A stretch of 64,000 nucleotides of DNA, taken from an uncultured Candidatus Saccharibacteria bacterium. Its GTDB lineage: Bacteria > Patescibacteriota > Minisyncoccia > Phycocordibacterales > UBA9973. The position numbers were made by a program, and so were the translations under genes. The notes under the pieces were generated by a model. That model saw only the letters and a list, made by a program, of their open reading frames with translations, made no database searches and was not told the DNA's origin. Below are positions 1 to 64,000 of the stretch, one piece after another (within the stretch, counting starts at the first letter, position 1; every line of letters starts with the position of its first letter). The stretch spans positions 291,595-355,594 of the forward strand of contig CAZWAV010000001.1 of NCBI GenBank assembly GCA_964631935.1, read 5' to 3'.

Positions 1-100
1 ACAAAAAGCCCAATCTACATTCATATTATAGTTTATATTTGGGGAAAAAAGAAGGAGAAGTTAGTGGAAACTGGGGATAAAATATATTTTTGCGAAAATT

Positions 101-787
101 CTATTCGTTTTTGAGATTTTTCCAAAGATTTATCTTTTTATGATCACCTGAAAGTAAAACTTTTGGTACTTTGTATTTTTTTTTATTAAAAATTAAAACT
201 TCAGGCCTAGTATAAACTTCACTAGAGGATATTCTTTCTTCTTCTCGAGAATCAAAATTACCAAGGACACCTTTGATCTGGCGAGATATAGAATCTACAA
301 GAACCATTGCTGGTATTTCTCCACCAGTAAGAACATAATCCCCTATGGAAAACTTTTTTGTTTTAAGTATTTTATCTACTCGAGCGTCTATGCCCTCATA
401 TCTACCACATATCATAATAATATCTGTATATTTTTTAGAAATATTTTTCGCAATTTTTGTATTAAATTTTTCAGCAGTTGGAACAAAATTAATAGTCAAG
501 GTTTTTGAATTTTTCTTTTTAGAAATTTTCTTTAACACTTGATCTACTGCTTTTATAATCGGTTCGGCCATCATAACCATACCAGGACCTCCAGCATAAG
601 GTCTCTCATCGACTTGAAGTGAGACATTGCCGTCAGGCCAAACTTTCTTATATTTTCCAGACACAAATTGTCTTGGATTTAAAAATGAAACGGAGATTTT
701 TTTCTCCTTTATCGCTCGGCCCAAAATAGACTCTTTTAGATAAGAATCAAACATCTCTGGAAATAAAGTAATGATATGAAAATTCAT
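101..787 (-). CDS. trmD: tRNA (guanine37-N1)-methyltransferase TrmD
   Basis: 228-aa ORF. N-terminal MNFHIITLFPEMF and ICGRYEGIDARV motifs are characteristic of the SPOUT-fold TrmD. It lies downstream of rpsP and the KH gene, as in the classical rpsP-rimM-trmD cluster. Confidence 0.9.
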   Translation of the reverse strand: MNFHIITLFPEMFDSYLKESILGRAIKEKKISVSFLNPRQFVSGKYKKVWPDGNVSLQVDERPYAGGPGMVMMAEPIIKAVDQVLKKISKKKNSKTLTINFVPTAEKFNTKIAKNISKKYTDIIMICGRYEGIDARVDKILKTKKFSIGDYVLTGGEIPAMVLVDSISRQIKGVLGNFDSREEERISSSEVYTRPEVLIFNKKKYKVPKVLLSGDHKKINLWKNLKNE

Positions 788-804
788 GTCGACATCATAA
801 CATA

Positions 805-840
805 AGAAAAGACCTCAGGCGAACACCTGAGGTCTTTTCA
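805..840 (-). terminator. GC-rich inverted repeat (gacctcagg...cctgaggtc) flanked by T/A runs between the KH-protein gene and trmD. It could be an intra-operon attenuator or terminator.
   Basis: Perfect 9-bp stem at 811-819 and 826-834, with a 6-nt loop and U-rich flanks on both strands. Confidence 0.35.
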
Positions 841-848
841 AATTTTTA

Positions 849-1190
849 TTATATTCCTTTTAAATCCTCAAGGGCTGCATCAACACTACGTGATGCTTCT
901 GCTCCTGACATCGGAGATTGTGCTTGTACATGCTCATGAGTACTTCCTTCTGGTTCATTGATTTTCAAATTCACGCGAGCGTTATTTTTCATACCAATAA
1001 CCCGAAGAAGTGTGCGGATTGCTTTTGCAGTATTACCTTGACGGCCAATTATTTTACCCATGTCGGCGCTATTTACAGTCATAGTAATAAGAACCCCCAT
1101 TTCATCTACTGTGCGATCAATTTTTACATCATCTGGATTATCAACTAATGCTTTAACAACGTATTCAAGAAATGCTTTATCGTCTGCCAT
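849..1190 (-). CDS. KH-domain RNA-binding protein (YlqC/UPF0109-like)
   Basis: 113 aa. The GKIIGRQGNTAKAIRTLL segment has the GXXG loop of a type-II KH domain. It occupies the position between rpsP and trmD where ylqC/rimM usually sit. Confidence 0.75.
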   Translation of the reverse strand: MADDKAFLEYVVKALVDNPDDVKIDRTVDEMGVLITMTVNSADMGKIIGRQGNTAKAIRTLLRVIGMKNNARVNLKINEPEGSTHEHVQAQSPMSGAEASRSVDAALEDLKGI

Positions 1191-1287
1191 ATTATAGTAT
1201 TCTCATATTATTCGTAAAGGAGTTCAGTGTATCGACTACAGCCTGACTCAAGAAGAATTATATCACACAGATCAAATCTTATGCAAT

Positions 1288-1317
1288 TTAAAATCCCCAC
1301 AAAATGTGGGGATTTTA
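1288..1317 (-). terminator. Hairpin immediately downstream of the rpsP stop (aaaatccccaca...tgtggggatttt)
   Basis: Perfect 12-bp palindrome arms at 1290-1301 and 1304-1315, followed by A/T runs. It sits between rpsP and the KH gene. Confidence 0.4.
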
Positions 1318-1319
1318 AA

Positions 1320-1625
1320 TTAAGCTTTTTTCAGTTCTTTACGAGCTTTAGTAGGAGATTTTTTAGAAAGAGAATTCTTTTTCTTACCTTCAATAATCTT
1401 CTGGTGAACAAGGAAATTATGAACGGTGTCAGAAGCCTGAGCACCATTATTCATCCAATAAGTTATTCGATCTTTCTTAAAAAGCACTTCTCCACTCTTT
1501 AAATTATATGAGCCAAGTATTTCTTTAAATTTACCACTCTTAGTTGAGTTTTTTGAATCTGTCAAAACAACACGGAAAGCCGAGTCATTCTTGCGACCTA
1601 TTCTTTGTAGTCGTATTTTTAACAT
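1320..1625 (-). CDS. rpsP: 30S ribosomal protein S16 (bS16)
   Basis: 101 aa. The N-terminus MLKIRLQRIGRKNDSAFRVVLTD is the canonical bS16 start. The protein is basic. Confidence 0.9.
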   Translation of the reverse strand: MLKIRLQRIGRKNDSAFRVVLTDSKNSTKSGKFKEILGSYNLKSGEVLFKKDRITYWMNNGAQASDTVHNFLVHQKIIEGKKKNSLSKKSPTKARKELKKA

Positions 1626-3669
1626 AGCGGTATCCTACCATAAAGCACTATATGAATCAAGAGCTCATATTTTATGCTATACTACCTTTGTGAAAAACAA
1701 ACAAATACAAGCAAATACTACCCATAATTCCAAAAAACCTTCTCGGGCCCCAGAAAAGCACACAAGCAGGTATGTAGAAGGAATAATACATATATCACAT
1801 AAAGGTATTGGGAAGGTTAGAATATTTAGAAGCGATGATACAGTGGAGATTGATCATAGTTTTCTTCATACAGCTTGTAATGGTGATACTGTGCGGGTTT
1901 TGTTGTACCCAAAACATAGAGATGGTGAACAGAGCGGTGAAGTTTCAGAAATTATAAGAAGATCAAAGATGGGATTCTCTGGTATTGTAGAGAAAGAAAA
2001 TGATACCTATTTTCTAATACCAAGTGATCTAAAAATGTATTCTGATATAGTTATTCCTTCTGATAAATTAAATGGAGCAAAAGTGGGACAAAAAGTTTTT
2101 GTGACTATAACAGAATGGAAGGATTCAAAAAAGGCTCCTGTCGGTGAAGTAGTAAAAGTTCTAGGTATGCCGATGGAACACAACGCTGAAATGGAGGCTA
2201 TTGCTCTTGAAAAAGGTTTCGACATGATCTTCCCTCCTTCTGTGGACACAGAAGCTAAAAAAATTGCAATCACGGGAATAACTAATAGTGATATTATTGG
2301 CCGTCGGGACATGAGAGAAACTACAACTTTTACTATTGATCCTGAAGATGCTAAAGATTTTGATGATGCATTATCTTTCAAGAAATTACCTAATGGTCAC
2401 TTCGAAATAGGAATACATATCGCCGATGTATCGCACTATGTAAGACCTGGTACAGCCCTTGACGACGAGGCTCGTAGACGAGGCACTTCTGTCTATCTTG
2501 TAGACCGCACAATACCCATGCTTCCAGAAGAACTCTCAAATGGACTCTGCAGTTTAAACCCAAATGTCGACAGACTTACTTTCTCATCAATATTTGAGAT
2601 TGATATAAAAGGCAATATACACAATGAATGGTTTGGAAGAACAGTGATTCACTCAGATCAAAGATTCAGCTATGAGGGCGCTCAAAAAATTCTCGACGAT
2701 AAACAAGGTGTCTTATACAACGAACTTTCAACTTTAAACAGTATCGCAAAAAAACTTTCAAAGAAACGATTCGATGAAGGAGCTATATCTCTAGAGCAAG
2801 ATGAAGTTAAATTTAAACTGGGCCCTGATGGCGTACCTCTTTCTGTCTACACAAAACAACATGACGACACGAATAAATTAATCGAGGAATTTATGCTAAT
2901 GGCAAATCGTCGCGTGGCTGAACACATGTCTCAAAAAAAAGATGGCAAGCAAGGCATCTTTCTCTATCGAATACACGATCTTCCAAATAAAGAAAAAATG
3001 AAGGATTTAGCAGAATTTTTAAAACGCCTTGGATATTCGATGAAACTAAAAGACGGTCTTATTCCTTCTGAAGAAATTAATATACTTGTAGGTAAGCTTG
3101 AACACAATCCCCTTCGTGACACTGTCCACACTGCCATTATAAGAACTATGGCAAAAGCTATTTACTCTACAAAAAATATTGGACATTACGGTCTTGGATT
3201 TAAATTCTACACCCACTTTACATCACCAATTCGTAGATATCCTGACGTAATCGTGCACAGACTACTCGCCTCTTTTCTAGAAGGCAAAACTATTCCAAAA
3301 GAAAAACTTTCTGAATATGAATCTATGAGCACTGAAGCATCAAATAGAGAAAAAGAAGCTGCGGAAGCCGAACGCTCATCAATAAAATACAAACAAGTAG
3401 AGTACATGGCTACACGTATTGGCGATATCTATGAAGGTATCATCACAGGAGTTACAGAATGGGGTCTCTATATAGAAGAACAAAAAACAAAATGTGAGGG
3501 CATGGTGCGTATGCGAGATTTAAAGGATGATTATTATACTTTCGACAAAAAATATATGAGCATAAAAGGTAGTAAAACTCATAAGAAATATACATTAGGA
3601 GATAAAGTGAAGTTCAAAGTTCAAGCAGTTGATAGAAATAAGAAGACAATTGATTACTCAATTATATAA
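1591..3669 (+). CDS. rnr: Ribonuclease R / RNase II-family 3'-5' exoribonuclease (start codon uncertain)
   Basis: 692-aa ORF with N-terminal cold-shock-like/OB region (GKVRIF...GDTVRVLL), an RNB catalytic domain (TIDPEDAKDFDDALS, HYGLGF..YTHFTSPIRRYPD) and a C-terminal S1 domain (GEVYEGIITGVTEWGLYIE). The first 35 nt overlap the divergent rpsP start, so the true start is probably a downstream or non-ATG codon. Confidence 0.85.
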   Translation: MRPILCSRIFNIAVSYHKALYESRAHILCYTTFVKNKQIQANTTHNSKKPSRAPEKHTSRYVEGIIHISHKGIGKVRIFRSDDTVEIDHSFLHTACNGDTVRVLLYPKHRDGEQSGEVSEIIRRSKMGFSGIVEKENDTYFLIPSDLKMYSDIVIPSDKLNGAKVGQKVFVTITEWKDSKKAPVGEVVKVLGMPMEHNAEMEAIALEKGFDMIFPPSVDTEAKKIAITGITNSDIIGRRDMRETTTFTIDPEDAKDFDDALSFKKLPNGHFEIGIHIADVSHYVRPGTALDDEARRRGTSVYLVDRTIPMLPEELSNGLCSLNPNVDRLTFSSIFEIDIKGNIHNEWFGRTVIHSDQRFSYEGAQKILDDKQGVLYNELSTLNSIAKKLSKKRFDEGAISLEQDEVKFKLGPDGVPLSVYTKQHDDTNKLIEEFMLMANRRVAEHMSQKKDGKQGIFLYRIHDLPNKEKMKDLAEFLKRLGYSMKLKDGLIPSEEINILVGKLEHNPLRDTVHTAIIRTMAKAIYSTKNIGHYGLGFKFYTHFTSPIRRYPDVIVHRLLASFLEGKTIPKEKLSEYESMSTEASNREKEAAEAERSSIKYKQVEYMATRIGDIYEGIITGVTEWGLYIEEQKTKCEGMVRMRDLKDDYYTFDKKYMSIKGSKTHKKYTLGDKVKFKVQAVDRNKKTIDYSII

Positions 3670-3671
3670 AA

Positions 3672-4409
3672 GTGTCGAAAAATATGAAAAGATTTATAAA
3701 GATAATTTTAATATCTGGATTAATATTTAACGCAGGAATTCAAACTTCTAATGCGGTAAGTTATACTTCGCACTTTCCATTAATTAAATCTACGTATCAT
3801 ATTAATAAAAGCTTTGATGTAATGCCTAATGATAAAAAGGGTAATAAAAAAGTTGTATTAATAACGATAGATGACGGTCCTACCAAAAGAGCCCCTGAAA
3901 TAATGAATATTATGATGAAACATGACGTGAAAGCCATATTCTTTATAAACGGCATGAACAACAAGACAGCTCCAGGCATAATAGAACAAGAAGCGAAAAA
4001 TGGTTTTACAGTAGGCAATCATACGTGGAGCCATCTTAATTTAAAGAAAGAGAAAAACATAGATAAAATAAAGAGGGAGATTGATGACAACACCAAACTT
4101 ATCACAAAAATTACTGGCTCTAGTCCAAAATTCTTTCGTCCTCCTTATGGAGCAAGCTCTGCTTATGTTCGTGAATTAGTAAGTAAAGATAATATGATAT
4201 TCATGAATTGGTCAGGATCTGCACTTGATTGGGAAAAAAGCGCAAAAGATGAAAAGGTATTTCTAAAAAATGTTCTAGGATCTATCCACGATGGTGAAAT
4301 CATACTCCTACATGAACATCCATGGACAGTAAAATATCTTGATACTCTGATAACAGAAATAAAGCAAAAAGGATATACTATATTAGACCCTAATCAAATA
4401 ACTGAATAA
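3672..4409 (+). CDS. Secreted polysaccharide deacetylase (NodB-homology domain; peptidoglycan/chitooligosaccharide deacetylase family)
   Basis: 245 aa with an N-terminal signal peptide. The ITIDDGP motif and the HTWSH zinc/His motif are typical of carbohydrate esterase family 4. Confidence 0.8.
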   Translation: MSKNMKRFIKIILISGLIFNAGIQTSNAVSYTSHFPLIKSTYHINKSFDVMPNDKKGNKKVVLITIDDGPTKRAPEIMNIMMKHDVKAIFFINGMNNKTAPGIIEQEAKNGFTVGNHTWSHLNLKKEKNIDKIKREIDDNTKLITKITGSSPKFFRPPYGASSAYVRELVSKDNMIFMNWSGSALDWEKSAKDEKVFLKNVLGSIHDGEIILLHEHPWTVKYLDTLITEIKQKGYTILDPNQITE

Positions 4410-4414
4410 ACAAC

Positions 4415-5275
4415 ATGAATTATAAGTCTAAATTTGTAGCGAGCGCTGTAATGATATCTTTTATCGGACTATCAGGTGGGTTTGTTATTGCAAAATCTAT
4501 TACTGTGCAGAAAAATAATACTGCTTCGGCATTAATCCCTATCCAAGAAGAGTTAAATGAAAAAGAGAAAGTTTACATAGATGAGAATTTGGACAACAAC
4601 ACAAACAAAAAGTTACCAGTAGAAGTAACTAAAAAAATAGAGACACCCACCGAAGTGGTCACCTGCCCAAAACCTAAAAAAGTCTATGAAGATGCATCAT
4701 TCCTAGATGTCGGTCAAGACGTACCACTCACAGATACATTTTATATACCCTCTAATTTAGTAAAATTAGATAAAGATATATCAAAATACCATATATGTGT
4801 TAAAGAAGAAGTTGCAGAAGCTCTAAAAAGCATGACAGGAGCTGCGAGCTTAGAGGGATATACGATAATAGTATCATCAGGATTTAGAGATTATTACACA
4901 CAGAAAAGTATCATTGAAAGAGAGACGAAAAATGGCAATCCAAATGTAAATGTAGCCGTTGCAAAACCAGGGTACTCAGAACATCAATTAGGAGTAGCCG
5001 TAGATCTGACAAGTAAGTCTATTGCTTACGCTTCAGCAACAATGAAATTTGGAGACACACCTGAATCTGATTGGCTTGAAAAACATGCGAGTGAATATGG
5101 TTTTATTGAGAGCTACCCAAAAGGCAAAGAGGCTATCACTGGTTATATGTATGAACCATGGCATTATCGTTATGTCGGAATAGAAAACGCCACAGAAATA
5201 GTGAAAAGTGGACAGACCTTAAATGAATATATGAAACAGAAAAAAATTTTGAGTCTAAATAAAAATACTCCGTAA
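4415..5275 (+). CDS. Secreted D-alanyl-D-alanine carboxypeptidase, peptidase M15 (VanY-like)
   Basis: 286 aa with a signal/anchor sequence. The SGFRDY..Q, GYSEHQLGVAVDL and EPWHYRYVG motifs match the zinc-binding H-x6-D...H signature of VanY/M15B. Confidence 0.75.
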   Translation: MNYKSKFVASAVMISFIGLSGGFVIAKSITVQKNNTASALIPIQEELNEKEKVYIDENLDNNTNKKLPVEVTKKIETPTEVVTCPKPKKVYEDASFLDVGQDVPLTDTFYIPSNLVKLDKDISKYHICVKEEVAEALKSMTGAASLEGYTIIVSSGFRDYYTQKSIIERETKNGNPNVNVAVAKPGYSEHQLGVAVDLTSKSIAYASATMKFGDTPESDWLEKHASEYGFIESYPKGKEAITGYMYEPWHYRYVGIENATEIVKSGQTLNEYMKQKKILSLNKNTP

Positions 5276-5285
5276 TGGAGTATTT

Positions 5286-7565
5286 TTATTTAGCGTAAGC
5301 ACTAGCATCTTCTAAGTGTATAGAGAGGAGTTTCGATACTCCCGTAGAATCCATGGTGACACCATAAAGAACACTGGCTCTCGACATCGTTTCTCGATTA
5401 TGGGTTACGACAATGAGCTGTGAATATTTTGAAAGGTTCTCTAGCATATTCCCATATTTACGAGAGTTGGCTTCATCAAGAGCTGCATCGGTTTCATCAA
5501 GGACAAGGAATGGTGGAGGATTTACTTGTGAAATCGCAAAAAGTAGGGCGATAGAAGTGAGTGATCTTTCACCCCCTGATAACATATGCAGGTCTTTAAC
5601 TTTTTTATGTGGTAAGGTTACATTTATTTCTATTCCCCGCTCGAACCCTAATTCTTCTTCCTCTTTACCCTCTCCTTCGATAGATTCATCTTCATCATCG
5701 GTAACAGTTCGTCCCCTCTTATGCTCCATAACAACAGAAAGGAATGCTGATCCTCCCCCAAACATTAGAGCAAAAAAATCTTGAAATTGTTTATTTATCT
5801 TTAATACACCTTCTTTAAATTCTGTATCTAGTGTTTCTTTGAGTTCCTGAATTAGTAAACGCAATGATTCTATACTTTTATTTAAATCATTAATTTCATT
5901 ACCCAAGAATATATCACGCTCTTCTGTGTCTTTATATTCTTTTAGGACATCAGAGCCGTTGCTTGATCCTGCATCTTCTAGTTTAATTTTTATACGTTCA
6001 ATTTTACGACGGAGGTTATCTTGATCTTGACGAATAACCTCCCCAGAAACTTCAATATCTTTGTAGTCCAAAGCTTCTCTACCGATAAGTGCCCCTGCTT
6101 CAGCAAGCTCCATTTCAAATGCATTTTTAATAAGTGAAAGTTTTTCTTCTTCGAAATGCAATGAGTGCTGATTAGAAATTACTTCGTTTTTATCACGAAG
6201 AGCTTCATACAAAACTCTCTCGCTGGAACGTAAATTTATCTGCATTTCTTGCTCTCTTACACGCAAATTAGATATTTCGGAAAGAATAGATTTCTCATTT
6301 TCTGATATTTTTTGTAAATCAGCAATAATCTTATCTCGAACATCTTTCATCTCTTCATACTCTTTGTTTATCTTTGTATCTACACCAGATTCTTTATATT
6401 CTTTCTGTGAATCAAGAGCACTTATCTGCTCTCTCATGGTATGAAGAACTTGTGTAACTTCTTTTAGATCTTCAAGTCTAAGTGCTTCATCAATCTTTTC
6501 TTTAATATTTGATATGATGTTCCTCCATTCACTCTCAGGTATTACCTTTTCACTTTTTTCATTAGTACGAGAAAATTCTCTCTCGAGAGAATCAATAACT
6601 CCCTCGATACGCCCAAGCTTGCGGACAAGTTCATCTTTCATTGAACGCAGATCAAGTATTTTACTATCATATTCCTTTATCTTTCTTGTGTGTTCACTCT
6701 CGACTTCATCTTTTTGTGTATCCTTCTGAAGTTCACTAATACGCTCGTCGAGTAATCTCATTTGAATATCTAGGTCATGATGAACATCATGCAATCTTTT
6801 TGTTTCAATTTTTACATATGTGGATTCGGCAGAAAAATATATCTTATACAGATCTCGTAATTCTTCTCGCATTTCTCGAGCCTTCTCAACTATCTGAACT
6901 TGTTTTTTAAGAAATGCTAAGTGTGGAGCAATCTCGCGACGAGAAGCTTGTATTTCTTTCATATTGAGAATCGTTTTATCAAGCTTTCTTTCTGACTCAC
7001 GAATACGATACTGATATACTTTGAGTCCAAGAGCATCTTCTACCATAGCTCTGCGATCCTTATTTGAGGCATTGAGCACTCTATCAGCTTCACCTTGAGA
7101 TATAATGTGATGCCCAGAACTACCAATATTTACCGATGAGAGTAGGTCAATAATATCTTTTAATCTGACTTCTGTGCCATTAATACTATATTTATTTGCT
7201 CCATCAGCAAAAACTTCACGAGAAATAGAAATTTCATCATAATCAAGTGACACCCCAAGACCACTATTTGTAAATGAAAAAATCTTTTTACTATTATCAA
7301 AAGTAATGGTTACCATGGCACGATTTGAAGATGGAGTTAATTTTGATCCCTTAAAAATAAGATCCACTCCACCTTTTCCTCGAAGAGATTTCATTGATTG
7401 CTCACCCAATACAAAGCGTATAGATTCTACAATATTTGATTTACCAGAACCATTTGGACCCACGACAGCAGTAATGGGAGTCAAAAATGAAACGGTACTT
7501 TTCTTACCGAATGATTTAAACCCCACAAGCTCTATGGACTTTAGTGTCATCATTAGTCTAGCCAA
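5286..7565 (-). CDS. smc: SMC-family chromosome-segregation ATPase, unusually short and lacking a recognisable hinge
   Basis: 759 aa. N-terminal head with Walker A (VVGPNGSGKSNIVESIRFVLGEQS), a long Glu/Lys/Arg-rich coiled-coil middle, and a C-terminal head with the ABC signature and Walker B/D-loop (LSGGERSLTSIALLFAI..FLVLDETDAALD). It lies directly downstream of rnc and overlaps it, the conserved rnc-smc synteny. No Gly-rich hinge segment is seen. Confidence 0.8.
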   Translation of the reverse strand: MARLMMTLKSIELVGFKSFGKKSTVSFLTPITAVVGPNGSGKSNIVESIRFVLGEQSMKSLRGKGGVDLIFKGSKLTPSSNRAMVTITFDNSKKIFSFTNSGLGVSLDYDEISISREVFADGANKYSINGTEVRLKDIIDLLSSVNIGSSGHHIISQGEADRVLNASNKDRRAMVEDALGLKVYQYRIRESERKLDKTILNMKEIQASRREIAPHLAFLKKQVQIVEKAREMREELRDLYKIYFSAESTYVKIETKRLHDVHHDLDIQMRLLDERISELQKDTQKDEVESEHTRKIKEYDSKILDLRSMKDELVRKLGRIEGVIDSLEREFSRTNEKSEKVIPESEWRNIISNIKEKIDEALRLEDLKEVTQVLHTMREQISALDSQKEYKESGVDTKINKEYEEMKDVRDKIIADLQKISENEKSILSEISNLRVREQEMQINLRSSERVLYEALRDKNEVISNQHSLHFEEEKLSLIKNAFEMELAEAGALIGREALDYKDIEVSGEVIRQDQDNLRRKIERIKIKLEDAGSSNGSDVLKEYKDTEERDIFLGNEINDLNKSIESLRLLIQELKETLDTEFKEGVLKINKQFQDFFALMFGGGSAFLSVVMEHKRGRTVTDDEDESIEGEGKEEEELGFERGIEINVTLPHKKVKDLHMLSGGERSLTSIALLFAISQVNPPPFLVLDETDAALDEANSRKYGNMLENLSKYSQLIVVTHNRETMSRASVLYGVTMDSTGVSKLLSIHLEDASAYAK

Positions 7566-8248
7566 TCTTTAATTTCTAATGCGGATCGGGCAGCAGCTTG
7601 TTCAGCCTCTTGTTTGCTTTTGCCTTTTCCGGTCGCAATTTGTTCATCACCAAAGAATACTCCTATAGTAAAATGTTTGTCGTGGTCAGGCCCTGCTTCG
7701 CTTATAACTTTGTATACAGGAGTCACATTGAGATATTCTTGGGATTTCTCCTGAACAAGACTCTTTGCATCACGCCATAATTTCTTGGCAACAATTGTAT
7801 CTATCTTTCCAAAAAGAGTTCGAGATATGAAATCCCGAGCAACATCATACCCTTGATCAATATAGACAGCCCCTACATATGCTTCATAAGTATTTGCAAG
7901 TATGTAGCTTCGAGCACGGCCTGCGTCCTTTGCTTCACCTTTTGAAAGCAATAAATAATCATTCATGCCGATGGCTTGAGCGACTTCACCGATAATAACC
8001 GCATTCACTAGGGCTGAACGATAAGCGGTCAATTCTCCCTCATCGCGATCAGGATATTTGTTATATAAATAATCAGTGATAATAAGTTCAAGGACTGCAT
8101 CTCCTAAAAATTCTAAACGTTCATTGTGAGAAAGTTTTGAGCCAGTGCTTTCATTTATATAAGATCGGTGAATAAAAGCCTGCTCGAGAAGCTTTTTATC
8201 ATTGAAGACTATATTTGTAATTTTCTCAAATGCTGATAAATCAACCAT
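7553..8248 (-). CDS. rnc: Ribonuclease III
   Basis: 231 aa. The RNase III signature ERLEFLGDAVLEL is present, with a C-terminal dsRBD (KDHDKHFTIGV...GKGKSKQEAEQAAARSAL). Confidence 0.9.
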   Translation of the reverse strand: MVDLSAFEKITNIVFNDKKLLEQAFIHRSYINESTGSKLSHNERLEFLGDAVLELIITDYLYNKYPDRDEGELTAYRSALVNAVIIGEVAQAIGMNDYLLLSKGEAKDAGRARSYILANTYEAYVGAVYIDQGYDVARDFISRTLFGKIDTIVAKKLWRDAKSLVQEKSQEYLNVTPVYKVISEAGPDHDKHFTIGVFFGDEQIATGKGKSKQEAEQAAARSALEIKDWLD

Positions 8249-8252
8249 GTTA

Positions 8253-9158
8253 TTATTTATCTCTAGTTAATATTTCGACAGCTTTAGTCAGGAGCGGAAT
8301 CATGTTGTCGTACATTTTAAGTCCTGCAACTTCTTCCAATGGGAACCATTTCACATCATCAAGCCCCCCAGATTTGTTATGAAGCGAAAGTTCGCCATAA
8401 GGAGCTTCGGCCAAGAAAAATGTAACTTGCTTACGAATCTTTCCTTTTTCTGGATGTGAAGCTATGTACTCATTTTGTCCAAGAATTTGTTCTATTTTTA
8501 TATCAATACCAAGTTCTTCTTTTATTTCTCTTATAGCACCAGCTTCTACATCTTCTCCGTCTTCAACTCCACCCTTTGAAAGAGTCCAGTAGCCGAAAAC
8601 ATCATGAACAAAAGCAAAGTAAATAGTATCTTCATGTTTAGTGTAAATAACTGCGCCAGCCTTTTTCTCTATTGGAAACTTGGCAGGATCTGTCTCGAAA
8701 TGCTTTGCGGATTTTTTCTTACTTACATCATCTTTGCCAGGCTCGCCGATTTCTTTATAGACTCCACCGAGGACTCCGTTGATAAATTTACTAGAATTCT
8801 CTCCTCCGAAGCTTTTAGCAAGTTCGATAGACTCATTGATAGCAACTTTGGGCGGGACTTGTGTGCGGTCACCAAAAAGAAGCTCATATAATCCAATACG
8901 GAGAATATTACGATCGACAACTGAGATCTTATCAATAGGCCAATCTGGCGCAGCTTTTTCTATAATTTCATCTATAATCGCTTTCTTCTTCACAACGCCA
9001 AGAAAGAGCTCACTCATAAAAGAGGAATCATCAAGCCCTGGACCAAACTCCTCTATATTACGATCAAGCATGTCCTTTGGTTCTGTTTTCTCAACAGCAA
9101 AATCCCACTCGAAGAGTGTTTGAAGAACAATTGAACGTGAAAGGTGCCTGTTTGCCAT
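8253..9158 (-). CDS. nusB: NusB-like antitermination domain fused to a Nudix hydrolase domain
   Basis: 301 aa. Residues ~1-140 show NusB hallmarks (RHLSRSIVLQTLFEWDF, DRNILRIGLYELLF, AINESIELAKSFGGENSSKFINGVLG). The C-terminal half carries a perfect Nudix box GX5EX7REUXEEXGU (GGVEDGEDVEAGAIREIKEELGI). Confidence 0.75.
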   Translation of the reverse strand: MANRHLSRSIVLQTLFEWDFAVEKTEPKDMLDRNIEEFGPGLDDSSFMSELFLGVVKKKAIIDEIIEKAAPDWPIDKISVVDRNILRIGLYELLFGDRTQVPPKVAINESIELAKSFGGENSSKFINGVLGGVYKEIGEPGKDDVSKKKSAKHFETDPAKFPIEKKAGAVIYTKHEDTIYFAFVHDVFGYWTLSKGGVEDGEDVEAGAIREIKEELGIDIKIEQILGQNEYIASHPEKGKIRKQVTFFLAEAPYGELSLHNKSGGLDDVKWFPLEEVAGLKMYDNMIPLLTKAVEILTRDK

Positions 9159-9221
9159 AAAAATTGGTTTTATAGCTTATGCGCGTCTATTTGCAAATAT
9201 TTGCAAGGAGACGTCCCTAAG

Positions 9222-9440
9222 CTATTTGTTTTTAGCCTTCTTTTTAGCTTGTTTCTTTTCTACCTTCTTGACCACATCTACGACTTTGCGTCCTCGGTAA
9301 AATCCACAATGTGTGCAGACTACGTGAGTCTCTTTAGGTTTCTGACAGTTAGAGCAAGCTCCAAAAGTCTTCGCCACGAGAGCGTGGTGGCTTCGGCGGT
9401 TCCCAGTATGAGAACGTGTATGTCGCATTCGTATAACCAT
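9222..9440 (-). CDS. rpmF: 50S ribosomal protein L32 (bL32), zinc-ribbon type
   Basis: 72 aa. The RRSHHAL motif and a Cys4 zinc ribbon (CSNC...CTHC) are present, with a Lys-rich tail. Confidence 0.8.
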   Translation of the reverse strand: MVIRMRHTRSHTGNRRSHHALVAKTFGACSNCQKPKETHVVCTHCGFYRGRKVVDVVKKVEKKQAKKKAKNK

Positions 9441-9477
9441 TTAGATAGTATAGCTATTTTTGAATAAAATGCAAATA

Positions 9478-9513
9478 AAAGCCCCATTTGCTTTAAGCAA
9501 ACGGGGTTTTATG
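9478..9513. terminator. Imperfect hairpin (gccccatttgc...gcaaacggggt) with T-runs in the divergent rpmF/thrS intergenic region
   Basis: 10-11 bp stem with one G-U pair and U-rich flanks on both strands. Its function is unclear: it could terminate an upstream unit or act as a leader element. Confidence 0.3.
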
Positions 9514-9654
9514 TATTTATATTTTTCCTTGTGGGTTAGCAGATGTGGCAAGGCCATTTATTAATCTACCATTGTGTACATAATACCATATATTTATTAT
9601 ATTGTCAATAATAATACTTCTTTTAAAATAAGGCTTTTATGCTATTATGAAAAG

Positions 9655-11403
9655 ATGGAAAATAATGAACATTTGGCACATATTCGCCACTCACTCGCCC
9701 ACTTACTAGGTGCATCTGTTATGGAACTCTACCCAGGATCTAAGCTAACGCTTGGTCCTGCCATAGATAATGGTTTCTATTACGACATAGATGTAGCGGG
9801 AAAAATAACCGATAGCGACCTAGAAAAGATCGAGACTAAAATGCGTGAACTTCTAAAGACTTGGAATGGCTTTGAGAAAAAAGTTACAACAAAGAAAGAT
9901 GCCGATCAAATATTTGCTGGTAATGAATATAAAGAAGAGTTGATAAAAGGAATAGTAGAGAAGGGTGAAGAGATAACACTCTATACTTCAGGAAATTTTA
10001 CTGATCTATGTCGTGGTGGTCACGTAGAGAGCCCAGTCAAAGATATTAAACCAGATTCATTCAAGCTTGATCGAGTGGCTGGCGCATATTGGCGAGGAAG
10101 TGAAGAAAATAAAATGCTTACTCGTGTTTATGGTCTCGCATTTGAAACTAAAAAAGACTTAGAGGATTATATTGCATTGCAAGAAGAAGCAAAAAAACGC
10201 GACCATAGAAAGCTTGGGGCTGAAATGGAAATATTCTCTTTCTCCGACTACGTTGGGCCAGGACTTCCGCTTTGGTTACCAAATGGTGCAGCAATTACCG
10301 AAGAATTAGAAAAACTAGCAAAAGAAACTGAATTCCTTGGAGGATACAAACAAGTTCGTACTCCTCATATTGCCAAGGAGTCTATGTATGTAACTTCTGG
10401 CCACCTTCCCTACTACGAAGAATCAATGTACCCTCCGATGGAATACGAAGGTGGTAAGTATTATTTAAAAGCCATGAATTGCCCGCATCACCACCAGATA
10501 TTTGCAGCTGGAGCACGAAGTTACCGTGATTTACCTCTTAGACTTGCTGAATATGGGACTGTATATCGCCATGAAAAATCTGGAGAACTTTTTGGTCTTA
10601 TGCGAGTACGATCACTGTCTATGAACGACGCACATATATATTGTACCGAGGATCAATTCGCCGATGAATTCCGTGCAGTGAATGATATGTACTTAAAATA
10701 TTTTAAAATTTTCGGTATTGATAAGTACGTCATGCGATTCTCTACTCATGACCCAGAGAAATTGGGAGAAAAATATGTAGATGATGCAAAACTTTGGAAA
10801 AAAACAGAAGATATGGTTCGCAATGTTTTAATTGAATCAAAAATCCCATACATCGAAGTCCCTAACGAAGCAGCTTTCTACGGTCCAAAAATCGACGTAC
10901 AGGTATGGAGCGCAATTGGTCGTGAATTTACTCTTGCAACAAATCAAGTAGACTTTGCCGTACCAGCACGATTCGGACTTACCTATGCGTCATCTGAAGG
11001 TAAAGCAGAGACACCCCTTTGTATTCATCGTGCACCTCTTGGTACCCATGAGAGATTTACAGGATTCCTTATTGAACACTATGCAGGAATATTTCCAACA
11101 TGGCTCTCACCTGTCCAAGCATCTATTATCCCTGTCCGAGAAGAACATGCAGATGAAGCAGAGAAAGTCTTCACTGCGCTTCATAATGAATTCATCCGTG
11201 TAGAAAAAATTGGCGGTAATGATTCATTAGGAAAAAGAATACACCAGGCTAAAAAAATGAATACTCCATATGTAATAATCTTGGGAGATAAAGAAAAAGA
11301 ATCCGGAATGCTAACAATAGAAAAGCGTGATGGAACAAAAGTTCAAATGACACTAGAAGACTTCACTACTCACATAAAACAAGAAATTAAAAACCGCTCG
11401 TAA
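9655..11403 (+). CDS. thrS: Threonyl-tRNA synthetase lacking the N-terminal TGS domain
   Basis: Starts at internal Met (MENNEHLAHIRHSLAHLLG, the HxxxH editing-domain motif). Class II motifs are present (HRKLG, RVRSLSMNDAHIY) plus a C-terminal anticodon-binding domain. The 27 codons upstream in the track ORF look non-coding. Confidence 0.85.
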   Translation: MENNEHLAHIRHSLAHLLGASVMELYPGSKLTLGPAIDNGFYYDIDVAGKITDSDLEKIETKMRELLKTWNGFEKKVTTKKDADQIFAGNEYKEELIKGIVEKGEEITLYTSGNFTDLCRGGHVESPVKDIKPDSFKLDRVAGAYWRGSEENKMLTRVYGLAFETKKDLEDYIALQEEAKKRDHRKLGAEMEIFSFSDYVGPGLPLWLPNGAAITEELEKLAKETEFLGGYKQVRTPHIAKESMYVTSGHLPYYEESMYPPMEYEGGKYYLKAMNCPHHHQIFAAGARSYRDLPLRLAEYGTVYRHEKSGELFGLMRVRSLSMNDAHIYCTEDQFADEFRAVNDMYLKYFKIFGIDKYVMRFSTHDPEKLGEKYVDDAKLWKKTEDMVRNVLIESKIPYIEVPNEAAFYGPKIDVQVWSAIGREFTLATNQVDFAVPARFGLTYASSEGKAETPLCIHRAPLGTHERFTGFLIEHYAGIFPTWLSPVQASIIPVREEHADEAEKVFTALHNEFIRVEKIGGNDSLGKRIHQAKKMNTPYVIILGDKEKESGMLTIEKRDGTKVQMTLEDFTTHIKQEIKNRS

Positions 11404-11416
11404 GAGCGGTTTTTAA
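11390..11416 (+). terminator. Rho-independent terminator of thrS (aaaccgctc-gtaa-gagcggttttt)
   Basis: Stem at 11393-11399 and 11404-11410 encloses the thrS stop codon, followed by a T5 run. Confidence 0.5.
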
Positions 11417-11419
11417 TTT

Positions 11420-11905
11420 CTATAGATAATTTATTTTTATACCTAGGCGTTGTGCTTCGTTATGTTCCCATTTAGCACCTTTTGATGTTTCCCAATTTGG
11501 CATAAAATAAAACTCTGATACATAACCGGACTCAAATATTGGTATATAAAAGTCAGTCATAATACTATCTGGATATACTCCCTTTGAGAGGTTAAACTTT
11601 ATTACTTGCATTGGCCATTCAAATGGCATTTGATCAAAAACATTTAACCCTTTGTCTTGGAGAGATCTTATGGTCTCATCAAAAGCTTTTAAATTATCCT
11701 CAACATTACCCAATCCTCCAGTTCCAATAGGGCCACAAACCTGCACTATCGGTTGAGGCATTATTTTCAAAATTTTATCAGCAATTAAATATAACTCTTT
11801 AAAATCTTTAGCATTCTTCACGGCCTCAAGGTCTACTTCGGTCCAATATTTTGCTGTGTGATAATTATCTACCATCCTAGATATCCAAGTTTGCCATCTT
11901 GGCAT
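11420..11905 (-). CDS. Hypothetical protein, possibly of the nucleoside 2-deoxyribosyltransferase-like (DUF4406-like) fold
   Basis: The start is set at the internal Met (MPRWQ...) to avoid translating through the gyrB 3' end. The core IVQVCGPIGTGGLGNVEDNLKAFDETIRSLQDKGLNVFDQMPFE resembles the Rossmann-like signature of DUF4406/NDT-like proteins. This assignment is weak. Confidence 0.4.
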   Translation of the reverse strand: MPRWQTWISRMVDNYHTAKYWTEVDLEAVKNAKDFKELYLIADKILKIMPQPIVQVCGPIGTGGLGNVEDNLKAFDETIRSLQDKGLNVFDQMPFEWPMQVIKFNLSKGVYPDSIMTDFYIPIFESGYVSEFYFMPNWETSKGAKWEHNEAQRLGIKINYL

Positions 11906-13994
11906 TAGATTGTATGAAGGCTTTACGAGGGGGGACTTCAGAACCCATGAGCATATCAAATACTTTATTAGCATCTTCGGCGTCTGTGATAGCCACTTGC
12001 TTAAGTATTCGTCGAGCAGGATCCATCGTAGTTTCCCATAGTTCTTCAGAGTTCATCTCTCCGAGACCTTTATATCTTTGAATATGTATCTTATTCTTTT
12101 TCTTTGCTTTTTTATCTTCTTCCTCTGGTTCTTCTTGTTCGCTCTCCCCTGCTTCATTCTCTTCATTTGCGGATTCTGTTAGAAGTTCTTCAAGTGATGG
12201 AGCATCTTTACCAAGAAGCAAATCTCTTTCTTCGTCAGAATAAGCATAGAGTATTTCTTTGCCTATTTTTATTTTAAACAATGGAGGTTGTGCAATATAT
12301 ACATACCCTGCATCAAGCACAGCTCTGAAGTATCGATACATTAGAGTAAGAATAAGAGTACGGATGTGTGCTCCGTCTACGTCGGCATCTGTAGCAATGA
12401 TTATCTTGTGATAGCGCATCTTACCAAGATCAAAAGTATCCCCAATAGAAGTACCCATAGCGATAACAAGATTTTTAATCTGCTCAGAACCAAGCATACG
12501 ATCAAGACGTGCGCGTTCAACGTTAAGAATTTTTCCACGGAGAGGAAGAATAGCTTGCGTCTTTCTATCACGTCCCATTTTAGCTGTACCACCCGCTGAA
12601 TCTCCCTCCACAATGAATAGTTCAGAATCCTCAGCACTCTTACTCTGACAGTCAGCAAGCTTACCTGGAAGAGTCATTCCTTCAAGAGCACCCTTACGGA
12701 GCACTGAATCTTTGGCAGCTTTAGCAGCTTTACGCGCACGGAGAGCAAGAATTGATTTATTTATTATGTATTTAGCTTCATCTGGATTCTCCTCTAAGAA
12801 GTTCGAGAAAGCATCACCAAAAACGGTTGCAACTGCACCTTGGGCTTCAGTGGATCCGAGCTTTGCTTTTGTTTGACCTTCAAATTGGATTTCGCGAAGT
12901 TTTACAGAAACTACAACCATAAGACCTTCCAATACGTCATCTCCAGTAAAAGCTCCATCTGCCTCTTTAATCATATTGTTTTTCTTACTGTATGTGTTGA
13001 GTACGCGAGTAAGAGCAGTCTTAAATCCTGTTATATGTGTACCACCTTCTGGGTTATAGATATTGTTCGCAAATGGCACAATATGAGCATTCACGTCATC
13101 TACATACTGGAGAGCTATTTCCACGCCAACATCATCAAGTTCGCGTTCGACATAAAATACTGTTTGGTGTATAACTTTTTGTGTTTTATTATAAAATTTT
13201 ACAAGTGACACCAATCCCCCTTCGAAATAAAATGTGGTCTTAGGAACCTCAAGACCCATCTCAGAAAACCAGTAAACATCTTCATCATTAAGGATTCCTT
13301 TATCTTTTGTGAGTGTTGCTTTAGCGAAAGATTCATCGCGAGCATCTATAATATCAATACGTAGGCCCTTCACAAGATAAGCTTGCTGGCGTAGGTGGTT
13401 TATTATTGTGTTCCAGTCAAATTTAACTTGTTTAAAAATTTCTTCATCTGGAGTAAATGTTATTATTGTACCGTGATTTTTAGAAATGCCAACTTTCTTT
13501 ACAGCAGCCTTTCTTAAACCTTTCGAATATTCTTGGATATATTTACCTCCGTCGCGATGGACTTCAGCTTTTGTATATATAGATAGTGCATTAACCACTG
13601 ACGCTCCGACCCCATGAAGACCTCCCGATACTTTATATCCACTATCATCTCCGCCGAATTTACCCCCAGCATGAAGAGTGGTCATAACAGTTTCTAACGC
13701 TGAAACTTTTGTTTTTGAATGCACATCAACAGGTATACCGCGACCATTGTCTACTACTCGAACAGAATTACCTGGCAAAAGAGTAACCTCAATATGATCA
13801 GCAAATCCACCCATGGCTTCATCTCGTGAGTTATCGAAAATTTCCCAGACTAAGTGATGTAGTCCATCAATACCAGTTGAACCAATATACATTCCTGGGC
13901 GACGACGTACCGGTTCAAGACCTTCTAGGACTGAAATCTGGTCGGCTCCGTAATTAGGGTCTTTTTTTTTCTTTTTTTCTTCTTCTTTGGCCAT
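11877..13994 (-). CDS. gyrB: DNA gyrase subunit B
   Basis: 705 aa. GHKL ATPase motifs (LHHLVWEIFDNSRDEAMGG, VVDNGRGIPVD, GLHGVGASVVNALS), Toprim (FIVEGDSAGG, IIIATDADVDGAHI) and a C-terminal acidic insertion are present. No gyrA is adjacent. Confidence 0.9.
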   Translation of the reverse strand: MAKEEEKKKKKDPNYGADQISVLEGLEPVRRRPGMYIGSTGIDGLHHLVWEIFDNSRDEAMGGFADHIEVTLLPGNSVRVVDNGRGIPVDVHSKTKVSALETVMTTLHAGGKFGGDDSGYKVSGGLHGVGASVVNALSIYTKAEVHRDGGKYIQEYSKGLRKAAVKKVGISKNHGTIITFTPDEEIFKQVKFDWNTIINHLRQQAYLVKGLRIDIIDARDESFAKATLTKDKGILNDEDVYWFSEMGLEVPKTTFYFEGGLVSLVKFYNKTQKVIHQTVFYVERELDDVGVEIALQYVDDVNAHIVPFANNIYNPEGGTHITGFKTALTRVLNTYSKKNNMIKEADGAFTGDDVLEGLMVVVSVKLREIQFEGQTKAKLGSTEAQGAVATVFGDAFSNFLEENPDEAKYIINKSILALRARKAAKAAKDSVLRKGALEGMTLPGKLADCQSKSAEDSELFIVEGDSAGGTAKMGRDRKTQAILPLRGKILNVERARLDRMLGSEQIKNLVIAMGTSIGDTFDLGKMRYHKIIIATDADVDGAHIRTLILTLMYRYFRAVLDAGYVYIAQPPLFKIKIGKEILYAYSDEERDLLLGKDAPSLEELLTESANEENEAGESEQEEPEEEDKKAKKKNKIHIQRYKGLGEMNSEELWETTMDPARRILKQVAITDAEDANKVFDMLMGSEVPPRKAFIQSNAKMANLDI

Positions 13995-14046
13995 TGGAAT
14001 AATTTAAAAATACTCATCAATTATAGCAAAAATCAATGCTAAAAGA

Positions 14047-14062
14047 AAGGGCTTAAGCCCTT
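14047..14062 (-). terminator. Perfect palindrome aagggctt/aagccctt downstream of the surface-operon SBP gene and upstream of gyrB
   Basis: 16-nt perfect inverted repeat with a U-rich tract on the minus strand. Confidence 0.35.
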
Positions 14063-14097
14063 ATGTAGCAACACTTTTTTAGTAATTTGGCACCATG

Positions 14098-15201
14098 CTA
14101 ACCTTGAATGTCTTTTATCTTTTCTTTGATGTCTTGCTCAAGATCTTTAACATGATTTAACTCGTCCATAAGCCCAGCGCTTGTACTCTCAAGCTCAGCT
14201 ATTTCTTCTTTGAGTTCGCTAACTGCATTTGTCTTTCTACTATATCTAAATGGAAAGTATCCACTTCTTCTTCGTAAAGAAAAAATTACCACCAAGATAA
14301 TAATACCCAATAATAAATATATTATAATCGTATTCATATTTTCTAATATATATGAGATGAATGGATTTTTGTTTGTCTTTTCATTCGGTAAGACAACCCA
14401 TTTGTCATTTAGAATTTTGCGATCATTAGTGCTTATTTGCTGTAAGCCTTTATCTAATATTGATTGTAATATCTCTTTATCTTTTGGTACAGCGAAAGAT
14501 AGTTTATATTCAAAACCAGTACTTCCTACAACTTTCACACTATTTAGGACTTGCTTAGAAAGATAGTAAGACAGAGATGTAATATCCATAATGGCCGCAT
14601 CAACTTCACCGAGCACTACTTGCTGGAGACCTGACTCATCGTCTATGACTGACTCAATAACAACCCTTGGATTATTTGTACGTACAAATCCTTCAACTGC
14701 ATAATCTTTGCCTATCGCTACTTTTTTGCCAGAAAGGTCGCCTAGGGTCACAGTATTCCCTTCATCTAGATCTTTACGGACGACAATAACCGCAGGGCTA
14801 GTAACATAATTATCCGAGAAATATAAAATATCTTCCCTTTCTTTTGTGCTCGCCAGAGAACTAATAATATCTCCTTTTTTGTTTTGTCTGACATCGTCAA
14901 GTATCTGAGATAGCGGTCGAGCAGGTAGGTACTCAATTTTCGCTCCTATTTTCTTTGCAATTAATTCAATATAATCAATAGATAGACCTTGTGGTGCACC
15001 GGATGAATTTTGATAAGAGTATGGCGGAAAATTTTTCTCAGGATATACAACAATAGTATTATTGCGAGATTTAAGCCACAAATTCTCTTGTGGATTTAGA
15101 ATGGTATTTTCAGCATTTCCAGTAAAAGGAATGGCTAATAAGAAAAAGAGTGCAAGTAAAGTATGGCCAAAAAGTCGCCTCATATCAGAATATTCTATCA
15201 T
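14098..15201 (-). CDS. Membrane-tethered solute-binding protein (SBP family 3, amino-acid-binding type) with C-terminal TM helix and coiled-coil tail
   Basis: 367 aa with an N-terminal signal peptide. The periplasmic-binding fold (IVVYPEKNFPPYSY..GLSIDYIELIAKKIG) is followed by a hydrophobic helix (IIIYLLLGIIILVVIFSL) and a charged coiled-coil (ELKEEIAELESTSAGLMDELNH). It is the last gene of the surface array. Confidence 0.65.
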   Translation of the reverse strand: MIEYSDMRRLFGHTLLALFFLLAIPFTGNAENTILNPQENLWLKSRNNTIVVYPEKNFPPYSYQNSSGAPQGLSIDYIELIAKKIGAKIEYLPARPLSQILDDVRQNKKGDIISSLASTKEREDILYFSDNYVTSPAVIVVRKDLDEGNTVTLGDLSGKKVAIGKDYAVEGFVRTNNPRVVIESVIDDESGLQQVVLGEVDAAIMDITSLSYYLSKQVLNSVKVVGSTGFEYKLSFAVPKDKEILQSILDKGLQQISTNDRKILNDKWVVLPNEKTNKNPFISYILENMNTIIIYLLLGIIILVVIFSLRRRSGYFPFRYSRKTNAVSELKEEIAELESTSAGLMDELNHVKDLEQDIKEKIKDIQG

Positions 15202-15203
15202 AT

Positions 15204-16319
15204 TTAATACTTTTTTTCAGCATCAAACACCGCTTGTTTATCGTCGGCCATAGCCTTATCTTGGCGTTCCAATTTATGTTGAGTTAGTTCAATCTCCTCT
15301 TCCTCTAATCCCATTTTTCTCTTCATAATTCTCATGCGTCTTGATGAATACCAAGGTATAAAGTAGACAATCATAGCAAGGCCAACAATAGGTATGAGTA
15401 GTATTAATATATTTATAAACACGATGAGGCCTTTGATAATTTTACTATCATTAACAAATAGTTGGACTCCGAGACCTGGCTTATCTGTATTAGTGTCGCT
15501 ATCTACAAGAAAGGGAGTTGCATTATAAACTCCGGCTACTAAATTGTTTGGTGTAGTATATTCAAACAATCCTTTTTCATTATTCTTTACTAAGACATCA
15601 GAAAGTCTTTTCTTTTTTGATTGGATGAAATCCATAAACTGTTCACCAAATGATTTATGAGAAACATCTTCAAAAGAAATTTTAGTTAAAGCATCCGGTT
15701 CCCCTTTACCTTTTAGATAAACTTTATCTTTAGAATTAACAGCAGGAGAATAATCTGTGATGACAGGCAGGGCTAATGTCTTTTTTGTATTTGATTGAGC
15801 AATTGGTTTATTGGTAATTAAATCTAGAGCTCCAGACCCTAAAATATTAAAGCTCGTAGGATTTAGGCTAGCTATTATATTAGTACCTAATCCATCATTA
15901 GCAAGAAGTGCCCCGTCTGAAAATGACACTGTAGCAAATCCTCTTTTCTTAGCTTGAAAAGTAACATGGAAAATAGTCCCCTTTTCACCTTGATATCCAG
16001 GATTAAGTATGACACCTTCAAATGAAATTTTGTTACGTTGAATTAGTGGATCACGAGTCCAAATGTTTAAAATACTATTATCTCTTGAGATAGATATTGT
16101 TTTTAGTAAATCTTCTGGGAATGTCAGTGTACCTGAGACTGCATTGATAGCTTGGTTTGGAGATCCTACTTTGACGTCAATTGTTATAGACTCACCTTCA
16201 CTTACGCTAACAGAGGACTTTGTTATAAAAAGAGAAGCAGATGAAGCATAGGTAGTGGTAGTACTACATAAAATTGTTATTAAAACACTATAGACTATAG
16301 CTTTTATGTAATATTTCAT
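15204..16319 (-). CDS. Type-I membrane protein with N-terminal cohesin-like beta-sandwich domain
   Basis: Start chosen at internal MKYYIK, which gives a 4-nt overlap with the upstream stop. Signal peptide is present, then a cohesin-like pattern (ITIDVKVGSP.QAINAVSGTLTFPEDLL...ISFEGVIL...IFHVTFQAKKRGFATVSFSDGALLANDG), a C-terminal TM helix and a charged cytoplasmic tail. It is a paralog of the next gene. Confidence 0.55.
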   Translation of the reverse strand: MKYYIKAIVYSVLITILCSTTTTYASSASLFITKSSVSVSEGESITIDVKVGSPNQAINAVSGTLTFPEDLLKTISISRDNSILNIWTRDPLIQRNKISFEGVILNPGYQGEKGTIFHVTFQAKKRGFATVSFSDGALLANDGLGTNIIASLNPTSFNILGSGALDLITNKPIAQSNTKKTLALPVITDYSPAVNSKDKVYLKGKGEPDALTKISFEDVSHKSFGEQFMDFIQSKKKRLSDVLVKNNEKGLFEYTTPNNLVAGVYNATPFLVDSDTNTDKPGLGVQLFVNDSKIIKGLIVFINILILLIPIVGLAMIVYFIPWYSSRRMRIMKRKMGLEEEEIELTQHKLERQDKAMADDKQAVFDAEKKY

Positions 16320-17194
16320 CTTCTTCTTTTTACCACAAAAAATATAAAGTAACAAGCTCCACATAGAATTATTATTATAAATAACTGCAAACTAGACAAT
16401 ATTCCAGGTATTTCTATTTCGGCTTGTTGTGCATTACCATAGAAATCAAGAGCTCGTATCGTGAGTGTCGTTTTCACTAATCCTTTTGAAGTAGGTAGCG
16501 GACTTGTAACATCTTTCCATGAATTATTTCCTTGGTGCATTTGGTATTTTTCTACGCCAGAACTTTTGTCTGTAGTCATGAAAATAACCATAGATGGTGT
16601 TCTTGAGAAAAGACCTTCTTCGATATATTCTATGGTGAACGGTTCAGGTGGTTCTGTGTCTTTGATTTCAGTTTTATCTATAGGTAAATCATTAGGTAAT
16701 ATTGTGATTTGGGTATTATTATTCTGATGCAGAAGAGGAGCACCTAACCCATCATTCTTTAGAATTAGAGAATCAGTTATTACAAATTTTGCATCTCCAG
16801 GTTTTTCAGCTAGGAAAAGTAATTGAATTATGGGTACTGGTTGCAATCCTTCCTTGTCTGGGTCATAAAGACCATCTATGCCTCCAGGTATAATCCCGCT
16901 AAAATGTATCAATCCACCTGATTCAACAGGAGTTACTAACCATAATTTTTTTATAGAACCTTCTTCTTTGTAACCTTTAAATGTTAATAAATCTTTAGGG
17001 TAAGACATAGTTATATCTACAGAATTTATCGGCACACCATCTGTATCTAAATTAACAGATATAGAAAAAGTCTTTCCTGTATTTAAGTTATCAGGTGCGA
17101 CAATAGACAAGTCGGCAGCAATAGCCATAGACTTGTAACTAAAAAATATTATTATGATGAGTAGAAATTTTTTCATAAATATTAACCAGTCCAA
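16316..17194 (-). CDS. Type-I membrane protein with cohesin-like domain (paralog)
   Basis: 292 aa. Signal peptide, cohesin-like segment (FSISVNLDTDGVPINSVDITMSYPKDLLTF...IHFSGIIPGG...LLFLAEKPGDAKFVITDSLILKNDG) and a C-terminal TM helix followed by KRRR. Confidence 0.55.
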   Translation of the reverse strand: MDWLIFMKKFLLIIIIFFSYKSMAIAADLSIVAPDNLNTGKTFSISVNLDTDGVPINSVDITMSYPKDLLTFKGYKEEGSIKKLWLVTPVESGGLIHFSGIIPGGIDGLYDPDKEGLQPVPIIQLLFLAEKPGDAKFVITDSLILKNDGLGAPLLHQNNNTQITILPNDLPIDKTEIKDTEPPEPFTIEYIEEGLFSRTPSMVIFMTTDKSSGVEKYQMHQGNNSWKDVTSPLPTSKGLVKTTLTIRALDFYGNAQQAEIEIPGILSSLQLFIIIILCGACYFIFFVVKRRR

Positions 17195-18063
17195 TAAAAA
17201 GCGAGAATCGAGAAGTCGACAAGGTTGATAATATTGTCATTATTTGTATCTATGCAAGCAGGTGAATTTGATTTACCGTACCAAAAAGCCATAACTGAAA
17301 AATCAACTAAATTAATGACCTGATCGGCATTACAATCTCCTGGTATATTTGTAATTAGATCAATACTAGGTATATTCAAATCTCCAACTGTAAAACTGAC
17401 AACTTTACTAATTCTTTTGTCATCTTTATAATTTACATGTAAATTATAATTCCCTTTTTGTAGATCTAGTAGCGGTATAGTGATTTGATATACACCATCT
17501 GTATTGCTTGTAAGACTAAAGTCCTTATCTTGTAATCCATAAATAGAAAGGTCTATTTTTTGGTTTGGCTGAGCATATCCAGATACTGTTATATAATCAC
17601 CAAATTTAACTTCTGTTTTATCTATTGAAATAGTTGGCGCGAAACGAATACCAGAAACTTGTGTCATGTACCCAGTTTTTATAACAATGGGATAGTTTAA
17701 AAGCAATGACCTTCTGTTTAATTTATCAAAAGCATAGAGTGTGTAGAGTGCATTAGGACTATATACCTCACCTAATGTAATCGTAAAATATCCACTATTG
17801 TCAGCTGTAGTTGTTGTCTTAGGAGTACCATCTTTCCACACATGAACAACAGCCTGGGGATAAGCATAGCCTGAAAAAGTTAAGCTCGTGAGGGAACCAC
17901 TACCACCTCCATTATCTGTCGTTGGTGTAGAAGTTGTTGCTCCTACAGTAGCAGACACATTTACTAATGCTGTATCGATAATATCTGTCGCAAAAACTAT
18001 TTGCGTATTAAGCACAAACAATATCAAACATATGAGTATGTTGAAATATTTTTTACTATACAT
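17182..18063 (-). CDS. Secreted protein with two Ig/carboxypeptidase-regulatory-like beta domains and a C-terminal type-I dockerin module
   Basis: 293 aa. The C-terminus has two canonical Ca-binding loops DxNxDxxIxxxD followed by helices (DCNADQVINLVDFSVMAFWYG and DTNNDNIINLVDFSILAFYWTG). It overlaps both neighbours, indicating translational coupling. Confidence 0.7.
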   Translation of the reverse strand: MYSKKYFNILICLILFVLNTQIVFATDIIDTALVNVSATVGATTSTPTTDNGGGSGSLTSLTFSGYAYPQAVVHVWKDGTPKTTTTADNSGYFTITLGEVYSPNALYTLYAFDKLNRRSLLLNYPIVIKTGYMTQVSGIRFAPTISIDKTEVKFGDYITVSGYAQPNQKIDLSIYGLQDKDFSLTSNTDGVYQITIPLLDLQKGNYNLHVNYKDDKRISKVVSFTVGDLNIPSIDLITNIPGDCNADQVINLVDFSVMAFWYGKSNSPACIDTNNDNIINLVDFSILAFYWTG

Positions 18064-19087
18064 GGTTGGCTTCGTTTTGTGTATTGTTCATACCAACACG
18101 AGCCTTTTGTATAATATGTCTATTGTATCGTCGTATAAGCTTTCTTCCTCCCCAAAATACGATTATAAATATAACAAGAAGACATATGAGTAGCTGCCAT
18201 GGGAACACAAAGAAGAATGCTGTTTTACTAACACGCGTAGCATTTGTTCCGTACAAAAGGCTCATCTTTGCAAAATAAGGGCCGAAAGCAAAGTTGTGCC
18301 ATTCATAAAGTGCTTGATTAAAAAATTGATTAATCTTTCCAGTAGGGGCAACATAATCTTTGTCTCGCGGATTTTTCACCCAGTCTACAGTAAAATGACG
18401 AGTGCTATTGGGTAAAATGTTACCCGATCCAGGGTTTGCATCTATTTTATCTTCAGGAATATATACTATGTCATGCATAGTAATTTTACCGACAGGTTTG
18501 ATACGATCTCCCCCATCGTTTTTGAAGCGATACTCAAAAGATACAGGCAATGTTGTATACCAAGTTTTATGATTTAGAGTAGAAAAAGATACTAAGCCAC
18601 CAGCTTCTTTTACATCGCCTGACACAGACAAAAGTACTAACATTCCAATTTTTGCACCAATAGAAACAGAAGATGCCCCTGTAACATTTGGAGTTGTCCC
18701 CCAAAAGACTGCAGCAAAATGACCCCCTGCTTCAGCGGTATTGGGAATATTTATACTAACTGGAACAATAATACTTTGTCCGGGTTTTAGAGCTACTGAT
18801 GTTTCAGTAGACATCCATTTATCAAGATCATCTTTGGATTCAGTGAATGCTGGATTGCCTGTTTCCCCTTGAGCTTCAAAGTTTGCAAATGATGAGTAGA
18901 AAATTTGAGTATTCTTCGTATCGTTTGTGAGTGTCATATCCTGCTTTACCGTCTCACCAGGATTCCCTTGTAACTCAACACGAGGAGGAGAAATAGATAG
19001 AGCATCCACCCTAAAAGGCCCTAGCAAAAGAACACCCGATATGATCGCAATCTGTAGAAGTATGCTTTTTGCAATTCGAGTGTTCAT
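18056..19087 (-). CDS. Secreted beta-rich protein with C-terminal TM anchor (DUF916-like architecture)
   Basis: 343 aa. Signal peptide, then LSISPPRVELQGNPGETVKQDMTLTNDTKNTQIFYSS, which resembles the N-terminus of DUF916/DUF3324 cell-surface proteins. A C-terminal hydrophobic helix is followed by a basic tail (RKLIRRYNRH). Confidence 0.45.
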   Translation of the reverse strand: MNTRIAKSILLQIAIISGVLLLGPFRVDALSISPPRVELQGNPGETVKQDMTLTNDTKNTQIFYSSFANFEAQGETGNPAFTESKDDLDKWMSTETSVALKPGQSIIVPVSINIPNTAEAGGHFAAVFWGTTPNVTGASSVSIGAKIGMLVLLSVSGDVKEAGGLVSFSTLNHKTWYTTLPVSFEYRFKNDGGDRIKPVGKITMHDIVYIPEDKIDANPGSGNILPNSTRHFTVDWVKNPRDKDYVAPTGKINQFFNQALYEWHNFAFGPYFAKMSLLYGTNATRVSKTAFFFVFPWQLLICLLVIFIIVFWGGRKLIRRYNRHIIQKARVGMNNTQNEANHV

Positions 19088-19108
19088 TATTCCCTGAATT
19101 CTATTTAA

Positions 19109-20224
19109 TTAGTATGTAGCAGTAGCGACGTACGTATGACTTGCAGTATATGTACCAGCTTCAGTCACAGGAGCAATGTTTGCCATGTAGCGAACAGAGT
19201 ATGTTGTGGTTGCTGATGGAGTAGTAGAAGAAGCAACTTGAGCAGGAGTTGATGCTGTTCCAGTGTATGCATAACCTGCTGCTGCGTATGGTGCAGTTAC
19301 TGAACCAGAACCTCCAGATGCAGTAAGTCTTATACCAAATTGTTCTGTACCAGGAGAAGATGCTGTGTTAGAAGCTAGAGCTGTTATAGTATTTGCTCCA
19401 GAAGTGAGAGTTGCGCCTTGGACAGTTATAATATATCCAGATGTTGCATTTGTTCCAGCTGTCATATTGAAAGCTTCTGTTTCTGCTGTTGTTGGACATG
19501 TTACAGCTCCAGGATCAGTACCTTGAGCGAAACATATACCTGCTGTACGAAGATTACCGTAGAATATTGTATTGTCAGATATCGTAAATGAAATAGTAGG
19601 CTGAACAAGAGCATTAACTACCACAACATCGTCAGCAATTATTGGAATACCTATTGTACCTGTATCACCAAAAGCTCCAGATATAGCAAGCAATGTTGTT
19701 CCAGCTCCCCCATTTGTTATTTGGAAAGTACCAGTTCCACCTGTTGTGGCATTTGTTCCTATTCTAATTGTTATCACAGAGCCAGCAGCGATAGCTGTAC
19801 CTGAAGTCTGAGAATCAAATGTTATGACAGTTGAAGATGTTCTCACTACCTTATAAGTAGACGCTCCTGCAGTTCCGGCGAGAGTTATAGGAGCACCGTC
19901 ATCTTCTAGGTCAATATCAGCAAATGTAAGTCCTACTGGAATACTTGTTGAGTTATCAAAAGTTAGAACTATTGCACCAACAGTACTATTGGCTACACCT
20001 GTAGGAGTAGTAAATACTATAGTATGGTTGGCTACAGTTGATGCTTTTTCAGCATTAAATGCACCTGTAGCAGGTGAGAGTGTATCTTTGAGAGCTGTAA
20101 GAGCGGCAGCATTAGCGACCTTTATCACTTGTGGAGCAAATGATGTAAACATAACGAGGGTAATTATAACCAGGGCACTTGTTATCTTTGAAAACGAGGA
20201 TTTTTTCATTCTTAATATCTTCAT
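19109..20224 (-). CDS. Secreted Thr/Ser/Gly/Ala-rich beta-strand protein with a conserved C-terminal domain (paralog A)
   Basis: 371 aa. Signal peptide (..VANAAAL). Low-complexity TGT/GAT-rich body. The C-terminal ~140 aa are shared with the next gene (PTISFTISDN..FYGNL, EQFGIRLTASGGSGSVTAPYAAAGYA, TTYSVRYMANIAPVTEAGTYTASHTYVATATY). No Trp, so it is not a WxL domain. Confidence 0.6.
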   Translation of the reverse strand: MKILRMKKSSFSKITSALVIITLVMFTSFAPQVIKVANAAALTALKDTLSPATGAFNAEKASTVANHTIVFTTPTGVANSTVGAIVLTFDNSTSIPVGLTFADIDLEDDGAPITLAGTAGASTYKVVRTSSTVITFDSQTSGTAIAAGSVITIRIGTNATTGGTGTFQITNGGAGTTLLAISGAFGDTGTIGIPIIADDVVVVNALVQPTISFTISDNTIFYGNLRTAGICFAQGTDPGAVTCPTTAETEAFNMTAGTNATSGYIITVQGATLTSGANTITALASNTASSPGTEQFGIRLTASGGSGSVTAPYAAAGYAYTGTASTPAQVASSTTPSATTTYSVRYMANIAPVTEAGTYTASHTYVATATY

Positions 20225-20330
20225 AATAAATTGCTAATAATTGATAATTGTATACATACTACTTTATGTGTTTATTTTAACATATTTAATAGGTAAAAGA
20301 TACGAAAATAATCACTCTGTGGATAACTTA

Positions 20331-21347
20331 CTAGAAGGTTCCTGTAACTATATAAGTGAGCATTGAAGTATATGTACCAGCAGCAGTGGTCGGGCTAATA
20401 TTACCTAAATACCTAACGGAATAAGTCGTTGTAGTGCCATCCCCTGCACCACTTGCTACCTGACTCGGGAACCCTGCTGTATCAAGAGCAAAACCAGATG
20501 CAGCATAAGGGGCAGTTACCGAACCAGAACCAGTTGCTACCATGCGTAAACCGAATTGCTTTGTTCCTATGCTTGGAGCTGTGTTTGTGTTTCCTATTGC
20601 TGTAATAGTATTTACTCCAGAGGTTAAAGTATTACCACTAACAGTTACGACATAACCACTTGTAGCATTTGTACTCGCAGAAATAGTATGAGCTTGGACT
20701 TCTGTAGCACTACCTGTACTAGTATCGGCATAACGCGACGCGCTAGAAGAAAGTGATCCGAAATTCACTGAATTTGTAGAAATAGAGAAACTAATAGAAG
20801 GAGTGAAAACTTTAGCACAAGCCTTTATTGTATAAGCACTACCATCACCCACATGTGCATTGTCTATTGATGACATTGAAAAAAGAGTCGTGTCATAACC
20901 GGTGCAGTTCGTGTTTTGATAACCAGTAGTTATTATATCTCCAAAAGTTGTATCCGAAAGACAGACATTTGTACCATATGTATTTACACTACTCTGCTGT
21001 GTTGTGCCATTGGTTGAGCCTGAAATACGAGCAATACTTTTAAAATTACCAGAGCAAGAATTTCCTATAGCAGAAGCGCTCGAGCAACAAACTACATTAC
21101 TTGCGTAATTTGCATTTGATTGACTTGGTAATTCAGTGTGAGCGTTAGTAGAACCAGACATACGTAGGAGAACAACAGAGCCACCAGTACAAGCCGCCGC
21201 TGTAGTAACAGAGCAAGAAAGCGCCGCATATATTGTAGATATGGGATAGAAAAATAGAGCTGATAGTACTACGATAAGTAAGTACTTAGAAACTCTTGTC
21301 TTTGATTGGATCTGATGTAGTCTCAGGTGGTGTAGTATTTTGATCAT
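20331..21347 (-). CDS. Secreted Thr/Ser/Gly-rich, Cys-containing beta-strand protein with the same conserved C-terminal domain (paralog B)
   Basis: 338 aa. Signal peptide, then a Cys-rich N-terminal half (about 12 Cys). The C-terminal block KQFGLRMVATGSGSVTAPYAASGFA...TTTYSVRYLGNISPTTAAGTYTSMLTYIVTGTF is colinear with paralog A. The 62-nt overlap with the upstream gene suggests the start may be downstream or non-ATG. Confidence 0.6.
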   Translation of the reverse strand: MIKILHHLRLHQIQSKTRVSKYLLIVVLSALFFYPISTIYAALSCSVTTAAACTGGSVVLLRMSGSTNAHTELPSQSNANYASNVVCCSSASAIGNSCSGNFKSIARISGSTNGTTQQSSVNTYGTNVCLSDTTFGDIITTGYQNTNCTGYDTTLFSMSSIDNAHVGDGSAYTIKACAKVFTPSISFSISTNSVNFGSLSSSASRYADTSTGSATEVQAHTISASTNATSGYVVTVSGNTLTSGVNTITAIGNTNTAPSIGTKQFGLRMVATGSGSVTAPYAASGFALDTAGFPSQVASGAGDGTTTTYSVRYLGNISPTTAAGTYTSMLTYIVTGTF

Positions 21348-21750
21348 TTGTAGGATTACTTATAGGCGCAGTTTCTATAATTTTATCTATACTAGGACGA
21401 TAAAGCACTGCGCGCCCTGCTTTACTAAAAATAAGAACCTTATCCCCTTTTTGAGATTGAGTAAAAAAAGATTGATTCTTGAGCGCTGTTGGATCAGAAA
21501 CAGTTGCGATAGTTGGTTCTTCACCAGTGGGTATCAAATATAATCTTGCAACTTTACCAAGTAAGTCTTTTGCTTCTTGTTTACTTTTATCATTTACAGC
21601 TATGTCTTTTTGTATGGTATGTAGTTTGTAATAGAAATACCCACTCAAACAAAGAGCAATGACTACAATTATCATCATAACAAGATTTATAAATTTTTGT
21701 TTAGTCATTGGAATTTTTAGTTTAGTTGTATCTATGTCTATAGATGTCAT
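21286..21750 (-). CDS. Small single-pass membrane protein
   Basis: 154 aa. N-terminal TM helix (LVMMIIVVIALCLSGYFYY), a periplasmic domain and a Pro/Thr-rich C-terminus. It lies between the giant gene and the TS-rich paralogs. Confidence 0.45.
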   Translation of the reverse strand: MTSIDIDTTKLKIPMTKQKFINLVMMIIVVIALCLSGYFYYKLHTIQKDIAVNDKSKQEAKDLLGKVARLYLIPTGEEPTIATVSDPTALKNQSFFTQSQKGDKVLIFSKAGRAVLYRPSIDKIIETAPISNPTNDQNTTPPETTSDPIKDKSF

Positions 21751-21816
21751 ATAAGGTATGAAGTCATTATAAGATAGATATACGATTTCAGCAATTGAAT
21801 ATTCAACGCGAAACTC

Positions 21817-24800
21817 TTATAGATATTTTCTGAAAATACTGAGACCAAAAGGTTCTGAAAATACGAGCATCCTTTTTATTTTATATAAAAATCCTATATC
21901 ACCACCAGAACCTCCGCCGCCTCCGCCTCCGCCAGTAGTAGGACAATTGCTATTAAACACCACAGAAGGAACAGTAGTATAGTTTGACCCACCATTATCT
22001 ACTGTCACGCTTGATACTGCGTCACCGGTCAAAACTGCTGTGCCTAAAGCACCTGACCCTCCGCCTCCACAGAATAATACCGTTGGAACAGATGTATAAC
22101 CACTACCACCAGAATTTATAGTTACACTCTGTACAATATTTGAAGAGACTACTGCTGTAGCGATTGCTGTAGTAGCTCCACCTCCACCAGAACCTCCGCC
22201 ACCGCCACCGCCTTGATCTCCATCTGGAGTAGCTGAAGATTCTATATTTCCACCACCACCACTTTTAGTGATAGTAATGAAAGACCAACACACGCCATTA
22301 TTACCATAATCATATATATTAGTACTCGCTCCTACAGTATTACCACCACTACATCCAGAATCTTTTACTTTTAAATAAGATATGGAGCTGGAGCCTGACA
22401 GTGTCATCAACCATTGAGAAGTCGGGGTGTCAGAATTTATTGAAATAGGATTTCCTTCAATTCCAGTCAAGGTTAATGTGTTTGCAAAAGTATAAGTATT
22501 ACCAGCTTTAAACTGCAAAGTTGAACCAGCCGTGGTGTTTGTTAGATTATAAAAAGTAGTATTTGAACTGCCTAAAATATTTGCAGTTAATGTAGAGTTA
22601 GTTGGTACAAAAGTTACCGTACCATTACTGTGTGTAAATGTGCCGCTATTACTAAAATCTCCATTAATGGTTAGACTTGTTGGTGCTACAAAAGTACCAT
22701 CTGAAATAGTTAAGTTTCCACCAATTGTCGTTACGCCAGTTAGGGTCAGGGTCCCGAGGCCAGCCTTAGTAAGTCCGCCAGCTGAGCCGACAGTACCAGC
22801 GATACTTACACTATTTCCATTTGTATCAATTGTGCCATTTCCAGTGAGTGTAACTGCACGAGTAGAAAGAGAGGTGATCGTTCCTGATGCCTGCAGAGTA
22901 CCACCGTTGAAAATTAGGGTATTAGTAGAAGTTCCATCACCAAGTGCAGCTGTAGCGTTGGCGACAATTGTTCCTCCAAGTATCATAGTAGGTCTACTGT
23001 AAGTGTTGGCTCCAGAGAGCGTCAGTGTGCCCGCCCCATCCTTAGTGAGGTTACCACTGGTAGTACTTATGATACCGGTGACCGATGTACTTCCAGCACC
23101 ACCAAAGATAGCGTTGAATGTATTTCCAGACATTGTTGGAAATGTTAGTGTTCCAGAATCAGAATTAATACGGACATTTGTTGTACCGAGTGTAACGTTT
23201 GCACTAATTGTATTCGAGTCAGCAACATTTCTAATCGCACCAGTATTATTAACACCAGTACCATTAGCTGTTATAAGTTTTGTGCTTGGTAAAGTAATAT
23301 TATTTTGTAATTCTAGTGTCGCCCCACCAGAAATAGTCGTAGTCAGTGAAGTTCCAGAAGCACCCAATGCGTTACTATGTTGAAGATTTAAATAGCCGGC
23401 GTTTAAAGCAATAGAGGTGCTCGTAAAACTATTGTCACCCGAGAGAATAACCCGACCAGCGGTATTTTTCGCCATTCCACCAGCTAACGCACTCCCTAGT
23501 ACTGCACTAATCGTCCCTTTTTCAAGAATGAATTGTTGTGTCGATGTAAGTGTTGCCGCTCCGCCAGTACTTACAATTGAGCCATCAATTAATGTAACCG
23601 TCGAAATATTTGTTTCATTAAATCCTTTTAAATCCAAGGTTCCACCAGCCACGCTTACAGTTGGCGTAGAGAGTGCATCAGCTATACCGTACGCAAGTGT
23701 CCCCTCGTTAATGCGCACTCCACCGGAAGCACCTGTGTTAGCGGCAGTGAGTGTAAGGGTACCCGCACCATATTTAGTTAACACTATACCAGCAGTACCC
23801 ATATTACCAGAGATAGTTGTCGGACCAGATCCGCCAACCCAAAAAGATGAAGCCCCAGAAACAGCGCCTGTAATTGTCAGTACCCCAGCTCCATTATTCA
23901 CAATACGGGAACTTGTTTGAGAAAGAGTAGCAAACGTACTACCTGTGGAAGAGTTACTAATCAATGCTCCCCCATTCAAAAGACCACTACCAGCGAGCGT
24001 CAAAGGCTCCCATGTCGAAGCTCCTCCAACACTATAAGTAGATAGGTCGAGCACTGCCCCAGCAGAAACAGTAACACCTCCAGCAATTGTACCAAAAGGG
24101 GTGTTCGTAGCGCCGCCGTTTGCTCCAAGCTGGAGTGTCCCTGTACTCACCGTCATTGCGCCAGTCATGGTGTTTTGCCCAGCCAAAATAAGAGTCCCCG
24201 AACCTTCTTTTGTGAGAGTACCAGAACCTGACCACACACTGTTTGTAGATTGAGTAAAATTACCCACCGCCACCACGGTAAGTGCGAAGTTCCCCGAAAT
24301 ATTACCAGTCAACGTCGTCATTCCAGTACCATGGTTAGCAATACGTGAAGCAGCACCTAGGGTGACAGCTCCAGTATATGATATTGAATTATTAGAACTA
24401 TTTATAAATGCACCTGTGTTTGCAATACCACTTCCGTTAATCGTGATGGGCTCAGCAGTACCAAGAGTAAAGCCATTCAAATCCAACATCGCACTACTTG
24501 CAACAGTGGTCGCTCCAGCAGTTGTGCCGAGTGGTGTGTTGGTTGCTCCACCGGCTGCGCCCAATCTTAGTAATCCGAAACTAACAGTGGTTACTCCAGT
24601 ATAGTTACTATCTCCCCAGATCTCCCATGTCCCTGCATCATTTTTAACAAGTGATCCCGCAGTTGATGTATTGACTTGAGTTTTAAGGACGCCATTTCCA
24701 AGACCTCTCAGTGTCAAAGCAAATCCAGTCCCTGTCATGCTTCCCGTGTTTGAAAGAGTCATAGTGCCATAGTTAGCAGTGATGGTCGCAGCCGCACCAA

Positions 24801-27800
24801 GAGTAATGAGCCCACTGTATGTGACGGCTGTTGATGATGTGTTCATGAGAGCCCCTTTCCCACCAACACCAGTACCACTAATAGTGAGTGCTTCAGCTGT
24901 ACCTAAGGTAAATCCATTTAGGTCAAGAGAGAATCCGCTTGCAACAGTAGTACCTGCAGCAGTTGTACCTAGTGGTGTATTGGTTGCTCCACCAGCAGCA
25001 CCCAGTCTTATCGTACCAGCACTAATTGTAGTTAATCCTGTATACGTATTACTACCAGCTAGTTCCAATACTCCAGCACCAGCTTTTCCAAAAGTAAATC
25101 CGCCACTTATCACTGCAGATATAACTGCGTCATTATCCATAAGTCCGTCACCAATAGTAAACGTTGCATTAGCTCCAAGACCCAAATTCCCTGTTATTAT
25201 TGAAGCAACATTGTTATTGGCAATCGTGGTAAATGTTCCATTGCCAGTAAGAGTACCTGCACCAGTAGCGATACTACCAGCGTTAATAGTAATGGTACCA
25301 ACCGTGTCAGAGTTGGCATTAAGGTTATACATACCTCCTACTATTGTTACCCCTCCACTAGAAATAACATTGCTTGCGCCAGCGGTAAGTGTTGCATTAT
25401 TAATAAATGTCGTACTTGTATAAAGGTTAGCAGCGCTAAGTGTGACATTGCCAGACCCACTTAATACAACTGACCCTGTTGTAGCCGTACCAATTACGGC
25501 AGAAATAGTTGAAGTATTTGTTGCTAAAATATCTAATTCAAGTGCACCAATACCGAGTGTTGTGTTTGCTCCAGCAATATTTGTGGCTGAGTTTATTAAA
25601 ATATTTCCTGCTAAAGAAGCCTGGGAAATCGTAATAGTAGCTGCACTTCCCGGGTTCGTTATAGCAAAACCGTTAAGTATAAGAGAGTTAATACTCACCG
25701 TACTTGCCGTAGTGTCAGCTGAGAGCTTTACGTTTGTATTTGTTGTTAGACTTGTAGAATATTCACCAGAGAAACCAGCACCATTGAGTAATCGAAGACC
25801 ATTGGTATTACCAAGGCTGTAAGTTACCATATCAGTACCTGTTCCACTTAAAGAATTGTCTCCAAAAGCACCTTTGATGACGCTTGCAGTAGTACTGTTG
25901 GCTGCTCCGGCAGCACCGGTCAATAAACCAGTTGAGGTAGTAAACATTAAAGTAGAAACATTGGCAGCAGGAGTAGAACCAAAGCTTGTACCACGGAAAA
26001 GTATCGTCGCTCCAGCGGTACGAGAGAAGGATGCGAAAGTCATCGTCGTTGATCCGCCAGCGCCAGGAGTGATGGTGACGACACTATGACCAGACGAAGG
26101 GGCAAGTGCACCTGTTGTTTCAGAAGAAGCCCCAGAAGCATTACCAATGAAGTTAAAGTTACCACCGTTGAGAGTTAGAGCGAGCGCATCACCAAGACGA
26201 CTTGCAACAGCTGTAGCACTATTATCTAGAGTTAATGTACCGCCTAAGTTTACTGTAATTGTAGTACTTACAGCTGAGCCTGATCCACTCAAAGTGAGTG
26301 TCCCCGCATTGATTGCTGTCCCACTACTAATAGTATTTGCGCCTGTCAACGTAACCGTATTGTTCGTATTTTTTGCGACTGGAATTGCTCCAGCCAAAAC
26401 TGCGCTAATTGTTCCACTTTCCAATGTATAGGAAGCTGCAGCGGTGAGTGTACCGTTTTGAATTGTTCCACCAACAAGAGTGACTGAACCGATAGTATCA
26501 GTACTTGCAGCCATATCAAATATTCCCCCAGCCACTGTTAAGTTTGTAGCTGCCAGCACCGTGACGTTACTCCCGTAAGCAAACGTCCCCGCATCAACTC
26601 TCGTTGCACCAGTATACGTCTCCGTCCCTGTTAGTGTCAGTGTACCGGAACCCTGCTTTGTTACCGTACCGGCACCAATACCAATAACACCAGTACTAAA
26701 CGCGATATTACTTGTCCCACTAAGATAGAGTGCAAAGGCCCCCGATGCTCCACCGGTGAATGTTACGAGTCCTGATCCAGAGTTTGCAATACGAGTGTCA
26801 GTCGCTTGAGTGATCGCACCACTATACGTGAGTGCACCACCGGAATTAACGATGGCTCCCCCATCACTTATTCCCCGTCCGTTCGTTGTTAGTGGTTCGG
26901 CAGCAGTCAATGTAAAGCCGTTCAAATCGAGTACTGCCCCACTCAGCACAGAAGTAGCTCCAGCAATAACACCAAGCGGGGTGTTTGTCGTACTCCCTGT
27001 CGCACCCATCTTAAGCGTTCCAACGTTAATACTCGTCGCGCCGGTAAAGGTACTCGCGCCAGAGAGTGTCCATGTTCCAGCACCAATCTTAGTAAGTGTT
27101 CCTCCAGTAGTACCGATGATACTAGAGAGTGTTCCGTTACCTGTTCCTCCTAATACTAGCCCGGTATTGGCTCCTGTTATAGTACCTGCAGCTGTTAGAT
27201 TAATAGTCCCTGAATCCGCCTTGATAGTAGTCGCAGAACCAAGTGTAATTAATCCACTATATGTCACAGTTGAACCAGAACTATTCATTAATGCGCCACT
27301 TGCAAAATCGCCGAGTCCGTAGCCGACACCGTTTAGTGTCAGTGGCTCCGCTATTCCAAGGCTGTATCCATTGAGATCAAGTCGTGCACCAGTAGCTACG
27401 GTTGTGATACCTGCAGTTGTACCAAGAGGTGAGTTTGTCCCACCAACAGAGACTGCACCAAGTTTTACAGTACCAACACTGATAGTAGTTGCCCCCGTAT
27501 ATGATGAGTTACCATTTGAAAGGGTAAGTGTACCTATTCCATCTTTAGTTAAAGTACTCGTACCAGACCTTACTCCTGAATACGTAATATCACTAAATCC
27601 TCCGAAGGTTAGTGCAAAGTTTCCAGATATATCACTACTGATTGTCATCGTCCCAGCATCAGCATTGATACGTGCTGCGGCGGTAAGTGTCAGAGCACCG
27701 CTGTACGTTGCAGGTGAAGCTGAACTATTCATGATTGCACCCATATTACTACCACCTGAAGCACCAAAACCTGTTCCAGCTAAAGATGTTATTGCTTCAG

Positions 27801-30800
27801 CCGTACCAAGAGTGTAGCCATTTAGATCTAATGCTCCTCCATTTGCAATAGTTGTTCCAGTACCAGTCGTACCCAGTGGTGTATTGGTTCCGCCCCCGGT
27901 TCCTCCAAGTTTTAAAATACCACTAGTGATAGTAGTTACTCCAGTGTAAGTATTGTCGCGAGTAAGAGTGACAACACTATCAGCTGCTGCACTTGTCGCA
28001 ATGCGTGTTACAGTAGCAGCTCCACCACCTAAGATTGCGCTAACTGTACCTTCACGTAAACTATAAGAAGTTCCAGAGAGTATTCCTGACGTTCCAGTTA
28101 TGGTTCCATTTTGCAACGTAACTGCTCCAACCGTATCAGAATTGCCAGCAATATCTAATGTTCCCCCTACTACCGTAACTCCCCCACTCGAAAGTACATT
28201 GCTTGCACCATATGTCAGTGTTGCATTATTGACTGCTGTTAAACCAGTAAAAGCGTTCGCCGCAGAAAGGGTGATATTCCCCGATCCACTGAGCGTTAGT
28301 GAGCCTGCTACGGCAGTTCCAATGACAGCAGAAATCGTTGAGTTTGCGGTTGCTAAAATATCAAGTTCGTTGGTTGTAATACCAATAGTGGTACTAGCCC
28401 CTGCGATATTATTTGCAGAGTTTATTAAAATATTTCCTGCCAGTGACGCTGATGCCATCGTGATAGTCGCACTTGCGTTTGTGATATCGTAGCCATTCAA
28501 TATGAGCGAGTTAATACTCACCGTACTTGCTGCAGTATCAGCGATGAGCTTTACGTTTGTATTTGTTGTTAACGTAGAAGAATACTCTCCAGAAAAACCA
28601 GTACTATTAAGTAATCGTAATCCGTTAGTGTTCCCTACGTTATACGTCACCATGTCAGTACCTGTACCACTCAAAGAGTTATCACCGAAGGCACCTTTGA
28701 TGACACTGATTGTTGAGGAGTTGGCTGCTCCGGCAGCACCAGTGAGTGTTGGAGCAGTTGTAAATAGTACAGTAGACACATTGGCGGCAGGAGGCGAACC
28801 AAGACTTGTACCCCTGAACAATACTGTCGCACCAGCAGTACGAGAAAGACTCGCAAACGTCATCGTCGTTGATCCTCCAGCGCCAGGAGTAACCGTGACG
28901 ACATTGTGACCAGACGCGGGAGTAAGGGCACCGGCTGTTTCGTATGCAGTACCAGAAGTGTTACCGATGAAGTTAAAGTTACCGCCGTTCATCGTGAGAG
29001 CTGCTGTATCACTAATACGGTTGAGAATTGTTGTGGATGTATTATCAAGTGTCAGAGTTCCACCACTACCTATCGTAATAGTCGAATTCGGTATAGCCCC
29101 CGCACTATTAAGTACAATCTCTCCTCGACTAAGGTTGGTAGCCCCCGTAAAGTTACTGAACCCTTCCATGGTTAATACTCCAGTATCATTTTTTGTGAGC
29201 GTCGCAGTAGTACCGTAGATAGGTGCAGTCTCCGTAAATGTTACGTTACCTGCACCACCGACAACAAGCCCTAAAGTTGTTGCTGATAAGCCTTTACTAT
29301 CAATAGTTAGCGTAGTACCCGTATCAGACTCAATCATATTTGCAGTACCACTAATTGTCAGCAGACCAGTTATAGTGTTGTCCCCAGTCATATTACGAAT
29401 TGCTCCAGTGTAGAGATGTCCTGTTCCAGAAAAGGTTATGTATTCAGGGACAGAGAGACCGCTCCCATCGATTTGTAGTGTCGCGCCGGAAGTTACCGTA
29501 GTGACACCATCGATAAGACCGAGGGCTGTACTGTCTTGAATTTTCAAGATACCAGCAGCAACACTAGTGTTACCAGTATAAAGATTTGGGCGTGTCAGAG
29601 TTACTGTTCCTAGAGTATTTTTGGTCAACGACGATCCGTCACCAGCGATAATAGCGCTGATTGTCCCTGCGTTGAGTGTCCAACTGACGGCTGATAGCAC
29701 CCCTGTAGTACCGGTGATTGTACCACTGGATAAATCAGTTGTACCGAGAGTTACCGTTCCTCCGAGCATGTCAGAGTACGAGGCGATATCAAGTGTGCCA
29801 GCATTAACAGTAACACTACTCGAAAGAAGAGCGTTATCAATACCATATAGAAGAATTCCTGCATTTATGAATGTTGTCCCAGTATAGGTATTGGGGAAAT
29901 TGTATTTGAGTGTACCAGAACCATTTTTGGTAACGGTACCAGAACCAATACCAATAGGTGCTGTTGTGTACGTGATATCGCCTGCACCATCAATGACAAG
30001 AGGAAATGCACCGCTCATACCGCCAGTAATGGTAAGTGTGCCTGAGTCTGAATCTATTTCAGCACCACCCGCAATCATAGTAATCAGTCCCCCAAATGTA
30101 TTGTTGTCACTAACGTTACGCAATGCGCCCCCATTAGAAACACCATAACCACGCAATGCCAATGCTTCATACCCGATGTTTATAGTCCCCTGTAACTCTA
30201 GCGCTGCACCACCGACAACTTCAGTACCATTAGTGGTAGACCCGTTAGTACCGAGCGCTCTATCGTTTTGAGCATTAACGACACCGACGTTAATTTTTAA
30301 AACTCCACCAAATGTATTTGCCCCAGAGAGCACGAGCTCCCCTGTTCCTTCTTTGTTGATACCACCAACACCTGCGATTCTCCCACTGATCGTCAATGTC
30401 TCTGCAGTATTGGTCACGACAATATCTCGAGTGACATCGAGACGAATATCTAATGCAATTGTATTTCCTCCGGATGCTACACTATCGGTGATTCCAGCAA
30501 GACCTGCTCCGAGTATAATCGGATTACCAGAAAGAGTATAACCACTCCCCGAAAAGGTAATAGAGTTGAAAATTGTGTTTTCAATAAAATCGTTGGTATT
30601 GGAAAGATTTGAAGCACCGTTTGGAAATACAAGATCGTCTCCTGTAACAGGAGCAGTGCCACCACTCCAGTTGCTCCCAACAGACCATGCAGTACTCGTT
30701 GTACCAGTCCAGGTTCTTGTTGCAGCTTCCGCTCTGTTTACATTCAGAGACAAGGAAAAAGCGATAGCAAAAAAGATTGCGAAAATTCGTATTGGATTTG

Positions 30801-30894
30801 TAAAAATTTTTTTCACAGGCTCGTACTTTGGTAAACTAGATAGATAGTCGACTAAAGTTAGTATTGATAGAGATACTACGTAATTATACCCCAA
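21817..30894 (-). CDS. Giant (3025 aa) surface protein built from autotransporter-associated/PATR-type beta-helix repeats
   Basis: N-terminal hydrophobic segment (IRIFAIFFAIAFSLSL) then AEAATRTWTG. Dozens of repeats of the form (GxGTLTLSGANTYTGxTTINAGTLxLG..NALG). The composition is heavily Gly/Thr/Ser/Ala/Asn-biased and Cys-free. There is a long internal duplication and poly-Gly tracts near the C-terminus. The + strand Pro/Val-rich ORFs across this interval are antisense shadows. Confidence 0.8.
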   Translation of the reverse strand: MGYNYVVSLSILTLVDYLSSLPKYEPVKKIFTNPIRIFAIFFAIAFSLSLNVNRAEAATRTWTGTTSTAWSVGSNWSGGTAPVTGDDLVFPNGASNLSNTNDFIENTIFNSITFSGSGYTLSGNPIILGAGLAGITDSVASGGNTIALDIRLDVTRDIVVTNTAETLTISGRIAGVGGINKEGTGELVLSGANTFGGVLKINVGVVNAQNDRALGTNGSTTNGTEVVGGAALELQGTINIGYEALALRGYGVSNGGALRNVSDNNTFGGLITMIAGGAEIDSDSGTLTITGGMSGAFPLVIDGAGDITYTTAPIGIGSGTVTKNGSGTLKYNFPNTYTGTTFINAGILLYGIDNALLSSSVTVNAGTLDIASYSDMLGGTVTLGTTDLSSGTITGTTGVLSAVSWTLNAGTISAIIAGDGSSLTKNTLGTVTLTRPNLYTGNTSVAAGILKIQDSTALGLIDGVTTVTSGATLQIDGSGLSVPEYITFSGTGHLYTGAIRNMTGDNTITGLLTISGTANMIESDTGTTLTIDSKGLSATTLGLVVGGAGNVTFTETAPIYGTTATLTKNDTGVLTMEGFSNFTGATNLSRGEIVLNSAGAIPNSTITIGSGGTLTLDNTSTTILNRISDTAALTMNGGNFNFIGNTSGTAYETAGALTPASGHNVVTVTPGAGGSTTMTFASLSRTAGATVLFRGTSLGSPPAANVSTVLFTTAPTLTGAAGAANSSTISVIKGAFGDNSLSGTGTDMVTYNVGNTNGLRLLNSTGFSGEYSSTLTTNTNVKLIADTAASTVSINSLILNGYDITNASATITMASASLAGNILINSANNIAGASTTIGITTNELDILATANSTISAVIGTAVAGSLTLSGSGNITLSAANAFTGLTAVNNATLTYGASNVLSSGGVTVVGGTLDIAGNSDTVGAVTLQNGTITGTSGILSGTSYSLREGTVSAILGGGAATVTRIATSAAADSVVTLTRDNTYTGVTTITSGILKLGGTGGGTNTPLGTTGTGTTIANGGALDLNGYTLGTAEAITSLAGTGFGASGGSNMGAIMNSSASPATYSGALTLTAAARINADAGTMTISSDISGNFALTFGGFSDITYSGVRSGTSTLTKDGIGTLTLSNGNSSYTGATTISVGTVKLGAVSVGGTNSPLGTTAGITTVATGARLDLNGYSLGIAEPLTLNGVGYGLGDFASGALMNSSGSTVTYSGLITLGSATTIKADSGTINLTAAGTITGANTGLVLGGTGNGTLSSIIGTTGGTLTKIGAGTWTLSGASTFTGATSINVGTLKMGATGSTTNTPLGVIAGATSVLSGAVLDLNGFTLTAAEPLTTNGRGISDGGAIVNSGGALTYSGAITQATDTRIANSGSGLVTFTGGASGAFALYLSGTSNIAFSTGVIGIGAGTVTKQGSGTLTLTGTETYTGATRVDAGTFAYGSNVTVLAATNLTVAGGIFDMAASTDTIGSVTLVGGTIQNGTLTAAASYTLESGTISAVLAGAIPVAKNTNNTVTLTGANTISSGTAINAGTLTLSGSGSAVSTTITVNLGGTLTLDNSATAVASRLGDALALTLNGGNFNFIGNASGASSETTGALAPSSGHSVVTITPGAGGSTTMTFASFSRTAGATILFRGTSFGSTPAANVSTLMFTTSTGLLTGAAGAANSTTASVIKGAFGDNSLSGTGTDMVTYSLGNTNGLRLLNGAGFSGEYSTSLTTNTNVKLSADTTASTVSINSLILNGFAITNPGSAATITISQASLAGNILINSATNIAGANTTLGIGALELDILATNTSTISAVIGTATTGSVVLSGSGNVTLSAANLYTSTTFINNATLTAGASNVISSGGVTIVGGMYNLNANSDTVGTITINAGSIATGAGTLTGNGTFTTIANNNVASIITGNLGLGANATFTIGDGLMDNDAVISAVISGGFTFGKAGAGVLELAGSNTYTGLTTISAGTIRLGAAGGATNTPLGTTAAGTTVASGFSLDLNGFTLGTAEALTISGTGVGGKGALMNTSSTAVTYSGLITLGAAATITANYGTMTLSNTGSMTGTGFALTLRGLGNGVLKTQVNTSTAGSLVKNDAGTWEIWGDSNYTGVTTVSFGLLRLGAAGGATNTPLGTTAGATTVASSAMLDLNGFTLGTAEPITINGSGIANTGAFINSSNNSISYTGAVTLGAASRIANHGTGMTTLTGNISGNFALTVVAVGNFTQSTNSVWSGSGTLTKEGSGTLILAGQNTMTGAMTVSTGTLQLGANGGATNTPFGTIAGGVTVSAGAVLDLSTYSVGGASTWEPLTLAGSGLLNGGALISNSSTGSTFATLSQTSSRIVNNGAGVLTITGAVSGASSFWVGGSGPTTISGNMGTAGIVLTKYGAGTLTLTAANTGASGGVRINEGTLAYGIADALSTPTVSVAGGTLDLKGFNETNISTVTLIDGSIVSTGGAATLTSTQQFILEKGTISAVLGSALAGGMAKNTAGRVILSGDNSFTSTSIALNAGYLNLQHSNALGASGTSLTTTISGGATLELQNNITLPSTKLITANGTGVNNTGAIRNVADSNTISANVTLGTTNVRINSDSGTLTFPTMSGNTFNAIFGGAGSTSVTGIISTTSGNLTKDGAGTLTLSGANTYSRPTMILGGTIVANATAALGDGTSTNTLIFNGGTLQASGTITSLSTRAVTLTGNGTIDTNGNSVSIAGTVGSAGGLTKAGLGTLTLTGVTTIGGNLTISDGTFVAPTSLTINGDFSNSGTFTHSNGTVTFVPTNSTLTANILGSSNTTFYNLTNTTAGSTLQFKAGNTYTFANTLTLTGIEGNPISINSDTPTSQWLMTLSGSSSISYLKVKDSGCSGGNTVGASTNIYDYGNNGVCWSFITITKSGGGGNIESSATPDGDQGGGGGGGSGGGGATTAIATAVVSSNIVQSVTINSGGSGYTSVPTVLFCGGGGSGALGTAVLTGDAVSSVTVDNGGSNYTTVPSVVFNSNCPTTGGGGGGGGSGGDIGFLYKIKRMLVFSEPFGLSIFRKYL
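25250..26250. repeat. Copy 2 of an ~1-kb intragenic segmental duplication inside the giant gene (about 85% identical to 28080-29080; offset ~2.82 kb)
   Basis: Antisense ORFs 24779..25423, 25442..25822, 25856..26089 and 26147..26431 are colinear and highly similar to 28100..28492, 28502..28909 and 28958..29218. In the sense protein the blocks LTLDN..GGNFNFIGN(T/A)SG...GHxVVT(V/I)TPGAGGSTTMTFAS(L/F)SRTAGAT(V/I)LFRGTS..LAGNILINSA.NIAGA.TT(I/L)GI occur twice, about 940 aa apart. Confidence 0.7.
28080..29080. repeat. Copy 1 of the intragenic segmental duplication
   Basis: See the partner entry. The constant ~2.82-kb offset between matching antisense ORF segments indicates a near in-frame duplication. 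Confidence 0.7.
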
Positions 30895-30964
30895 ATATAC
30901 TACATATGTATAGTAAATATAGTGTTAATAAACCTATTAGTATATAATATTTCATAGAACAGAT

Positions 30965-31669
30965 ATGACTAGTGAAATATATAAAACAATTGAAAGTGAA
31001 AGCATCCGTAGACAATGGGATAAGGAGAAGAATATTTGGTACTTCTCTGTGGTAGATGTCATAGGTATAGTTACTAGTAGTACTGACGCTAGAAATTATT
31101 GGAAAGTACTAAAGAATAGATTAAATAAGGCTAATCCGGAGTTGGTTACAAGATGTAACCAACTGAAAATGCCATCAAGCGACGGTAAAAGTTACCTGAC
31201 TGATGTTGCAGACAGTGAGACTATATTAGAGATTATCCGAGCAATTTCTATCCCCTATGTTGCCCCTTTTAGAAGATGGTTTAATGATATTGAATCACAG
31301 TCTAGTCCTAAAAATGAATACGAAGAAGAAACAGAAAAGGCTGAGCTTACAATAGATGCATACGAGACAGACAAAGATATAATTTTAGAATCTATGGTCG
31401 CAGGTGTATCAATAGAAAATTTATCTATCTCTATAACTTTGAGCGAGGTTATTATTTCAGGTAAACGATTAATTCCAGAGAATATATCTCACCTAGATTA
31501 TGTAATCCAGGAAATTTATTGGGGGGCATTCTCTCGCACGATTCCCTTGCCTTCCGAAATAGATATAGATGAGGCGCAAGCGAGTATAGAGCATGGATTG
31601 CTTAAAATAAAGTTACCAAAAATAAATAAACTTCGCACAAGAATAATAAAAATAAAATCACTTGGCTAA
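30965..31669 (+). CDS. Two-domain protein: Bro-N-like N-terminal domain fused to a C-terminal alpha-crystallin/Hsp20 domain
   Basis: 234 aa. The N-terminus (IRRQWDKEKNIWYFSVVDVIGIVT) resembles the Bro-N/KilA-N DNA-binding fold. The C-terminal ~100 aa are a clear sHSP alpha-crystallin domain (IDAYETDKDIILESMVAGVSIENLSISI...ISG.R........Y...E...GAFSRTIPLPSEIDIDEAQASIEHGLLKIKLPK). Confidence 0.6.
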   Translation: MTSEIYKTIESESIRRQWDKEKNIWYFSVVDVIGIVTSSTDARNYWKVLKNRLNKANPELVTRCNQLKMPSSDGKSYLTDVADSETILEIIRAISIPYVAPFRRWFNDIESQSSPKNEYEEETEKAELTIDAYETDKDIILESMVAGVSIENLSISITLSEVIISGKRLIPENISHLDYVIQEIYWGAFSRTIPLPSEIDIDEAQASIEHGLLKIKLPKINKLRTRIIKIKSLG

Positions 31670-31690
31670 TTAGCCAAGTGATTTTATTTT
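31653..31690. terminator. Bidirectional rho-independent terminator between convergent genes (aaaatcacttggctaa/ttagccaagtgatttt)
   Basis: Perfect 16-bp inverted repeat at 31655-31686 with A/T runs on both sides. It sits exactly between the stop of the Hsp20-fusion gene and the stop of the beta-lactamase-like gene. Confidence 0.6.
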
Positions 31691-32640
31691 TATTTACTAG
31701 TATTGTACGCATGCTCTGAAATTTCTTTCATTAGTCCTCTTGCCCAAGCTCTCGTTTCTTCTGTGGAATCTTTTCCTTTAATTATGACAGTAATCATATA
31801 TGGTTTCCCTGGAATATATACAATCCCTGAATCTGCAAAAATATTGTACTCTATGTTCTCGCCATACTTATGTGCAAATTTAACATTAGAAGGAATACCT
31901 TGCGATAGGTAATCTTTGAATGTCGCTTTGGACATGTAATCTAAGATTTTTTCAGATAATTCTGGACGTAGAAAGTTTGAAGTATAAAGTACTCGCAGTA
32001 GACGTGTATATTCTTTTGCGGAAACAAATCCTTTCTCATTATACAAATCCTGTAAGCCTACTTTTTCCTGAAAAACAATATAATCAGAAAAATCTAGTTG
32101 GTGTTTAAATATATTTTGAGCAGTATTGTCTGAGTTAACTAGTAACTCTTCTAATAGTTTTTCTACTGTTATCGGCTTATCCCCGATAGTTTTATACAGA
32201 GCCCCTGAATCAGAAGAGAGATCAGCTGGGTCTGCTTTAAGCTCTGTACTCCAAGACAAAGCTCCACTTTCAACCTTTTTTGCAATAAGTATTGCTTGTA
32301 CAAGTTTACTTAAAGATGCAGGAAATAGATGCAGATCTTTATTTACGCTTATGTTTGCTCCAGAGTTAATATTTTCATAATAAATAGAGATATTGTCTGG
32401 ATTTTTTTTACCAAAATCCATTAAATATGAACGTAAATCCTCTATGTTAGTTAAATAATTTTCTTGTGGAATAAACTTTTGAAGTGGGTCGAGCATCGGA
32501 AATTCTGTATCTTTGACTGGGTTAAGGCCAAAATATTGTGGTGAAAACCATGCAGCTATTGGTATGCACAAAGCAAGTATGAGCATAAAGATTCTTTGCT
32601 TTTTAAGTTCTTTAGATAATCTTTCAATTTCCTTATTCAT
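31690..32640 (-). CDS. Membrane-anchored serine hydrolase of the class-A beta-lactamase / penicillin-binding-protein fold
   Basis: Start set at internal MNKEIERL (ATG at 32638-32640), followed by a TM helix. The SxxK motif (PASLSKLV), the SDN motif (NSDNTA) and a KTG-like KYG motif are present. The upstream Gln/His/Leu-rich 72 codons of the track ORF overlap the giant gene's Pro-Thr tail and are judged non-coding. Confidence 0.65.
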   Translation of the reverse strand: MNKEIERLSKELKKQRIFMLILALCIPIAAWFSPQYFGLNPVKDTEFPMLDPLQKFIPQENYLTNIEDLRSYLMDFGKKNPDNISIYYENINSGANISVNKDLHLFPASLSKLVQAILIAKKVESGALSWSTELKADPADLSSDSGALYKTIGDKPITVEKLLEELLVNSDNTAQNIFKHQLDFSDYIVFQEKVGLQDLYNEKGFVSAKEYTRLLRVLYTSNFLRPELSEKILDYMSKATFKDYLSQGIPSNVKFAHKYGENIEYNIFADSGIVYIPGKPYMITVIIKGKDSTEETRAWARGLMKEISEHAYNTSK

Positions 32641-32683
32641 AATATGAGTATTATCTTTAATTAGTAAAACCAATTTAATTGTA

Positions 32684-35600
32684 TTAAGCAGATGTGGTTG
32701 AATTAGTATCAGGTGTTGGTTCTGGTGTAGGTACAGGATCTGGGGTTGGAGTTGGTGTTGGGTCTGGTGTAGGAGTTGGAGTAGGTGTCGGTTCAGGAGT
32801 TGGCACAGGATCTGGGGTTGGAGTTGGTGTTGGATCTGGTGTAGGAGTTGGGTCAATTATTATGCCTTCGATAACACTCTGGAATACTTGAGGATCACGA
32901 ACAGAGAGTGCGTTCCACGAGAATCGTATATCACGTGGAGCTGGTTTATTTAGTAGTATTGTAAATCCTGTTTGATCTTTTGATACGATTATAAATCGTA
33001 CGTCATTAGTAAATAGTGCGGTAGCCTGAGTATCGTCTACATTATCAGAACTTTCAAATGTTACAGATGTATTTACGACAGGTGTTGCTATGTATGCCTG
33101 ACTAAATACTACATGGACTCTCCTATCACCTTGTTTAACTAGAGCATATCCTGCAGTATCTTTATTATAAAGTGGTGGGACTACAAATTCAGTTTGACTA
33201 TTGAAAGTAGAATTATTTGCAAAGTTTATAAGACCATTGAATGTGGTATCTCCACTAAATGTTGCTCCACCTGTAACAGTAAGCGTATTCGTATTGAGAG
33301 TATTTAGAGCACTAAATGCATTCGCAGCAAGAAGTGCTTCGACAGCTTGGAGTCGTGTATTTATATCTGTACCGCTTGCAACAAGTCCTGAGACTGTTGT
33401 ATTCGTACCATCAACATCTGCTTTGAGTTGAGCAACATCTGCTTGCACTACTGTAAGCGCTCCTGATAGAGTGTTCATGACTGATGCAGTAAGGGTGAAA
33501 GCTTCTTGGCCTTGCGTAAGATTATTTATCTGATCAGTGATAGCTTGAATACCCGCAAGATCAGCAACTTGGATTTTCTTTGCTGTCACTGTGCCAGCAA
33601 ATGTAGCATTACCTAAACTATCAAAAGTTATCGCTGGTGTGGTTGTCTGTCCACCAATTGTAAACTTACCATTATCGCCAAGAATCAGACCTACATCTTT
33701 ACTCTCTCCGGCGCTAATCTTATTAACCTCCACATTATCAGCGACAACTTTCGGAGTAATCACGACACCAGCTGCAAGCCTATCTAGTAGAAGTTCGGAT
33801 GAAGAAGAATTACCGCTCTGTCCATTTTCTAAGAACTTCTGTAGTACTTGTCTTGCAAATACTCCATTGTCAATTACAGAAATTCCAGCAAATTCACTTA
33901 TGCTTTGGCCATCATAGAAACCTTGTTCAACATATACCATTACAGTAGAAGATCCAGAATTTGGTGTCCATGCTTCAAGTGCCTTACCTATAACGAAACC
34001 TCCCTTTGTGGCTTTTGTTGCCTTACCTCCTTCATCTGACGTAGTGACGTAGTCTCCAGGTGCTATAGATTCTGATGAAGAAGAGACTTTTACAGGCACG
34101 CGACCATTAAGCGCAATAGGCATAGGATTATCAGAATCTTTTATATTATGTCCAGCAGAAGTAAAGTCTCCATAGTTATCAGCGACAATACCAATGACAT
34201 TTCTCTGATATTTCTTATTTGATTTTACTAATCGAGTAACTTTACCTTTTACTTTGGTCCAATCGACATTACCATCGGTACTATCATAAGTATTTACCAT
34301 TTCTGTACCAGTAGTGACAATATCTCCATATTGTGTACCACTCTCTACTGGATACATCTCGGCGTAGTCAGCAGCCGGAGCTGCATTACAATCTCGGATT
34401 TCATATGCAGTACCAGCCGTAGGAGCAGTAGTATTCGCCAAGCTAGAACATACAGCATTTGTACTTGCTGTACCAGAGAGACCCATACTTACTACACCAG
34501 CACTTGTGACTTTAAATTTTAGAACACTCGCATTTTTGAAATCAAGGAAGTTTCCTGTAAAGGAAGTTGATCCACCACTTACTGCCATATCCATCAAGAG
34601 TGCATCTCCAGTAAACGCTGATGTATCATGATAGACTTGAAGCATTGATGGTGCAGAAGTCATAGAGCCAGTATAAAATCTTGCAACATCTCCTTGGGTT
34701 GTTCCTGTATTTTCTGCATACAAAGCAGCGGGCAATGCTACTCCTCCTGCAGAACCGTTAGTAAGAGCTTGGACGCCAAACGTTGCTCCAGTTGATCTGA
34801 TACCAGTGTTTGTACCTGCCGTATTACTACCAGCATTTGAAACAATTTCAATTCCGCGCACAAGGTTTGCAAGAGATGTATTATCTACTGTTCTTATTAC
34901 TTCCCCGACCATCGTATTGGCATTGGTCGTTGGCGCATTATTAAAAACAAAACGATTACCCACTTGTACATAACTAGCAGTACCTCCATTATTAAATGTG
35001 TAGTCACCGTGAATTCCGGCTATTGCAGTAGTCGATCCAGTTGAAGCCATAGTGGAAACGATGTTTAATTTCGCGAGCGTTCCTGAAGATAGTGTGGTAC
35101 CACCGAGGAGTGTCTGTCCTGCATCAACATTGAGTGCAAGATTTGTAGTACCACCAGATGCTGTTGTATAGAGACCGACATTCGTCGTAGCTGCTCCAGT
35201 ATTTGAGAAATATCCAGCATAGTCAGTACCAGTAGTTCCACCAGTTTGACCGATGTTGAGTGCTTTGTTTGATGCAGTAGTTGATGCAGTAGTTGCTCCG
35301 AGGGTTGTCCCGTCGTAAGTAAAGTTTGCACTTTCAGATAATATATTTGAACCGTTTTCGTACAAGACACGATTTGTAGAACCACTAGTTATAGCAGTTG
35401 TACCGACAGTAAGCCCACCTCCTGACCCACAAGCCGAAGCTGCAGCCGTTATGACTCCGGCATTATCTGTCTGTACACATTTTGTTCCCCCGCCACCGAG
35501 ACCAGAGAATGTAATTGTTCCTGATGATGTGATACCAGCCGCAGCAGCAATCACTCCGCTCGAATTAACCTGGAAGAGATCTCCGCTTCCAACAGTAAGA

Positions 35601-38600
35601 AGTGCATTTGGAGAAGTGTCACCTATACCGACATTACCTCCATCAAATATTCCGGCATAGTTTGTGTCTCCACCTGAGGCAGTTACATATATACCAATAT
35701 TTTTCAAAATGTTACTACCTGCAACTTCTGTAGCTGTTGCATTGAAATATCCAGCATAAGCGACAGCATCCCCTGTTGTTGTATTTATAGAAGCATTACT
35801 TGTATCTCCATAGATACCGTAACCAGTCACAACTCCTGAACCAGAACCTTGATATGATCCCCATATAGCATATCCACCATCGCCCGAGGCAAAACCTTTA
35901 ACTCCAGCAGAACCAGCTCCTGTGCCTGCATCTCCAGCAACACCAACTGCACTCGAAGTAAACCCAATAGCTGTTCCTGATACACCAATATGTCCTTTAC
36001 CCCAGACACCGTAGTTATTATTTGAGTTTATTGTAGCTTCACCATATACTCCATAATTCTGTGATGTACCAGCTGACGCTACAGCATATAGACCATAATC
36101 TTTTGAAGTTGTACCATCGTGAGCATTTGAAATATAAGCACCATATGTAATTTGGTTTGAAGTAGCATTTGTACCAGAGAGTGATATATTTAATCCTTTT
36201 TGGGTATTTGATGCGGCAGCAGTTGAAGTCGATGAAATGTTTAATCCTGTACCTGAAGAGAGACCGTTAACCACAATTGACTGACCGATACCTGTTGTTA
36301 ATCCAGAATACGTTTGTAAGAATTGTGTACCTGCAGTTGAGGCCGTTGACGATAAATCAAGCAATGCACCTGTAGTCGTAGATGTATCAACTGATGTTGA
36401 TGTTAGTTTTAGAAGTGATCCGCCGTTTGCAATGACGGAAGTCGTATGCGAAAGAAGTAATTCCTGGCCAGTAGTTAGTGAATTATTTATTATATTGAGA
36501 CCAGTCTGGGTTGTCGCAGTCCAGGTCATAGTTTGTGCTGTTGTACCAAAGGCTATGTCGGCACCTGTCGACGGATCGCCAATTGCATCCCAAGCAGTTG
36601 CTCCGCCAGATCCACAAGCTGCGGCGGCGGCCGAAATCACTCCAGAGTTATCCGTTTGAAGACATTTTGTTCCACCACCTGCAAGACTCGATGCAGTAAG
36701 AGTGCCAGTACTACCAATTCTTAATTTTTCTGACATTGCTGTACCACCTGACTGTGTGAGGAAGATGAGGTCACCTGTTTCAGAACCAGCAGTATTCGTA
36801 AGGTTAGTAATTTGAATACCAGCACGAGAGACTCTGTTGGTACCGTTAGTTGCCGTAAATATAAGTTGATTTGTATTGTCTAGAGATACTCCAATTACTC
36901 CGGTTGTCGCTGCAATCGTGTTGGTAGATATTAGTGGTGTCACATTTCCCCCAGCGTTAGTCGTTTTATATGTCACAGCAGAAATCCCAGAACTTCCTCC
37001 TAATAGTTGGGAACTCGCCGATGATACACCTGTTACTGAAAAACTAGCACTTGCTGCCAGTAAGTCGCTAAAAGTAAAGCTAGGATTTCCTCCTACACCA
37101 TCAAACGTAACTATTCCTCCGGTACTAACGGTCGTTGAATAATAATTAGATACGTCATAACCAACTCGCAATTGTTCAGTTGTATTTAAAATATGTAGCG
37201 ATGCTGATGGTGCTGTTGTGCCAATACCCACATTTCCTGCATCAAAGATGCCGGCGTAATTATTTGAGCCACCTGTCGCTGTTGCGTAAAGTCCCACATT
37301 TGTTGATGTTCCTGAGTGTGTATTTGAAATTCTTGCACCATATGTTGTCTGAGCTCCGGTACCGTTAACACCGGTAGTGAGAATATTGAGTGCAGTTTGA
37401 TTGGTAAGAGATCCCGTACTTGAAATTTGGAGATCAACAAGTTTTCCAGAAGTAAATGTATTTCCGGCTGCGGCGTAGAATCCTGTACCTGTTGTGAGAG
37501 AACTTCCATTCAATGCAACGATAGAGGATGTCGTTGTCTGGCTATTGTTTGCAGAGTTAAGAGATACATTACCGGCAGAACTTACTTGGAATTCAGAACC
37601 TCCTCCAACAGAGAAGAGGGCTGATGGAGAAACAGTGCCTATACCAACATTCCCTCCGTTTGTCACAAGTGCGTAATTAAGAGACCCTCCACTTGCAGCA
37701 AGTTTGAGGCCGTAGTTTGTACCAGAGCCTCCATGTGCATTTAAAATATTCGCCCCATAAGTAGCTTGAGCGCCAGTCGCATTGACTCCTGAAAATTGAA
37801 TATTGAGACCTGTCTGGTTTGTCGCAGCTGCAGTTCCACCAACTGAAATGTCAATTATTCTACCACTTGTAAGTGATGTTGATTCCAAATACATACTGGT
37901 ACCGGTAGTGAGAGAATTTTCTGCGATTGAAAATGCTGATGATGTACCTGTTTGTGTTGTAAATCCTGAGCTCTGGTTATACTGACCATAAATAAAAGCG
38001 CTACCAGTATAAAGATTGCTCCATGGAGCACCTGAGCTACCTAGGTCGTAAGTAAGTCCTGCATTAGGAATAAGTGATTGATTAATAGATGTCGTAGTGA
38101 GATTTGAGAGCGCAGTGTTTGCGGCACTTCCTCCTCCATTGGAGTGAACCATCAACCAATCCGTACCATTTGATTGCCAAGAAATTTTTTCGAGTGGTTG
38201 TAAAGTATAATTTGAAACAAGAGCTCCTGTCTGGTCTTCAACTCTTCCGGCTCCTCCATCAATAACATCTACAGCTTTAGTTGACGTATTTTTCACTATC
38301 GTATATATACGATTTGTCACAGTTGTTGCGTCAGGGAGAATTACACGAAAACCAGCACTTACTGATGAATTGATATTGTAGACATACCCTGGATCAGTCG
38401 TGACGTTGTAGTCAGCACCGAGAACGTCGAAGTCTACGTATTTATATTTCGCACCGAGAGTTCCGTTAATATCAACTGATGATAATGGTGTAGCGGTATT
38501 AATACCAAATGATCCATTACTACCAGTATTAGTAAAATATGCCTTTGAATTCACATCATCAATAGTAAAAAAATTTCCATTACCTATAGCATCAATATCA

Positions 38601-39217
38601 CCAAATTTATAAAGATTACTAGAAGTATCAATAACAAATAGATTATTACCACTATTTTGAATAGAAAAATTATTACCACCTGCTTCTATTAGCGCATTAC
38701 TAGTAAGTGTTCCCCCCAAGTCAACCGCAGTCCCGTTTGCTGTTGTACCAGAGCCATTCGTTAATGCGAAGGAACTACATGTTGACCAGGATGGAGCAGA
38801 CGAAGTATTACCGACTAGACATTGGCCAGTTGTACCAGCAGCGGTGACTTGAATAGCGGATGTACTATTTCCATACAAGATTCCATTTGAAGTAAATGAT
38901 CCTGCGCCAGTTCCTCCTTGGCCGACAGTTACGAGAGCATTGGTTGTGAGTATTGTCGCGTTCGCATCTGGGAATGTATAAGTACGAACTGCGGTCTGGT
39001 TGTTTGTAACCGCAAATACTCCATCACCAACTTCAATCCATGGGTGACCAGGGTTTGGAGTTGTCGCAGAAGCAAGGCTTACAAGAGAAAAAACAACTAG
39101 GAGAGAAAGTACTGTATATGCAACATAGTGAAACGAAAATCGCGGACGAAGTTTTCGTAAAATTTTCTTCACAAATGTTAGGAATTGTTGATTGTTGTTT
39201 TCAAACATAAAATACAA
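32684..39217 (-). CDS. Giant (2177 aa) secreted/anchored fibre-like protein with NVGIGT-type motifs and a C-terminal Pro-Thr repeat tail
   Basis: N-terminal signal-anchor (VAYTVLSLLVVFSLVSLASA). Long Gly/Thr/Ser/Asn/Ala-rich beta-rich body. Three copies of GGNVGIGT(V/T/D)SPSAL-like motifs, as found in phage tail-fibre or endosialidase-chaperone-type proteins. A globular C-terminal region is followed by a coiled-coil-like segment and (PTPTPDPTPTPTPDPVPTPE)n. Confidence 0.75.
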   Translation of the reverse strand: MYFMFENNNQQFLTFVKKILRKLRPRFSFHYVAYTVLSLLVVFSLVSLASATTPNPGHPWIEVGDGVFAVTNNQTAVRTYTFPDANATILTTNALVTVGQGGTGAGSFTSNGILYGNSTSAIQVTAAGTTGQCLVGNTSSAPSWSTCSSFALTNGSGTTANGTAVDLGGTLTSNALIEAGGNNFSIQNSGNNLFVIDTSSNLYKFGDIDAIGNGNFFTIDDVNSKAYFTNTGSNGSFGINTATPLSSVDINGTLGAKYKYVDFDVLGADYNVTTDPGYVYNINSSVSAGFRVILPDATTVTNRIYTIVKNTSTKAVDVIDGGAGRVEDQTGALVSNYTLQPLEKISWQSNGTDWLMVHSNGGGSAANTALSNLTTTSINQSLIPNAGLTYDLGSSGAPWSNLYTGSAFIYGQYNQSSGFTTQTGTSSAFSIAENSLTTGTSMYLESTSLTSGRIIDISVGGTAAATNQTGLNIQFSGVNATGAQATYGANILNAHGGSGTNYGLKLAASGGSLNYALVTNGGNVGIGTVSPSALFSVGGGSEFQVSSAGNVSLNSANNSQTTTSSIVALNGSSLTTGTGFYAAAGNTFTSGKLVDLQISSTGSLTNQTALNILTTGVNGTGAQTTYGARISNTHSGTSTNVGLYATATGGSNNYAGIFDAGNVGIGTTAPSASLHILNTTEQLRVGYDVSNYYSTTVSTGGIVTFDGVGGNPSFTFSDLLAASASFSVTGVSSASSQLLGGSSGISAVTYKTTNAGGNVTPLISTNTIAATTGVIGVSLDNTNQLIFTATNGTNRVSRAGIQITNLTNTAGSETGDLIFLTQSGGTAMSEKLRIGSTGTLTASSLAGGGTKCLQTDNSGVISAAAAACGSGGATAWDAIGDPSTGADIAFGTTAQTMTWTATTQTGLNIINNSLTTGQELLLSHTTSVIANGGSLLKLTSTSVDTSTTTGALLDLSSTASTAGTQFLQTYSGLTTGIGQSIVVNGLSSGTGLNISSTSTAAASNTQKGLNISLSGTNATSNQITYGAYISNAHDGTTSKDYGLYAVASAGTSQNYGVYGEATINSNNNYGVWGKGHIGVSGTAIGFTSSAVGVAGDAGTGAGSAGVKGFASGDGGYAIWGSYQGSGSGVVTGYGIYGDTSNASINTTTGDAVAYAGYFNATATEVAGSNILKNIGIYVTASGGDTNYAGIFDGGNVGIGDTSPNALLTVGSGDLFQVNSSGVIAAAAGITSSGTITFSGLGGGGTKCVQTDNAGVITAAASACGSGGGLTVGTTAITSGSTNRVLYENGSNILSESANFTYDGTTLGATTASTTASNKALNIGQTGGTTGTDYAGYFSNTGAATTNVGLYTTASGGTTNLALNVDAGQTLLGGTTLSSGTLAKLNIVSTMASTGSTTAIAGIHGDYTFNNGGTASYVQVGNRFVFNNAPTTNANTMVGEVIRTVDNTSLANLVRGIEIVSNAGSNTAGTNTGIRSTGATFGVQALTNGSAGGVALPAALYAENTGTTQGDVARFYTGSMTSAPSMLQVYHDTSAFTGDALLMDMAVSGGSTSFTGNFLDFKNASVLKFKVTSAGVVSMGLSGTASTNAVCSSLANTTAPTAGTAYEIRDCNAAPAADYAEMYPVESGTQYGDIVTTGTEMVNTYDSTDGNVDWTKVKGKVTRLVKSNKKYQRNVIGIVADNYGDFTSAGHNIKDSDNPMPIALNGRVPVKVSSSSESIAPGDYVTTSDEGGKATKATKGGFVIGKALEAWTPNSGSSTVMVYVEQGFYDGQSISEFAGISVIDNGVFARQVLQKFLENGQSGNSSSSELLLDRLAAGVVITPKVVADNVEVNKISAGESKDVGLILGDNGKFTIGGQTTTPAITFDSLGNATFAGTVTAKKIQVADLAGIQAITDQINNLTQGQEAFTLTASVMNTLSGALTVVQADVAQLKADVDGTNTTVSGLVASGTDINTRLQAVEALLAANAFSALNTLNTNTLTVTGGATFSGDTTFNGLINFANNSTFNSQTEFVVPPLYNKDTAGYALVKQGDRRVHVVFSQAYIATPVVNTSVTFESSDNVDDTQATALFTNDVRFIIVSKDQTGFTILLNKPAPRDIRFSWNALSVRDPQVFQSVIEGIIIDPTPTPDPTPTPTPDPVPTPEPTPTPTPTPDPTPTPTPDPVPTPEPTPDTNSTTSA
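32694..32891. repeat. Imperfect tandem DNA repeat (period ~18/36 nt) encoding the Pro-Thr linker
   Basis: Repeating ggtgttgg(a/g)tctggtgtaggagttgg units. The antisense frame reads GVGSGVG, which is the spurious + ORF 32694..32891. Confidence 0.7.
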
Positions 39218-39460
39218 CTATATTATATCATAGTTGTACGTGGGAAACAGGCAAAAAACCGTGTTATTTATTCATTTTTATTGAAAACTGTGGATAACTT
39301 TTTCACTTTTTAAAAAAATTATTATTTTGTGATCGTAAATTGAAATCTGACTAAAACTCACGCATAAATTATAGCATATTTATGATAAAAATATGGCTCT
39401 TCCCCACTAATTTTTGATTAAAATTGTGGATAACATTTTTAGGTAATTTTAGGAGATTTT

Positions 39461-41299
39461 TTAGCGAACTTCGAAACCTATAGAAGATAATTTTTCTGTA
39501 ATATGAGACATTATCAAATTCACTTCTTCGATGGTCAGAGTGCGATCGTAAGATTGGAAAATTAATCGGAAAGCATACGATGTTCTTCCCTCTTTTGTGA
39601 ATGTATCTACAAGCCGAGGCTCACCTTGCAAAAGTTCCGTACCAAATTCTTTGTAAATTTCAGATAGTGTTTCTGCTTTCACTTCTTCTGGTACCCAGAC
39701 GGCAATGTCACGAGTGATGAATGGGTACGCGCTCCAGATTTTGAAAAAAGAATCATTTACGAAGTCAGAAGAAAGATTCGACAAATGGTCTGGTTGAGCC
39801 GAAGGCGACCCGAGGACCTGAGTCGAACTTTCTTCTGACGAAGTACTAGAAATGAATTTATCCAATGTCATATCTTTAACTTCTTTTTTATTTGCAAATC
39901 CAACATGTACTTCTTCTCCATCTTTTGTAAAAATAGTTCCGATTTCAAAAATTTTAATTTCATCTATACCAAGAAGTGGTGCATTTAGTTTGTTTAGTTC
40001 ATATGATTGTTTCAATCCATCTGTTAGATTTGTTCGCAAGAATTTCTTGTCAGACGCTGACGCAAGTACTTCAATATCTCCTTTATCCACAAAGGTATAA
40101 GTCATGACTTCTCTGTACCCTGCTTCTACTAAAATACCCCGTGCTTGTGATATCTTTTCATACACCTCGTTTTTCTTTAGATCCACAATAATGCTTGGCA
40201 ATATTGGCTTTATTTTATCTAGCCCATATATACGGCCTATCTCTTCAGCCATATCTTCCTTGCTTACAAGGTCGAGTCGTAGTAGTGGCACAAAGATCAT
40301 GTATTCACCATTTTCTTCTTTGTATTGATATCCGTATCGCATTAGAATATTCGAAATATCATTCTCTGGAACTTCTGTTCCAAGAAGTTTTTCTATGTAG
40401 GATTTTGAAAACTCCAATGTTCGTGACTCTTGTTTATTCGGATATATATCCACCACATCTTCAAATATTGCATCAGGTAGAATTTCTAAAATCATACCCG
40501 TAAGTTCAAGCATTCCAAAATCACAAAGTGATGGGGACAAATCATTTTCAAATCTTTTTGCTGAGTCAGAAAGTAGTCCGAGCCTGCGTGCAGTTTTACG
40601 AACTGCAATAGGATCAAAGTTCGCAACTTCAAGAACAATGTCAGTCGTCATATCGCTTATGCCAGAGTCTAATCCCCCCTTCACTCCACCGAGCGCAAGA
40701 TTCTTTTCCCCATCAGTAATGACAAGGTCGCTATCTTTAAGTTTTGCCACAATTCCATCGCGCCCAACAACTGGAAGCTCTACTCCTTCTTTTGCATTTG
40801 TGATAACAATTTTCTCGCTGGCTAATTTCGCAAGGTCAAATGCATGACATGGCTGACCGCAATCATACATGACAATGTTTGTCGCATCTACGATATTGTT
40901 TATACTTCTCTGGCCGATTGATTCTAAATGCTTTACTACCCACTCTGGTGATGGACCAATTTTTACATTGCGTATTATTCGTGCGGAATATCTCCGACAA
41001 CTTTCTGATTGTATTTCTACTTTCAAATTTGTCGGATTTGAAACTGGAACCTTATACATAGAAGAAGGATCATTGTATTTAATACCAAGTAACCCAGAGA
41101 GCTCGCGAGCTACTCCGTGGTGCGATAGTAAGTCATGAGCGCGGTTCGGCAAAATTCCTAGATCAAAAACGTGATCACCGTCCGCCAACTTTTCAACTGA
41201 TTCAACTTCACAAATATGATATGTGAAAATGTCAGCCAGAGCATTCGGTTCTGGAATTTCAGGCACATACCATTTAAGCCAATTGTAAGAAATTTTCAT
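39461..41299 (-). CDS. pheT: Phenylalanyl-tRNA synthetase beta subunit (shortened form)
   Basis: 612 aa. The canonical N-terminus is MKISYNWLKWYV. B3/B4, B5 and core domains are recognisable. It is about 190 aa shorter than typical bacterial PheT. Confidence 0.85.
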   Translation of the reverse strand: MKISYNWLKWYVPEIPEPNALADIFTYHICEVESVEKLADGDHVFDLGILPNRAHDLLSHHGVARELSGLLGIKYNDPSSMYKVPVSNPTNLKVEIQSESCRRYSARIIRNVKIGPSPEWVVKHLESIGQRSINNIVDATNIVMYDCGQPCHAFDLAKLASEKIVITNAKEGVELPVVGRDGIVAKLKDSDLVITDGEKNLALGGVKGGLDSGISDMTTDIVLEVANFDPIAVRKTARRLGLLSDSAKRFENDLSPSLCDFGMLELTGMILEILPDAIFEDVVDIYPNKQESRTLEFSKSYIEKLLGTEVPENDISNILMRYGYQYKEENGEYMIFVPLLRLDLVSKEDMAEEIGRIYGLDKIKPILPSIIVDLKKNEVYEKISQARGILVEAGYREVMTYTFVDKGDIEVLASASDKKFLRTNLTDGLKQSYELNKLNAPLLGIDEIKIFEIGTIFTKDGEEVHVGFANKKEVKDMTLDKFISSTSSEESSTQVLGSPSAQPDHLSNLSSDFVNDSFFKIWSAYPFITRDIAVWVPEEVKAETLSEIYKEFGTELLQGEPRLVDTFTKEGRTSYAFRLIFQSYDRTLTIEEVNLIMSHITEKLSSIGFEVR

Positions 41300-41703
41300 A
41301 ATTTTAGTTTAATATTATCTCTTATTTTTTCTAACTCTTGATCAGTAAGAATTTCAATATTCTCTTTGTTAAAAGATGATTTCGGAGCAATATCATCACC
41401 ATGATAAACTGGTACAATATGGATATGAGTATGACTCACATCAAAACCAGCAATCCAGAACTCAATCTTTTTTGGTAAATATATGTTATTGAGTATAGTA
41501 GCAAACTTTTGAGCAATAGAACTTATATATTCGAATATTTTTTTATTCACTTTCCAAAAATCAGGTTCATGAATTTTGGGAATAACCAGTAAATGTCCAG
41601 GATTAATTGGGCGTCTATCGGGAATCACAAAACATTTTTCATCTTCATAAATGATTCGATGAGCTATTTCATGGTCTTCAATTTTACAGAATATGCAATC
41701 CAT
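41296..41703 (-). CDS. HIT-family (histidine triad) nucleotide hydrolase
   Basis: 135 aa. Histidine triad HTHIHIVP and a CFVIPD upstream motif are present. It is inserted between pheS and pheT with 4-nt overlaps. Confidence 0.8.
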   Translation of the reverse strand: MDCIFCKIEDHEIAHRIIYEDEKCFVIPDRRPINPGHLLVIPKIHEPDFWKVNKKIFEYISSIAQKFATILNNIYLPKKIEFWIAGFDVSHTHIHIVPVYHGDDIAPKSSFNKENIEILTDQELEKIRDNIKLKL

Positions 41704-41706
41704 AAA

Positions 41707-42402
41707 TTAAAACTGATTCAATCTTAAATCTCCTTGGTAAAATAAGCGCACATCAGGAATATTCCATCGAATCATGGCGATACGATCGAGCCCTCCACCG
41801 AAGGCAAATCCTTGAACTTTTTCTGGATCAAGCCCGGCATTACGCAAAACATTCGGATGTATCATTCCCCCTCCCATCATTTCGAGCCACTTGCCATTAA
41901 ACTTAGCATGGACTTCTACCGACGGCTCCGTAAAAGGAAAGAAGCTTGGACGAAATTCTATTTCCACATCTTCTCCAAGCACTTTTTTATAAAATTCCAC
42001 GAGCACACCTTTCATATGTGAAAGATTTACATTCTCTCCAACCATACATCCATCGATCTGGAAGAATTGCATCTCGTGAGTAATATCAGTCGCTTCGTTT
42101 CTGAAAACTTTCCCGATAGAAATAGATGCGAGTTCTTTTATATTTTCTTTGGCCACTCGCTCAAGTGTTCGAGCTGTGACATTTGTCGCATGGGTACGGA
42201 GCACTTGCTCAGGATTTCCTTTCACATAAAATGTATCCTGCATATCACGAGCCGGGTGATCTTTCGGCACATTGAGTGCATCGAAGTTGTACCAGAGAGT
42301 TTCAAGCTCTGGACCTGTCGCAATTTCAAATCCAAGCTTTGAAAACAGCGAATATGCCTCTTCTTGAAGAATTGTAAGCGGATGTTGGCTGCCTTTAGAC
42401 AT
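41707..42402 (-). CDS. pheS: Phenylalanyl-tRNA synthetase alpha subunit (catalytic core only)
   Basis: 231 aa. Class II motifs (FRPSFFPFTEPSVEV, GGGLDRIAM) are present. The N-terminal coiled-coil extension is absent. Confidence 0.85.
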   Translation of the reverse strand: MSKGSQHPLTILQEEAYSLFSKLGFEIATGPELETLWYNFDALNVPKDHPARDMQDTFYVKGNPEQVLRTHATNVTARTLERVAKENIKELASISIGKVFRNEATDITHEMQFFQIDGCMVGENVNLSHMKGVLVEFYKKVLGEDVEIEFRPSFFPFTEPSVEVHAKFNGKWLEMMGGGMIHPNVLRNAGLDPEKVQGFAFGGGLDRIAMIRWNIPDVRLFYQGDLRLNQF

Positions 42403-42455
42403 AGATAGAATATAGCATTTTATAGTTTTTTTTCAAAAAATGTATTTTGTTTAAT

Positions 42456-42484
42456 TTGACATAATATAGATAAGTGATAATGTA
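42456..42484 (+). promoter_or_regulatory. Candidate sigma70-type promoter for the 42598 gene (TTGACA-16 nt-TGaTAATGT)
   Basis: A -35 TTGACA at 42456-42461 and an extended -10-like TGaTAATGT at 42475-42483, within a 195-nt AT-rich divergent intergenic region. Confidence 0.3.
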
Positions 42485-42597
42485 AGGCTAAATCACACTC
42501 TTTTAAAATTCTGCTTTTAAAGTTATTTGCCTTCTGCTTCTTATGGTTTATAGGATACAGGGGGCAAATAATTTTACTAACAAAAAAAATAACCACC

Positions 42598-43293
42598 ATG
42601 ACTACTAATCCTTTAGTTCAGATACATGCTGACATCGTAGAAAAAACATTAAAAAATTTCTATGCTTACAACTTAGTAAATATGACGGACTTCAATGTCC
42701 ATGAATCTATTTACATTAATTCAAGACTTATTGAAATACCCATTGAAAAACTCGCAGCGATTTATGGTTTCGATGAAGATATGGTAAACAACATCCTTTA
42801 TTGCAGAGAAATAAAGAAGAGATGCAGAGCTGAATTTGATAAAATTAGTAAAGGTATAAATCACCCTAAAAAAAGAGTGCTTAACCTATACAAAGTACCA
42901 GGAGAAAAGACAGATGAATCAAAAGTTTTCCTTTTGATATTCCCTTCCTATTACAACAACGGTTTTGATTATCCTATCGTAAAATACTTGGAAGATAAGG
43001 GATTCTCCGGATCGACGGTAATTAGAGTACCCGCAATAAGTGGCTATGGGCTCAGCCATATGCTCCACAAGCAGCTAAAGGAGAAAAAAATAAATGTCAT
43101 AATAAATTTCTATGGTGATGGTGCCAGTGAGAACAGCTGGTATGATTTTGAGCACATACTCTACTCTGACCTTAAAGAACCGGAAAAGACTGAGTTGGAA
43201 AAAATGCTCAAAAATATCCCTAAAAATCAGGTATATAGTGAATTTGGGGGCTTCGATATAGCAGAAGTTAATATACTATTACAGAAATTGTAA
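42598..43293 (+). CDS. Hypothetical protein (no recognisable motif)
   Basis: 231-aa ORF in an intergenic-flanked position. It is convergent with the helicase-nuclease gene. Confidence 0.4.
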   Translation: MTTNPLVQIHADIVEKTLKNFYAYNLVNMTDFNVHESIYINSRLIEIPIEKLAAIYGFDEDMVNNILYCREIKKRCRAEFDKISKGINHPKKRVLNLYKVPGEKTDESKVFLLIFPSYYNNGFDYPIVKYLEDKGFSGSTVIRVPAISGYGLSHMLHKQLKEKKINVIINFYGDGASENSWYDFEHILYSDLKEPEKTELEKMLKNIPKNQVYSEFGGFDIAEVNILLQKL

Positions 43294-43343
43294 GAAAATA
43301 AATTATCAGAAAAGGGTTATTGGAAAAATTTCCAATAACCCTT

Positions 43344-46319
43344 TTATTTTTTATAGATCTTTGCTTTTTCACAATATTCGCATTCTGTAGAATCCGTGCC
43401 GTATGGTTTAAAGTGGCATTCGCGCGATACCCATGTACCGCTTGAAAGTGATTCGTCATAATCTTTTATATCACGAATCAGTAAATCGATTTCTTCATTT
43501 GTTATATGGATGTCATACACAGCATTCTTATCTTTCGGATCTTCTTCAAGAAAAAGTAGTCGCGAATGTGAAATTTTTTGTCCAGAAAGCAAATATGAAT
43601 ACATCGCAAGCTGGCGAAGCAAAGAACTTAATCTTCCCTCTTCATCACGCTTCTCAATAATACTTTTTGTTTTTGATCCACCAGTTTTAAAGTCAGTAAC
43701 TACGATACCGTCATCATAGTTCTCTGTAAGATCAATCTTGCCATACATACTTAAGTGTGGGAAATTCTTATCATGATAAGAGACCGATCTTTCTGTTATA
43801 TAACTCTTGTGGATATGTGGGTAATAATTCTCTATCCAAGTACTTAAAATACTTTGTGCATTTTTATGAATTCGTGTCCTGAGTAATTTATCACGAACCA
43901 ATTCTTTATCAAGCGATAGATCAATGATGGTGGTAAGTATTTTTTCTGTTGTTTTTATTTTATCCTTCAATATTTTTTCAATACTGAAGTGCACCACACT
44001 TCCGAGTATTAGGCTCTCAGTCTTTGGAGTTGGAAGTTGGAGTAAACTATTGAAATACCATTTCCAAGGACATTCAAAAAAGTTATTGAGCAGTGTAACA
44101 GAGACATTTTTATCTATATATTCATGGGCTGTAATTTTAATAAGTTCTTTAATGCCTATAGATTCCTCGATTTGATTACTCTCTATGTATGCAAGCGGAT
44201 CAACGCTCGCAATAATTCCTATGGAATCTTCAACCGTTTTTTGAGTTATATGAGTCTCTGGAATTTCTGAAATTATATGTGCCATTTCGAGAGACGCACC
44301 AGAGAGCGATTCTTCTGCAAATGAAAGACTACAGAAACGTTTCGCTCTTGTAATCGCAACGTATAATTCCCTTTTGGCTGTTAACTCATCTTTCTTTTCA
44401 GCCATATTTTCGATTGATTCAGGTAGTGTAAAACCTTTGCGTCTACCATTCATAAGAGTATTTTCATTCATGTGAGCAATATGCACAGCTTCAAATTCAA
44501 GACCTTTCGATCCATGAAGAGTCATGACTTGGATACCACTATCACTGCCAATGATAGCAAGCGGAATATGATGACTATATGATTCTAAGCGATCTAAATA
44601 TTCCAAGAAATCTGAAAGTTTAGAATGTGGATGTTTTTCTAATTGAGCTACAGCTAGGTGTAGATACGTTCGTACAATTTCAGCATAACGAGTAATGGAT
44701 GTGTGGTCTGTCGCATTGCTAATAAAATATTCTTTGCCGATAGTTTGTATGAGTGAGTAAATATCATCACTAGAATTTTTATTAATCCATGATTCTATAT
44801 TTTTACCTAGCACCCTTATACTATTTGAATCAGAAAATAGATCGTCACTTTTGCCTTCTGCATATGAGAGCAAATCAGGCAGTGATAAATTTCTAGTATT
44901 TAAACTTCGCAAGAAAGAATGAGCCATAAGTGGAGAAATTTTAGAAGTATCGACAAATAGCAATTCTCCCAAAGCCACAGAATCGTATGGGTCATTAACA
45001 GCCTTTAATATATTTTTAAAAGTATAAGTTTCAGGTAAATCAAAGAAAGAGCTATTGTTACCAGCACTTACCGGTAAGCCCATATCGCGCAGTATCCGTA
45101 TTGCAGATCTGACATTTCTATTCTTTGGCACGAGAAGTGCGCAATCATCTGGAGCAATTCCACTTTTAATATTTTCTTTAAACAACTTCCCTGCTAGCAA
45201 TATTTCATCACGCTCGTATTCACATGGATATAAGGATATATCATTTAAGTCTTTTGTATTACTCTTCAGTGCCCCACTTGCAATGCTACTTTTTAGAAGC
45301 ACATCTGCAGTATCTAATATTGTCTGTGTTGATCTATAATTTTCAATAAGACTTATCAAGTGGGCTTTGCCAAATGTGTGCTTAAATCCTTCAAAGTAAG
45401 ATATATCAGCTCCACCGAATCCATAGATAAGCTGGCGATCATCACCTACGACGAAAATATTTGGTCGCTCAGTGTCACCCCAAATCGCTTTAAGGAATTC
45501 ATTTTGAATACCACTGGAATCTTGGTGTTCATCTATAAGTATGTATTGATTTTCTTCCTTTATGCTTGATCTTGCATCATCTGATACTTTTACAATTTGA
45601 AGAGCATATGAAAGTACATCATCGTAATCCATATAACTTTGCTTTTTCTTCTGTTCTTCGTATATGGAATAGAATTTCACTGCCTCTTTTGAGCGCTCAA
45701 GTGAATCAATTTTCTTCTCTATTTCCTTTTTTATCTTACCTTTGCTTTCTCCTCGACTTGAAATACTCTCTGGGTCATTTTTTATATCTTCAATCTCTTT
45801 ATCGATAGTTTTTCCAAAATTATCTACACTAATATTTTCTCTTTTCAGAAGCGATATTAGAGATTTTAAATCATGAAAGTATTGTGATGGATTATTGCGA
45901 GGACGTAAATATTCCCATTCATTGTTGTGGAGGATTTCATCAAATAATAGAACAGATGCCTGCTCATCTAGAATGGTTGGTATTTTATCCATATCTAGTA
46001 TTTCAAAATTCTTCTCGACTATTCTCTGTGCAAAGCTATGAAAGGTAAAAACCTTAACTTCATTTGAAGCTCCTCCTATATATCTTTTCAACCTCTCTCT
46101 CATGGCTTTCACTCCAGAGTTTGTAAAAGTCAGACAGAGCACCCCTTCCGCTCCTATATCGGTCTTTATTAAAATGTGAGCAATACGAAGAGCTAGGACT
46201 TCTGTCTTGCCTGTCCCCGGCCCTGCGACTACCATTACAGGCCCATCTATCATTTCTACAGCCTCTTTTTGGGCAGTATTGAGCGTTTTATAAGCTTTAT
46301 CGAAGGCATCCGTATTCAT
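43344..46319 (-). CDS. UvrD/PcrA-type SF1 helicase fused to a C-terminal PD-(D/E)xK (RecB/AddB/Cas4-like) nuclease domain
   Basis: 991 aa. Helicase motif I (VVAGPGTGKTEVL) and motif II/DEAH-like (ILIDEHQDS) are present. The C-terminus has the nuclease motifs GKIDL..D..VVTDFKTGG and QLAMYSYLL (QxxxY), plus a terminal Cys cluster (CHF...CEYC). Confidence 0.75.
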   Translation of the reverse strand: MNTDAFDKAYKTLNTAQKEAVEMIDGPVMVVAGPGTGKTEVLALRIAHILIKTDIGAEGVLCLTFTNSGVKAMRERLKRYIGGASNEVKVFTFHSFAQRIVEKNFEILDMDKIPTILDEQASVLLFDEILHNNEWEYLRPRNNPSQYFHDLKSLISLLKRENISVDNFGKTIDKEIEDIKNDPESISSRGESKGKIKKEIEKKIDSLERSKEAVKFYSIYEEQKKKQSYMDYDDVLSYALQIVKVSDDARSSIKEENQYILIDEHQDSSGIQNEFLKAIWGDTERPNIFVVGDDRQLIYGFGGADISYFEGFKHTFGKAHLISLIENYRSTQTILDTADVLLKSSIASGALKSNTKDLNDISLYPCEYERDEILLAGKLFKENIKSGIAPDDCALLVPKNRNVRSAIRILRDMGLPVSAGNNSSFFDLPETYTFKNILKAVNDPYDSVALGELLFVDTSKISPLMAHSFLRSLNTRNLSLPDLLSYAEGKSDDLFSDSNSIRVLGKNIESWINKNSSDDIYSLIQTIGKEYFISNATDHTSITRYAEIVRTYLHLAVAQLEKHPHSKLSDFLEYLDRLESYSHHIPLAIIGSDSGIQVMTLHGSKGLEFEAVHIAHMNENTLMNGRRKGFTLPESIENMAEKKDELTAKRELYVAITRAKRFCSLSFAEESLSGASLEMAHIISEIPETHITQKTVEDSIGIIASVDPLAYIESNQIEESIGIKELIKITAHEYIDKNVSVTLLNNFFECPWKWYFNSLLQLPTPKTESLILGSVVHFSIEKILKDKIKTTEKILTTIIDLSLDKELVRDKLLRTRIHKNAQSILSTWIENYYPHIHKSYITERSVSYHDKNFPHLSMYGKIDLTENYDDGIVVTDFKTGGSKTKSIIEKRDEEGRLSSLLRQLAMYSYLLSGQKISHSRLLFLEEDPKDKNAVYDIHITNEEIDLLIRDIKDYDESLSSGTWVSRECHFKPYGTDSTECEYCEKAKIYKK

Positions 46320-46373
46320 TGGTCCATTATACTAGGTAGTAGATAAAAACGGAAAATACGCTATAATCTAGCA

Positions 46374-48113
46374 ATGCAAATACTTTATTCATATCTCAAG
46401 AACTACTGGAAAATCCTAGTCCTTACATTATTCCTAGCTACTACTAACCAAGTTTTCTCTTTACTTGATCCTCTTATATTCCGTCATGTTATCGATGGCT
46501 ACGCGACTAAATTCGACCAATATACATTTCATCAATTTGTCAGGGGTGTCGGGCTACTACTTGGTCTTGCTGTCGGAGCTGCGTTCGTCTCACGTGTTGC
46601 GAAAAACTTCCAAGATTTCTATGTAAATACTATTACACAGAGAATGGGGGCAAAGATGTACGCCGATGGTATCAAGCACTCACTTGAGCTTCCCTATGCG
46701 CAATTTGAAGATGAGCGGAGTGGAGAAACATTGGGAAAGATTCAGAAGGTCCGTACAGACACACAGCTTCTCATCACTTCAGTTATTAATGTCATATTCA
46801 CAACTCTTGTCGGATTCGTATTCGTCATGATTTATTCTATAAATATATACTGGGCTATTGCACCACTATATTTACTAACTATTCCACTTATTGGAGGAGT
46901 ATCATTACTTCTTTCAAAGAAAATCAAAAAAGTTCAGCAAGTTATTTTTGCTGAGACGGCTGCCCTTGCAGGTACGACAACTGAATCACTTCGCAATATT
47001 GAGCTTGTAAAAAGTCTCGGTTTGTCTGAACAAGAAATTAATCGACTCAATAATTCGACAGAGAAAATATTGGCCCTAGAACTTAAAAAAGTAAAATATG
47101 TCCGCAGTCTTGCGTTCGTCCAAGGTACCATTGTGAACTTGGTGCGTACAACAATATTATTCATAATGCTCTATCTAATATTTATACAGAAAATTACTTT
47201 TGGTGAATTTTTCTCACTTTGGATTTATTCATTCTTCCTATTTGGGCCACTACAAGATTTAGGCACAATTATAGGTACATATCGTGAAAGCCAAGCTAGC
47301 CTTGATAACTTCAAGAAAATCCTTGAAACTCCTATTGAGCATAAGCCACAAGGAGCTAAAGGTATAGGCGCAATAGAATCATTAGGCTTTAAAGATGTGG
47401 CATTCAAGCATAAATCAGGCACCACAGAAGCTCTTGGTGGAGTATCCTTTGATGTTCACAAGGGGGAAACCATCGCATTTGTCGGCCCGTCAGGATCTGG
47501 TAAGACTACACTAGTGAAACTCCTTGTCGGTCTATACCAACCACTTCGTGGAAATATTTTGTATAATAAAATTCCTAATACAGAAATAGACATAGAGACC
47601 GTTCGTTCCCAGATAGGCTTTGTAACCCAAGACACTCAACTCTTTGCTGGTACTATCCGTGAGAATCTACTCTTCGTAAACCCAGATGCGACAGATGAGA
47701 TGTGCATGGAAGCACTTGAGAAAGCAGCCTGTCAATCACTCCTTGCTCGCGCAGAAAAAGGTTTGGACACACTCATAGGTGAAGGCGGAGTAAAAGTTTC
47801 AGGGGGTGAGAAGCAACGCCTATCTATTGCCCGAGCCCTCCTTCGCAAGCCAAAGCTTTTGGTATTTGATGAAGCAACAAGTTCACTTGACTCTATAACA
47901 GAAGAAGAAATTTCAAAGACTGTGCAATCTATAAGTGAAGCTAAGGAGCACATAACCGTACTCATCGCTCATCGACTCTCTACTATTATGCATGCTGACC
48001 GTATCTACGTCCTTGAAAAGGGCCTTGTAGCAGAGAGCGGAACTCACTCAAAACTTATAGAACAAAAAGGTCTCTATGCTGCTATGTGGAGACAGCAGAT
48101 TGGGGAGAAATAG
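46374..48113 (+). CDS. ABC transporter, fused permease/ATP-binding protein (type I exporter, MsbA-like)
   Basis: 579 aa. Six predicted TM helices, then the NBD with Walker A (GPSGSGKTT), signature (VSGGEKQRLSIARAL) and Walker B (LLVFDEATSSLD). Confidence 0.85.
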   Translation: MQILYSYLKNYWKILVLTLFLATTNQVFSLLDPLIFRHVIDGYATKFDQYTFHQFVRGVGLLLGLAVGAAFVSRVAKNFQDFYVNTITQRMGAKMYADGIKHSLELPYAQFEDERSGETLGKIQKVRTDTQLLITSVINVIFTTLVGFVFVMIYSINIYWAIAPLYLLTIPLIGGVSLLLSKKIKKVQQVIFAETAALAGTTTESLRNIELVKSLGLSEQEINRLNNSTEKILALELKKVKYVRSLAFVQGTIVNLVRTTILFIMLYLIFIQKITFGEFFSLWIYSFFLFGPLQDLGTIIGTYRESQASLDNFKKILETPIEHKPQGAKGIGAIESLGFKDVAFKHKSGTTEALGGVSFDVHKGETIAFVGPSGSGKTTLVKLLVGLYQPLRGNILYNKIPNTEIDIETVRSQIGFVTQDTQLFAGTIRENLLFVNPDATDEMCMEALEKAACQSLLARAEKGLDTLIGEGGVKVSGGEKQRLSIARALLRKPKLLVFDEATSSLDSITEEEISKTVQSISEAKEHITVLIAHRLSTIMHADRIYVLEKGLVAESGTHSKLIEQKGLYAAMWRQQIGEK

Positions 48114-48117
48114 AAAG

Positions 48118-48864
48118 TTATATATTATGAAAAAAGACTTTCATATTTTCTAAATCAGAACCTGAGGTGAAAATCTCAGGTTCTTTTTTATTATCGCTCG
48201 GTGAGATATTATTCTCCTTTACTAATTGCTCTACCCTCTTCACCACAGCCGGCGCAGGATCTATAATATTTACTTTATCTCCAACAATTTTTTTAATGCG
48301 ATTTATAAGAAATGCATAGTGGGTACAACCGAGCACTAGCTGGTCTATAGTTTTTTGTAAAAGTGGTGTTAGATATTCTCTCAATAGCATTTCTGCTTCA
48401 TCGCTATCTGCTTTTCCCTCTTCTACGAGCTCTACTAATCCGTAGCCGATAACCGTATGTACTTCTACATCGTGGGCATAGTGTTCAATGCTTTCTTGTA
48501 ACTTTTGGCCTTCGGCTGTCACTTTCGTAGCAAGTACTCCTATGTGTTTTGTATTAGATAATTCACTGGCTGGCTTTATAGCTGGCTCAATACCAACAAA
48601 AGGCACATTGTATTGCTCACGTAGTGTTTTGATGGCAGCAGATGTAGCAGTATTACAAGCTATAACAATTAGCTTGCAATCTTTTTCTAACAAAAAATCT
48701 ACAACATCAGAAGAAAATTTTATTATTTCTTTTGGCTCTTTTGTGCCATATGGCAAATGTTCTTGATCAGCATAGTATATAAAGTTATAGCCTGGTAAGG
48801 TTTCTTCTAGATATTTGAGTATCCATAATCCTCCAATCCCTGAATCAAATACGCCAATATTCAT
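48118..48864 (-). CDS. murI: Glutamate racemase
   Basis: 248 aa. The VFDSGIGGL, IVIACNTATS and LVLGCTHY motifs are present. Confidence 0.85.
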   Translation of the reverse strand: MNIGVFDSGIGGLWILKYLEETLPGYNFIYYADQEHLPYGTKEPKEIIKFSSDVVDFLLEKDCKLIVIACNTATSAAIKTLREQYNVPFVGIEPAIKPASELSNTKHIGVLATKVTAEGQKLQESIEHYAHDVEVHTVIGYGLVELVEEGKADSDEAEMLLREYLTPLLQKTIDQLVLGCTHYAFLINRIKKIVGDKVNIIDPAPAVVKRVEQLVKENNISPSDNKKEPEIFTSGSDLENMKVFFHNI

Positions 48865-48869
48865 ATAAC

Positions 48870-49556
48870 TTATCTTATCACAATAAGCTCCTTTGGTGAT
48901 TTAGTCAGCGGTATGCAACCCTTTTTAGTTATTAAGCATGTATCTTCTATGCGTATCCCTATCTTATTCTTAATATATATACCCGGCTCAATAGTTATAA
49001 ACATATTCTCTTTAAGGACTGGTTTGGTGAGCTTATGGTAGAGTCGCGGAGCTTCATGAATTTTCGTACCTACCCCATGGCCTAGCATATGAATAAAATA
49101 TTTTTTATATTTACCAAGAGAATTGCGGACTACCTCATCTATATGGGCACATTTTATTCCTACTTTTGAAATATCTATTCCCTTCTCTTCTCCTTTTAGG
49201 ACCAAATTGTATAAAAATTTATCTTCTTTATTGGGTGTGCCAATAAAAATAGTGCGTGTCATGTCAGACATATACTTTTCATAAACAACACCAAAATCAA
49301 CAATCGCAAAACCTTTTAATTTTGAATCGGTAGGTTGTGGATGTATTTCATTTCCAGCATTTTTACTTGAGGTGACGATAGGTTTAAAACTTGGTCGTAG
49401 TCCTCTTTTTTTAATTTGAAGAAGAATAAAATCACGAAGCTCAATCTCGGTCATATTTTTTAAATCTTTTTTGAGAATAACCGAAAAAATGGCATCAGTG
49501 ACTCTGCATGCCATTTTTATTTTCTTTATCTCATCTCTATTCTTAACCTGCGCCAT
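48870..49556 (-). CDS. M24-family metallopeptidase, catalytic pita-bread domain only (MetAP/prolidase-like)
   Basis: 228 aa. Metal-ligand pattern D..D...HGVG...E...E (IVDFG, SDMTRT, HMLGHGVG, IEPGIY, RIEDT) is present. Confidence 0.65.
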   Translation of the reverse strand: MAQVKNRDEIKKIKMACRVTDAIFSVILKKDLKNMTEIELRDFILLQIKKRGLRPSFKPIVTSSKNAGNEIHPQPTDSKLKGFAIVDFGVVYEKYMSDMTRTIFIGTPNKEDKFLYNLVLKGEEKGIDISKVGIKCAHIDEVVRNSLGKYKKYFIHMLGHGVGTKIHEAPRLYHKLTKPVLKENMFITIEPGIYIKNKIGIRIEDTCLITKKGCIPLTKSPKELIVIR

Positions 49557-49557
49557 C

Positions 49558-49983
49558 TTACTGCCAACTTCCTAGAATTACACCGAACACAATGAATGTC
49601 ACCAGTTGAGCACCAGTTGAAATGAAAAACATTTTCCAAGCTATTTTGCTAGGCTTTCCACTCCAGAGAGCGGCACCTGCTTCGGTTGTCATAATGAAAC
49701 CAAACCAAGTGCATATAGCGACACCTAATGCGGTCTCACTTCCTGCCCAATTGGCAATATGATAATCAAGAACACCAGCAGTTATAAGAGAGAGAATAAA
49801 TTGCAAGAAATACATTCCCCACATACTTTTCTTCATAGCTTCCTTTTGCTCGAGAGACATAGTGTCTGCGCCCATTATTTGCATCCAAGCTTTACCAAAC
49901 AAAGGGCCATACCATAGAAAGCCCACGGCCATAGCTGCCACACCACATACTATGATAGCTAAATAATTTACTTCCATAATCAT
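49558..49983 (-). CDS. Small membrane protein, DUF1761-like
   Basis: 141 aa with 4 TM segments. The FLWYGPLFGKAW motif is present. Confidence 0.5.
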   Translation of the reverse strand: MIMEVNYLAIIVCGVAAMAVGFLWYGPLFGKAWMQIMGADTMSLEQKEAMKKSMWGMYFLQFILSLITAGVLDYHIANWAGSETALGVAICTWFGFIMTTEAGAALWSGKPSKIAWKMFFISTGAQLVTFIVFGVILGSWQ

Positions 49984-49993
49984 AAATTTATAA

Positions 49994-52900
49994 TTAATTA
50001 CTAATAGTTACACTAACCGCTGGTGAAGTCGCGGTGTTTCCTAGATTGTCTGTTGCTTTAGCAGTAAGAGAGTACGTACCATTTGCTATCTGGGTACTGT
50101 TGTAACCAGTTCCACCATCGATATCAAATGGACTTTGTCCTGATATGTCATGACCTATATATGTTGTATCTAGATAGAAATCAACAGTAGTAATAGTGTT
50201 AGGACTTGTGATTGCAATTGATGGAGCAAAGACACCACCTGAGTTTTGATTGATGACAAATGGTGAGAATGCGAAGCTCCCACTACTCGCCCCCACTACA
50301 ACACTCACATTGTCAGTACCTGTTCCACCTTGATTGTCAGTAACTTTTAGTTTGAATACTGATGTACCTTGGGTTAGTCCTGTTATTGTAGTTGTGGCTT
50401 GATTTGGAGTTGTGATAGTTCCAGAACCTGAGACTCTAGTCCAAAGATATGTTGAGATAGTTCCATCAATATCTGTGCCTGATCCTGAAAGAGTAACAGA
50501 GTTTGTAGGTAGAGTGATTGATTGATCAGGACCTGCATTTGCTGTTGGTGTATCGTTTTGAGTAACTCCACCTGGCATAGCGTTTAAGATGACTGATGCT
50601 AGGTTATTAGTTGTATTTGTCTCTCCTCCTGAAGGTGTTCTGATACGGACACTAATCGTCGTCTTTGAAGAGTTTGTACCGGTCTTGGTATATCTCATAG
50701 TGATTGGACTTGTTCCTGATGCAGGGATTATTGCACTTGAAGATAGAGTGTAGTAACTAGAGTTACTAGAGTCTAGTGTCCAGTTTGGACTCGTAACCAG
50801 TGCAGCTGAGAAGCCACTAATCTTTGGAATTCTAATTGTGATTGGAGCTGTTGTGGCTTTACCTGCTATCTCTTTAACATTGATTGATAGATCAGCTGTA
50901 CCTCCTTGAGTAGAGAGTAGTATTGGGTTTGGTGAGAGAGCGAGTGTTAGGTCGGGAACGGTACCGCCAGAGGTTGTATTACTGACTATTAAGTTAATAG
51001 CTGTACTTGTTGCTACGTTAGGTGTTGGAGAAGCTGTATCGTAGGCTTTTGCTGTAATTGAGTATGTACCATTAGCAACTGTAGTTGTATTCCAAGTTAT
51101 TGAAAATACTGAACCTGGCCCTGAAGTTTGTGTACCTAAAAGTGTTGAACCTTGATAGAATTCGACTTTTTGCATTGCGTTATTGTCTGTTGCATTAGCA
51201 GACAAAGTAACAGATGATCCCGATATAGTTGAGCCTGATGTTGGAGCAATAACTGATACTACTGGCGGTACATTATCTACATTCTGCACATTCACACTAA
51301 CCACAGATGAGATACCTGAGTTACCAGCAGCATCATAGGCTTTAGATGTAATTGTGTGGGTACCGTTTGAGACTGTTGTAGTGTTCCAGATACATAGATA
51401 TGGTGATGTAGTGTCTGGGTTTGGAGTACAGTTTAGTAATGTAGTTGTACCATCTATGTAGAACTCTACTTTAGTGACACCTACATTATCTGTAGCATTA
51501 GCTGCTACTTGTTGTGTGGTACCGAGGACTGTTGTACCTGTTGTTGGGGATGTGAGGGAGGTGGTAGGAGCAAAGGTGTCGGAAGTTCCATATTCGTAGG
51601 CACCGAGGTCGGGTTTGGTGCCGTTGAAAGGGATAGTTACTCCATTTAAGTTATTAATGATTGTTCCTTTATCGATAAACTTAGAGGTTGCTGAAAGTTT
51701 CAAGAACGGAAGATTAGGAAGCGACCCATCTGCCTGACGAGGACCGTCAACACCTGTTGAATCAAGACTTTGGAAGTCAGATGCTGCGATTTGAAAAGAT
51801 GTAGATTGTAGGTTTCCAAAATTGAGCTGATATTGTGTGTGCCAATAGTTTGTTGAAATACTTGGAACACTAGTGCCATTAGTAGTACTAGTACCATTGA
51901 TTCCATCAAAAACGAAGTCTCCTCCTGAATCACCCCTGTTGTTGTTCCAGGCAATATTGTTCATGAAGATGTGTGCGATACTTGGATTACTTGATCGTCC
52001 TGCACCAAAGCCAAAACCGTCATTTCCATTACCCCAAGCAATGTTGTTTACGAGTTGCATTTTGTGTGCGTAAACTGCATCCATATTTTCTTGGAACCCT
52101 CCACCCGTATTTTCAAAAGAAACGTTATTGTAGACAAATTTTCTCAGACTATTTGGATCTCCAATGTTTGGAAGACTTGGATTATGTCCACCAAGTTTGA
52201 ATCCTTCACCTGCCCATGCGGGAGTCGAGTAAAGATAGTTAATTATATTTGACCATCCACCTGGTGTCATGCTAGCAGTAGGAGTAGTGGAAGTGGTGTT
52301 AGCAGCATCTACTGGAACATCTATATTATTTTTCCACGGCTTCACACCATTCCAAAATGACCAGTTGCCGATATAGGTGATTTTACTTCCTGCCCAGTCG
52401 AATGAATCTATGCCATCATCAGAGTTGAGATACATTCTATTTCCTTTGAACGTATTGCCAGTTGATGTGTCTCCTCCTGTTCCAACTGAGAATCCATCTC
52501 CTGTATTCCATGCACCATATCCTGTATCATATCCTTCTCCATTGTGATGTGAATCGTTGTTTAGAATAAGATTATTGTTTGAGTTTTCAACATTAAAACC
52601 AGTACCAGCAATGTTGTAGACATTTAGTTGCTCAACAGTGTTGTTATCGGAGTTGCTAATGAGAAACCCTCGTGAGATACCGAGCCCTGTTGTTCCTGAG
52701 TGTGCTTGTCTAAGGTTTCGGATGACAAGACCTTTGAGATCCACATACGTCGAATTAGCAAGGATTACACCCCATGGATTTGCGTTTGTTGGAAAACCCA
52801 CATTATATAAATCAAAGATTGGAACTTCGCCAGGATAATTAGCAATGGTTATCATGTTGCCTGATGCTCCATGCTGATCATGGATATTTAGATGGACATA

Positions 52901-53218
52901 TGCACTTGCTCCTTTTGTACTTGTATATATACCACCACGGAGATAGACAATGTCTCCTGGGTTGAGGGTGATTGATTCTAGTTTTGTTAAACCCCATGGA
53001 GCAGAAATAGTACCTGATGCTGAGTTACTTCCTGTTGGAGAGATATAGTATGTATTAAAAGCGCTAACTTGAGTTGAGGAGATGATGCTTGCGACTGTAA
53101 ACAAAACTGTAAATACAAGCAAGCCATAGTGAACAATTTTGTGGAAACCTGTCTCGTGCCAATGCTTATACCAAGCTAAATTATCCGAAAGATGCTGGTG
53201 AAGTTTTTTCATTTTCAT
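49994..53218 (-). CDS. Large (1074 aa) surface protein: N-terminal anchor, right-handed parallel beta-helix (pectate-lyase/carbohydrate-active-like) domain, then tandem Ig-like/PKD-like domains
   Basis: Signal-anchor at the N-terminus. Asn/Gly-rich beta-helix repeats (NNIAWGNGNDGFGFG, NVSFENTGGGF). Two Big-like domains (KVEFYIDGTT...SKAYDAAGNSG; KVEFYQGSTLLG..AKAYDTAS). A PKD-like segment (TYLWTRVSGSGTITTP...FKLKVTDNQGG). Confidence 0.7.
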   Translation of the reverse strand: MKMKKLHQHLSDNLAWYKHWHETGFHKIVHYGLLVFTVLFTVASIISSTQVSAFNTYYISPTGSNSASGTISAPWGLTKLESITLNPGDIVYLRGGIYTSTKGASAYVHLNIHDQHGASGNMITIANYPGEVPIFDLYNVGFPTNANPWGVILANSTYVDLKGLVIRNLRQAHSGTTGLGISRGFLISNSDNNTVEQLNVYNIAGTGFNVENSNNNLILNNDSHHNGEGYDTGYGAWNTGDGFSVGTGGDTSTGNTFKGNRMYLNSDDGIDSFDWAGSKITYIGNWSFWNGVKPWKNNIDVPVDAANTTSTTPTASMTPGGWSNIINYLYSTPAWAGEGFKLGGHNPSLPNIGDPNSLRKFVYNNVSFENTGGGFQENMDAVYAHKMQLVNNIAWGNGNDGFGFGAGRSSNPSIAHIFMNNIAWNNNRGDSGGDFVFDGINGTSTTNGTSVPSISTNYWHTQYQLNFGNLQSTSFQIAASDFQSLDSTGVDGPRQADGSLPNLPFLKLSATSKFIDKGTIINNLNGVTIPFNGTKPDLGAYEYGTSDTFAPTTSLTSPTTGTTVLGTTQQVAANATDNVGVTKVEFYIDGTTTLLNCTPNPDTTSPYLCIWNTTTVSNGTHTITSKAYDAAGNSGISSVVSVNVQNVDNVPPVVSVIAPTSGSTISGSSVTLSANATDNNAMQKVEFYQGSTLLGTQTSGPGSVFSITWNTTTVANGTYSITAKAYDTASPTPNVATSTAINLIVSNTTSGGTVPDLTLALSPNPILLSTQGGTADLSINVKEIAGKATTAPITIRIPKISGFSAALVTSPNWTLDSSNSSYYTLSSSAIIPASGTSPITMRYTKTGTNSSKTTISVRIRTPSGGETNTTNNLASVILNAMPGGVTQNDTPTANAGPDQSITLPTNSVTLSGSGTDIDGTISTYLWTRVSGSGTITTPNQATTTITGLTQGTSVFKLKVTDNQGGTGTDNVSVVVGASSGSFAFSPFVINQNSGGVFAPSIAITSPNTITTVDFYLDTTYIGHDISGQSPFDIDGGTGYNSTQIANGTYSLTAKATDNLGNTATSPAVSVTISN

Positions 53219-53295
53219 GATTTTAGTTATTTATATTAATAAAGTAATTATATAAAGGTTTGGGGGGTATGTCTATAGATACATATGGGTATAAA

Positions 53296-53326
53296 TAAAA
53301 CCCCCTTAATTAAGGGGGTTTTATTT
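53296..53326 (-). terminator. Rho-independent terminator (aaaaccccc-ttaattaa-gggggtttt) ending the msrB/small-peptide unit
   Basis: G/C-only 5-bp core extended by A/T pairs, followed by ttatttat. It begins 10 nt after the small ORF stop. Confidence 0.5.
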
Positions 53327-53335
53327 ATAGTTTAA

Positions 53336-53440
53336 TTACGCTGCGGCTTCTTCTGTACTAGGAGCTTCTGTGCCTTCGTGCATAGTACATCCACCCGCGC
53401 AAGCCTCACAATTATCACATGTTTTTACTTCTTCTTCCAT
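53336..53440 (-). CDS. Unannotated small Cys-rich peptide (34 aa): MEEEVKTCDNCEACAGGCTMHEGTEAPSTEEAAA
   Basis: Hand translation of the minus strand (ATG at 53438-53440, TAA at 53336-53338). It carries a CxxCxxCxxxC motif. It lies 54 nt downstream of msrB on the same strand, immediately before the terminator hairpin. It falls below the ORF-track size cutoff. Confidence 0.4.
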   Translation of the reverse strand: MEEEVKTCDNCEACAGGCTMHEGTEAPSTEEAAA

Positions 53441-53493
53441 AAAATTTCGTCTATTAAATAATAAAACCAACCCATATACAGTATACCATTATC

Positions 53494-53883
53494 TTATTCA
53501 TTTTTGTCGAGATCCAGAGCGCAAGAATTCATGCAATAGTGCTTGCCTGTTTTCGCTTCAGCATCATCGAATATATGACCTAGGTGTGATTTGCACTTAG
53601 TACACACTACTTCAGTACGATGCATACCCATACTATTATCCTCTAAATATTCAACACTCCCAGGAATAGACTGGTCAAAGCTTGGCCAGCCAGCAAGGCC
53701 AGGCATATCTGAATGATATTTTGATTCGGATGAAAACAAAGGATTACCGCATACTTTACAGTTATATGTTCCTTCCGCTGTCTCTTTATAATACTTACCA
53801 GAAAATGGAGCTTCTGTTCCCTTCTCTTGGGTCACGTGATATTCTTCGGCTGTTAACTTTTGTTTTAATTCTTCTTTATCCAT
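53494..53883 (-). CDS. msrB: Peptide-methionine (R)-S-oxide reductase MsrB (zinc-binding type)
   Basis: 129 aa. Two CxxC zinc pairs (CKVCGNPLF, CTKCKSHLGHIF) and the catalytic RYCMNS motif are present. Confidence 0.85.
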   Translation of the reverse strand: MDKEELKQKLTAEEYHVTQEKGTEAPFSGKYYKETAEGTYNCKVCGNPLFSSESKYHSDMPGLAGWPSFDQSIPGSVEYLEDNSMGMHRTEVVCTKCKSHLGHIFDDAEAKTGKHYCMNSCALDLDKNE

Positions 53884-53899
53884 ATTTTTATTATATCAA

Positions 53900-54583
53900 T
53901 TATTTTTGTAAGTAAGCTAGCCAGTAGTCGCGTTTATAAATGCGATCATTGAAAGTTGTATAGCTCGTCTTCTTCTCAAGGTAAAGTATTTTAAAAAATT
54001 GACTATATAGCTTTATAAAATCTTCTTTACTGAAAACTCTCTCCGTAAGACCGATCTCTTTTATCATATACGTATCATATTCTTTGCCAGGACTTTGCTT
54101 TAATAAATTCTTTACATTTTTATTGCCATCTTTACACAGCGCTCGGACAAACATATACCCACCATTCTTTAATACACGAGCAGACTCTCTCAAGTACACT
54201 TCCCTTCCTTTTTTATCTAATGAGTTAGAGCTCGTAATGTCTAAAATAATATCTATCGAGTCATCTTTTATATCATAAGGTGAACCTATATCACCTATTC
54301 TATAATCAACACTTAAGCCTAATTCTTTTGCTCGAGCTTTTGCAATATCGAGTGCATTTTTTGATATTTCAATACCTATAACACTATTATCTTCGGCTAA
54401 GTAATTTGAGTTACGCCCAGTACCACAACCAAGATCAAGGATAGATTTATTTTCAATCTTATATTTTTGTTCTTTTTTTAAGAATTTGAGGAAGCGTAAC
54501 GTGTCAGCTTGTGGGCCATCTTTCTTTGTGACAAGTTTAGGATTTCTATATTCTTTTTCCCAGGCTAAACCTTGATGGGCCAT
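53900..54583 (-). CDS. Class I SAM-dependent methyltransferase
   Basis: 227 aa. SAM-binding motif I is ILDLGCGTGRNS. Confidence 0.7.
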   Translation of the reverse strand: MAHQGLAWEKEYRNPKLVTKKDGPQADTLRFLKFLKKEQKYKIENKSILDLGCGTGRNSNYLAEDNSVIGIEISKNALDIAKARAKELGLSVDYRIGDIGSPYDIKDDSIDIILDITSSNSLDKKGREVYLRESARVLKNGGYMFVRALCKDGNKNVKNLLKQSPGKEYDTYMIKEIGLTERVFSKEDFIKLYSQFFKILYLEKKTSYTTFNDRIYKRDYWLAYLQK

Positions 54584-54584
54584 A

Positions 54585-55835
54585 TTATGCTTTAGTTATA
54601 TCACGTGGGTAGAAAATATTTAAAGTCCAGTCGATAACTATTTTAATTCTCTTAGAGGAAGATAAGAATTTAAAGAGGTAGACAGTACGCCAAATGAACC
54701 ATGCAAGAGGTCCAGAAAACCTAATCCCGTATATATCAGCCACAGCTCTCCACTGGCCTAGTGACACAAGACCGCCTTTGGATTTATAAGAGAAAGGTAA
54801 AAGTTTTTTACCTTTCATTAATCTTTTGATATTTTGCGCTGTATGTGCGCCCTGTTCAACAGCAACTTGGGCGAGCATCGGTAGAGGCTTACCTTCTGTA
54901 CCAGAGGCAAGACTTGCTATGTCTCCAACAACAAAAACATCTGGACATCCTTCTATCTGAAGTGAAGAATTAGTAATAATGCGTCCCCAATTATCTAGAG
55001 GTACAGGGTGTGTGAAGATTGGAGTATTTGGTTTTACTCCGGCAGTCCAAATAACACGATTGACTGGTAAAATAGAATCATCTAGAAGAACAACCGCATC
55101 ACTACGAACTTCTTTGACTCCAGTACTCAGCATTACCTTGACTCCACTTTCTTTAATAACCTTGAGGGCATTTTTGCGCAAAGATTCATGAAATGGCCCT
55201 AAAACTTGTGTATCTCGATTAATTAAATAGAGAGAAATATCTTCGTATTTAATGAGCCCATGGTAATACTTTAGGAATGTATCATGCACAAGCTCGGCAA
55301 TCTCTGTAATAAGCTCTACTCCTGTTGGACCACCACCAATAACAGCATAAGAGAGTTCTTTGCGACGTACATCTTGATCTTTCATTTCTGAAGCTTTTTC
55401 AAATGAATCTATAAGCATTCTGCGAATCTTGATAGCATCGTGTAGATCTTTTAAGACCATACTATGCTCTTCTGCTCCTGGAGCATTAAAGAAGTTTGTG
55501 GTCGCTCCGAGTGCTACAACAAGTATGTCATAAGGTAGTTCATCGATGCTCGTCTTAACTACGTGCTTTTCGCAATCTATAGACTGTAGTTCAGCTACGT
55601 GGAGCTTGTCATTAGTTTTGTATATAACCTGACGTATTGATTCTACAACCTGATGATGCTCTATACCACCTGTAGCTACTTCATGCAGGAGTGGTGTAAA
55701 AAGAAAGTAATTCGTACGATTTACAATCGTGATGTCTATCTCATCATGTTTAAAATATTTATATAAACCCTTGTACGTATAAAGACCCCCGAATCCTCCT
55801 CCAAGTATTACAATCTTTTTCTTTTCTTTCTTCAT
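54585..55835 (-). CDS. ndh: Type II NADH dehydrogenase (NDH-2) / FAD-dependent pyridine-nucleotide-disulfide oxidoreductase
   Basis: Start set at internal MKKEKKKIVILGGGFGGLY (first GxGxxG). The NDH-2 hallmark FTPLLHEVATG, a second dinucleotide fold (YAVIGGGPTGVEL) and a C-terminal amphipathic/membrane segment are present. Confidence 0.7.
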   Translation of the reverse strand: MKKEKKKIVILGGGFGGLYTYKGLYKYFKHDEIDITIVNRTNYFLFTPLLHEVATGGIEHHQVVESIRQVIYKTNDKLHVAELQSIDCEKHVVKTSIDELPYDILVVALGATTNFFNAPGAEEHSMVLKDLHDAIKIRRMLIDSFEKASEMKDQDVRRKELSYAVIGGGPTGVELITEIAELVHDTFLKYYHGLIKYEDISLYLINRDTQVLGPFHESLRKNALKVIKESGVKVMLSTGVKEVRSDAVVLLDDSILPVNRVIWTAGVKPNTPIFTHPVPLDNWGRIITNSSLQIEGCPDVFVVGDIASLASGTEGKPLPMLAQVAVEQGAHTAQNIKRLMKGKKLLPFSYKSKGGLVSLGQWRAVADIYGIRFSGPLAWFIWRTVYLFKFLSSSKRIKIVIDWTLNIFYPRDITKA

Positions 55836-55950
55836 AATATAGTAGTATTCTATGCTAAATTGGCATTTACCACAAATGTTGATTTTCTCAATTTTCATCG
55901 TAGTATATGTTTTCTATGACATATGGTAAAATATAAAAAAACCTCGAAAT

Positions 55951-56574
55951 ATGAGAAAGCTTAATATAAACCCGCCGACAATCTTTCTGACCACTCTTGT
56001 CAGAGATGAAAATTTCAAATTCCTGTTTGGTAAAAAAAGTGATGAATTTAATGATTTCTTTTATTTGCCAGATGGGGCTTTCGAGGAATTCTTCGAAAGA
56101 AAAGAATTTTTAATCGTTGAATATTCTGATGCATTATTGGCTTATGGAGGTCATCTTCATGGAACAACATGGTTAAAGAGTATAAATTTAATGCTCGAAG
56201 AAATAAACTATCTAACAAGATTTGATCTGCCAATAGTAGTTCTCACAGAAGAACAGTATCTCCCGGAACTGATTCCCATCATACAAGACCACTATGAGAA
56301 AATGGGCGTTGAAATATACGATGTGAGGTTTTATGATAAGCTTTGGCACGGTTTGGTTTTACCAAAAGACATGTATGGTTTCTTTTCTTTTGGAGATGAG
56401 ATTGATCAAGCAGGTAATAGATCAGAGCCACAGGGAAAAGACTGTGTTACTGAGTCAGAAAACTCCGAAGTTAAAAAAGAATTGGTGATGCCATATTACA
56501 TCGCTCCATTTATTGAAATTGATAAAGCAATACAAGGAGACAATTATTTAGAATCAATAGCTTCTCTTCAGTAA
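55951..56574 (+). CDS. Hypothetical protein
   Basis: 207-aa ORF followed by a terminator hairpin. No recognisable motif. Confidence 0.4.
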   Translation: MRKLNINPPTIFLTTLVRDENFKFLFGKKSDEFNDFFYLPDGAFEEFFERKEFLIVEYSDALLAYGGHLHGTTWLKSINLMLEEINYLTRFDLPIVVLTEEQYLPELIPIIQDHYEKMGVEIYDVRFYDKLWHGLVLPKDMYGFFSFGDEIDQAGNRSEPQGKDCVTESENSEVKKELVMPYYIAPFIEIDKAIQGDNYLESIASLQ

Positions 56575-56590
56575 AATGAAGAAACAAAAA

Positions 56591-56618
56591 AGGTAGTTAT
56601 AATAACTGCCTTTTTTTA
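56591..56618 (+). terminator. Terminator hairpin (ggtagttat-aat-ataactgcc) followed by a T7 run
   Basis: 9-bp stem with one mismatch, followed by tttttttatt. It lies downstream of the 55951 gene. Confidence 0.45.
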
Positions 56619-56644
56619 TTAAAAACTCATTTACATAAACAGAG

Positions 56645-56731
56645 CAGAGGGTAGGAGATTCGAACTCCTGAGGGTTGTAACACCCTACCACCTTTCCAAG
56701 GTGGCGCACTAGACCGCTATGCGAACCCTCT
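56645..56731 (-). tRNA. tRNA-Ser (anticodon GGA), type II with long variable arm, no encoded CCA
   Basis: The reverse complement folds by hand into a tRNA. Acceptor stem AGAGGGT/ACCCTCT with G73 discriminator. D-arm GCA/TGC. Anticodon stem CCACC/GGTGG with loop TTGGAAA (anticodon GGA). Long variable stem-loop AGGGT-GTTACA-ACCCT. T-arm AGGAG-TTCGAAT-CTCCT. Confidence 0.8.
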
Positions 56732-56735
56732 GTAT

Positions 56736-57302
56736 TTATTTACTCTCATCCATAACACCCCACAGATGAAGCGACAAGTACGTACGCTCGCCAATATGAG
56801 GCCTGGCAAGTAAAACCATCTTCTCATGAGACGGCTCACTACGCAAGCCAAAGACTTTCATAAATCCTTTACGGATAGCTAAATCCCCTGTCGGCAAGAT
56901 ATCAGGTCTATTAAGAGCAAATATAAGGAACATATGTGCAGTCCAAGTGCCAATACCTTTGACTCGAACAAGATGCTCTTCTATTTCAGAATCAGACATT
57001 TTGGAAAACTTTTTTGGATTAATAGTTCCATCTAAAAATTTTATAGAGAGGTCGCGAAGATAAGATGCTTTTTGTGCTGATACTCCAGCGCCCTTAAATT
57101 GCGAATCAGTAAGTTTCAAAATATCTTCTGGTTTTGGAAATTTCTTATCTGGCCATAGGCCAACAAATTTATTTAATATTGAAGTCGCAGCTTTACCGGA
57201 GAGCTGTTGAAATATTATTGATCGCACGAGTGACTGGAATGGATTCTTGGTCGGTTCTAGTGTCCGTAGCTTCTTCTTATTAATTTTGATCTTTTTGATC
57301 AT
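56736..57302 (-). CDS. HhH-GPD superfamily DNA glycosylase (AlkA / 3-methyladenine glycosylase II-like)
   Basis: Start set at internal MIKKIKI, which avoids overlap with the TPM gene. Helix-hairpin-helix + Gly/Pro-rich loop + Asp (VKGIGTWTAHMFLIFALNRPDILPTGDLAIRKG) is present. Its stop is 4 nt from the tRNA-Ser 5' end. Confidence 0.7.
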   Translation of the reverse strand: MIKKIKINKKKLRTLEPTKNPFQSLVRSIIFQQLSGKAATSILNKFVGLWPDKKFPKPEDILKLTDSQFKGAGVSAQKASYLRDLSIKFLDGTINPKKFSKMSDSEIEEHLVRVKGIGTWTAHMFLIFALNRPDILPTGDLAIRKGFMKVFGLRSEPSHEKMVLLARPHIGERTYLSLHLWGVMDESK

Positions 57303-57306
57303 AAAA

Positions 57307-58194
57307 TTACCATGAGCCTGATGATCCACCACCCCCTGATGATCCACCACCAAATCCACCGAAGCCTCCCCCACCACGGCCACCTAATCCACCTCCGCCA
57401 ATAAACCATGGCATTCTCCCTCCTTGTGATTTATATTTCTCGTAATTTTTAGATACAAAATAATCTAAAATCAAACCTATAGCACCAAATATTATTGAGC
57501 AAACAATACCAACTATTAGAGTAAAAACAAAACCTAGTATGATACCCCCAATAATACCCACAACACCACCTGCCCACCAAGATTTTGAACGCGCAAGAAT
57601 TGCAAAAATCCATTGAATAGCAATTAAGACAAAAAATACTATTTGTAATATTGCATTAGCATTAATAGGCTTTGAGTTATTAGGTGTATAATCAGACGGC
57701 ACAGAATCCCCTCCGTTTATAAGACCAATCATTTTGTCAACTGCACCATTTATACCGAGAGCATAATCTCCCGCTTTAAATGCAGGGCTTACTATTTCGC
57801 TCTGTATATAAGATGTACCTATATCAGTAAGTGCCCCTTCGAGTCCGTAGCCAGTGTGAATACGAGTCTTATGCTCAGCCATCGCTATAAGAAATAGAGC
57901 TCCGTTATTTTTATCTTTCTTTCCTATGCCCCACGCTGTAAATATTTCCTGTGCTACATTTTCTATAGTGTCTCCATCAAGTGATGGAATTATTACTACA
58001 GAAATTTCATTACTAGTTTGTTTTTCGAAATTTGAAAGCTTCGTTTCAATATTACTTTCATCTTGCTGGTTTAGAGTATTTGCGTAATCATTTACGAAAC
58101 CTGTTGGTTTAGGGGGTACAGTAAAGGCCAACACCACTCCCGGCAGAATGATTATCGCGAGGACGAGTGAAAGTACTTTGAAACGGATGTTCAT
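57307..58194 (-). CDS. TPM-domain (TLP18.3/Psb32/MOLO-1) membrane protein with Gly-rich C-terminal tail
   Basis: 295 aa. Signal peptide, TPM domain (FVNDYANTL...ISVVIIPSLDGDTIE..A...GIGKKDKNNGALFLIAMAEHKTRIHTGYGLEGALTD), TM helices and a GGGFGGFGGGSSGGGG tail. Confidence 0.8.
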   Translation of the reverse strand: MNIRFKVLSLVLAIIILPGVVLAFTVPPKPTGFVNDYANTLNQQDESNIETKLSNFEKQTSNEISVVIIPSLDGDTIENVAQEIFTAWGIGKKDKNNGALFLIAMAEHKTRIHTGYGLEGALTDIGTSYIQSEIVSPAFKAGDYALGINGAVDKMIGLINGGDSVPSDYTPNNSKPINANAILQIVFFVLIAIQWIFAILARSKSWWAGGVVGIIGGIILGFVFTLIVGIVCSIIFGAIGLILDYFVSKNYEKYKSQGGRMPWFIGGGGLGGRGGGGFGGFGGGSSGGGGSSGSW

Positions 58195-58778
58195 TATTCT
58201 TGAGTGAAGTTTATCTTTGGATTTTCTTTTGCAGTTTCAGACACTTGGAAGTATTCACGTGCACCAAAACCAAATATTGAAGCAATAATATTTGATGGGA
58301 AAGTTTTACGACTAACATCATAAGCTTTTACGAAATCATTGTACTTCATACGTTCAACAGAAATGCGATTCTCTGTACCTTCAAGAGACGTCATAAGATC
58401 ACGGAAGGACTGTGATGACTGAAGGGTAGGATAATTTTCTGTAATAACAAGCAACCGAGCAATTGCAGATTCATACTCTCCTGCTGCTTTTGCTTTAGCA
58501 TCTACTGTAGTCGCACCTGCGTAACGAGTTCTTGCATCAGCAATCATACCGAAGACGTCTTTCTCTTGTTTTGCAATACCCTTGACTGTAGCTTCTAAGT
58601 TCGGAATAAGATCAAATCTGCGTTGTAGTTGGTTTTCAACTTGTGCCCATTGGTTATCAATACTTGCATTCTTTGATACAAAGCCGTTATAACCACCAGC
58701 AAGCCATAAAGCAATAACCACGATAATACCTACAATCCATATAGTTTTTTTGTTTTTTTGAAAAAATGTTTGTTCCAT
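58194..58778 (-). CDS. LemA-family membrane protein
   Basis: 194 aa. N-terminal TM helix and the LemA core (NQWAQVENQLQRRFDLIPNL). Its stop overlaps the TPM start, the usual LemA-TPM pair. Confidence 0.8.
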   Translation of the reverse strand: MEQTFFQKNKKTIWIVGIIVVIALWLAGGYNGFVSKNASIDNQWAQVENQLQRRFDLIPNLEATVKGIAKQEKDVFGMIADARTRYAGATTVDAKAKAAGEYESAIARLLVITENYPTLQSSQSFRDLMTSLEGTENRISVERMKYNDFVKAYDVSRKTFPSNIIASIFGFGAREYFQVSETAKENPKINFTQE

Positions 58779-58856
58779 AAATAATTAAGAAATAATTCTA
58801 TTAATACGCTGATTATAGCATAAAGTTAGGAAAAATTAAGTTACAAATATAGCCTA

Positions 58857-59357
58857 TTATTTCTTTATATGGTAGAAATCTACGAATGTACCACTATCAT
58901 TAGGACCATACACAACCTTACAGTTAGCGAGCTGTGAACACTGCGGGGCTGTCATTATTTGATTTGGGGAACCAGCAGGACGACGGCCTCCCCCACAAGA
59001 TCCAGCAAACTCACCATTTTTGTTGTATAGCAGATTGTCTCCATCTACATATGAATTCATGACTTCAAAATAACTTTCCCCTTCTGCTATACATTCCTGG
59101 ACTGGAATACCAGAAGACGCGTCTGCGTTAATAAATTTTCTTAATACTACTGCTTTGGTATTTTCTTTTATGTCGGACTGTTTTATAGGGGGAGTTTTTT
59201 CTTGTAATTGATAATCCTGTCCAAAAGATTGGTCTCTTACTTGTGTTCCATACATTTGCTTATTACCCCACATCCACCTTAAGGCAATTATCATTAATAT
59301 AATAAGTATTACGAGTAGTCCTGTATTTAATTTTGAAATAGGAAACTTATTTTGCAT
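58857..59357 (-). CDS. Membrane-anchored hypothetical protein with Cys-containing C-terminal domain (paralogous N-terminal anchor)
   Basis: Start set at internal MQNKFPISKLNTGLLVILIIL. The ectodomain has 5 Cys. The N-terminal ~35 aa are near-identical to those of the next gene. Confidence 0.45.
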   Translation of the reverse strand: MQNKFPISKLNTGLLVILIILMIIALRWMWGNKQMYGTQVRDQSFGQDYQLQEKTPPIKQSDIKENTKAVVLRKFINADASSGIPVQECIAEGESYFEVMNSYVDGDNLLYNKNGEFAGSCGGGRRPAGSPNQIMTAPQCSQLANCKVVYGPNDSGTFVDFYHIKK

Positions 59358-59361
59358 TTTA

Positions 59362-60123
59362 TTATATAACTTTAATATAGTAATTTTCATTACCGACAAT
59401 AGTATAATCTCCTCCTGTACCATCTTTTTCTCCATATACTTCAACTTTTACCCCTATCTTTAGCTCCCCTTCGACATTACCTATCGGTAAATGATTCAAA
59501 TTGCGTCCTATGTTGTAGGTAACCCAAGCTTTATTATCTATTTGTATTTTACAAATACCATCTGACCAGCAACCATTATCTAGGGCTGTTATTTTGCCAG
59601 TCAAATGTTGTTCATCGCTTGTGGTCTGTGGTGAGCCGACAAATTTAAAAGTTGCTAGTTGCTTTTTATCTATATCGCCAGAAAATTCATACCCAACATT
59701 ACCTTGCTTAAGCCAATAGAAAGTTAATCCGCTATATGTATACACTTTAAATTTCGTTGCACCTATTTGTTCATCCTTTACATATGTGTAACTTGGTAAA
59801 TTATATTTTTCCCAATTAGAAACAAGTGTATAAACAACACCTCCTTTAGGTAAACTAATAAACAAACCGGGCCCGCCTTCTCCTTCTGTTTCAGTTGGAA
59901 TATATCCATTCGGTAATTCAATGCTAAACCCGTGGTTTGTATAAGTATAAGTACCTTTTACACTTTCTTCATTTACTTTTTTTTCTATTGATTGCTCTTG
60001 ATTAATCTGGGGAAAATAAACTTGCTTATTTTTAGACATCCATATGAGAGCTATTATAATCAATATGATAAGAATAGAGAGTAGTGTCGTATTTAGTTTC
60101 GAATTAAAGAATTTATTTTGCAT
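59362..60123 (-). CDS. Membrane-anchored hypothetical protein (paralog by N-terminus)
   Basis: Start likely at MQNKFFNSKLNTTLLSILIILIIIAL. The beta-rich ectodomain ends in a Cys pair (DNGCWSDGIC). Confidence 0.45.
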   Translation of the reverse strand: MQNKFFNSKLNTTLLSILIILIIIALIWMSKNKQVYFPQINQEQSIEKKVNEESVKGTYTYTNHGFSIELPNGYIPTETEGEGGPGLFISLPKGGVVYTLVSNWEKYNLPSYTYVKDEQIGATKFKVYTYSGLTFYWLKQGNVGYEFSGDIDKKQLATFKFVGSPQTTSDEQHLTGKITALDNGCWSDGICKIQIDNKAWVTYNIGRNLNHLPIGNVEGELKIGVKVEVYGEKDGTGGDYTIVGNENYYIKVI

Positions 60124-60124
60124 G

Positions 60125-60604
60125 TTATTTAATAACAATTGGAATTAGAATTTGCTTCATGACAGCACCTCCTCTCTCAGATACATCACGAGGATCATCT
60201 TGCGTAATTTTTATGAAAGCTTTTCCTTTTGGCATTTTAGAAAAATCAAAAGTGGTCTTAAATGATACTGGGCCAGTAGTCATCCAGTCAGTAGTTGCAG
60301 TACCATGGCCTGGGCCATAATTGGTAGGATTTTGATTATCATCTAGGATTGTAATCGGAAGATTACCTTCAAAAAAGTAGCCACCTTTTAAAACTCCAGT
60401 TGCTTCAACAATACCTGAAACTTCTTGACCATGCTTAATCGAGAATGAGATTAAATCGTCTTCATTACCTCCAACTTTTGGAATATCATTGGTTGAAGCC
60501 CCATCCTTTATCGGCGCAATAGCACTATTTGGTCTAAAAAATAATGGAACTATTATTATAAGGGCAACAAGCGTTACTATGGTTATGATTGTTTTTTTGT
60601 TCAT
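60125..60604 (-). CDS. Membrane-anchored protein with a Gmad2-like immunoglobulin-like domain
   Basis: 159 aa. N-terminal TM helix, then ISFSIKHGQEVSGIVEATGVLKGGYFFEGNLPITILDDNQN...WMTTGPVSFKTTFDFS...AFIKITQDDPRD, which resembles the Gmad2 Ig-like pattern. Confidence 0.45.
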   Translation of the reverse strand: MNKKTIITIVTLVALIIIVPLFFRPNSAIAPIKDGASTNDIPKVGGNEDDLISFSIKHGQEVSGIVEATGVLKGGYFFEGNLPITILDDNQNPTNYGPGHGTATTDWMTTGPVSFKTTFDFSKMPKGKAFIKITQDDPRDVSERGGAVMKQILIPIVIK

Positions 60605-60647
60605 AAAATTATGATTTTAGTTCATTAATATATAAGCTCATTATATC

Positions 60648-60680
60648 AAAAAAGCTTCTGGTATACCAGAAGCTTTTTTG
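60648..60680 (-). terminator. Rho-independent terminator after secF (agcttctgg-tata-ccagaagc-tttttt)
   Basis: Perfect 9-bp stem at 60653-60661 and 60666-60674 with A5/T6 flanks, which makes it bidirectional. Confidence 0.5.
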
Positions 60681-60699
60681 ACTGTCAAGAACAGATATT

Positions 60700-61584
60700 T
60701 TACTTATTTTTAGCTAAATTCCTATTAAACATTACAAGAAGCGGAGATGCTAAAAATATTGATGAGTATGTTCCCAAAAACATTCCAGCAGTGAGCATCA
60801 TTGCGAAAACCTTTGTGCTTGATGGGCCAAAGAATACTAACGCCAAAAGTACAATTATAACAGTAGATGATGTAGTGATTGAGCGAGTATATACTTGCTC
60901 AAGACTTTTACCAACAGTCTCTTCAAATTCCTTAAAGTGACCTACGCGAATATTTTCACGGATACGATCAAATACAACAATAGTATCTGAGACAGAGAGG
61001 CCAAGGATAGTAAGGACAGCAACCACAAAGAGAGTATCGACTTCTGTACCATATGTGTGACTAAGGAAAGCAAATACCCCTACTGGAATAATAATATCGT
61101 GTATGAGAGTAATGATAGCAATGAATCCATATTTCCAAGAAGAAACTGGTTTAGAAACTTTACGGAATGAAAATGCAATGAAGAAAATAATTCCGAGTGA
61201 CACAAGGATAAATGACAGTATCGATTTTCGAACAAGCTCAGCCCCAACAGATGGACCAATAGAAGTGAAACTCTTTTCTGTAGCATCGGCACCTAGAGCT
61301 TTTATGATTCCTGCACGTTCTGCTTCTGTAACTGCACGAGTCTTAATACTATAACCTTTATCCCCTGTAGGTTGAATAATAATCTCACCTAAAGAAAGAG
61401 GTTTAAGGTCTTCTTCTATAGTTTTCTGTTCTGGGCGAGTAGTCTTGTACTCTATTTCAGAAAGAGAACCACCTTTGAAATCAATACCGAGTTTTAACCC
61501 AAAGTAACCTATTGAACCAAGTGAAAGTATCACAAGAACAATTGAAATAATAACGAATATTTTTTTGTGTTTAATTACGAACAT
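60700..61584 (-). CDS. secF: Protein translocase subunit SecF
   Basis: 294 aa. The GIDFKGGS motif and 6 TM helices are present. It is immediately downstream of secD. Confidence 0.9.
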   Translation of the reverse strand: MFVIKHKKIFVIISIVLVILSLGSIGYFGLKLGIDFKGGSLSEIEYKTTRPEQKTIEEDLKPLSLGEIIIQPTGDKGYSIKTRAVTEAERAGIIKALGADATEKSFTSIGPSVGAELVRKSILSFILVSLGIIFFIAFSFRKVSKPVSSWKYGFIAIITLIHDIIIPVGVFAFLSHTYGTEVDTLFVVAVLTILGLSVSDTIVVFDRIRENIRVGHFKEFEETVGKSLEQVYTRSITTSSTVIIVLLALVFFGPSSTKVFAMMLTAGMFLGTYSSIFLASPLLVMFNRNLAKNK

Positions 61585-61587
61585 AAA

Positions 61588-62976
61588 TTATTTTTGTTGT
61601 GCACGAGCTGAGCTAAATCCCGACCCGAATAAAAAGTTAGTAAATTTTGTCGTCTTCTTTATGTTTAAAGTAGAAAGGAAAAGACGAGTGATAGATATAG
61701 CAGAAATCATAGAAACAAGTACTCCAATAAGGAATGTTAATGCGAAACCTTTAATAAGAGAAGTTCCGAACCAGAACAAGATTATTGCTGTAATCATACT
61801 TGAGATGTTTGAATCTCGAATTGAAAACCAAGCTCTTGAGAAACCATGCTTTATTGATTCAACGATATTATTACCACTACGCAATTCTTCCTTAATACGT
61901 TCAAAGATTAGAACATTGGCGTCAACTGCTATACCGATAGATATAATAAACCCAGCTATGCCAGCAGCAGTAAGAGTCACAGGGACAAGTTTAAATATCG
62001 CAAGCATTATAGTCACATACATAGACAGAGCGAGAACTGCAACAAGGCCAGGCAATCTGTACCATATTATTAGAAAAAGGGCGATTGCAAGGAATCCAAT
62101 GATGGCTGCTTTAACTCCAGCAGTAGTTGCTTGAGCGCCAAGTGATGGGCCAATAGTTTGCGTTGAAACAAGTTCAATAGGCACAGGAAGTGCACCAGAA
62201 TTTAATCGTCCGACAAGTAACTTTGCTTCTTGTGGTGTGAAGCTACCAGTGATCTGGGCCTTACCTCCAGTAATAGTATCGTTTACAGTAGGTACAGATA
62301 TTGGTTCACCGTCTAGGAAAATTGCCACTGGCTTACCGATATTCTCTTTTGTTATTTTTTCAAATAAAGCAGATCCAGTGTCATCAAATTGAAGAGCAAC
62401 AACTGGCTCACCTGTAGTCTGATTAAACTCAAGCGTTGCTTTAGATAGATATCTTCCAGTGAGTTCTGTAGATACATATAGTTCTTTTGTCTTAATAGGT
62501 TGTGCAACTCCATTTTCATCTACTGTTAGCTCTTGCACATCCCCCGGTTTATTGTTGAGTGTTTTAAATTCGAGTAAAGGAGTTTGACCTATCATAGCTG
62601 TAGCTTTTGCTACATCTGTAACTCCAGGCAAATCTACAATAAGACGCTCTTCTCCAAGATTAGAAAAACCTCCATCTTGTACTTGAACAACTGGTTCTGA
62701 AACACCGAATGTATTAACACGGCGTTCAATAACATCACGTAGTGCGTCCATTGAGTTCTTGATTTCACCTGAAGCAACTTTTGAAACATCAGCATGATAG
62801 ACCAAATGAGTACCACCTGATAGGTCGAGACCTAATCGGAATGGGAACTTTGCTATTCCATGAGCAACCGCATCCTGGGCAAGGTTTCTATGCCTAACTT
62901 CTGACTTATAAACAAATATTCCGACCCCTACGCCTAGTAAGAGAATGAGTAATGCTGTAATTCTGGTTTTCCACAT
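61588..62976 (-). CDS. secD: Protein translocase subunit SecD
   Basis: 462 aa. The GLDLSGGTHLVY motif, a periplasmic domain and a C-terminal 6-TM bundle are present. Confidence 0.9.
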   Translation of the reverse strand: MWKTRITALLILLLGVGVGIFVYKSEVRHRNLAQDAVAHGIAKFPFRLGLDLSGGTHLVYHADVSKVASGEIKNSMDALRDVIERRVNTFGVSEPVVQVQDGGFSNLGEERLIVDLPGVTDVAKATAMIGQTPLLEFKTLNNKPGDVQELTVDENGVAQPIKTKELYVSTELTGRYLSKATLEFNQTTGEPVVALQFDDTGSALFEKITKENIGKPVAIFLDGEPISVPTVNDTITGGKAQITGSFTPQEAKLLVGRLNSGALPVPIELVSTQTIGPSLGAQATTAGVKAAIIGFLAIALFLIIWYRLPGLVAVLALSMYVTIMLAIFKLVPVTLTAAGIAGFIISIGIAVDANVLIFERIKEELRSGNNIVESIKHGFSRAWFSIRDSNISSMITAIILFWFGTSLIKGFALTFLIGVLVSMISAISITRLFLSTLNIKKTTKFTNFLFGSGFSSARAQQK

Positions 62977-62988
62977 AATGGGGTTATT

Positions 62989-63513
62989 TTATAGGGTTTT
63001 AACAAAAAAAGCAACCAGGAAGCCAATGGCATATCCCCCAATGATATCAACAGGAAAATGGACTCCGGAAGCGACTCGAGCAAGTCCTATAAGTAACGCA
63101 GCTACCATGCATATGTAGCCTAGCTTCTTATTTTTAAAGTAAACAGACATAGAAAGAGCTGCTATTGTCGCAGAGTGTCCAGATGGAAAAGCATAACCAG
63201 TTTCAGTAAATAAAGAGTTGATATTTGAGAGAGCTATGAATGGTCGATCTGTATGAATAACTATTTTTAAAACATATGCAATAGTATAAGCAAATCCAGC
63301 AGAAAAAAATATCTTAGCTATATCTTTTCCTTTCCCTTCAAGCAAACTGGTAATATTTTTTGTCTTAAGGATATCGTAATTTACAAAAAAATAAACAGCA
63401 ACAATAATAATCATTATATAAATAAAAGGTACTGCGAAAAACCATATAATGCCATCGAGCCATTGGTATTGAAAAGCAAAACTGTGCAAGAAATAAAAAA
63501 TTGATATATTCAT
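62989..63513 (-). CDS. PAP2-family phosphatase (undecaprenyl-diphosphatase/phosphatidate phosphatase-like)
   Basis: 174 aa. Motifs KIVIHTDRP, PSGHSA and SGVHFPVDIIGG (PAP2 motifs 1-3) are present. Confidence 0.8.
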   Translation of the reverse strand: MNISIFYFLHSFAFQYQWLDGIIWFFAVPFIYIMIIIVAVYFFVNYDILKTKNITSLLEGKGKDIAKIFFSAGFAYTIAYVLKIVIHTDRPFIALSNINSLFTETGYAFPSGHSATIAALSMSVYFKNKKLGYICMVAALLIGLARVASGVHFPVDIIGGYAIGFLVAFFVKTL

Positions 63514-63516
63514 GGA

Positions 63517-64000
63517 TTATTTTTGCTCTGCAACAGTCAGAACATTACGGAGAAGTATTGCGACAGTCACAGGACCAACACCTCCAGGCGTCGGCGAAAC
63601 GAATGAGGCCACTTTTTCCACTGATAATAAATCGACATCCCCCACCACAGAACCATTGTCTTCTGATGTTCCTGCGTCTATAACAATAGCACCCTCCTTT
63701 AATTTATCACCAGTGATAAATTTACCGTGGCCAATACCAGAGATAACAACATCGGCTTTTTTTAATAGCTCATCTGTATTTTCTGTTTTATTATTTACAG
63801 ACGAAACATTAAGCCCTCGTGCTTCTAGCAAGTGAGCAACTGGTTTACCTACAAGAGTCCCTCGCCCTAAAACTACGATATTTTTATTTTCCAAATCAAC
63901 CCCAATAGAATCAAGGACTTTCATACAAGCAAGCGCTGTAGGGAAACCAATCTTGCTTTCGTTATTATAAAATAGTTCCCCTGTTTTAGATCCTAGACAA
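63517..64000 (-). CDS. folD: Bifunctional methylenetetrahydrofolate dehydrogenase/cyclohydrolase FolD, C-terminal part (gene continues beyond window end)
   Basis: The NAD(P)-binding domain (VVLGRGTLVGKPVAHLL) and the conserved C-terminal PGGVGPVTVAILL are present. The upstream half must lie beyond position 64000. Confidence 0.8.
   Translation of the reverse strand, partial: CLGSKTGELFYNNESKIGFPTALACMKVLDSIGVDLENKNIVVLGRGTLVGKPVAHLLEARGLNVSSVNNKTENTDELLKKADVVISGIGHGKFITGDKLKEGAIVIDAGTSEDNGSVVGDVDLLSVEKVASFVSPTPGGVGPVTVAILLRNVLTVAEQK

What the first reader, a model, noticed from the sequence alone, without database searches (positions are those of the whole stretch)
8253..9158. NusB-Nudix hydrolase fusion upstream of rnc-smc
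A complete NusB-like domain is joined, through a Lys-rich linker, to a Nudix domain with a perfect Nudix box (GGVEDGEDVEAGAIREIKEELGI). NusB is normally a stand-alone ~140-aa antitermination factor. A fusion to a nucleotide-pyrophosphatase suggests coupling of rRNA transcription antitermination to (d)NDP-X or alarmone or cap hydrolysis. Alternatively the NusB fold may have been repurposed.
Basis: seen in the sequence. Interest (0 to 1): 0.5.

Follow-up and report, generated by a model that had tools for sequence, protein, structure and literature searches.

The report
NusB fused to Ap4A-hydrolase-type Nudix domain
The gene is real: in one group of tiny-genome (Patescibacteria/CPR) bacteria the universal transcription factor NusB carries a flexibly tethered nucleotide-polyphosphate-binding Nudix domain and always sits next to RNase III. 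Across the family the ligand-binding residues are kept better than the catalytic ones.

Summary
Confirmed. Window 8253..9158 (-) is one uninterrupted 301-aa ORF. It has a NusB domain (aa 1-137; TIGR01951 equivalog 122.6 bits, cut-off 88), a disordered Lys-rich linker of about 24 residues, and a Nudix domain (aa 162-301) with a perfect Nudix box.

It is not an assembly artefact. The same fusion is present in 59 of 60 related species-level genomes (Paceibacteria, Nomurabacteria, Parcubacteria) and in thousands of metagenome proteins. The order rpmF - nusB::nudix - rnc - smc is always kept.

The NusB half is the housekeeping NusB. BoxA-contact residues are invariant, and Nudix-less relatives occupy the same rpmF-x-rnc slot.

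The Nudix half belongs to the asymmetric Ap4A/ApnA-hydrolase type (Aquifex aq_158, Ndx1, NUDT2). It is not RppH, MutT or an ADP-ribose pyrophosphatase.

New twist: among 55 divergent family representatives only 11 keep all three catalytic glutamates. The adenine-stacking tyrosines and phosphate-binding lysines are kept in about 75-95% (45/55 to 52/55 for the tyrosines and K195). In the window's own clade the core REUxEE is intact in 51 of 59 genomes.

Best reading: a nucleotide-polyphosphate, 5'-triphosphate or Np4-cap reader/eraser tethered to the BoxA-binding helix of NusB. The substrate is inferred, not shown.

The fusion is databased as plain "NusB", and I found no paper describing it. Verdict: new variant of a known kind, moderate interest.

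The parts
8253..9158 (-). nusB::nudix fusion ORF, 301 aa (stop codon 8253..8255)
   Evidence: ORF; domains; identical protein P0001 in public data
8748..9158 (-). NusB domain, aa 1-137 (seven helices; alpha7 = aa 120-137)
   Evidence: Pfam NusB 117.5 bits. TIGR01951 122.6 bits against cut-off 88.35. AF2 pLDDT about 90. Foldseek to Aquifex NusB in the NusB-NusE-RNA complex, TM 0.84-0.86, rmsd about 2 A. F125, E92 and G128 invariant; D82, R4 and R8 at least 90% in 55 family representatives
8676..8747 (-). Flexible linker, aa 138-161: GEPGKDDV - Lys-rich variable core - ETDPAKF
   Evidence: pLDDT 36-58 and pTM 0.51, so no fixed interdomain orientation. Length 21-26 aa in 59 genomes with conserved end motifs. 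GEPGK is also present in the Nudix-less NusB of L060
8256..8675 (-). Nudix domain, aa 162-301, Ap4A/ApnA-hydrolase type
   Evidence: Pfam NUDIX 64.7 bits. phmmer against PDB: Ndx1, aq_158 Ap4A hydrolase, CT771, C. elegans and human Ap4A hydrolase. Foldseek best hit 3i7u, TM 0.89, rmsd 2.2 A. dN/dS about 0.09
8505..8573 (-). Nudix box GGVEDGEDVEAGAIREIKEELGI (aa 196-218; catalytic E211, E214, E215)
   Evidence: Read from the sequence. Core REUxEE intact in 51 of 59 related genomes, but all three Glu kept in only 11 of 55 family representatives
7553..8248 (-). rnc (RNase III), 4 nt downstream of the fusion gene
   Evidence: TIGR02191 246.9 bits against cut-off 166. Adjacent to the fusion in all 59 loci and in the four divergent members looked up
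5286..7565 (-). Short SMC-like ATPase (759 aa), overlaps the rnc stop
   Evidence: Pfam SMC_N. TIGR02168 519 bits, below cut-off 567, no hinge hit. Conserved downstream of rnc in 58 loci
9222..9440 (-). rpmF (L32), 63 nt upstream of the fusion gene
   Evidence: Pfam Ribosomal_L32p. Upstream of the fusion in the related loci and of the stand-alone NusB genes in L060 and L062
9447..9506 (-). Terminator-like hairpin (9506..9482) followed by a promoter-like TTTGCA-17-TATACT (9475..9447) just upstream of rpmF
   Evidence: Consensus scan. A similar hairpin followed by TTTGCAT lies 30-42 nt upstream of rpmF in about 27 of 57 related loci. Consensus matches only; function not shown

Best explanation
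This is the organism's genuine nusB gene. In a Paceibacteria/Nomurabacteria-type lineage of Patescibacteria it has acquired a C-terminal Nudix domain of the asymmetric Ap4A/ApnA-hydrolase type.

SHOWN: The two domains are separately folded. They are joined by a disordered, Lys-rich tether of about 24 residues that starts right after helix alpha7, the helix that carries the BoxA-RNA contacts. The gene is packed with rnc (RNase III) in a conserved rpmF-nusB::nudix-rnc-smc array.

INFERRED: The NusB half works as usual, as a heterodimer with S10 that binds BoxA in nascent rRNA-leader RNA on the elongating polymerase. The tethered Nudix module recognises an adenine-nucleotide-polyphosphate moiety. 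The recognising residues would be the Tyr231/Tyr283 stacking pair and Lys195/Lys243 on the phosphates. The most likely ligand is the 5'-triphosphate or Np4N cap of the BoxA-bearing transcript held next to it; free Np4N is the other candidate.

In this lineage the Nudix box is intact, so the domain probably hydrolyses its ligand. That would leave a 5'-monophosphate and license decay or processing of the leader released by RNase III. In most other lineages of the family the catalytic glutamates are lost but the binding residues stay. There the module would act only as a 5'-end or nucleotide reader.
For: Real and conserved. Purifying selection acts on both halves (dN/dS about 0.08 and 0.09).

NusB orthology: the equivalog cut-off is passed. 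The structure matches Aquifex NusB from the NusB-NusE-RNA complex. F125 (= Ec/Aa F122, which stacks on BoxA U8) is 55/55 and D82 (= E81) is 52/55 (residue roles from PMC3177189). Nudix-less NusB sits in the same rpmF-x-rnc slot.

Nudix type: the best sequence and structure matches are Ap4A/Ap6A hydrolases. Alignment to C. elegans Ap4A hydrolase (sequence verified against 1kt9) maps W32, K36, Y76, K83 and Y121 onto W191, K195, Y231, K243 and Y283. These residues are invariant or nearly so in 59 genomes and kept in 41-52 of 55 family representatives.

Catalytic core REUxEE is intact in 51/59 genomes of the window's clade.

The tether starts at alpha7, which PMC3177189 describes as the most conserved part of the BoxA-binding site.

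Adjacency to rnc is universal, including in the divergent members looked up.

Precedent for this enzyme class acting on RNA 5' ends: NUDT2 trims PPP-RNA (PMC8616924). NpnN serve as bacterial RNA caps that Nudix RppH and ApaH remove (PMC7044304, PMC8833179).
Against: No biochemical data exist, and the substrate is inferred only from homology.

The Nudix half is acidic (pI 5.0) and shows no obvious RNA-body-binding surface.

RppH family models score far below their cut-offs (16-28 bits against 116-241).

AlphaFold gives no defined interdomain geometry (pTM 0.51), so physical coupling is not demonstrated.

Gene fusions can arise from mere adjacency.

No rRNA operon or BoxA is present in the window, so I could not check the distance between the 5' end and BoxA.

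Even inside the window's clade 8/59 genomes have a substituted catalytic Glu. Hydrolysis is therefore dispensable at least in some lineages.
Confidence: 0.4

Rival explanations
1. Housekeeping dinucleoside-polyphosphate (Ap4A/ApnA) hydrolase fused to NusB simply because the genes were neighbours in a shrinking genome. The two halves would act independently, and the fusion would only ensure co-expression.
For: Ap4A-hydrolase-type sequence and fold. Long disordered linker and no predicted interdomain contact. Compact genome with overlapping genes.
Against: If only the enzymatic activity mattered, lineages that lost the catalytic glutamates (44 of 55 representatives lack at least one) should also lose the domain. 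Instead the domain, its length and its ligand-binding residues persist. Only one relative among the 60 loci found (L060) lacks the domain. No genome was found with nusB and this nudix as separate adjacent genes; the apparent stand-alone copy I checked was a contig-edge fragment.
Confidence: 0.25
2. Ligand sensor rather than enzyme. The Nudix domain would bind an alarmone-like nucleotide (Ap4A or a related NpnN, or possibly (p)ppGpp) and modulate NusB availability or activity. This is analogous to the degenerate Nudix domain of NrtR regulators. Hydrolysis, where retained, would only reset the signal.
For: Binding residues are better conserved than catalytic ones, both family-wide and within the close clade. 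The NrtR Nudix domain is among the structural matches (ranks 15 and 17). Degenerate members no longer match Pfam NUDIX but are still maintained next to rnc.
Against: In the window's own clade REUxEE is intact in 51/59 genomes and the box is perfect here, which points to catalysis in this protein. A 24-residue disordered tether offers no obvious route for allostery. No ligand is known.
Confidence: 0.2
3. NTP-pool sanitiser (MutT1-like 8-oxo-GTPase) placed on the rRNA transcription complex to protect rRNA from oxidised nucleotides.
For: The Nudix domain of M. smegmatis MutT1 / M. tuberculosis Rv2985 is among the best structural matches. The best NCBIfam Nudix hit is the MutT1 model.
Against: That hit scores 37.6 bits against a cut-off of 475. 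Rv2985 is itself deposited as a diadenosine polyphosphatase (9cxx). A diffusible substrate gains little from tethering. The MutT (PRK10776) model scores only 21.5 bits against a cut-off of 148.
Confidence: 0.07
4. Sequencing or assembly artefact joining two separate genes.
For: None found.
Against: The same uninterrupted ORF occurs in 59 independent species-level genomes and thousands of metagenome proteins, with linker length conserved at 21-26 aa.
Confidence: 0.01

Closest known systems
NusB (E. coli, Aquifex aeolicus, Thermotoga maritima), antitermination factor of the rrn and lambda-N complexes
   Same: The N-terminal 137 aa pass the TIGR01951 equivalog cut-off. They have the same all-helical fold (TM 0.84-0.86) and conserved BoxA-contact residues (F125 = F122, D82 = E81, N-terminal Arg residues).
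   Different: Canonical NusB is a stand-alone protein of about 140 aa. This one carries a 24-aa tether and a 140-aa Nudix domain on the end of alpha7. It is encoded next to rnc and rpmF.
Asymmetric Ap4A/ApnA Nudix hydrolases (Aquifex aq_158 3i7u, T. thermophilus Ndx1, Chlamydia CT771, C. elegans NDX-4, human NUDT2, Nudix domain of mycobacterial MutT1/Rv2985)
   Same: These are the best sequence and structure matches (TM up to 0.89, 26-30% identity). Shared features are the W-x-x-[PS]-K-G motif before the box, the Tyr pair and the Lys that bind adenine and phosphate in the C. elegans enzyme, and an intact Nudix box in this protein.
   Different: Those enzymes are single-domain, or in MutT1 fused to a histidine-phosphatase domain. 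None is fused to a transcription factor. No NCBIfam equivalog is passed. Most relatives of the fusion have lost catalytic glutamates.
RppH (bacterial RNA 5'-pyrophosphohydrolase and Np4-decapping Nudix enzyme)
   Same: This is the proposed mode of action: a Nudix enzyme acting on the 5'-PPP or Np4 cap of RNA to license decay. E. coli RppH also hydrolyses NpnN.
   Different: Not a family member: RppH models score 16-28 bits against cut-offs of 116-241. RppH is free-standing and finds RNA through its own surface, not through a fused RNA-binding factor.
RsmB/Sun 16S rRNA m5C967 methyltransferase (NusB-like N-terminal domain fused to an enzyme)
   Same: It is a precedent for a NusB-fold RNA-binding domain fused N-terminally to an RNA-directed enzyme domain.
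   Different: The RsmB N-domain is a diverged paralogue, not NusB. Here RsmB models score at most 60 bits against cut-offs of at least 269, while the NusB equivalog is passed. The enzyme partner is a Nudix domain, not a methyltransferase.
NrtR-type regulators (Nudix domain with a degenerate box used as an ADP-ribose sensor, fused to a DNA-binding domain)
   Same: A Nudix domain fused to a nucleic-acid-binding or regulatory domain. Catalytic residues are eroded while ligand binding is retained, which is the pattern seen in most family members here.
   Different: The partner domain differs (winged helix against NusB), as do the ligand class and the target (DNA against RNA/RNAP). The window's own protein still has a perfect box.
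Dcp2 (eukaryotic mRNA decapping enzyme: helical regulatory domain, hinge, Nudix domain)
   Same: Architectural analogy: a helical N-domain, a flexible hinge and a Nudix domain acting on RNA 5' ends. Two-domain Foldseek alignments were returned.
   Different: The alignments are poor (rmsd 11-13 A, 13-16% identity). The helical domains are unrelated. This is analogy, not homology.

Membership tests
NusB (TIGR01951 / PF01029) | Sequence score above the curated equivalog cut-off | tested here: met
   TIGR01951 122.6 bits against 88.35. Pfam NusB 117.5 bits against 23.1.
NusB (TIGR01951 / PF01029) | Seven-helix NusB fold | tested here: met
   AF2 helices at 4-20, 27-38, 45-57, 59-69, 80-95, 103-118 and 120-137 with pLDDT about 90. 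Foldseek to 3r2d_B and 4eya_B, TM 0.84-0.86, rmsd 1.9-2.1 A.
NusB (TIGR01951 / PF01029) | BoxA-contacting residues (F122 stacking on U8, E81, basic N-terminus; PMC3177189) | tested here: met
   F125 55/55, D82 52/55 (a conservative E-to-D change, as in T. maritima), R4 50/55 and R8 53/55 in family representatives. The mapping comes from the alignment.
NusB (TIGR01951 / PF01029) | Heterodimer with S10 (NusE) and BoxA RNA binding; antitermination activity | not testable with these tools
   No S10 gene, rRNA leader or BoxA in the window. Needs biochemistry.
NusB (TIGR01951 / PF01029) | Only nusB in the genome (orthologue, not paralogue) | tested here: inconclusive
   No second NusB among the window's ORFs. 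Nudix-less NusB occupies the same rpmF-x-rnc slot in relatives. Whole genomes could not be scanned.
Nudix hydrolase superfamily (PF00293) | Nudix box GX5EX7REUXEEXGU | tested here: met
   aa 196-218 fit every specified position. Family-wide, all three catalytic Glu are kept in only 11/55 representatives.
Nudix hydrolase superfamily (PF00293) | Alpha/beta/alpha Nudix fold | tested here: met
   AF2 pLDDT about 90 for aa 163-298. 552 PDB matches at E<=0.001; most of the 50 listed are Nudix proteins, and NusB chains also appear.
Nudix hydrolase superfamily (PF00293) | Mg2+/Mn2+-dependent pyrophosphohydrolase activity | not testable with these tools
   Requires an enzyme assay.
Asymmetric Ap4A/ApnA hydrolase type (NUDT2 / NDX-4 / Ndx1 / aq_158) | W-x-x-P-K-G motif immediately before the box (phosphate-binding Lys36 of the C. 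elegans enzyme) | tested here: met
   YWTLSKGG: W191 and K195 are invariant in 59 genomes and 51/55 family-wide. Pro is replaced by Ser in this clade. Alignments.
Asymmetric Ap4A/ApnA hydrolase type (NUDT2 / NDX-4 / Ndx1 / aq_158) | Adenine-stacking Tyr pair (Ce Y76, Y121) and Lys83; the residue roles are recalled from the C. elegans structure and mutagenesis literature, not re-read here | tested here: met
   Y231, Y283 and K243 align to them (Ce sequence verified against 1kt9). Y231 and Y283 are 59/59 and K243 is 55/59 (+4 R). Family-wide counts are 45, 52 and 41 of 55.
Asymmetric Ap4A/ApnA hydrolase type (NUDT2 / NDX-4 / Ndx1 / aq_158) | Closest solved structures are Ap4A/Ap6A hydrolases | tested here: met
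   3i7u TM 0.89, 1vc8 TM 0.84, 4mpo, 1ktg, 3u53. The phmmer ranking agrees.
Asymmetric Ap4A/ApnA hydrolase type (NUDT2 / NDX-4 / Ndx1 / aq_158) | Hydrolysis of Ap4A to ATP + AMP | not testable with these tools
   Requires an assay. No curated NCBIfam equivalog is passed.
RppH (RNA pyrophosphohydrolase) | Score above the RppH equivalog cut-offs | tested here: not met
   NF001936 28.5 against 118; NF001938 23.6 against 116; NF001934 18.2 against 241; NF001937 16.4 against 139. It may work like RppH but is not a member.
RsmB-type NusB-like domain fusion | RsmB model score and a C-terminal SAM methyltransferase domain | tested here: not met
   PRK14902 59.8 against 319; TIGR00563 47 against 269. 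No methyltransferase domain.

The most novel reading that the evidence does not exclude
The rRNA antitermination complex of these ultra-small bacteria carries its own built-in 5'-end reader/eraser. An Ap4A-hydrolase-derived Nudix module tethered to NusB's BoxA-binding helix would grip the 5'-triphosphate or Np4 cap of the nascent rRNA leader and, where still catalytic, decap it. That would couple transcription antitermination, 5'-end status (and so alarmone-derived capping) and RNase III processing in one machine. In most lineages the module would have become a catalytically dead 5'-end or alarmone-binding domain.
Probability: 0.25. Interest if true: 0.75.

Novelty: new variant of a known kind. 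Interest (0 to 1): 0.5.

Why it matters
NusB is a universal bacterial transcription factor that is normally a single small domain. A lineage-wide, selection-maintained fusion to an Ap4A-hydrolase-type module would be a natural 'Rosetta stone'. It would link rRNA transcription antitermination to nucleotide-polyphosphate or RNA 5'-end chemistry, a field that has only recently opened (Np4A caps, RppH/ApaH/YqeK decapping).

The family also offers a ready-made natural experiment. Closely related proteins come with intact or eroded catalytic residues but share conserved binding residues. That should make it easy to separate reading from erasing biochemically.

It also adds to the picture of how CPR/Patescibacteria, with minimal genomes, consolidate RNA-processing functions: rpmF-nusB::nudix-rnc, with RNase R, KhpA and trmD nearby.

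If the fusion is only a co-expression accident, the finding is a minor annotation correction, since the databases call the protein just 'NusB'.

Tried and rejected
1. Assembly or frameshift artefact: rejected.

2. 'Repurposed NusB fold' / RsmB-like paralogue: rejected on equivalog score, BoxA residues and synteny.

3. Stand-alone copies of this Nudix gene as evidence for a split ancestor. Several proteins of about 140-170 aa appeared in the representative search. The one I looked up (P0213) lies at a contig edge, with NusB C-terminal remnants and a stop just upstream. The others begin at a Leu/Phe codon of the conserved '[FL]PIEKK' and are probably truncated calls. I did not use them as evidence.

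4. AlphaFold-database fold search for taxonomic breadth: the library was unavailable.

5. Cluster look-up to name the organisms of divergent members: it returned no taxon names.

6. Rfam scan for an rRNA operon or known leader in the window: only one tRNA was found, so BoxA and its distance from the 5' end could not be examined. By eye, no convincing BoxA-like sequence is present in the rpmF leader.

7. Literature: four searches found no paper describing a NusB-Nudix fusion. The library lacks most subscription journals, so absence is not proof.

8. The terminator-like hairpin upstream of rpmF as a NusB-dependent attenuator. It recurs in related loci, but always directly followed by a -35-like TTTGCA. 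It therefore looks like an ordinary terminator-promoter junction, and I did not pursue it.

9. dN/dS values are rough because dS is near saturation (1.2-1.8). I used them only to show purifying selection.
Full report
OBSERVATION

The ORF list and the raw sequence show one uninterrupted ORF at 8253..9158 on the minus strand (301 aa, ATG start).
- Pfam finds NusB at aa 7-135 (117.5 bits) and NUDIX at aa 189-282 (64.7 bits).
- NCBIfam scores the protein at 122.6 bits on the nusB equivalog TIGR01951, against a cut-off of 88.35.
- The motif GGVEDGEDVEAGAIREIKEELGI (aa 196-218, nt 8505..8573) satisfies every specified position of the Nudix box GX5EX7REUXEEXGU.
- The stretch between the domains, GEPGKDDVSKKKSAKHFETDPAKF, is Lys-rich.

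rpmF (9222..9440) lies 63 nt upstream.

IS THE FUSION REAL?

Yes.
- The identical protein is on record from three contigs (P0001). The 120 best hits of a protein search are all about 300 aa, 78-100% identical, and carry both Pfam domains. They come from Patescibacteria, Paceibacterota and Nomurabacteria MAGs and are named only 'NusB'.
- A scan of one genome per species returned 60 loci. Of these, 59 encode the full-length fusion, among them Parcubacteria RAAC4_OD1_1 and Nomurabacteria GW2011_GWD2_36_14.
- tblastn with the window's neighbours shows the order rpmF - nusB::nudix - rnc - smc in essentially all loci, usually with thrS divergent upstream.
- Linker length is held at 21-26 residues. 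Its end motifs are conserved (GEPGKDDV...ETDPAKF) and its core is variable and Lys-rich.
- Rough pairwise dN/dS is 0.075 for the NusB half, 0.13 for the linker and 0.086 for the Nudix half. dS is near saturation, so this is only qualitative evidence of purifying selection.

An exhaustive search of 50%-identity cluster representatives gives 164 hits at E<=1e-30. About 55 of them are full-length fusion clusters, reaching down to about 33% identity. The family is therefore considerably broader than the window's genus-level clade. Four divergent members that I looked up (P0229, P0160, P0152, P0190) are each followed directly by rnc. rpmF precedes the fusion where upstream sequence is informative, but not in P0229's locus.

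THE NusB HALF

It is the housekeeping NusB, not a repurposed paralogue.
- It passes the equivalog cut-off, while RsmB models fail (at most 60 bits against at least 269).
- AlphaFold2 predicts the seven-helix fold at pLDDT about 90.
- It superposes on Aquifex NusB taken from NusB-NusE-RNA complexes (TM 0.84-0.86, rmsd about 2 A).

According to PMC3177189, BoxA binding runs from the NusB N-terminus to the NusB-NusE interface and is most conserved along helix alpha7. F122 stacks on U8, and E81 reads its base. Using the alignment:
- F122 corresponds to F125, which is 55/55 in family representatives.
- E81 corresponds to D82 (52/55).
- The basic N-terminus corresponds to R4 (50/55) and R8 (53/55).

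One relative (L060) has a 166-aa NusB that ends inside the same GEPGKDDVSKKK linker, with no Nudix domain. It still sits between rpmF and rnc. A stand-alone 144-aa NusB that is 58% identical to the query (P0189) sits in the same rpmF-nusB-rnc arrangement. Whole genomes could not be scanned for a second nusB, and none is present in the window.

THE NUDIX HALF

By sequence, the nearest solved proteins are T. thermophilus Ndx1 (Ap6A hydrolase), Aquifex Ap4A hydrolase aq_158, Chlamydia CT771, and C. elegans and human Ap4A hydrolase.

By structure, the best match is aq_158 (3i7u: TM 0.89, rmsd 2.2 A). Next come the Nudix domain of mycobacterial MutT1/Rv2985 (deposited as a diadenosine polyphosphatase), Ndx1, CT771, NDX-4 and NUDT2.

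The family-typical W-x-x-P-K-G motif before the box is present as YWTLSKG.

I recalled the C. elegans Ap4A hydrolase sequence from memory and verified it as identical to 1kt9. Aligning it to the family maps:
- W32 to W191
- K36 to K195
- Y76 to Y231
- K79/K81/K83 to K238/K240/K243
- W109 to W271
- Y121 to Y283

From my recollection of the C. elegans structural and mutagenesis work (not re-read here), Y76/Y121 sandwich the adenine, and K36/K83 bind phosphates.

RppH, MutT, NudC, ADP-ribose pyrophosphatase and other NCBIfam models are all far below their cut-offs. The domain is therefore an Ap4A/ApnA-hydrolase-type Nudix. It is not a member of any curated equivalog.

ARCHITECTURE

Both domains are confidently folded. 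Residues 140-153 have pLDDT 36, and pTM is 0.51, so the model gives no fixed mutual orientation. The tether begins immediately after alpha7. The Nudix module is thus leashed, within a few nanometres, to the part of NusB that holds BoxA RNA.

THE UNEXPECTED PART: CATALYTIC EROSION WITH BINDING-SITE RETENTION

Among the 55 divergent full-length representatives, the catalytic positions are poorly kept:
- E211 (the Glu of 'RE'): 14/55
- E214: 30/55
- E215: 40/55
- R210: 32/55
- All three Glu: 11/55; two: 14/55; one: 23/55; none: 7/55

Members with intact boxes are scattered over a neighbour-joining tree, which fits repeated independent loss. The tree is only a rough NJ tree. Some eroded members no longer match Pfam NUDIX at all.

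The putative ligand-binding positions are kept much better:
- Y283: 52/55
- W191: 51/55
- K195: 51/55 (+2 R)
- Y231: 45/55 (+5 F)
- K243: 41/55 (+7 R)
- Y/F247: 52/55
- W271: 51/55

The same asymmetry is visible at short range. In the 59 genomes of the window's clade, F188, W191, K195, Y231, W271 and Y283 are invariant. Meanwhile 8 genomes carry a substitution in a catalytic Glu, such as REIKKE, RAIKEE or REIKQE. At 61-68% identity a KRIKEE subclade appears.

For the window's own protein and its closest relatives the core is intact: REIKEE in nearly all of the 120 closest proteins and REUxEE in 51/59 genomes. Catalysis is therefore plausible in this protein. What selection preserves across the whole family, however, is the nucleotide-polyphosphate binding site and its attachment to NusB.

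MECHANISM

Shown:
- a conserved fusion of bona fide NusB with an Ap4A-hydrolase-type Nudix module on a flexible tether attached at alpha7
- conserved adjacency to RNase III, with tight packing suggesting co-transcription
- binding residues conserved more strongly than catalytic residues

Inferred: NusB-S10 binds BoxA on nascent leader RNA. The tethered module binds an adenine-nucleotide-polyphosphate moiety nearby. That is most plausibly the 5'-PPP end or an Np4N cap of that same transcript, or else free Np4N. In box-intact lineages the module hydrolyses it.

Precedents:
- Human NUDT2, a member of this enzyme class, trims PPP-RNA to P-RNA (PMC8616924).
- NpnN act as RNA caps in bacteria and are removed by Nudix RppH and by ApaH (PMC7044304, PMC8833179).
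- Firmicutes use YqeK for this (PMC13010140).

A 5'-monophosphate would license decay of the leader fragment released by RNase III, whose gene is the immediate neighbour. I put about 0.4 on this layered explanation; the weak link is the RNA 5'-end substrate.

Rivals:
- An independent housekeeping Ap4A hydrolase fused by adjacency (0.25). The retention of eroded domains disfavours it.
- An NrtR-like ligand sensor that modulates NusB (0.2). The erosion pattern favours it; the intact box here and the floppy linker disfavour it.
- MutT1-like NTP sanitation (0.07).
- Artefact (about 0.01).

Against the RNA model: the Nudix half is acidic (pI 5.0), there is no RppH family membership, and no BoxA or rRNA leader was available to check geometry.

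COMPARISON AND NOVELTY

The parts are known (NusB; an Ap4A-type Nudix). The combination is already in public databases but is annotated only as 'NusB'. Four literature searches found no description of it, with the caveat that the library is incomplete.

Conceptual relatives are:
- RsmB: a NusB-like domain plus an enzyme
- NrtR: a degenerate Nudix sensor plus a nucleic-acid-binding domain
- Dcp2: a helical domain, a hinge and a Nudix decapping domain
- RppH: a functional analogue

I rate it a new variant of a known kind, with interest 0.5. It is a real, lineage-wide and unstudied elaboration of a universal transcription factor, and its evolutionary pattern is informative. Its function, however, is still inferred.

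SURROUNDINGS

The window looks like a typical CPR/Patescibacteria genome at 38% GC. It encodes:
- trmD, a KhpA-type KH protein, rpsP and RNase R
- cell-wall enzymes
- the rpmF-nusB::nudix-rnc-smc array
- thrS and gyrB
- two giant surface-type proteins
- pheS-HIT-pheT
- an AddA/UvrD-type helicase-nuclease
- secDF and others

No other Nudix or NusB gene is present in the window.

Noticed in passing
window 41296..41703 (-): A 135-aa HIT/HinT-like protein (Pfam HIT 58 bits; also DcpS_C) is encoded between pheS (41707..42402) and pheT (39461..41299). HIT enzymes act on nucleotide-polyphosphate and adenylate substrates, and aminoacyl-tRNA synthetases make Ap4A. This could be a second NpnN-handling enzyme in the same genome.
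   Followed up: partly
window 5286..7565 (-); also L001-L059: The SMC downstream of rnc is only 759 aa. TIGR02168 matches in two stretches (the heads) at 519 bits, below the 567 cut-off, and no SMC hinge domain is detected. The same short form of about 750-765 aa is found in the related genomes. It may be a hinge-less or short-coiled-coil SMC.
   Followed up: partly
window 9482..9506 (-) and 9447..9475 (-): A strong terminator-like hairpin (-19.8 kcal/mol plus a T-run) lies 33 nt upstream of the rpmF ATG, directly followed by TTTGCA-17-TATACT. In about 27 of 57 related loci a hairpin with an unrelated stem sequence sits at the same distance before a TTTGCAT motif. It looks like a conserved terminator-promoter junction, and it implies a very short or leaderless rpmF mRNA.
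   Followed up: partly
window ~9190..9205 (rpmF-nusB spacer): A perfect 16-bp palindrome TTGCAAATATTTGCAA overlaps a -35-like TTGCAA, then 16 nt, then TATAAA, which ends 13 nt before the nusB ATG. It may be an internal promoter or operator for nusB::nudix-rnc-smc. Conservation was not checked.
   Followed up: no
L060 477..977 (CAYVZN010000028.1): A related genome has rpmF - NusB (166 aa, ending within the same GEPGKDDVSKKK linker, no Nudix domain) - rnc - ftsH. This is either a natural Nudix-less variant or a secondary loss.
   Followed up: yes
proteins P0237, P0248, P0258, P0235, P0161, P0146: Closely related NusB proteins carry other C-terminal extensions. Some have K/E-rich tails of about 200 aa with no Pfam match. 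One has an unassigned 115-aa tail. One has a tail resembling the C-terminal part of a cytidylyltransferase. The NusB C-terminus appears to be a hot spot for additions in this lineage.
   Followed up: partly
protein P0261 (142 aa): A stand-alone Nudix protein whose N-terminal strands look like a generic MutT-type Nudix (…PGKWQNVGGKIEPGE…). From the box onward it is nearly identical to the fusion family. It may be a recombinant, a chimeric assembly, or a clue to the donor gene.
   Followed up: no
window 21817..30894 (-) and 32684..39217 (-): Two giant ORFs: 3025 aa (six PATR autotransporter-type repeats, otherwise unassigned) and 2177 aa (no Pfam match). They are probably surface proteins of the kind common in CPR genomes.
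   Followed up: no
window 9574..11403 (+): The mechanically listed thrS ORF starts at a GTG that overlaps the divergent promoter region. The conserved protein probably starts about 27 codons later (MENNEHLAHIRHS…).
   Followed up: no
window 101..3669: There is an RNA-processing-rich neighbourhood near the operon: trmD, a KhpA-type KH-domain protein, rpsP (S16) and RNase R (equivalog 681 bits). In one divergent relative (L066) RNase R directly follows smc.
   Followed up: partly

Follow-up and report, generated by a model that had tools for sequence, protein, structure and literature searches.

Two adjacent secreted proteins of a Paceibacteria-like CPR bacterium share a Pam pilin C-terminal domain and are encoded in a probable Pam-type pilus operon

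Two adjacent genes of a Paceibacteria-like CPR bacterium encode secreted proteins that share a genuine C-terminal domain, a domain that already bears a name, and the locus is probably a Pam-type pilus operon. Bacteria of the CPR/Patescibacteria make up a large and mostly uncultured share of the bacteria; they are attached to host cells, and attachment organelles are central to their lifestyle. The two proteins (P1 and P2) and their relevant parts are located as follows in the window, i.e. the whole stretch of 64,000 nucleotides that was analysed.

19109-20224, minus strand: P1, ORF of 371 aa
19112-19600, minus strand: P1 C-terminal domain, residues 209-371; truncated-Ig acceptor domain according to the model, with the conserved pair C231/C243
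19601-19636, minus strand: P1 inter-domain linker, residues 197-208, DDVVVVNALVQP; candidate donor strand
20331-21347, minus strand: P2, ORF of 338 aa
20334-20801, minus strand: P2 C-terminal domain, residues 183-338, from the BLASTP alignment and an NCBIfam match at residues 191-338

When P1 and P2 were compared by BLASTP, the alignment was confined to their C-terminal parts (P1 209-371, P2 183-338), with 54% identity and 71% positives (E 4e-43, composition-based statistics). The Smith-Waterman score of these parts was 406, against 66 +/- 10 in 300 composition-preserving shuffles (z=34.8), whereas the N-terminal parts scored at chance against shuffles of the same kind (z=-0.2); the C-terminal likeness is therefore not compositional. 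The initial annotation had described adjacent genes with a common C-terminal domain and divergent N-termini, and had named beforehand a purely compositional similarity as an outcome that would speak against it; the description holds, and all the motifs that it quoted were found in P1 and P2. As it had also stated, Trp is absent from both proteins and the last residue is aromatic in each, Y in P1 (...TATY) and F in P2 (...TGTF). Some of its details had to be corrected: the shared module is ~160 aa long by alignment and not ~140 aa; the Cys residues of P2 number 8, all in the N-terminal half, and not ~12; and P1, described as Cys-free, is so in its N-terminal half only, since C231 and C243 sit in the shared domain. 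Both proteins start with a hydrophobic N-terminus followed by A-x-A sites, as is typical of a Sec signal peptide. An HMM scan of the whole window detected no gene with the shared domain besides P1 and P2. P1 has at least 937 homologues, and across 863 clusters (proteins of 146-3243 aa) the domain is always found at the extreme C-terminus.

The identity of the domain is given by NCBIfam NF058581.1 (CPR_Pam_pilin_C, Pam pilus system pilin subunit), which has a curated cut-off of 55 bits and was matched by P1 with 96.3 bits and by P2 with 76 bits; 29 of 29 diverse homologous C-terminal domains also scored above the cut-off. The domain can thus no longer be called unassigned, nor its family undescribed, as had been thought, while the suggestion that the proteins are pilin-like fibre subunits is supported. 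A confident match to a known family in a different genomic context had been set down as an outcome that would refute the idea of an undescribed family; such a match was indeed obtained, but the context proved to be the expected one. The PamT model NF058579 (an equivalog for a tip pilin with one domain and ~241 aa, expected to score >240 bits) gave 55 bits for P1 and 32 bits for P2 and covered the C-terminal domain alone, and neither protein qualifies as PamT. In the window there is neither a PamT-like protein made up solely of the C-terminal domain nor a PamR-like protein that itself bears a transmembrane helix. Pfam returned no family (SCPU, fimbrial and WxL included) for P1, P2 or 55 homologues, and SCPU/Csu, fimbrial or WxL assignments are therefore without sequence support. 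Searches of PDB sequences with P1, with a full-length profile (A1) and with a profile of diverse C-terminal domains (A7) gave nothing meaningful, the PDB set evidently being without PamA and PamB.

First described in 2026 (bioRxiv 10.64898/2026.03.03.709456), the Pam pilus is a thread-like fibre on the surface of ultra-small CPR bacteria. According to this preprint, cryo-EM shows a donor-strand-exchange filament; filaments are formed by the founding members, and the assembly pathway is predicted, not demonstrated. PamA and PamB, whose solved structures are PDB 25PZ/25QA, consist of an N-terminal beta-sandwich, a single linker strand and a truncated Ig C-terminal domain. [quoted passage not shown] The system was reported in the same preprint mainly from Saccharimonadia and Microgenomatia, with no mention of WxLIP/DUF916, cohesin or dockerin.

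P1 corresponds to a two-domain Pam-type pilin and would be the major shaft subunit. Its AF2 model (pLDDT 90) comprises an N-terminal beta-sandwich at 45-196 (9-10 strands), a low-confidence hinge or linker (197-210) and 6-7 strands in the C-terminal domain, a two-domain architecture that fits the published description of PamA and PamB. The linker is disordered in the monomer model. Among 71 shaft-type pilins it is conserved at 2.98 bits per position, equal to the core of the C-terminal domain, with V in 96%, A in 89% and V in 97% of them; in 69 first-gene proteins, i.e. those in the position of P2, the linker is unconserved (0.92 bits per position), whereas the A-strand is conserved equally in both groups. 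Within the cassette, a conserved V-x-V-x-A-x-V strand is confined to the inter-domain linker of the ~360-aa pilin and the mature N-terminus of a dockerin-containing protein, here N293. The motif was counted in 59 of 71 shaft linkers, in 48 of 63 N-termini of the N293 family, where it lies just past the signal peptide (background 0.005 per motif window), and in 2 of 71 first-gene proteins; in two families of anchor proteins (N292 and N386, see below) it occurred in 0 of 51 and 1 of 41, respectively. The 7-residue core motif separates the N293 N-termini from the background, whereas an 11-mer PSSM with a D-D-Q prefix does not. Judged by their sequences, P1 and P2 are not equivalent paralogues, as the conserved inter-domain donor-like strand is present in P1 only.

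P2 has an N-terminal signal peptide and an N-terminal domain with 8 Cys, all of which are 100% conserved in 25 homologues. Its C-terminal domain starts with the A-strand PSISFSISTN and finishes with ...TYIVTGTF, and the donor-like motif is absent from the region before it. The slot that P2 occupies accommodates very different proteins: the N-terminal regions of first-gene products fall into at least four unrelated classes, in proteins 300-2253 aa long. P2 may therefore be viewed as a putative tip or adhesin subunit that donates no strand. Some gene callers choose M63 as the start of P2 (276 aa); the 338-aa protein is the conserved form and includes the signal peptide and two conserved Cys. The true start codon lies somewhere within 21290-21347.

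Downstream of P1 and P2, the following features complete the unit.

18056-19087, minus strand: N343, 343 aa; signal peptide, two Ig-like beta-sandwich domains, C-terminal transmembrane helix
17182-18063, minus strand: N293, 293 aa; signal peptide, donor-like strand, Gly-rich spacer, Big_6 Ig domains, C-terminal dockerin
17944-17964, minus strand: donor-like strand VNVSATV of N293, residues 34-40
17200-17343, minus strand: dockerin of N293, residues 241-288
16316-17194, minus strand: N292, 292 aa; signal peptide, cohesin-like domain, Ig-like domain, C-terminal transmembrane helix (hydropathy)
15204-16364, minus strand: N386, 386 aa, paralogue of N292; cohesin-like and Ig-like domains, C-terminal transmembrane helix, charged tail
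14098-15201, minus strand: SBP_bac_3 gene, the last gene before the hairpin
14047-14062, minus strand: terminator-like hairpin, AAGGGCTTAAGCCCTT followed by a T-run, after the SBP_bac_3 gene

The genes from 21347 down to 14098 overlap or are separated by gaps of at most 106 nt, and the hairpin at 14047-14062 likely marks the 3' end of the transcription unit, as read from the sequence. A promoter scan was uninformative (48 sites against 50 expected). The gene order is fixed in 79 CPR genomes: a variable protein with the C-terminal domain, the ~360-aa pilin, the chaperone-like gene, the Ig+dockerin protein and two membrane-anchored cohesin-like proteins, N292 and N386 here, whose positions are conserved. 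The P2-type gene comes first in the 79 loci and its slot is the one that holds variable N-terminal domains; exactly two genes with the C-terminal domain are present in 61 of the 79, and an N343-like gene directly follows the pilin genes in 78. P1 homologues occur in 154 species genomes with CPR names, save a few bins named ‘uncultured Gammaproteobacteria’ (L050, L052 and L071), which are probably mislabelled. No sortase or usher gene is found in the cassette. Giant surface proteins are encoded upstream, a PATR-repeat protein at this locus and a Peptidase_S74 protein in locus L007. Other ORFs of the window that were scanned encode SecDF, LemA, NDH-2 and others, and the flanking genes scanned (part of the ORFs within 15 kb) include no ATP synthase genes.

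N343 had been pointed out as a DUF916-like, membrane-anchored neighbour and a possible polymerisation or anchoring partner of the two proteins. The first statement is borne out by a sub-threshold DUF916 signal, a WxLIP fold and the transmembrane helix, and N343 is indeed the likely assembly partner. The AF2 model (pLDDT 84) has two beta-sandwich domains and the C-terminal transmembrane helix. In Foldseek searches its best matches were the E. faecium WxLIP structures 9i1y/9i25 (E 1e-12), of which 9i25 is a WxLIP-WxL complex, followed by the chaperones CfaA, CsuC, DraB, EcpB and FimC (E 1e-9 to 1e-6). At the sequence level, PF06030/DUF916 (WxLIP_PGBD) scored 15 bits against a cut-off of 27 and was sub-threshold in 38 of 48 N343 homologues (best E 5e-5), PF11797 (DUF3324) was not matched by N343, and no NCBIfam model matched it either. 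By hhalign, the N343 family aligned with WxLIPs at E 3e-4 over 119 columns, and EfmWxLIP1 was the only PDB sequence touched by the N343 profile. A PapD/FimC-like protein with a C-terminal transmembrane helix that adjoins pilins is what a Pam chaperone would look like, and on its model N343 is a putative membrane-anchored chaperone analogous to PamC and PamD. The models and profiles thereby link the Pam chaperone to the WxLIP of Gram-positive pathogens and commensals.

The remaining genes encode candidate components of the pilus base. In the N293 family, Pfam detects Big_6 in 29 of 31 proteins and Dockerin_1 in 27 of 31 (best E 1.6e-11), the family profile matches PDB dockerins (E 4e-6), and the duplicated Ca-binding F-hand segment expected of a dockerin is present at the C-terminus; N293 itself scores 19.6 bits with Dockerin PF00404 (E 1e-3), just below the cut-off of 22.9. 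It differs from a PamR-like terminator in ending in a dockerin, with no transmembrane helix, and is a putative pilus terminator and adaptor. N292 and N386 are paralogous (hhalign A3 vs A5, E 7e-44). Pfam Cohesin is matched in 3 of 31 members of the N292 family, which also matches PDB cohesins at E 2e-3, the signal being weak for N292 itself; of 31 members of the N386 family, 9 match Cohesin and 23 match Big_13. N292 is the predicted membrane anchor of the dockerin protein.

In donor-strand exchange, the groove of an incomplete Ig-like domain is filled by a beta-strand of the next subunit, and the genes that are conserved beside the pilin genes hint at how this form of Pam may be built and tethered to the cell. 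All the proteins would be exported via Sec. N343 would remain in the membrane, its conserved V-S-I-G-A-K segment capping the groove of new subunits. P2, with its disulfide-rich N-terminal domain, would accept a strand and donate none, which would place it at the tip as a host-binding subunit. P1 would polymerise head-to-tail through the linker strand D-D-V-V-V-V-N-A-L-V. N293, which has no acceptor domain, would plug the last P1 with the V-x-V-x-A-x-V strand of its mature N-terminus, and its C-terminal dockerin would bind the cohesin-like, membrane-anchored N292 and N386, so that the fibre is tethered to the cell. The roles of tip, shaft and terminator are proposed on the basis of the distribution of the V-x-V-x-A-x-V motif. 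The anchor possibly sets this cassette variant apart from the Pam system described.

Other readings of the locus were weighed. The genes could serve WxL-like surface display, with no fibre being formed: the C-terminal domain would be the CPR counterpart of the Firmicute WxL domain, a single inserted strand would let the membrane-anchored, WxLIP-like N343 keep it at the cell surface, and each locus would supply one short and one long or variable cargo. Much in N343 speaks for it: WxLIP, including the WxLIP-WxL complex, is the best structural match, the only PDB sequence reached by its profile is a WxLIP, DUF916 is repeatedly found below threshold, and its length of 343 aa lies in the range published for WxLIPs (337-365 aa), whose order of domains it shares. 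The commonest WxL cluster (one WxLIP, a short WxL and a long WxL) has the layout of 61 of the 79 loci, and the last strand of the C-terminal domain, AG.Y...T.Y..T, resembles the terminal WxL motif. Nevertheless, this reading is unlikely, since no Pfam WxL match was obtained in 55 pilin homologues, the curated model matched is that of the Pam pilin, whose founding members are filamentous, and a display complex fails to explain why a conserved donor-like strand occurs in the shaft-type protein and N293 yet not in first-gene proteins. The initial view that the proteins are not WxL by sequence agrees with their lack of Trp and of a Pfam WxL match. The C-terminal domain was also compared with the WxL domain: hhalign against a WxL profile (alignment from plasmid loci and Lactococcus homologues) covered 12-15 columns only, at P 0.04-0.4, and because these represent the last strand alone, no homology is claimed between the two domains.

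A scaffold of the cohesin-dockerin type, cellulosome-like or S-layer-like, with a C-terminal domain that binds the wall or the scaffold and does not polymerise, is a very unlikely alternative: neither a dockerin nor a cohesin signature is seen in P1 or P2, their C-terminal domain matches the Pam pilin model, and the cohesin matches of the pilin are those of a generic beta-sandwich, ranked under many Ig-like domains. There is still less room for another known class of pilin, whether sortase-linked Gram-positive, type IV or classical chaperone-usher/Csu (SCPU), given that P1 and P2 end at the last beta-strand with no LPXTG and no C-terminal anchor, that the cassette has no sortase or usher gene, and that Pfam matches, SCPU and fimbrial included, are absent. 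Type IV pilins had been discounted from the outset, rightly so, as neither a class III signal peptide nor a hydrophobic N-terminal pilin helix in the mature protein is found. The likeness of P1 and P2 might also reflect no more than composition rich in Thr/Ser/Gly/Ala, one or both ORFs not being genes, and T+S+G+A do amount to 50-52% of the residues in each protein; this idea deserves practically no credence and is already refuted by the shuffles (z=34.8), by an E value of 4e-43 with compositional adjustment, and by hundreds of conserved homologues in a conserved gene order. A Pam-type pilus operon is therefore the preferred reading.

The Pam pilus of Candidatus Mycosynbacter amalyticus is encoded by genes for the pilins PamA/PamB, the chaperones PamC/PamD, and PamT, PamE and PamR. 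Both systems have the C-terminal domain recognised by the curated HMM, a Sec signal peptide, a two-domain pilin, paired cysteines, two distinct subunits per operon that carry the C-terminal domain, and a membrane-anchored chaperone-like protein with two Ig domains; both are restricted to CPR bacteria and lack an usher, an ATPase and a sortase. Compared by description, the present cassette has one chaperone-like gene instead of two, no PamT, a first gene that puts a variable N-terminal domain on the C-terminal domain, and a dockerin protein with two cohesin-like transmembrane proteins in place of PamR. The neighbourhood reported for M. amalyticus includes ATP synthase genes, of which none was identified among the flanking genes scanned here, and the organism is Paceibacteria-like, outside the main published range of Saccharimonadia and Microgenomatia.

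Similarities extend to other systems. The WxL clusters of Firmicutes comprise a short WxL protein, a long WxL protein and a WxLIP with DUF916/DUF3324 and a transmembrane helix (Hassan et al. 2023, PMC10599100). In structure, N343 is closest to WxLIP, with which it has in common the length class, the order of two Ig-like domains and the C-terminal transmembrane helix, and in both cases one such protein accompanies two with a common C-terminal domain, one of them long and variable N-terminally; the beta-sandwich of the partner is predicted to be completed by a strand of the anchored protein. On the other hand, the C-terminal domain here has no Trp, WxL motifs, Pfam WxL match or profile likeness past the last strand, the sequence signal in N343 is limited to the first (DUF916-like) domain, and WxL proteins are regarded as peptidoglycan-bound and not as forming filaments. 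With chaperone-usher pili (Pap/Fim, CFA/I, Csu), the locus would share an incomplete Ig-like subunit that receives a strand of the chaperone first and of its neighbour next, a two-domain tip adhesin with no donor strand (as FimH/PapG), and a terminator subunit. It differs from them in having no outer membrane and no usher, a membrane-anchored chaperone, no sequence similarity, and a candidate donor strand that is an internal inter-domain linker and not an N-terminal extension. As in cohesin-dockerin systems, a dockerin of the canonical kind, duplicated and Ca-binding, is carried by the N293 family, and the families of N292 and N386 have cohesin-like N-terminal domains and membrane anchors; unlike cellulosomes and non-cellulosomal pairs, there are no enzymes and no scaffoldin repeats here. 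We know of no description of a cohesin-dockerin joint that tethers the base of any pilus.

For the initial finding the outcome is sobering, in that its ‘unassigned’ domain already has a curated name; the link between the Pam chaperone and WxLIP, in turn, is absent from the preprint. The present locus shows the Pam pilus to reach beyond Saccharimonadia and Microgenomatia: its conserved six-gene form is found in 154 or more species-level genomes that bear names such as Paceibacteria and Parcubacteria or related ones. Testable roles follow from the comparison of these loci: a tip whose N-terminal domains (300-2,250 aa) can be swapped, a pilin for the shaft, a chaperone, a dockerin terminator and cohesin-like membrane anchors. 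More tentatively, Pam and the Firmicute WxL/WxLIP system may have branched from a single ancient machine of monoderms, with the Paceibacteria-type fibre closed by a donor-strand protein that lacks an acceptor domain and is fastened to the membrane by cohesin and dockerin; the shared parts may be a membrane-anchored, strand-donating protein with two Ig domains and subunits with an incomplete C-terminal beta-sandwich. This is a possible rather than a probable view and, if true, it would raise the question of whether the WxL proteins of Firmicutes polymerise.

The two neighbouring open reading frames (ORFs) reported by the initial annotation are both found at exactly the coordinates given, on the minus strand, in a run of genes from 21347 down to 14098 that overlap or lie no more than 106 nt apart. 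The gene arrangement of the window, with low GC content (34–47%), is typical of CPR genomes.

Genes of the run and the hairpin that follows it
20331–21347, minus strand: P2, ORF of 338 aa, adjoining P1
19109–20224, minus strand: P1, ORF of 371 aa, adjoining P2
18056–19087, minus strand: N343, chaperone-like protein of 343 aa (AlphaFold model, pLDDT 84)
17182–18063, minus strand: N293, dockerin protein
16316–17194, minus strand: N292, cohesin-like protein
15204–16364, minus strand: N386, cohesin-like protein
14047–14062: terminator-like hairpin, after the gene run 21347–14098

P1 and P2 align by BLASTP in their C-terminal parts alone (P1 209–371 with P2 183–338; 54% identity, 71% positives, E 4e-43), which score z=34.8 against 300 composition-preserving shuffles, whereas the N-terminal parts show no similarity above chance by the same procedure (z=−0.2). 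The likeness is therefore genuine and limited to the final ~160 residues (~140 in the initial annotation), and a resemblance of composition only is excluded; Thr, Ser, Gly and Ala make up 50–52% of each protein. Trp is absent from both and each ends in an aromatic residue, again as described, and the N-terminal half of P1 is indeed free of Cys (Cys 231 and Cys 243 lie within the shared domain); the ~12 Cys attributed to the N-terminal half of P2 are in fact eight, its full complement. The start of P2 varies between gene callers, the JGI and Logan records (L001/L002) beginning at M63 to give 276 aa against the 338-aa form, which is likewise present in database records. Only the longer call retains the signal peptide and all eight Cys, each 100% conserved among 25 homologues; the shorter one loses the peptide and two of these Cys. 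The long ORF and the upstream gene have 62 nt in common, so that translation of P2 may really begin a few codons in from the 338-aa start. The N-terminal regions of first-gene proteins, i.e. those at the position of P2, form four or more mutually unrelated classes, of which that of P2 is the commonest (25 members, with eight invariant Cys).

The shared domain was initially called unassigned; it has a curated name, since the Pam family and its principle have been known since 2026 and an NCBI model exists. A Pfam search matched P1 and P2 to no family; in NCBIfam release 20, P1 (96.3 bits) and P2 (76 bits) exceed the curated cut-off of 55 bits for NF058581.1 (‘CPR_Pam_pilin_C, Pam pilus system pilin subunit’), a model matched by 29/29 diverse homologous C-terminal domains. 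Both match the PamT equivalog NF058579 weakly, and within the shared domain only. The Pam pilus is a donor-strand-exchange fibre whose pilins, PamA and PamB, were identified when filaments of Ca. Mycosynbacter amalyticus, a CPR parasite, were studied by cryo-EM; the same study describes an operon that also encodes PamC/D (PapD/FimC-like chaperones with a membrane helix at the C-terminus), PamT (a tip pilin consisting of the C-terminal domain alone) and PamR (a membrane-anchored RbmA-like terminator with an additional N-terminal strand), and it offers a predicted assembly pathway (bioRxiv 10.64898/2026.03.03.709456). The AlphaFold2 model of P1 (pLDDT 90.2, 55-sequence alignment) comprises a signal helix, 9–10 strands in residues 45–196, a low-confidence hinge (197–210) and a C-terminal domain of 6–7 strands, which fits the published description of a Pam pilin. 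Its Foldseek relatives are generic Ig-like folds (MSCRAMM adhesins, FimH and PapG; E 1e-4 to 4e-3). As the structure libraries lack the PamA/B entries 25PZ and 25QA, what places P1 and P2 in the Pam pilin family is the curated HMM, together with the architecture.

In 71 shaft-type pilins, defined as the last C-terminal-domain gene ahead of the chaperone gene, the 13 inter-domain residues are conserved to the same degree as the strand that opens the C-terminal domain (2.98 against 3.23 bits per position) and have the consensus D-D-Q-V-x-V-x-A-x-V (V 96%, A 89%, V 97%). The equivalent stretch in 69 first-gene proteins is unconserved (0.92 bits; first C-terminal-domain strand, 3.22 bits). In P1 the linker (197–208) reads DDVVVVNALVQP and is precisely the segment disordered in the AlphaFold monomer, as expected if the partner of the strand is another subunit. 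The core motif of this candidate donor strand, [VIL]x[VIL][STAN]AxV (chance expectation 0.005 per window), was scored across the families; it appears as VVVNALV in P1 and VNVSATV in N293.

Occurrence of the core motif of the candidate donor strand
Shaft linkers: 59/71
First-gene proteins: 2/71
N293 family, residues 16–60: 48/63, straight after the signal peptide and ahead of a Gly-rich spacer
N292 family: 0/51
N386 family: 1/41

N343 has a related segment, V141-S-I-G-A-K-I147, in which G144 and A145 are invariant, in a low-confidence region of its model. That model predicts a signal helix, two beta-sandwich domains (30–155 and 163–294) and a C-terminal transmembrane helix (297–335). Its top structural matches are the Enterococcus faecium WxLIP, free (9i1y) and bound to long WxL (9i25), at E 1e-12 and TM 0.55–0.58 on the target; RbmA and the chaperone-usher chaperones CfaA, CsuC, DraB, EcpB and FimC come next (E 1e-9 to 1e-6). 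By its predicted structure N343 is thus a membrane-anchored neighbour of the WxLIP/PapD fold, and it fits the description of PamC/D. Sequence evidence agrees with the structure but is weak: the family profile reached only EfmWxLIP1 among PDB sequences (E 0.3), Pfam WxLIP_PGBD (DUF916) was matched below threshold in 38/48 homologues (best E 5e-5), and hhalign aligned 119 columns of the first domain with four plasmid-borne WxLIPs (E 3e-4). The earlier description of a DUF916-like anchored neighbour is supported by these matches and by the C-terminal helix.

The same likeness gives force to the most serious alternative, namely that the locus encodes a WxL-like display complex without a filament, and the cluster layout is identical to that of the commonest WxL cluster, one WxLIP with a short and a long WxL protein (PMC10599100). 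The C-terminal domain, however, has no WxL motif, Pfam WxL is unmatched in 55 homologues, profile–profile similarity is nil except in the last strand, and the distribution of the donor motif would not be accounted for. That last strand (P1 356–371, P2 323–338; AGTYTASHTYVATATY) resembles the terminal WxL-motif strand of Firmicute WxL proteins (loci L010 and L011; AGDFSTTLEWDLVTAP), and similarly the strand ‘SGY(I/V)(I/V)TV’ is like GAGWKVTA, the first WxL motif, Tyr standing in place of Trp; in profile–profile comparison the likeness is not significant (P 0.04). That the Pam and WxL systems share an ancestry, and that the pilus has a cohesin–dockerin anchor, is a tentative idea that we consider rather doubtful. 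Pilins of the sortase, type IV and classical chaperone-usher kinds were also considered, and their defining features are not found in P1 and P2. The terms WxL, DUF916, cohesin and dockerin do not occur in the text of the Pam preprint (bioRxiv 10.64898/2026.03.03.709456).

The N293 family joins Ig domains to a canonical dockerin: Big_6 occurs in 29/31 and Pfam Dockerin_1 in 27/31 (best E 1.6e-11), with PDB dockerins matched at E 4e-6. N292 and N386 are paralogous (hhalign E 7e-44), and both have a cohesin-like domain at the N-terminus and a transmembrane helix at the C-terminus; Pfam Cohesin is found in 3/31 and 9/31 of their respective homologues, and PDB cohesins match at E 2e-3. These three genes (15204–18063, minus strand), a cohesin–dockerin set without attached enzymes, are kept directly downstream of the pilin and chaperone genes in most of 79 CPR genomes.

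Homologues of P1 number at least 937, those with names belonging to Paceibacterota, Nomurabacteria, Parcubacteria or the ‘Patescibacteria group’. Among 1.84 billion cluster representatives, 863 have the C-terminal domain at E≤1e-3 (433 of these also at E≤1e-10), and it lies at the extreme C-terminus in all of the best 150 of the 863 (proteins of 146–3243 aa). With each species represented by a single genome, 154 genomes were found to encode a relative, and 79 loci were kept; their names include Paceibacteria, Nomura-, Taylor-, Harrison-, Kaiser-, Doudna-, Kerfeld- and Peribacteria, many automatic ‘uncultured Saccharibacteria’ labels and a few ‘Gammaproteobacteria’ bins. The contigs labelled ‘uncultured Gammaproteobacteria bacterium’ that have a complete cassette (L050, L052, L071) probably come from mislabelled or chimeric bins, and the numerous TPA labels ‘uncultured Candidatus Saccharibacteria’ may be no more reliable at class level. 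Across the 79 loci the cassette is conserved, on a single strand throughout and in near-invariant order.

Order of genes in the cassette
Gene 1: 300–2253 aa, Pam C-terminal domain at the end
Gene 2: P1-type pilin, ~360 aa, at times in two or three copies
Gene 3: N343-like
Gene 4: N293-like
Gene 5: N292-like
Gene 6: N386-like

Pilins are followed by the N343-like gene in 78/79 loci, and 61/79 have exactly two C-terminal-domain genes. In four loci with CPR2 and Doudnabacteria names (L041, L047, L055, L066), pilin and chaperone-like genes alternate, with two N343-like genes, and dockerin and cohesin genes are absent, a layout that suggests at least two cassette types in the family.

From these comparative data we infer roles for P1, P2, N343, N293, N292 and N386. 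P2 would be the tip subunit, a strand acceptor but never a donor, its disulfide-rich N-terminal domain being the part likely to bind the host. P1 would polymerise by each linker strand filling the groove of the subunit before it, grooves being capped at the membrane by N343 until exchange. N293, having a donor strand but no acceptor domain, would end the fibre, and its dockerin could hold the fibre at the membrane by binding N292 and N386, the cohesin-like anchors. The scheme is that of the Pam pilus, with two differences from M. amalyticus as the text of the preprint describes it: PamT would be replaced here by a two-domain adhesin-like tip and PamR by a split anchor joined by cohesin–dockerin.

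Further genes of the window are also of note. Just upstream, a 154-aa protein (21286–21750, minus strand) with one N-terminal transmembrane segment gave no match in a family search; homologues precede the first pilin-domain gene in 9/79 related loci. Directly upstream of the pilus genes, a 3025-aa ORF (21817–30894, minus strand) has a Gly-rich C-terminal region and 10–12 autotransporter-type PATR/beta-strand repeats (Pfam E 5e-45; TIGR02601 E 6e-51) in a CPR cell that is presumably monoderm; the Pam C-terminal domain is absent from it. Giant surface proteins occupy its position in related genomes (4856 aa, Bact_surface_Ig-like; 2162 aa, Peptidase_S74, tail-fibre-like). A 2177-aa ORF (32684–39217, minus strand) has no Pfam family at E≤1e-3, and its 3' end overlaps by ~170 nt a 388-aa ORF (31690–32856, minus strand) with weak class A beta-lactamase/PBP-like similarity (81 bits, far under cut-offs). 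A further large surface or polysaccharide-acting protein is the secreted 1074-aa product of 49994–53218 (minus strand), with a Pel9A-like right-handed beta-helix and Big_7, PKD-like and Big_13 domains. At the other end, the gene at 14098–15201 (minus strand) specifies a solute-binding protein of the SBP_bac_3 family (E 7e-23), whose C-terminal transmembrane segment is unusual and which also has a coiled-coil tail; as the final gene ahead of the hairpin it probably shares a transcript with the pilus genes. Among the contigs compared, it takes this place only in the near-identical L001–L004 and is missing in L005 and L007.

The locus adds to the Pam family a member from a CPR class that the founding study covered sparsely. 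Beyond the preprint, sequence comparison points to the breadth and fixed order of a Paceibacteria-type cassette and to a candidate donor-strand motif restricted to the shaft pilin and the dockerin protein, and modelling to a predicted structural link between the chaperone and WxLIP; all three observations are worth follow-up.

Follow-up and report, generated by a model that had tools for sequence, protein, structure and literature searches.

A giant PATR-type beta-helix protein encoded beside a Pam pilus and dockerin-cohesin gene cluster in a CPR bacterium

The giant gene and its neighbours

The stretch of DNA that was analysed (64,000 nucleotides, hereafter the window) carries an open reading frame on its minus strand at 21817-30894, in a single frame and 3,025 codons long when counted from TTG. 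All features described below lie on this strand. The first-pass annotation had read the whole frame as a 3025-aa protein; the single ORF was confirmed, but the product is likely 2,999 aa long. The likely start is the GTG at 30816 rather than the TTG at 30894, to which the mechanical ORF runs. The coding sequence then spans 21817-30816 (2,999 aa plus stop), and the product begins VKKIFTNPIRIFAIFFAIAFSLSLNVNRAEA|ATRTW. An independent JGI gene call (P0001) gave the identical product of 2,999 aa.

Giant repetitive genes misassemble easily, and the GC content of this gene exceeds that of its flanks; both points would suit an artefact of assembly or annotation, be it collapsed repeats, a chimera or a pseudogene. 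However, the same 2,999-aa protein was found on two JGI contigs, and 25 GTDB species representatives have colinear orthologs of equal length. No DNA tandem repeats were detected in the gene by TRF. The elevated GC content follows from a Gly/Ala/Thr-rich composition (Thr 17%, Gly 16%, Ser 11%, Ala 10.5% and Asn 7.6% of the translated protein). The ORF is thus not chimeric, a flaw for which a check had been advised, and the artefact reading is effectively refuted already, its probability being close to nil.

The giant gene is the first in a same-strand run of surface genes, as had been noted earlier. A promoter-like site (TATACA-18-TATAAT, 10/12, at 30883-30912) lies approximately 67 nt upstream of the GTG start; it is a consensus match only, and the overall number of such sites was no higher than in the shuffled expectation. 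A strong terminator was found upstream of the giant at 31646-31693, and the next such site downstream is a terminator-like hairpin at 14047-14062. Together, these sites are weak evidence for the limits of the run.

The first-pass annotation had also placed the giant immediately upstream of a cohesin/dockerin array. It does lie upstream on the same strand, but four genes intervene: one for a small membrane protein, two for Pam pilins and one for a chaperone-like protein. The small single-pass membrane protein (154 aa, 21286-21750) is encoded by the first gene of an ancestral pilus/dockerin/cohesin operon. The first Pam pilin (20331-21347, with its true start probably downstream of 21347) combines a Cys-rich N-terminal domain with a Pam pilin C-terminal domain (NF058581, 76 bits, cut-off 55). 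The second (371 aa, 19109-20224) scored 96.3 bits against the same cut-off, and its sequence search against the PDB was empty. The membrane-anchored chaperone-like protein (18056-19087) starts with a signal peptide; its AF2 model (pLDDT 81.6) shows two beta-sandwich domains and, at residues 297-336, a C-terminal TM helix. WxLIP and the chaperones of chaperone-usher systems are its best structural counterparts: Foldseek matched the model to WxLIP (9i1y, E = 1.4e-11) and CsuC (1.6e-9), and also to RbmA, CfaA, DraB and FimC. All of its 816 homologs at E ≤ 1e-5 are labelled hypothetical, and the named ones belong to Paceibacterota or other Patescibacteria.

The next gene (17182-18063) codes for a secreted Ig-like protein with a C-terminal dockerin-like duplicated segment. 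Its Big_6 (E = 3.3e-5) and Dockerin_1 (E = 1.1e-3) matches are both below cut-off; duplicated D/N-rich loops are visible in its sequence, and its orthologs give weak Dockerin_1 matches. Two cohesin-like proteins of 292 and 386 aa follow (15204-17194), each with a C-terminal TM helix, assigned from sequence and operon position. Neither of them gave a direct Pfam match. The products at the corresponding operon position in three other loci (L005, L034 and L035) match PF00963 (Cohesin), and the window's cohesin-region proteins were linked to this position by tblastn in L005 only. The last gene of the run (14098-15201) encodes a protein of the SBP_bac_3 family that contains a TM segment and a coiled-coil tail.

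The conserved cluster reaches upstream of the giant, too. Conserved directly upstream is the gene for a membrane-anchored class-A beta-lactamase-fold protein with SLSK, SDN and KYG motifs (31690-32640). It is preceded by that for a second giant secreted protein of 2,177 aa (32684-39217), which is conserved upstream in the same cluster and for which no Pfam, NCBIfam or PHROG family was found. BamA/Omp85 was absent among the window proteins scanned, as was any POTRA or ShlB-type gene among the neighbours of the giant.

Repeats, shaft and termini of the giant

The repeats had been described as being of the PATR type, and the HMM scan bore this out. PF12951 (PATR) matched 16 stretches of the giant with E = 5e-45 and 151.6 bits (cut-off 27), and TIGR02601 (autotrns_rpt) matched 17 stretches with E = 5.9e-51 and 169.7 bits (cut-off 19.85), both far above the cut-offs. 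The NCBIfam scan of the whole protein yielded autotrns_rpt and a weak ShdA match only. In Pfam, PATR was the only family at E ≤ 0.1; at this threshold there was neither an autotransporter barrel nor a TPS domain nor a dockerin. The C-terminal 181-aa and 119-aa pieces gave no barrel match at E ≤ 10, and in the AF2 model of the C-terminus the cap is followed by a linker, small repeats and a disordered tail. The claim that a beta-barrel translocator is missing was thus upheld.

The internal repeats of the giant are visible at the protein level only. Whole-protein self-BLAST gave the identity match alone, and fragment-versus-whole BLASTP was used instead. It revealed a super-repeat of about 940 aa (ORF aa ~566-1500 versus ~1506-2450) with sub-periods of about 147-150 aa. 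Within the super-repeat lies a module of about 300 aa, present at aa 604-900 (28195-29085) and aa 1544-1843 (25366-26265), the two copies being 78% identical. The first copy contains few PATR matches, only at its edges.

The N-terminal signal segment that had been proposed was recognized as a Sec-type signal peptide of 31 aa (30724-30816). Read from the sequence, it has a basic N-region, a hydrophobic core and an AEA|A cleavage motif, and the motif A-x-A|A(T/V)(R/K)TWTG is kept in the orthologs. The mature protein begins with a beta-solenoid shaft and C-terminal cap (residues ~32-2846, 22279-30723), which is colinear and conserved across orthologs. Its PATR repeats are predicted to form a right-handed beta-helix, and AF2 gave a beta-solenoid with pLDDT 83-97 in a model that covers only the last 300 residues of the shaft. 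A sequence search of the giant against PDB chains was empty.

Four elements follow the cap. A disordered Gly-rich linker (22174-22278, AF2 pLDDT <50) leads into two beta repeats of about 36 aa with the pattern GGSGYTSxPxVxF and one Cys each (21940-22173, AF2 pLDDT 65-80). No Pfam family matches this repeat, and the GGSGY family is widespread, with 6,051 representative proteins at E ≤ 1e-3 and up to 30 copies. A polyGly spacer (21901-21939) precedes a conserved C-terminal tail, DIGFLYKIKRMLVFSEPFGLSIFRKYL (21820-21900), and the AF2 pLDDT is 24-40 across spacer and tail. In the tail, the motif is followed by basic residues and then by a mixed hydrophobic segment. Since K, R and E occur throughout, the tail of this giant is no TM helix.

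A search for a dockerin-like or anchor segment at either terminus had been advised. Pfam and NCBIfam revealed none: there was no dockerin in the whole protein or at its termini (Pfam), the dockerin-like module residing in the protein encoded at 17182-18063, and no recognised anchor or TM anchor at either end. A Pam pilin domain was likewise absent from the whole protein and from its last 119 aa (NCBIfam). No sorting signal (LPXTG, PEP-CTERM, GlyGly-CTERM, PGF-CTERM and similar) was matched in the last 119 aa by NCBIfam at E ≤ 1. When the 119-aa C-terminal module was searched against representative proteins for a shared anchoring module, only the generic GGSGY family was retrieved, and the tail itself was confined to what look like fragments of orthologs.

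A beta-helix of this kind might also be a secreted enzyme or toxin, e.g. one that attacks the host envelope as a polysaccharide lyase or depolymerase. However, it is the shafts of adhesins or passengers that match best, and the likeness is that of a generic right-handed beta-helix. Moreover, Pfam and NCBIfam detected no lyase or hydrolase family over 3,000 residues, and the monotonous repeat has no obvious catalytic insertion. We consider an enzymatic role highly improbable.

Orthologs, gene order and fusions to the Pam domain

About 70 near-full-length orthologs of the giant were found. Over 27 full-length giants, the mean column identity is 57%, and the shaft does not change in length; the stretch after the cap is the sole variable region of the family. 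NCBI and JGI already name the Paceibacterota orthologs 'autotransporter-associated beta strand repeat' proteins. The protein family is thus already annotated and ordinary by itself, and the new part is its genomic context.

The gene order is conserved in approximately 16 loci that have enough downstream sequence. In three sister species, the PATR giant itself ends in a Pam pilin domain, and a fourth fusion was found on a fragment. The Pam C-terminal domain of the fusion giants P0053, P0056, P0068 and P0071 scored 58.6-65.3 bits against the cut-off of 55, and a purpose-built HMM detected the domain with E ~1e-37 in the giants of L014, L019 and L024. It is precisely these loci that have neither the small membrane protein nor the first pilin; the second pilin comes directly after the fused giant, and then the chaperone, dockerin protein and cohesins. 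The fused giant replaces the first two downstream genes in the sister species. The fused giants also carry an N-terminal extension of about 800 aa with a possible uncleaved signal anchor, which complicates a simple tip model.

Other Paceibacterota have the pilus/dockerin/cohesin operon but no giant, with the operon occupying the same place in the chromosome, beside gyrB (L034, L035 and L036). The adjacency of the giant to this operon may therefore partly reflect one ancestral insertion. The 154-aa membrane protein was considered as a dedicated anchor of the giant and rejected, as it heads these giant-less operons.

The tail motif, D-[ILVST]-G-[FYL]-[LIF]-[YF]..[RK][RK], was found in 33 of the 72 best matches, of which roughly 60 look complete. 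The tail was also considered as a donor strand for a pilin groove, which is unlikely. The window and L021 have near-identical giant tails, although the C-terminal domains of their pilins belong to different subtypes, and this likeness argues against a donor-strand role; in addition, AF2 predicted the tail to be disordered. The subtype-B pilin domains, e.g. those of L021, are missed by the NCBIfam Pam model and were linked via purpose-built HMMs and shared N-terminal domains.

The giant could instead be a free-standing surface fibre or coat component, independent of the pilus and retained by its own polyGly-DxGF tail. The tail might then be a peripheral membrane or cell-wall anchor or a processed sorting signal, with the beta-lactamase-fold enzyme or the second giant involved. 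Indeed, many Pam operons lack the giant, the second giant and the beta-lactamase-like gene, which together make up an add-on at the upstream end, and L023 retains the giant and the small membrane protein with no pilus, dockerin or cohesin genes downstream. The beta-lactamase-like gene adjoins the giant in every case and keeps its SxxK/SDN motifs, and some orthologs lacking the full tail motif stop 2-3 residues into it, as if pre-processed. However, the tail is missing from many orthologs and therefore cannot be essential to the giant family. It is not a TM helix and matches no known sorting-signal model, and giants fused to the Pam domain exist in the sister lineages. We therefore regard a pilus-independent fibre as rather unlikely.

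Proposed role and comparison with known systems

The giant is real: a beta-helix fibre protein secreted by an ultrasmall bacterium of the CPR (Paceibacterota/Minisyncoccia). We favour, with some reservation, the reading that it is a long-reach, host-directed adhesin of the Pam pilus/dockerin-cohesin apparatus, to which it would be held non-covalently. The first-pass annotation had called it an adhesin or host-interaction fibre. The fibre part is borne out by the PATR repeats and the AF2 solenoid, and we infer the adhesin part from fold and context. It had also been proposed to be cargo or a partner of the dockerin system. It may still be such a partner, as the giant stays beside the dockerin and cohesin genes in loci without Pam pilins. 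However, it has no dockerin, and in view of the PATR-Pam fusions of the sister lineages the Pam pilus is the best-supported partner.

In the favoured reading, the giant would be exported by Sec and its signal peptide removed. CPR cells have been described as lacking an outer membrane (doi 10.64898/2026.03.03.709456), and a barrel translocator is therefore not needed. The shaft would comprise about 2,815 residues, with approximately 20-21 residues per rung and an estimated length of roughly 60-70 nm, and would be closed by the C-terminal cap. Attachment to the cell apparatus would be through the C-terminus. In the fused giants, the Pam domain would accept the donor strand of the next pilin and give none, as in PamT, FimH and PapG. 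In the window, where the giant is unfused, it would bind non-covalently to the Pam pilus/dockerin-cohesin apparatus, whose genes lie directly downstream. The pilus would be assembled by donor-strand exchange from the two Pam pilins with the help of the chaperone-like protein, the mechanism being that of the Pam preprint, and it would probably be tethered via the dockerin protein and the two cohesin-like membrane proteins.

A more specific and decidedly speculative proposal, which we think improbable, is that the polyGly-D-x-G-F tail is a new CPR attachment or processing signal. It would load the giant on the Pam tip or adaptor or on the dockerin-cohesin anchor, either through the tail itself or through cleavage at D-x-G|F, for which the beta-lactamase-fold enzyme might be responsible; the sister fusions would bypass this step. 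If this reading of the tail were true, the Pam pili of Paceibacteria would carry tip adhesins in the form of beta-helices of about 65 nm. To our knowledge, no donor-strand pilus has such an arrangement.

PATR giants (PF12951, TIGR02601) of Verrucomicrobiota, Planctomycetota, Omnitrophota and CPR share the repeats and the N-terminal W..G..W...NW...P..D..F start. Compared to these, the window clade stands out for its unusually constant length (~3,000 aa) and its colinearity, with the column identity given above, and it is embedded in a Pam pilus/dockerin/cohesin cluster. In contrast to type Va autotransporters (Hap, Hbp, pertactin, IcsA, Vag8), the giant has no C-terminal 12-stranded barrel (PF03797). 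Since CPR cells also have no outer membrane as described, the giant is no autotransporter, despite the family name, which is a misnomer in this case. It likewise differs from the TpsA proteins of two-partner secretion in having neither a TPS domain (PF05860) nor a TpsB-type transporter among its neighbours.

The fused sister giants may be compared with FimH and PapG, the two-domain tip adhesins of chaperone-usher pili. By analogy, they have an N-terminal part that would reach the receptor, a C-terminal pilin domain and no donor strand of their own. However, their 'lectin domain' would be a beta-helix of ~3,700 aa, there is no usher and no outer membrane, and the window copy is unfused. Tapirins of Caldicellulosiruptor are beta-helix adhesins encoded beside a type IV pilus locus in a monoderm; they are far smaller than the giant, lack PATR repeats and go with a different pilus type.

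Pam is a donor-strand pilus of CPR bacteria (Troman et al., bioRxiv 2026, doi 10.64898/2026.03.03.709456), reported chiefly from Saccharimonadia and Microgenomatia. A term search of the preprint text found no mention of autotransporter, adhesin, Paceibacter or Parcubacteria, and our literature searches found no paper on PATR giants in CPR. As in the Pam operon, the downstream pilins of the window carry the Pam C-terminal domain, and a PapD/FimC-like, two-domain, TM-anchored chaperone is present. The domain of the fused sister giants would, by analogy, be acceptor-only like that of the tip pilin PamT, whereas the window's giant itself has no Pam domain. In further contrast to the Pam operon, no RbmA-like PamR terminator (N-terminal strand, C-terminal TM) was recognised; the dockerin protein (17182-18063) and the cohesin-like TM proteins stand in its place and may be its equivalent.

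A life attached to host cells is assumed for CPR/Patescibacteria, and the contact molecules are known for a few cultured Saccharibacteria only. The Pam pilus, described in 2026, had no adhesin assigned to it, and the giant, fused or adjacent, is a concrete candidate for the part that contacts the host. Pam-type operons appear to be common in Paceibacterota, judging from the number of chaperone-like homologs.

The cluster also resembles the WxL clusters of Firmicutes. Both have a small subunit, a large subunit with an N-terminal binding domain and a C-terminal shared domain, and a TM-anchored two-Ig partner. WxL proteins have been described as peptidoglycan-bound platforms, not filaments (2023, PMC10599100). 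Compared by sequence only, 14 Pam C-terminal domains gave no Pfam match to WxL (PF13731) at E ≤ 1, and a profile of the Pam C-terminal domain had no sequence match among PDB chains. The chaperone-like model, however, best matches the WxLIP of E. faecium, including an entry bound to a long WxL protein, and in this respect suggests a structural bridge between the Pam system of CPR bacteria and the WxL/WxLIP clusters.

A Sec-exported PATR beta-helix protein

The first-pass annotation had described a single giant ORF of the PATR type at 21817-30894. Indeed, the ORF listing of the window contains one uninterrupted ORF there, on the reverse strand, whose translation is rich in Thr, Gly, Ser, Ala, Leu and Asn. 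PATR was the sole Pfam family matched (16 stretches, E=5e-45), and the NCBIfam model autotrns_rpt matched in 17 stretches. This description held, but the start had to be revised once the strand was taken into account. TTG is the first codon of the mechanical ORF. Translation from the GTG at 30816 instead begins with a textbook Sec signal peptide (VKKIFTNPIRIFAIFFAIAFSLSLNVNRAEA, followed by ATRTW) and yields a 2,999-aa product (21817-30816), exactly the gene call of JGI on independent contigs. No tandem repeats were found in the gene at the DNA level. The protein has a super-repeat of ~940 aa, which encloses a 78%-identical module of ~300 aa and sub-periods of ~150 aa. The raised GC content of the gene is due to its amino-acid composition.

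A protein search returned ~70 near-full-length relatives (55-75% identity). The few that bear source names are Paceibacterota or Falkowbacteria 'autotransporter-associated beta strand repeat-containing protein' entries. Twenty-seven relatives were colinear in the alignment, with a mean column identity of 57%, and a scan of GTDB species representatives gave 25 orthologous loci, from MAGs of Minisyncoccia, Paceibacterota and Nomurabacteria. An assembly chimera, which had been considered as the origin of the ORF, is excluded by the identical product on independent JGI contigs and the colinear orthologs. The giant is real and under constraint; it belongs to an already annotated family, and the added value lies in its genomic context. 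Among the compared loci from other genomes, many TPA_asm MAGs with a Paceibacteria-type locus (L009-L030) are titled 'uncultured Candidatus Saccharibacteria' or 'uncultured Gammaproteobacteria', labels that look wrong.

Pfam and NCBIfam searches with the whole protein and its terminal pieces detected neither a barrel nor a TPS domain, a dockerin or any known sorting signal, in agreement with the earlier claim that a beta-barrel translocator is absent. Since the barrel test fails, the giant is no autotransporter; it is a genuine Sec-exported PATR beta-helix fibre of a CPR bacterium.

The C-terminal end was modelled with AlphaFold2 (last 460 residues, input alignment of 12 sequences). The model shows a solenoid of three strands and ~20-21 residues per rung (pLDDT 83-97), closed by a cap. 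Extrapolated from this C-terminal part to ~2,815 residues, the rung length would correspond to a rod of ~60-70 nm. Beyond the cap follow a Gly-rich linker modelled as disordered, two 'GGSGYTSxPxVxF' repeats that form a small beta unit (pLDDT 65-80), and a polyGly stretch with a 27-residue tail lacking confident structure (pLDDT 24-40). The ~36-aa repeat (21940-22173, reverse strand) is a member of a very large repeat family without a Pfam entry, with 6,051 representative proteins at E<=1e-3 (P0241-P0390 included), often in 10-30 tandem copies.

Within the giant family, variation is confined to the region after the cap, which marks the C-terminus as the partner-determining end. Depending on the ortholog, this region holds the tail, a bare polyGly end, a Pam domain, a Hint-like domain or an extra domain such as SPRY. 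In the 3,263-aa homolog P0013 (L003 and L017, 10001-19792), a Hint/intein-like module (CFIAGTKV...VVHN; faint PF14890 match) replaces the tail after two GGSGY repeats; other orthologs have SPRY or DUF2341 matches in its place. The tail motif D-[ILVST]-G-[FYL]-[LIF]-[YF]..[RK][RK].. is present in 33 orthologs. Many orthologs end 2-3 residues into it (..GGGGDIG, ..GGGGDSE) or finish in ..GGGG[AS]P; such ends would fit a putative processing site.

The Pam pilus module downstream

The giant had been placed immediately upstream of a cohesin/dockerin array. Both lie on the same strand, but other genes intervene. The giant is followed by a 154-aa single-pass membrane protein (21286-21750), two paralogous secreted proteins (20331-21347 and 19109-20224) and a 343-aa protein that carries a signal peptide and, at its C-terminus, a TM helix (18056-19087). 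Then come an Ig-like protein with a duplicated, dockerin-like segment at its end (17182-18063), two cohesin-like proteins with C-terminal TM helices (15204-17194) and an SBP_bac_3 membrane protein (14098-15201).

Pam is a donor-strand-exchange pilus of CPR bacteria, whose structure was determined by cryo-EM in Ca. Mycosynbacter amalyticus; its pilins combine a sandwich domain at the N-terminus, a linker strand that is donated and a truncated Ig-like domain at the C-terminus, PamC and PamD are membrane-anchored PapD-like chaperones, PamT is a tip pilin with the C-terminal domain only, and PamR is a TM-anchored, RbmA-like terminator (bioRxiv 10.64898/2026.03.03.709456). Both secreted paralogs match the Pam pilin model NF058581 'CPR_Pam_pilin_C' (76 and 96 bits, cut-off 55). 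In the AF2 model of the 343-aa protein (pLDDT 81.6), two beta-sandwich domains are joined by a long helix at the C-terminus. The top PDB matches of this model were E. faecium WxLIP, both unbound and in complex with a long WxL protein (E=1.4e-11), followed by RbmA and then the chaperones CsuC, CfaA, DraB, FimC and EcpB. The genes between the giant and the dockerin/cohesin genes are thus a Pam pilus module, to which the WxL/WxLIP clusters of Firmicutes are structurally related (PMC10599100).

The dockerin/cohesin pairing is kept in loci both with and without Pam pilins. The pair is likely the pilus anchor, and the dockerin protein and both cohesin-like proteins may form a split dockerin-cohesin anchor. 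These genes (15204-18063) stand where the Pam preprint has TM-anchored PamR.

The Pam pilin C-terminal domain occurs in two subtypes with a mutual identity of only 24-27% (window 19109-21347; L003, L008, L015, L021 and L029 versus L004, L009, L014, L019 and L024). Both pilins of a genome always share one subtype, and subtype B is not recognised by NF058581. Close relatives can differ: the window has A and L021, whose giant is 74% identical, has B, with unchanged pilin N-terminal domains, which looks like cassette replacement. The tails of these two giants are nearly alike, which argues against the tail being the strand donated to the pilin groove.

Directly after the signal peptide, the first pilins of L004, L008, L009 and L029 carry the module 'S(T/S)NF..GSSxNF..GSSTNFxGRYGFLYFP'; in the Pam-less loci L007, L012, L013 and L027 a module of this type is on the dockerin protein instead. 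The L009 module matches PamT profile positions 7-77, and the final 'GFLY' of the module sequence is similar to the first residues of the giant's tail (D-I-G-F-L-Y).

Probable coupling of the giant to the pilus

Gene order across loci was compared by tblastn and purpose-built HMMs. The 5' part reads second giant, beta-lactamase-like gene, (Bro-N/HSP20 gene, opposite strand), PATR giant; the 3' part continues with the 154-aa protein, [two Pam pilins and chaperone-like gene], dockerin protein, two cohesin-like genes and SBP. Four PATR giants among the homologs end in a Pam pilin domain (58.6-65.3 bits, above the NCBIfam cut-off), and the same fusion was found in the GTDB loci L014, L019 and L024 (E~1e-37, own HMM, bias filter off). 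These three lack both the 154-aa gene and the first pilin; directly behind the fused giant come a second-type pilin, the chaperone-like gene, the dockerin protein and the cohesins. The fused domain directly follows the cap, with no intervening N-terminal pilin domain or linker, so that a strand could be accepted, not donated. By analogy, this domain logic would be that of a tip subunit (PamT, FimH, PapG) and of 'large WxL proteins'. Fused giants (P0053, P0056; L019 4122-15698) also have a ~800-aa N-terminal extension ahead of the conserved 'ATWTG' start, opening with a TM-like segment without obvious cleavage motif, a possible signal anchor.

The giant hence stands at the head of a Pam-pilus and dockerin/cohesin surface cluster and is fused to a pilin domain in sister lineages. 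We consider it reasonably probable that it would act as a long-reach adhesin of this apparatus, with its C-terminal end as the point of attachment. The Pam preprint contains neither the giant-pilin fusion nor the polyGly-DxGF tail, nor a dockerin/cohesin pair as likely anchor, and none of the three was found in the literature searched.

The main alternative, a pilus-independent fibre held by its own tail, draws on the distribution of the genes. Giant-less operons (L034, L035, L036) run from the 154-aa protein through both pilins, the chaperone-like protein, dockerin and cohesins to gyrB, in L034 at the same chromosomal position between pheST and gyrB; the 154-aa protein therefore does not belong specifically with the giant. 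With 816 members at E<=1e-5, the chaperone-like family outnumbers the ~70 giants, indicating that the beta-lactamase-like gene and both giants are an upstream add-on of one subclade. Taken alone, the giant-pilus adjacency could be inherited, and L023 has no pilus genes downstream of the giant and the 154-aa protein. The PATR-Pam pilin fusions speak against such independence, which we regard as unlikely. In loci without Pam pilins (L005/L030, L007, L012, L013, L027), the giant still lies beside the dockerin and cohesin genes.

Upstream genes and transcription signals

Conserved immediately upstream of the giant, and present in two copies in L003, is a gene (31690-32640, reverse strand) for a membrane-anchored protein of class-A beta-lactamase fold (PF13354, E=4.9e-36; SLSK, SDN and KYG motifs). 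A strong bidirectional hairpin terminator with a 20-bp stem follows it (31646-31693). The best promoter-like site lies at 30912-30883 and the next terminator-like site at 14062-14047; these consensus-level signals weakly suggest one transcription unit from the giant through the SBP gene.

Between the beta-lactamase-like gene and the giant, a Bro-N-like/HSP20 fusion protein is encoded on the opposite strand (30965-31669), at the same position in many, not all, orthologous loci; its N-terminal half matches the phage family phrog_15286 (E=2.9e-30). The second giant (32684-39217, reverse strand) is a secreted protein of 2,177 aa with recurring '..GNVGIGT..P...L.V' motifs and a Pro/Thr-rich C-terminus. 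It matched no family in Pfam, NCBIfam or PHROG. Most loci retain it upstream of the PATR giant, at lengths of 2,100-3,350 aa, and it is a candidate for the 'tail fibre-like protein' mentioned in pam neighbourhoods (bioRxiv 10.64898/2026.03.03.709456). A further secreted beta-helix surface protein of 1,074 aa is encoded at 49994-53218 (reverse strand), with a Pel9A-like beta-helix, two Big_7 domains and one PKD domain.
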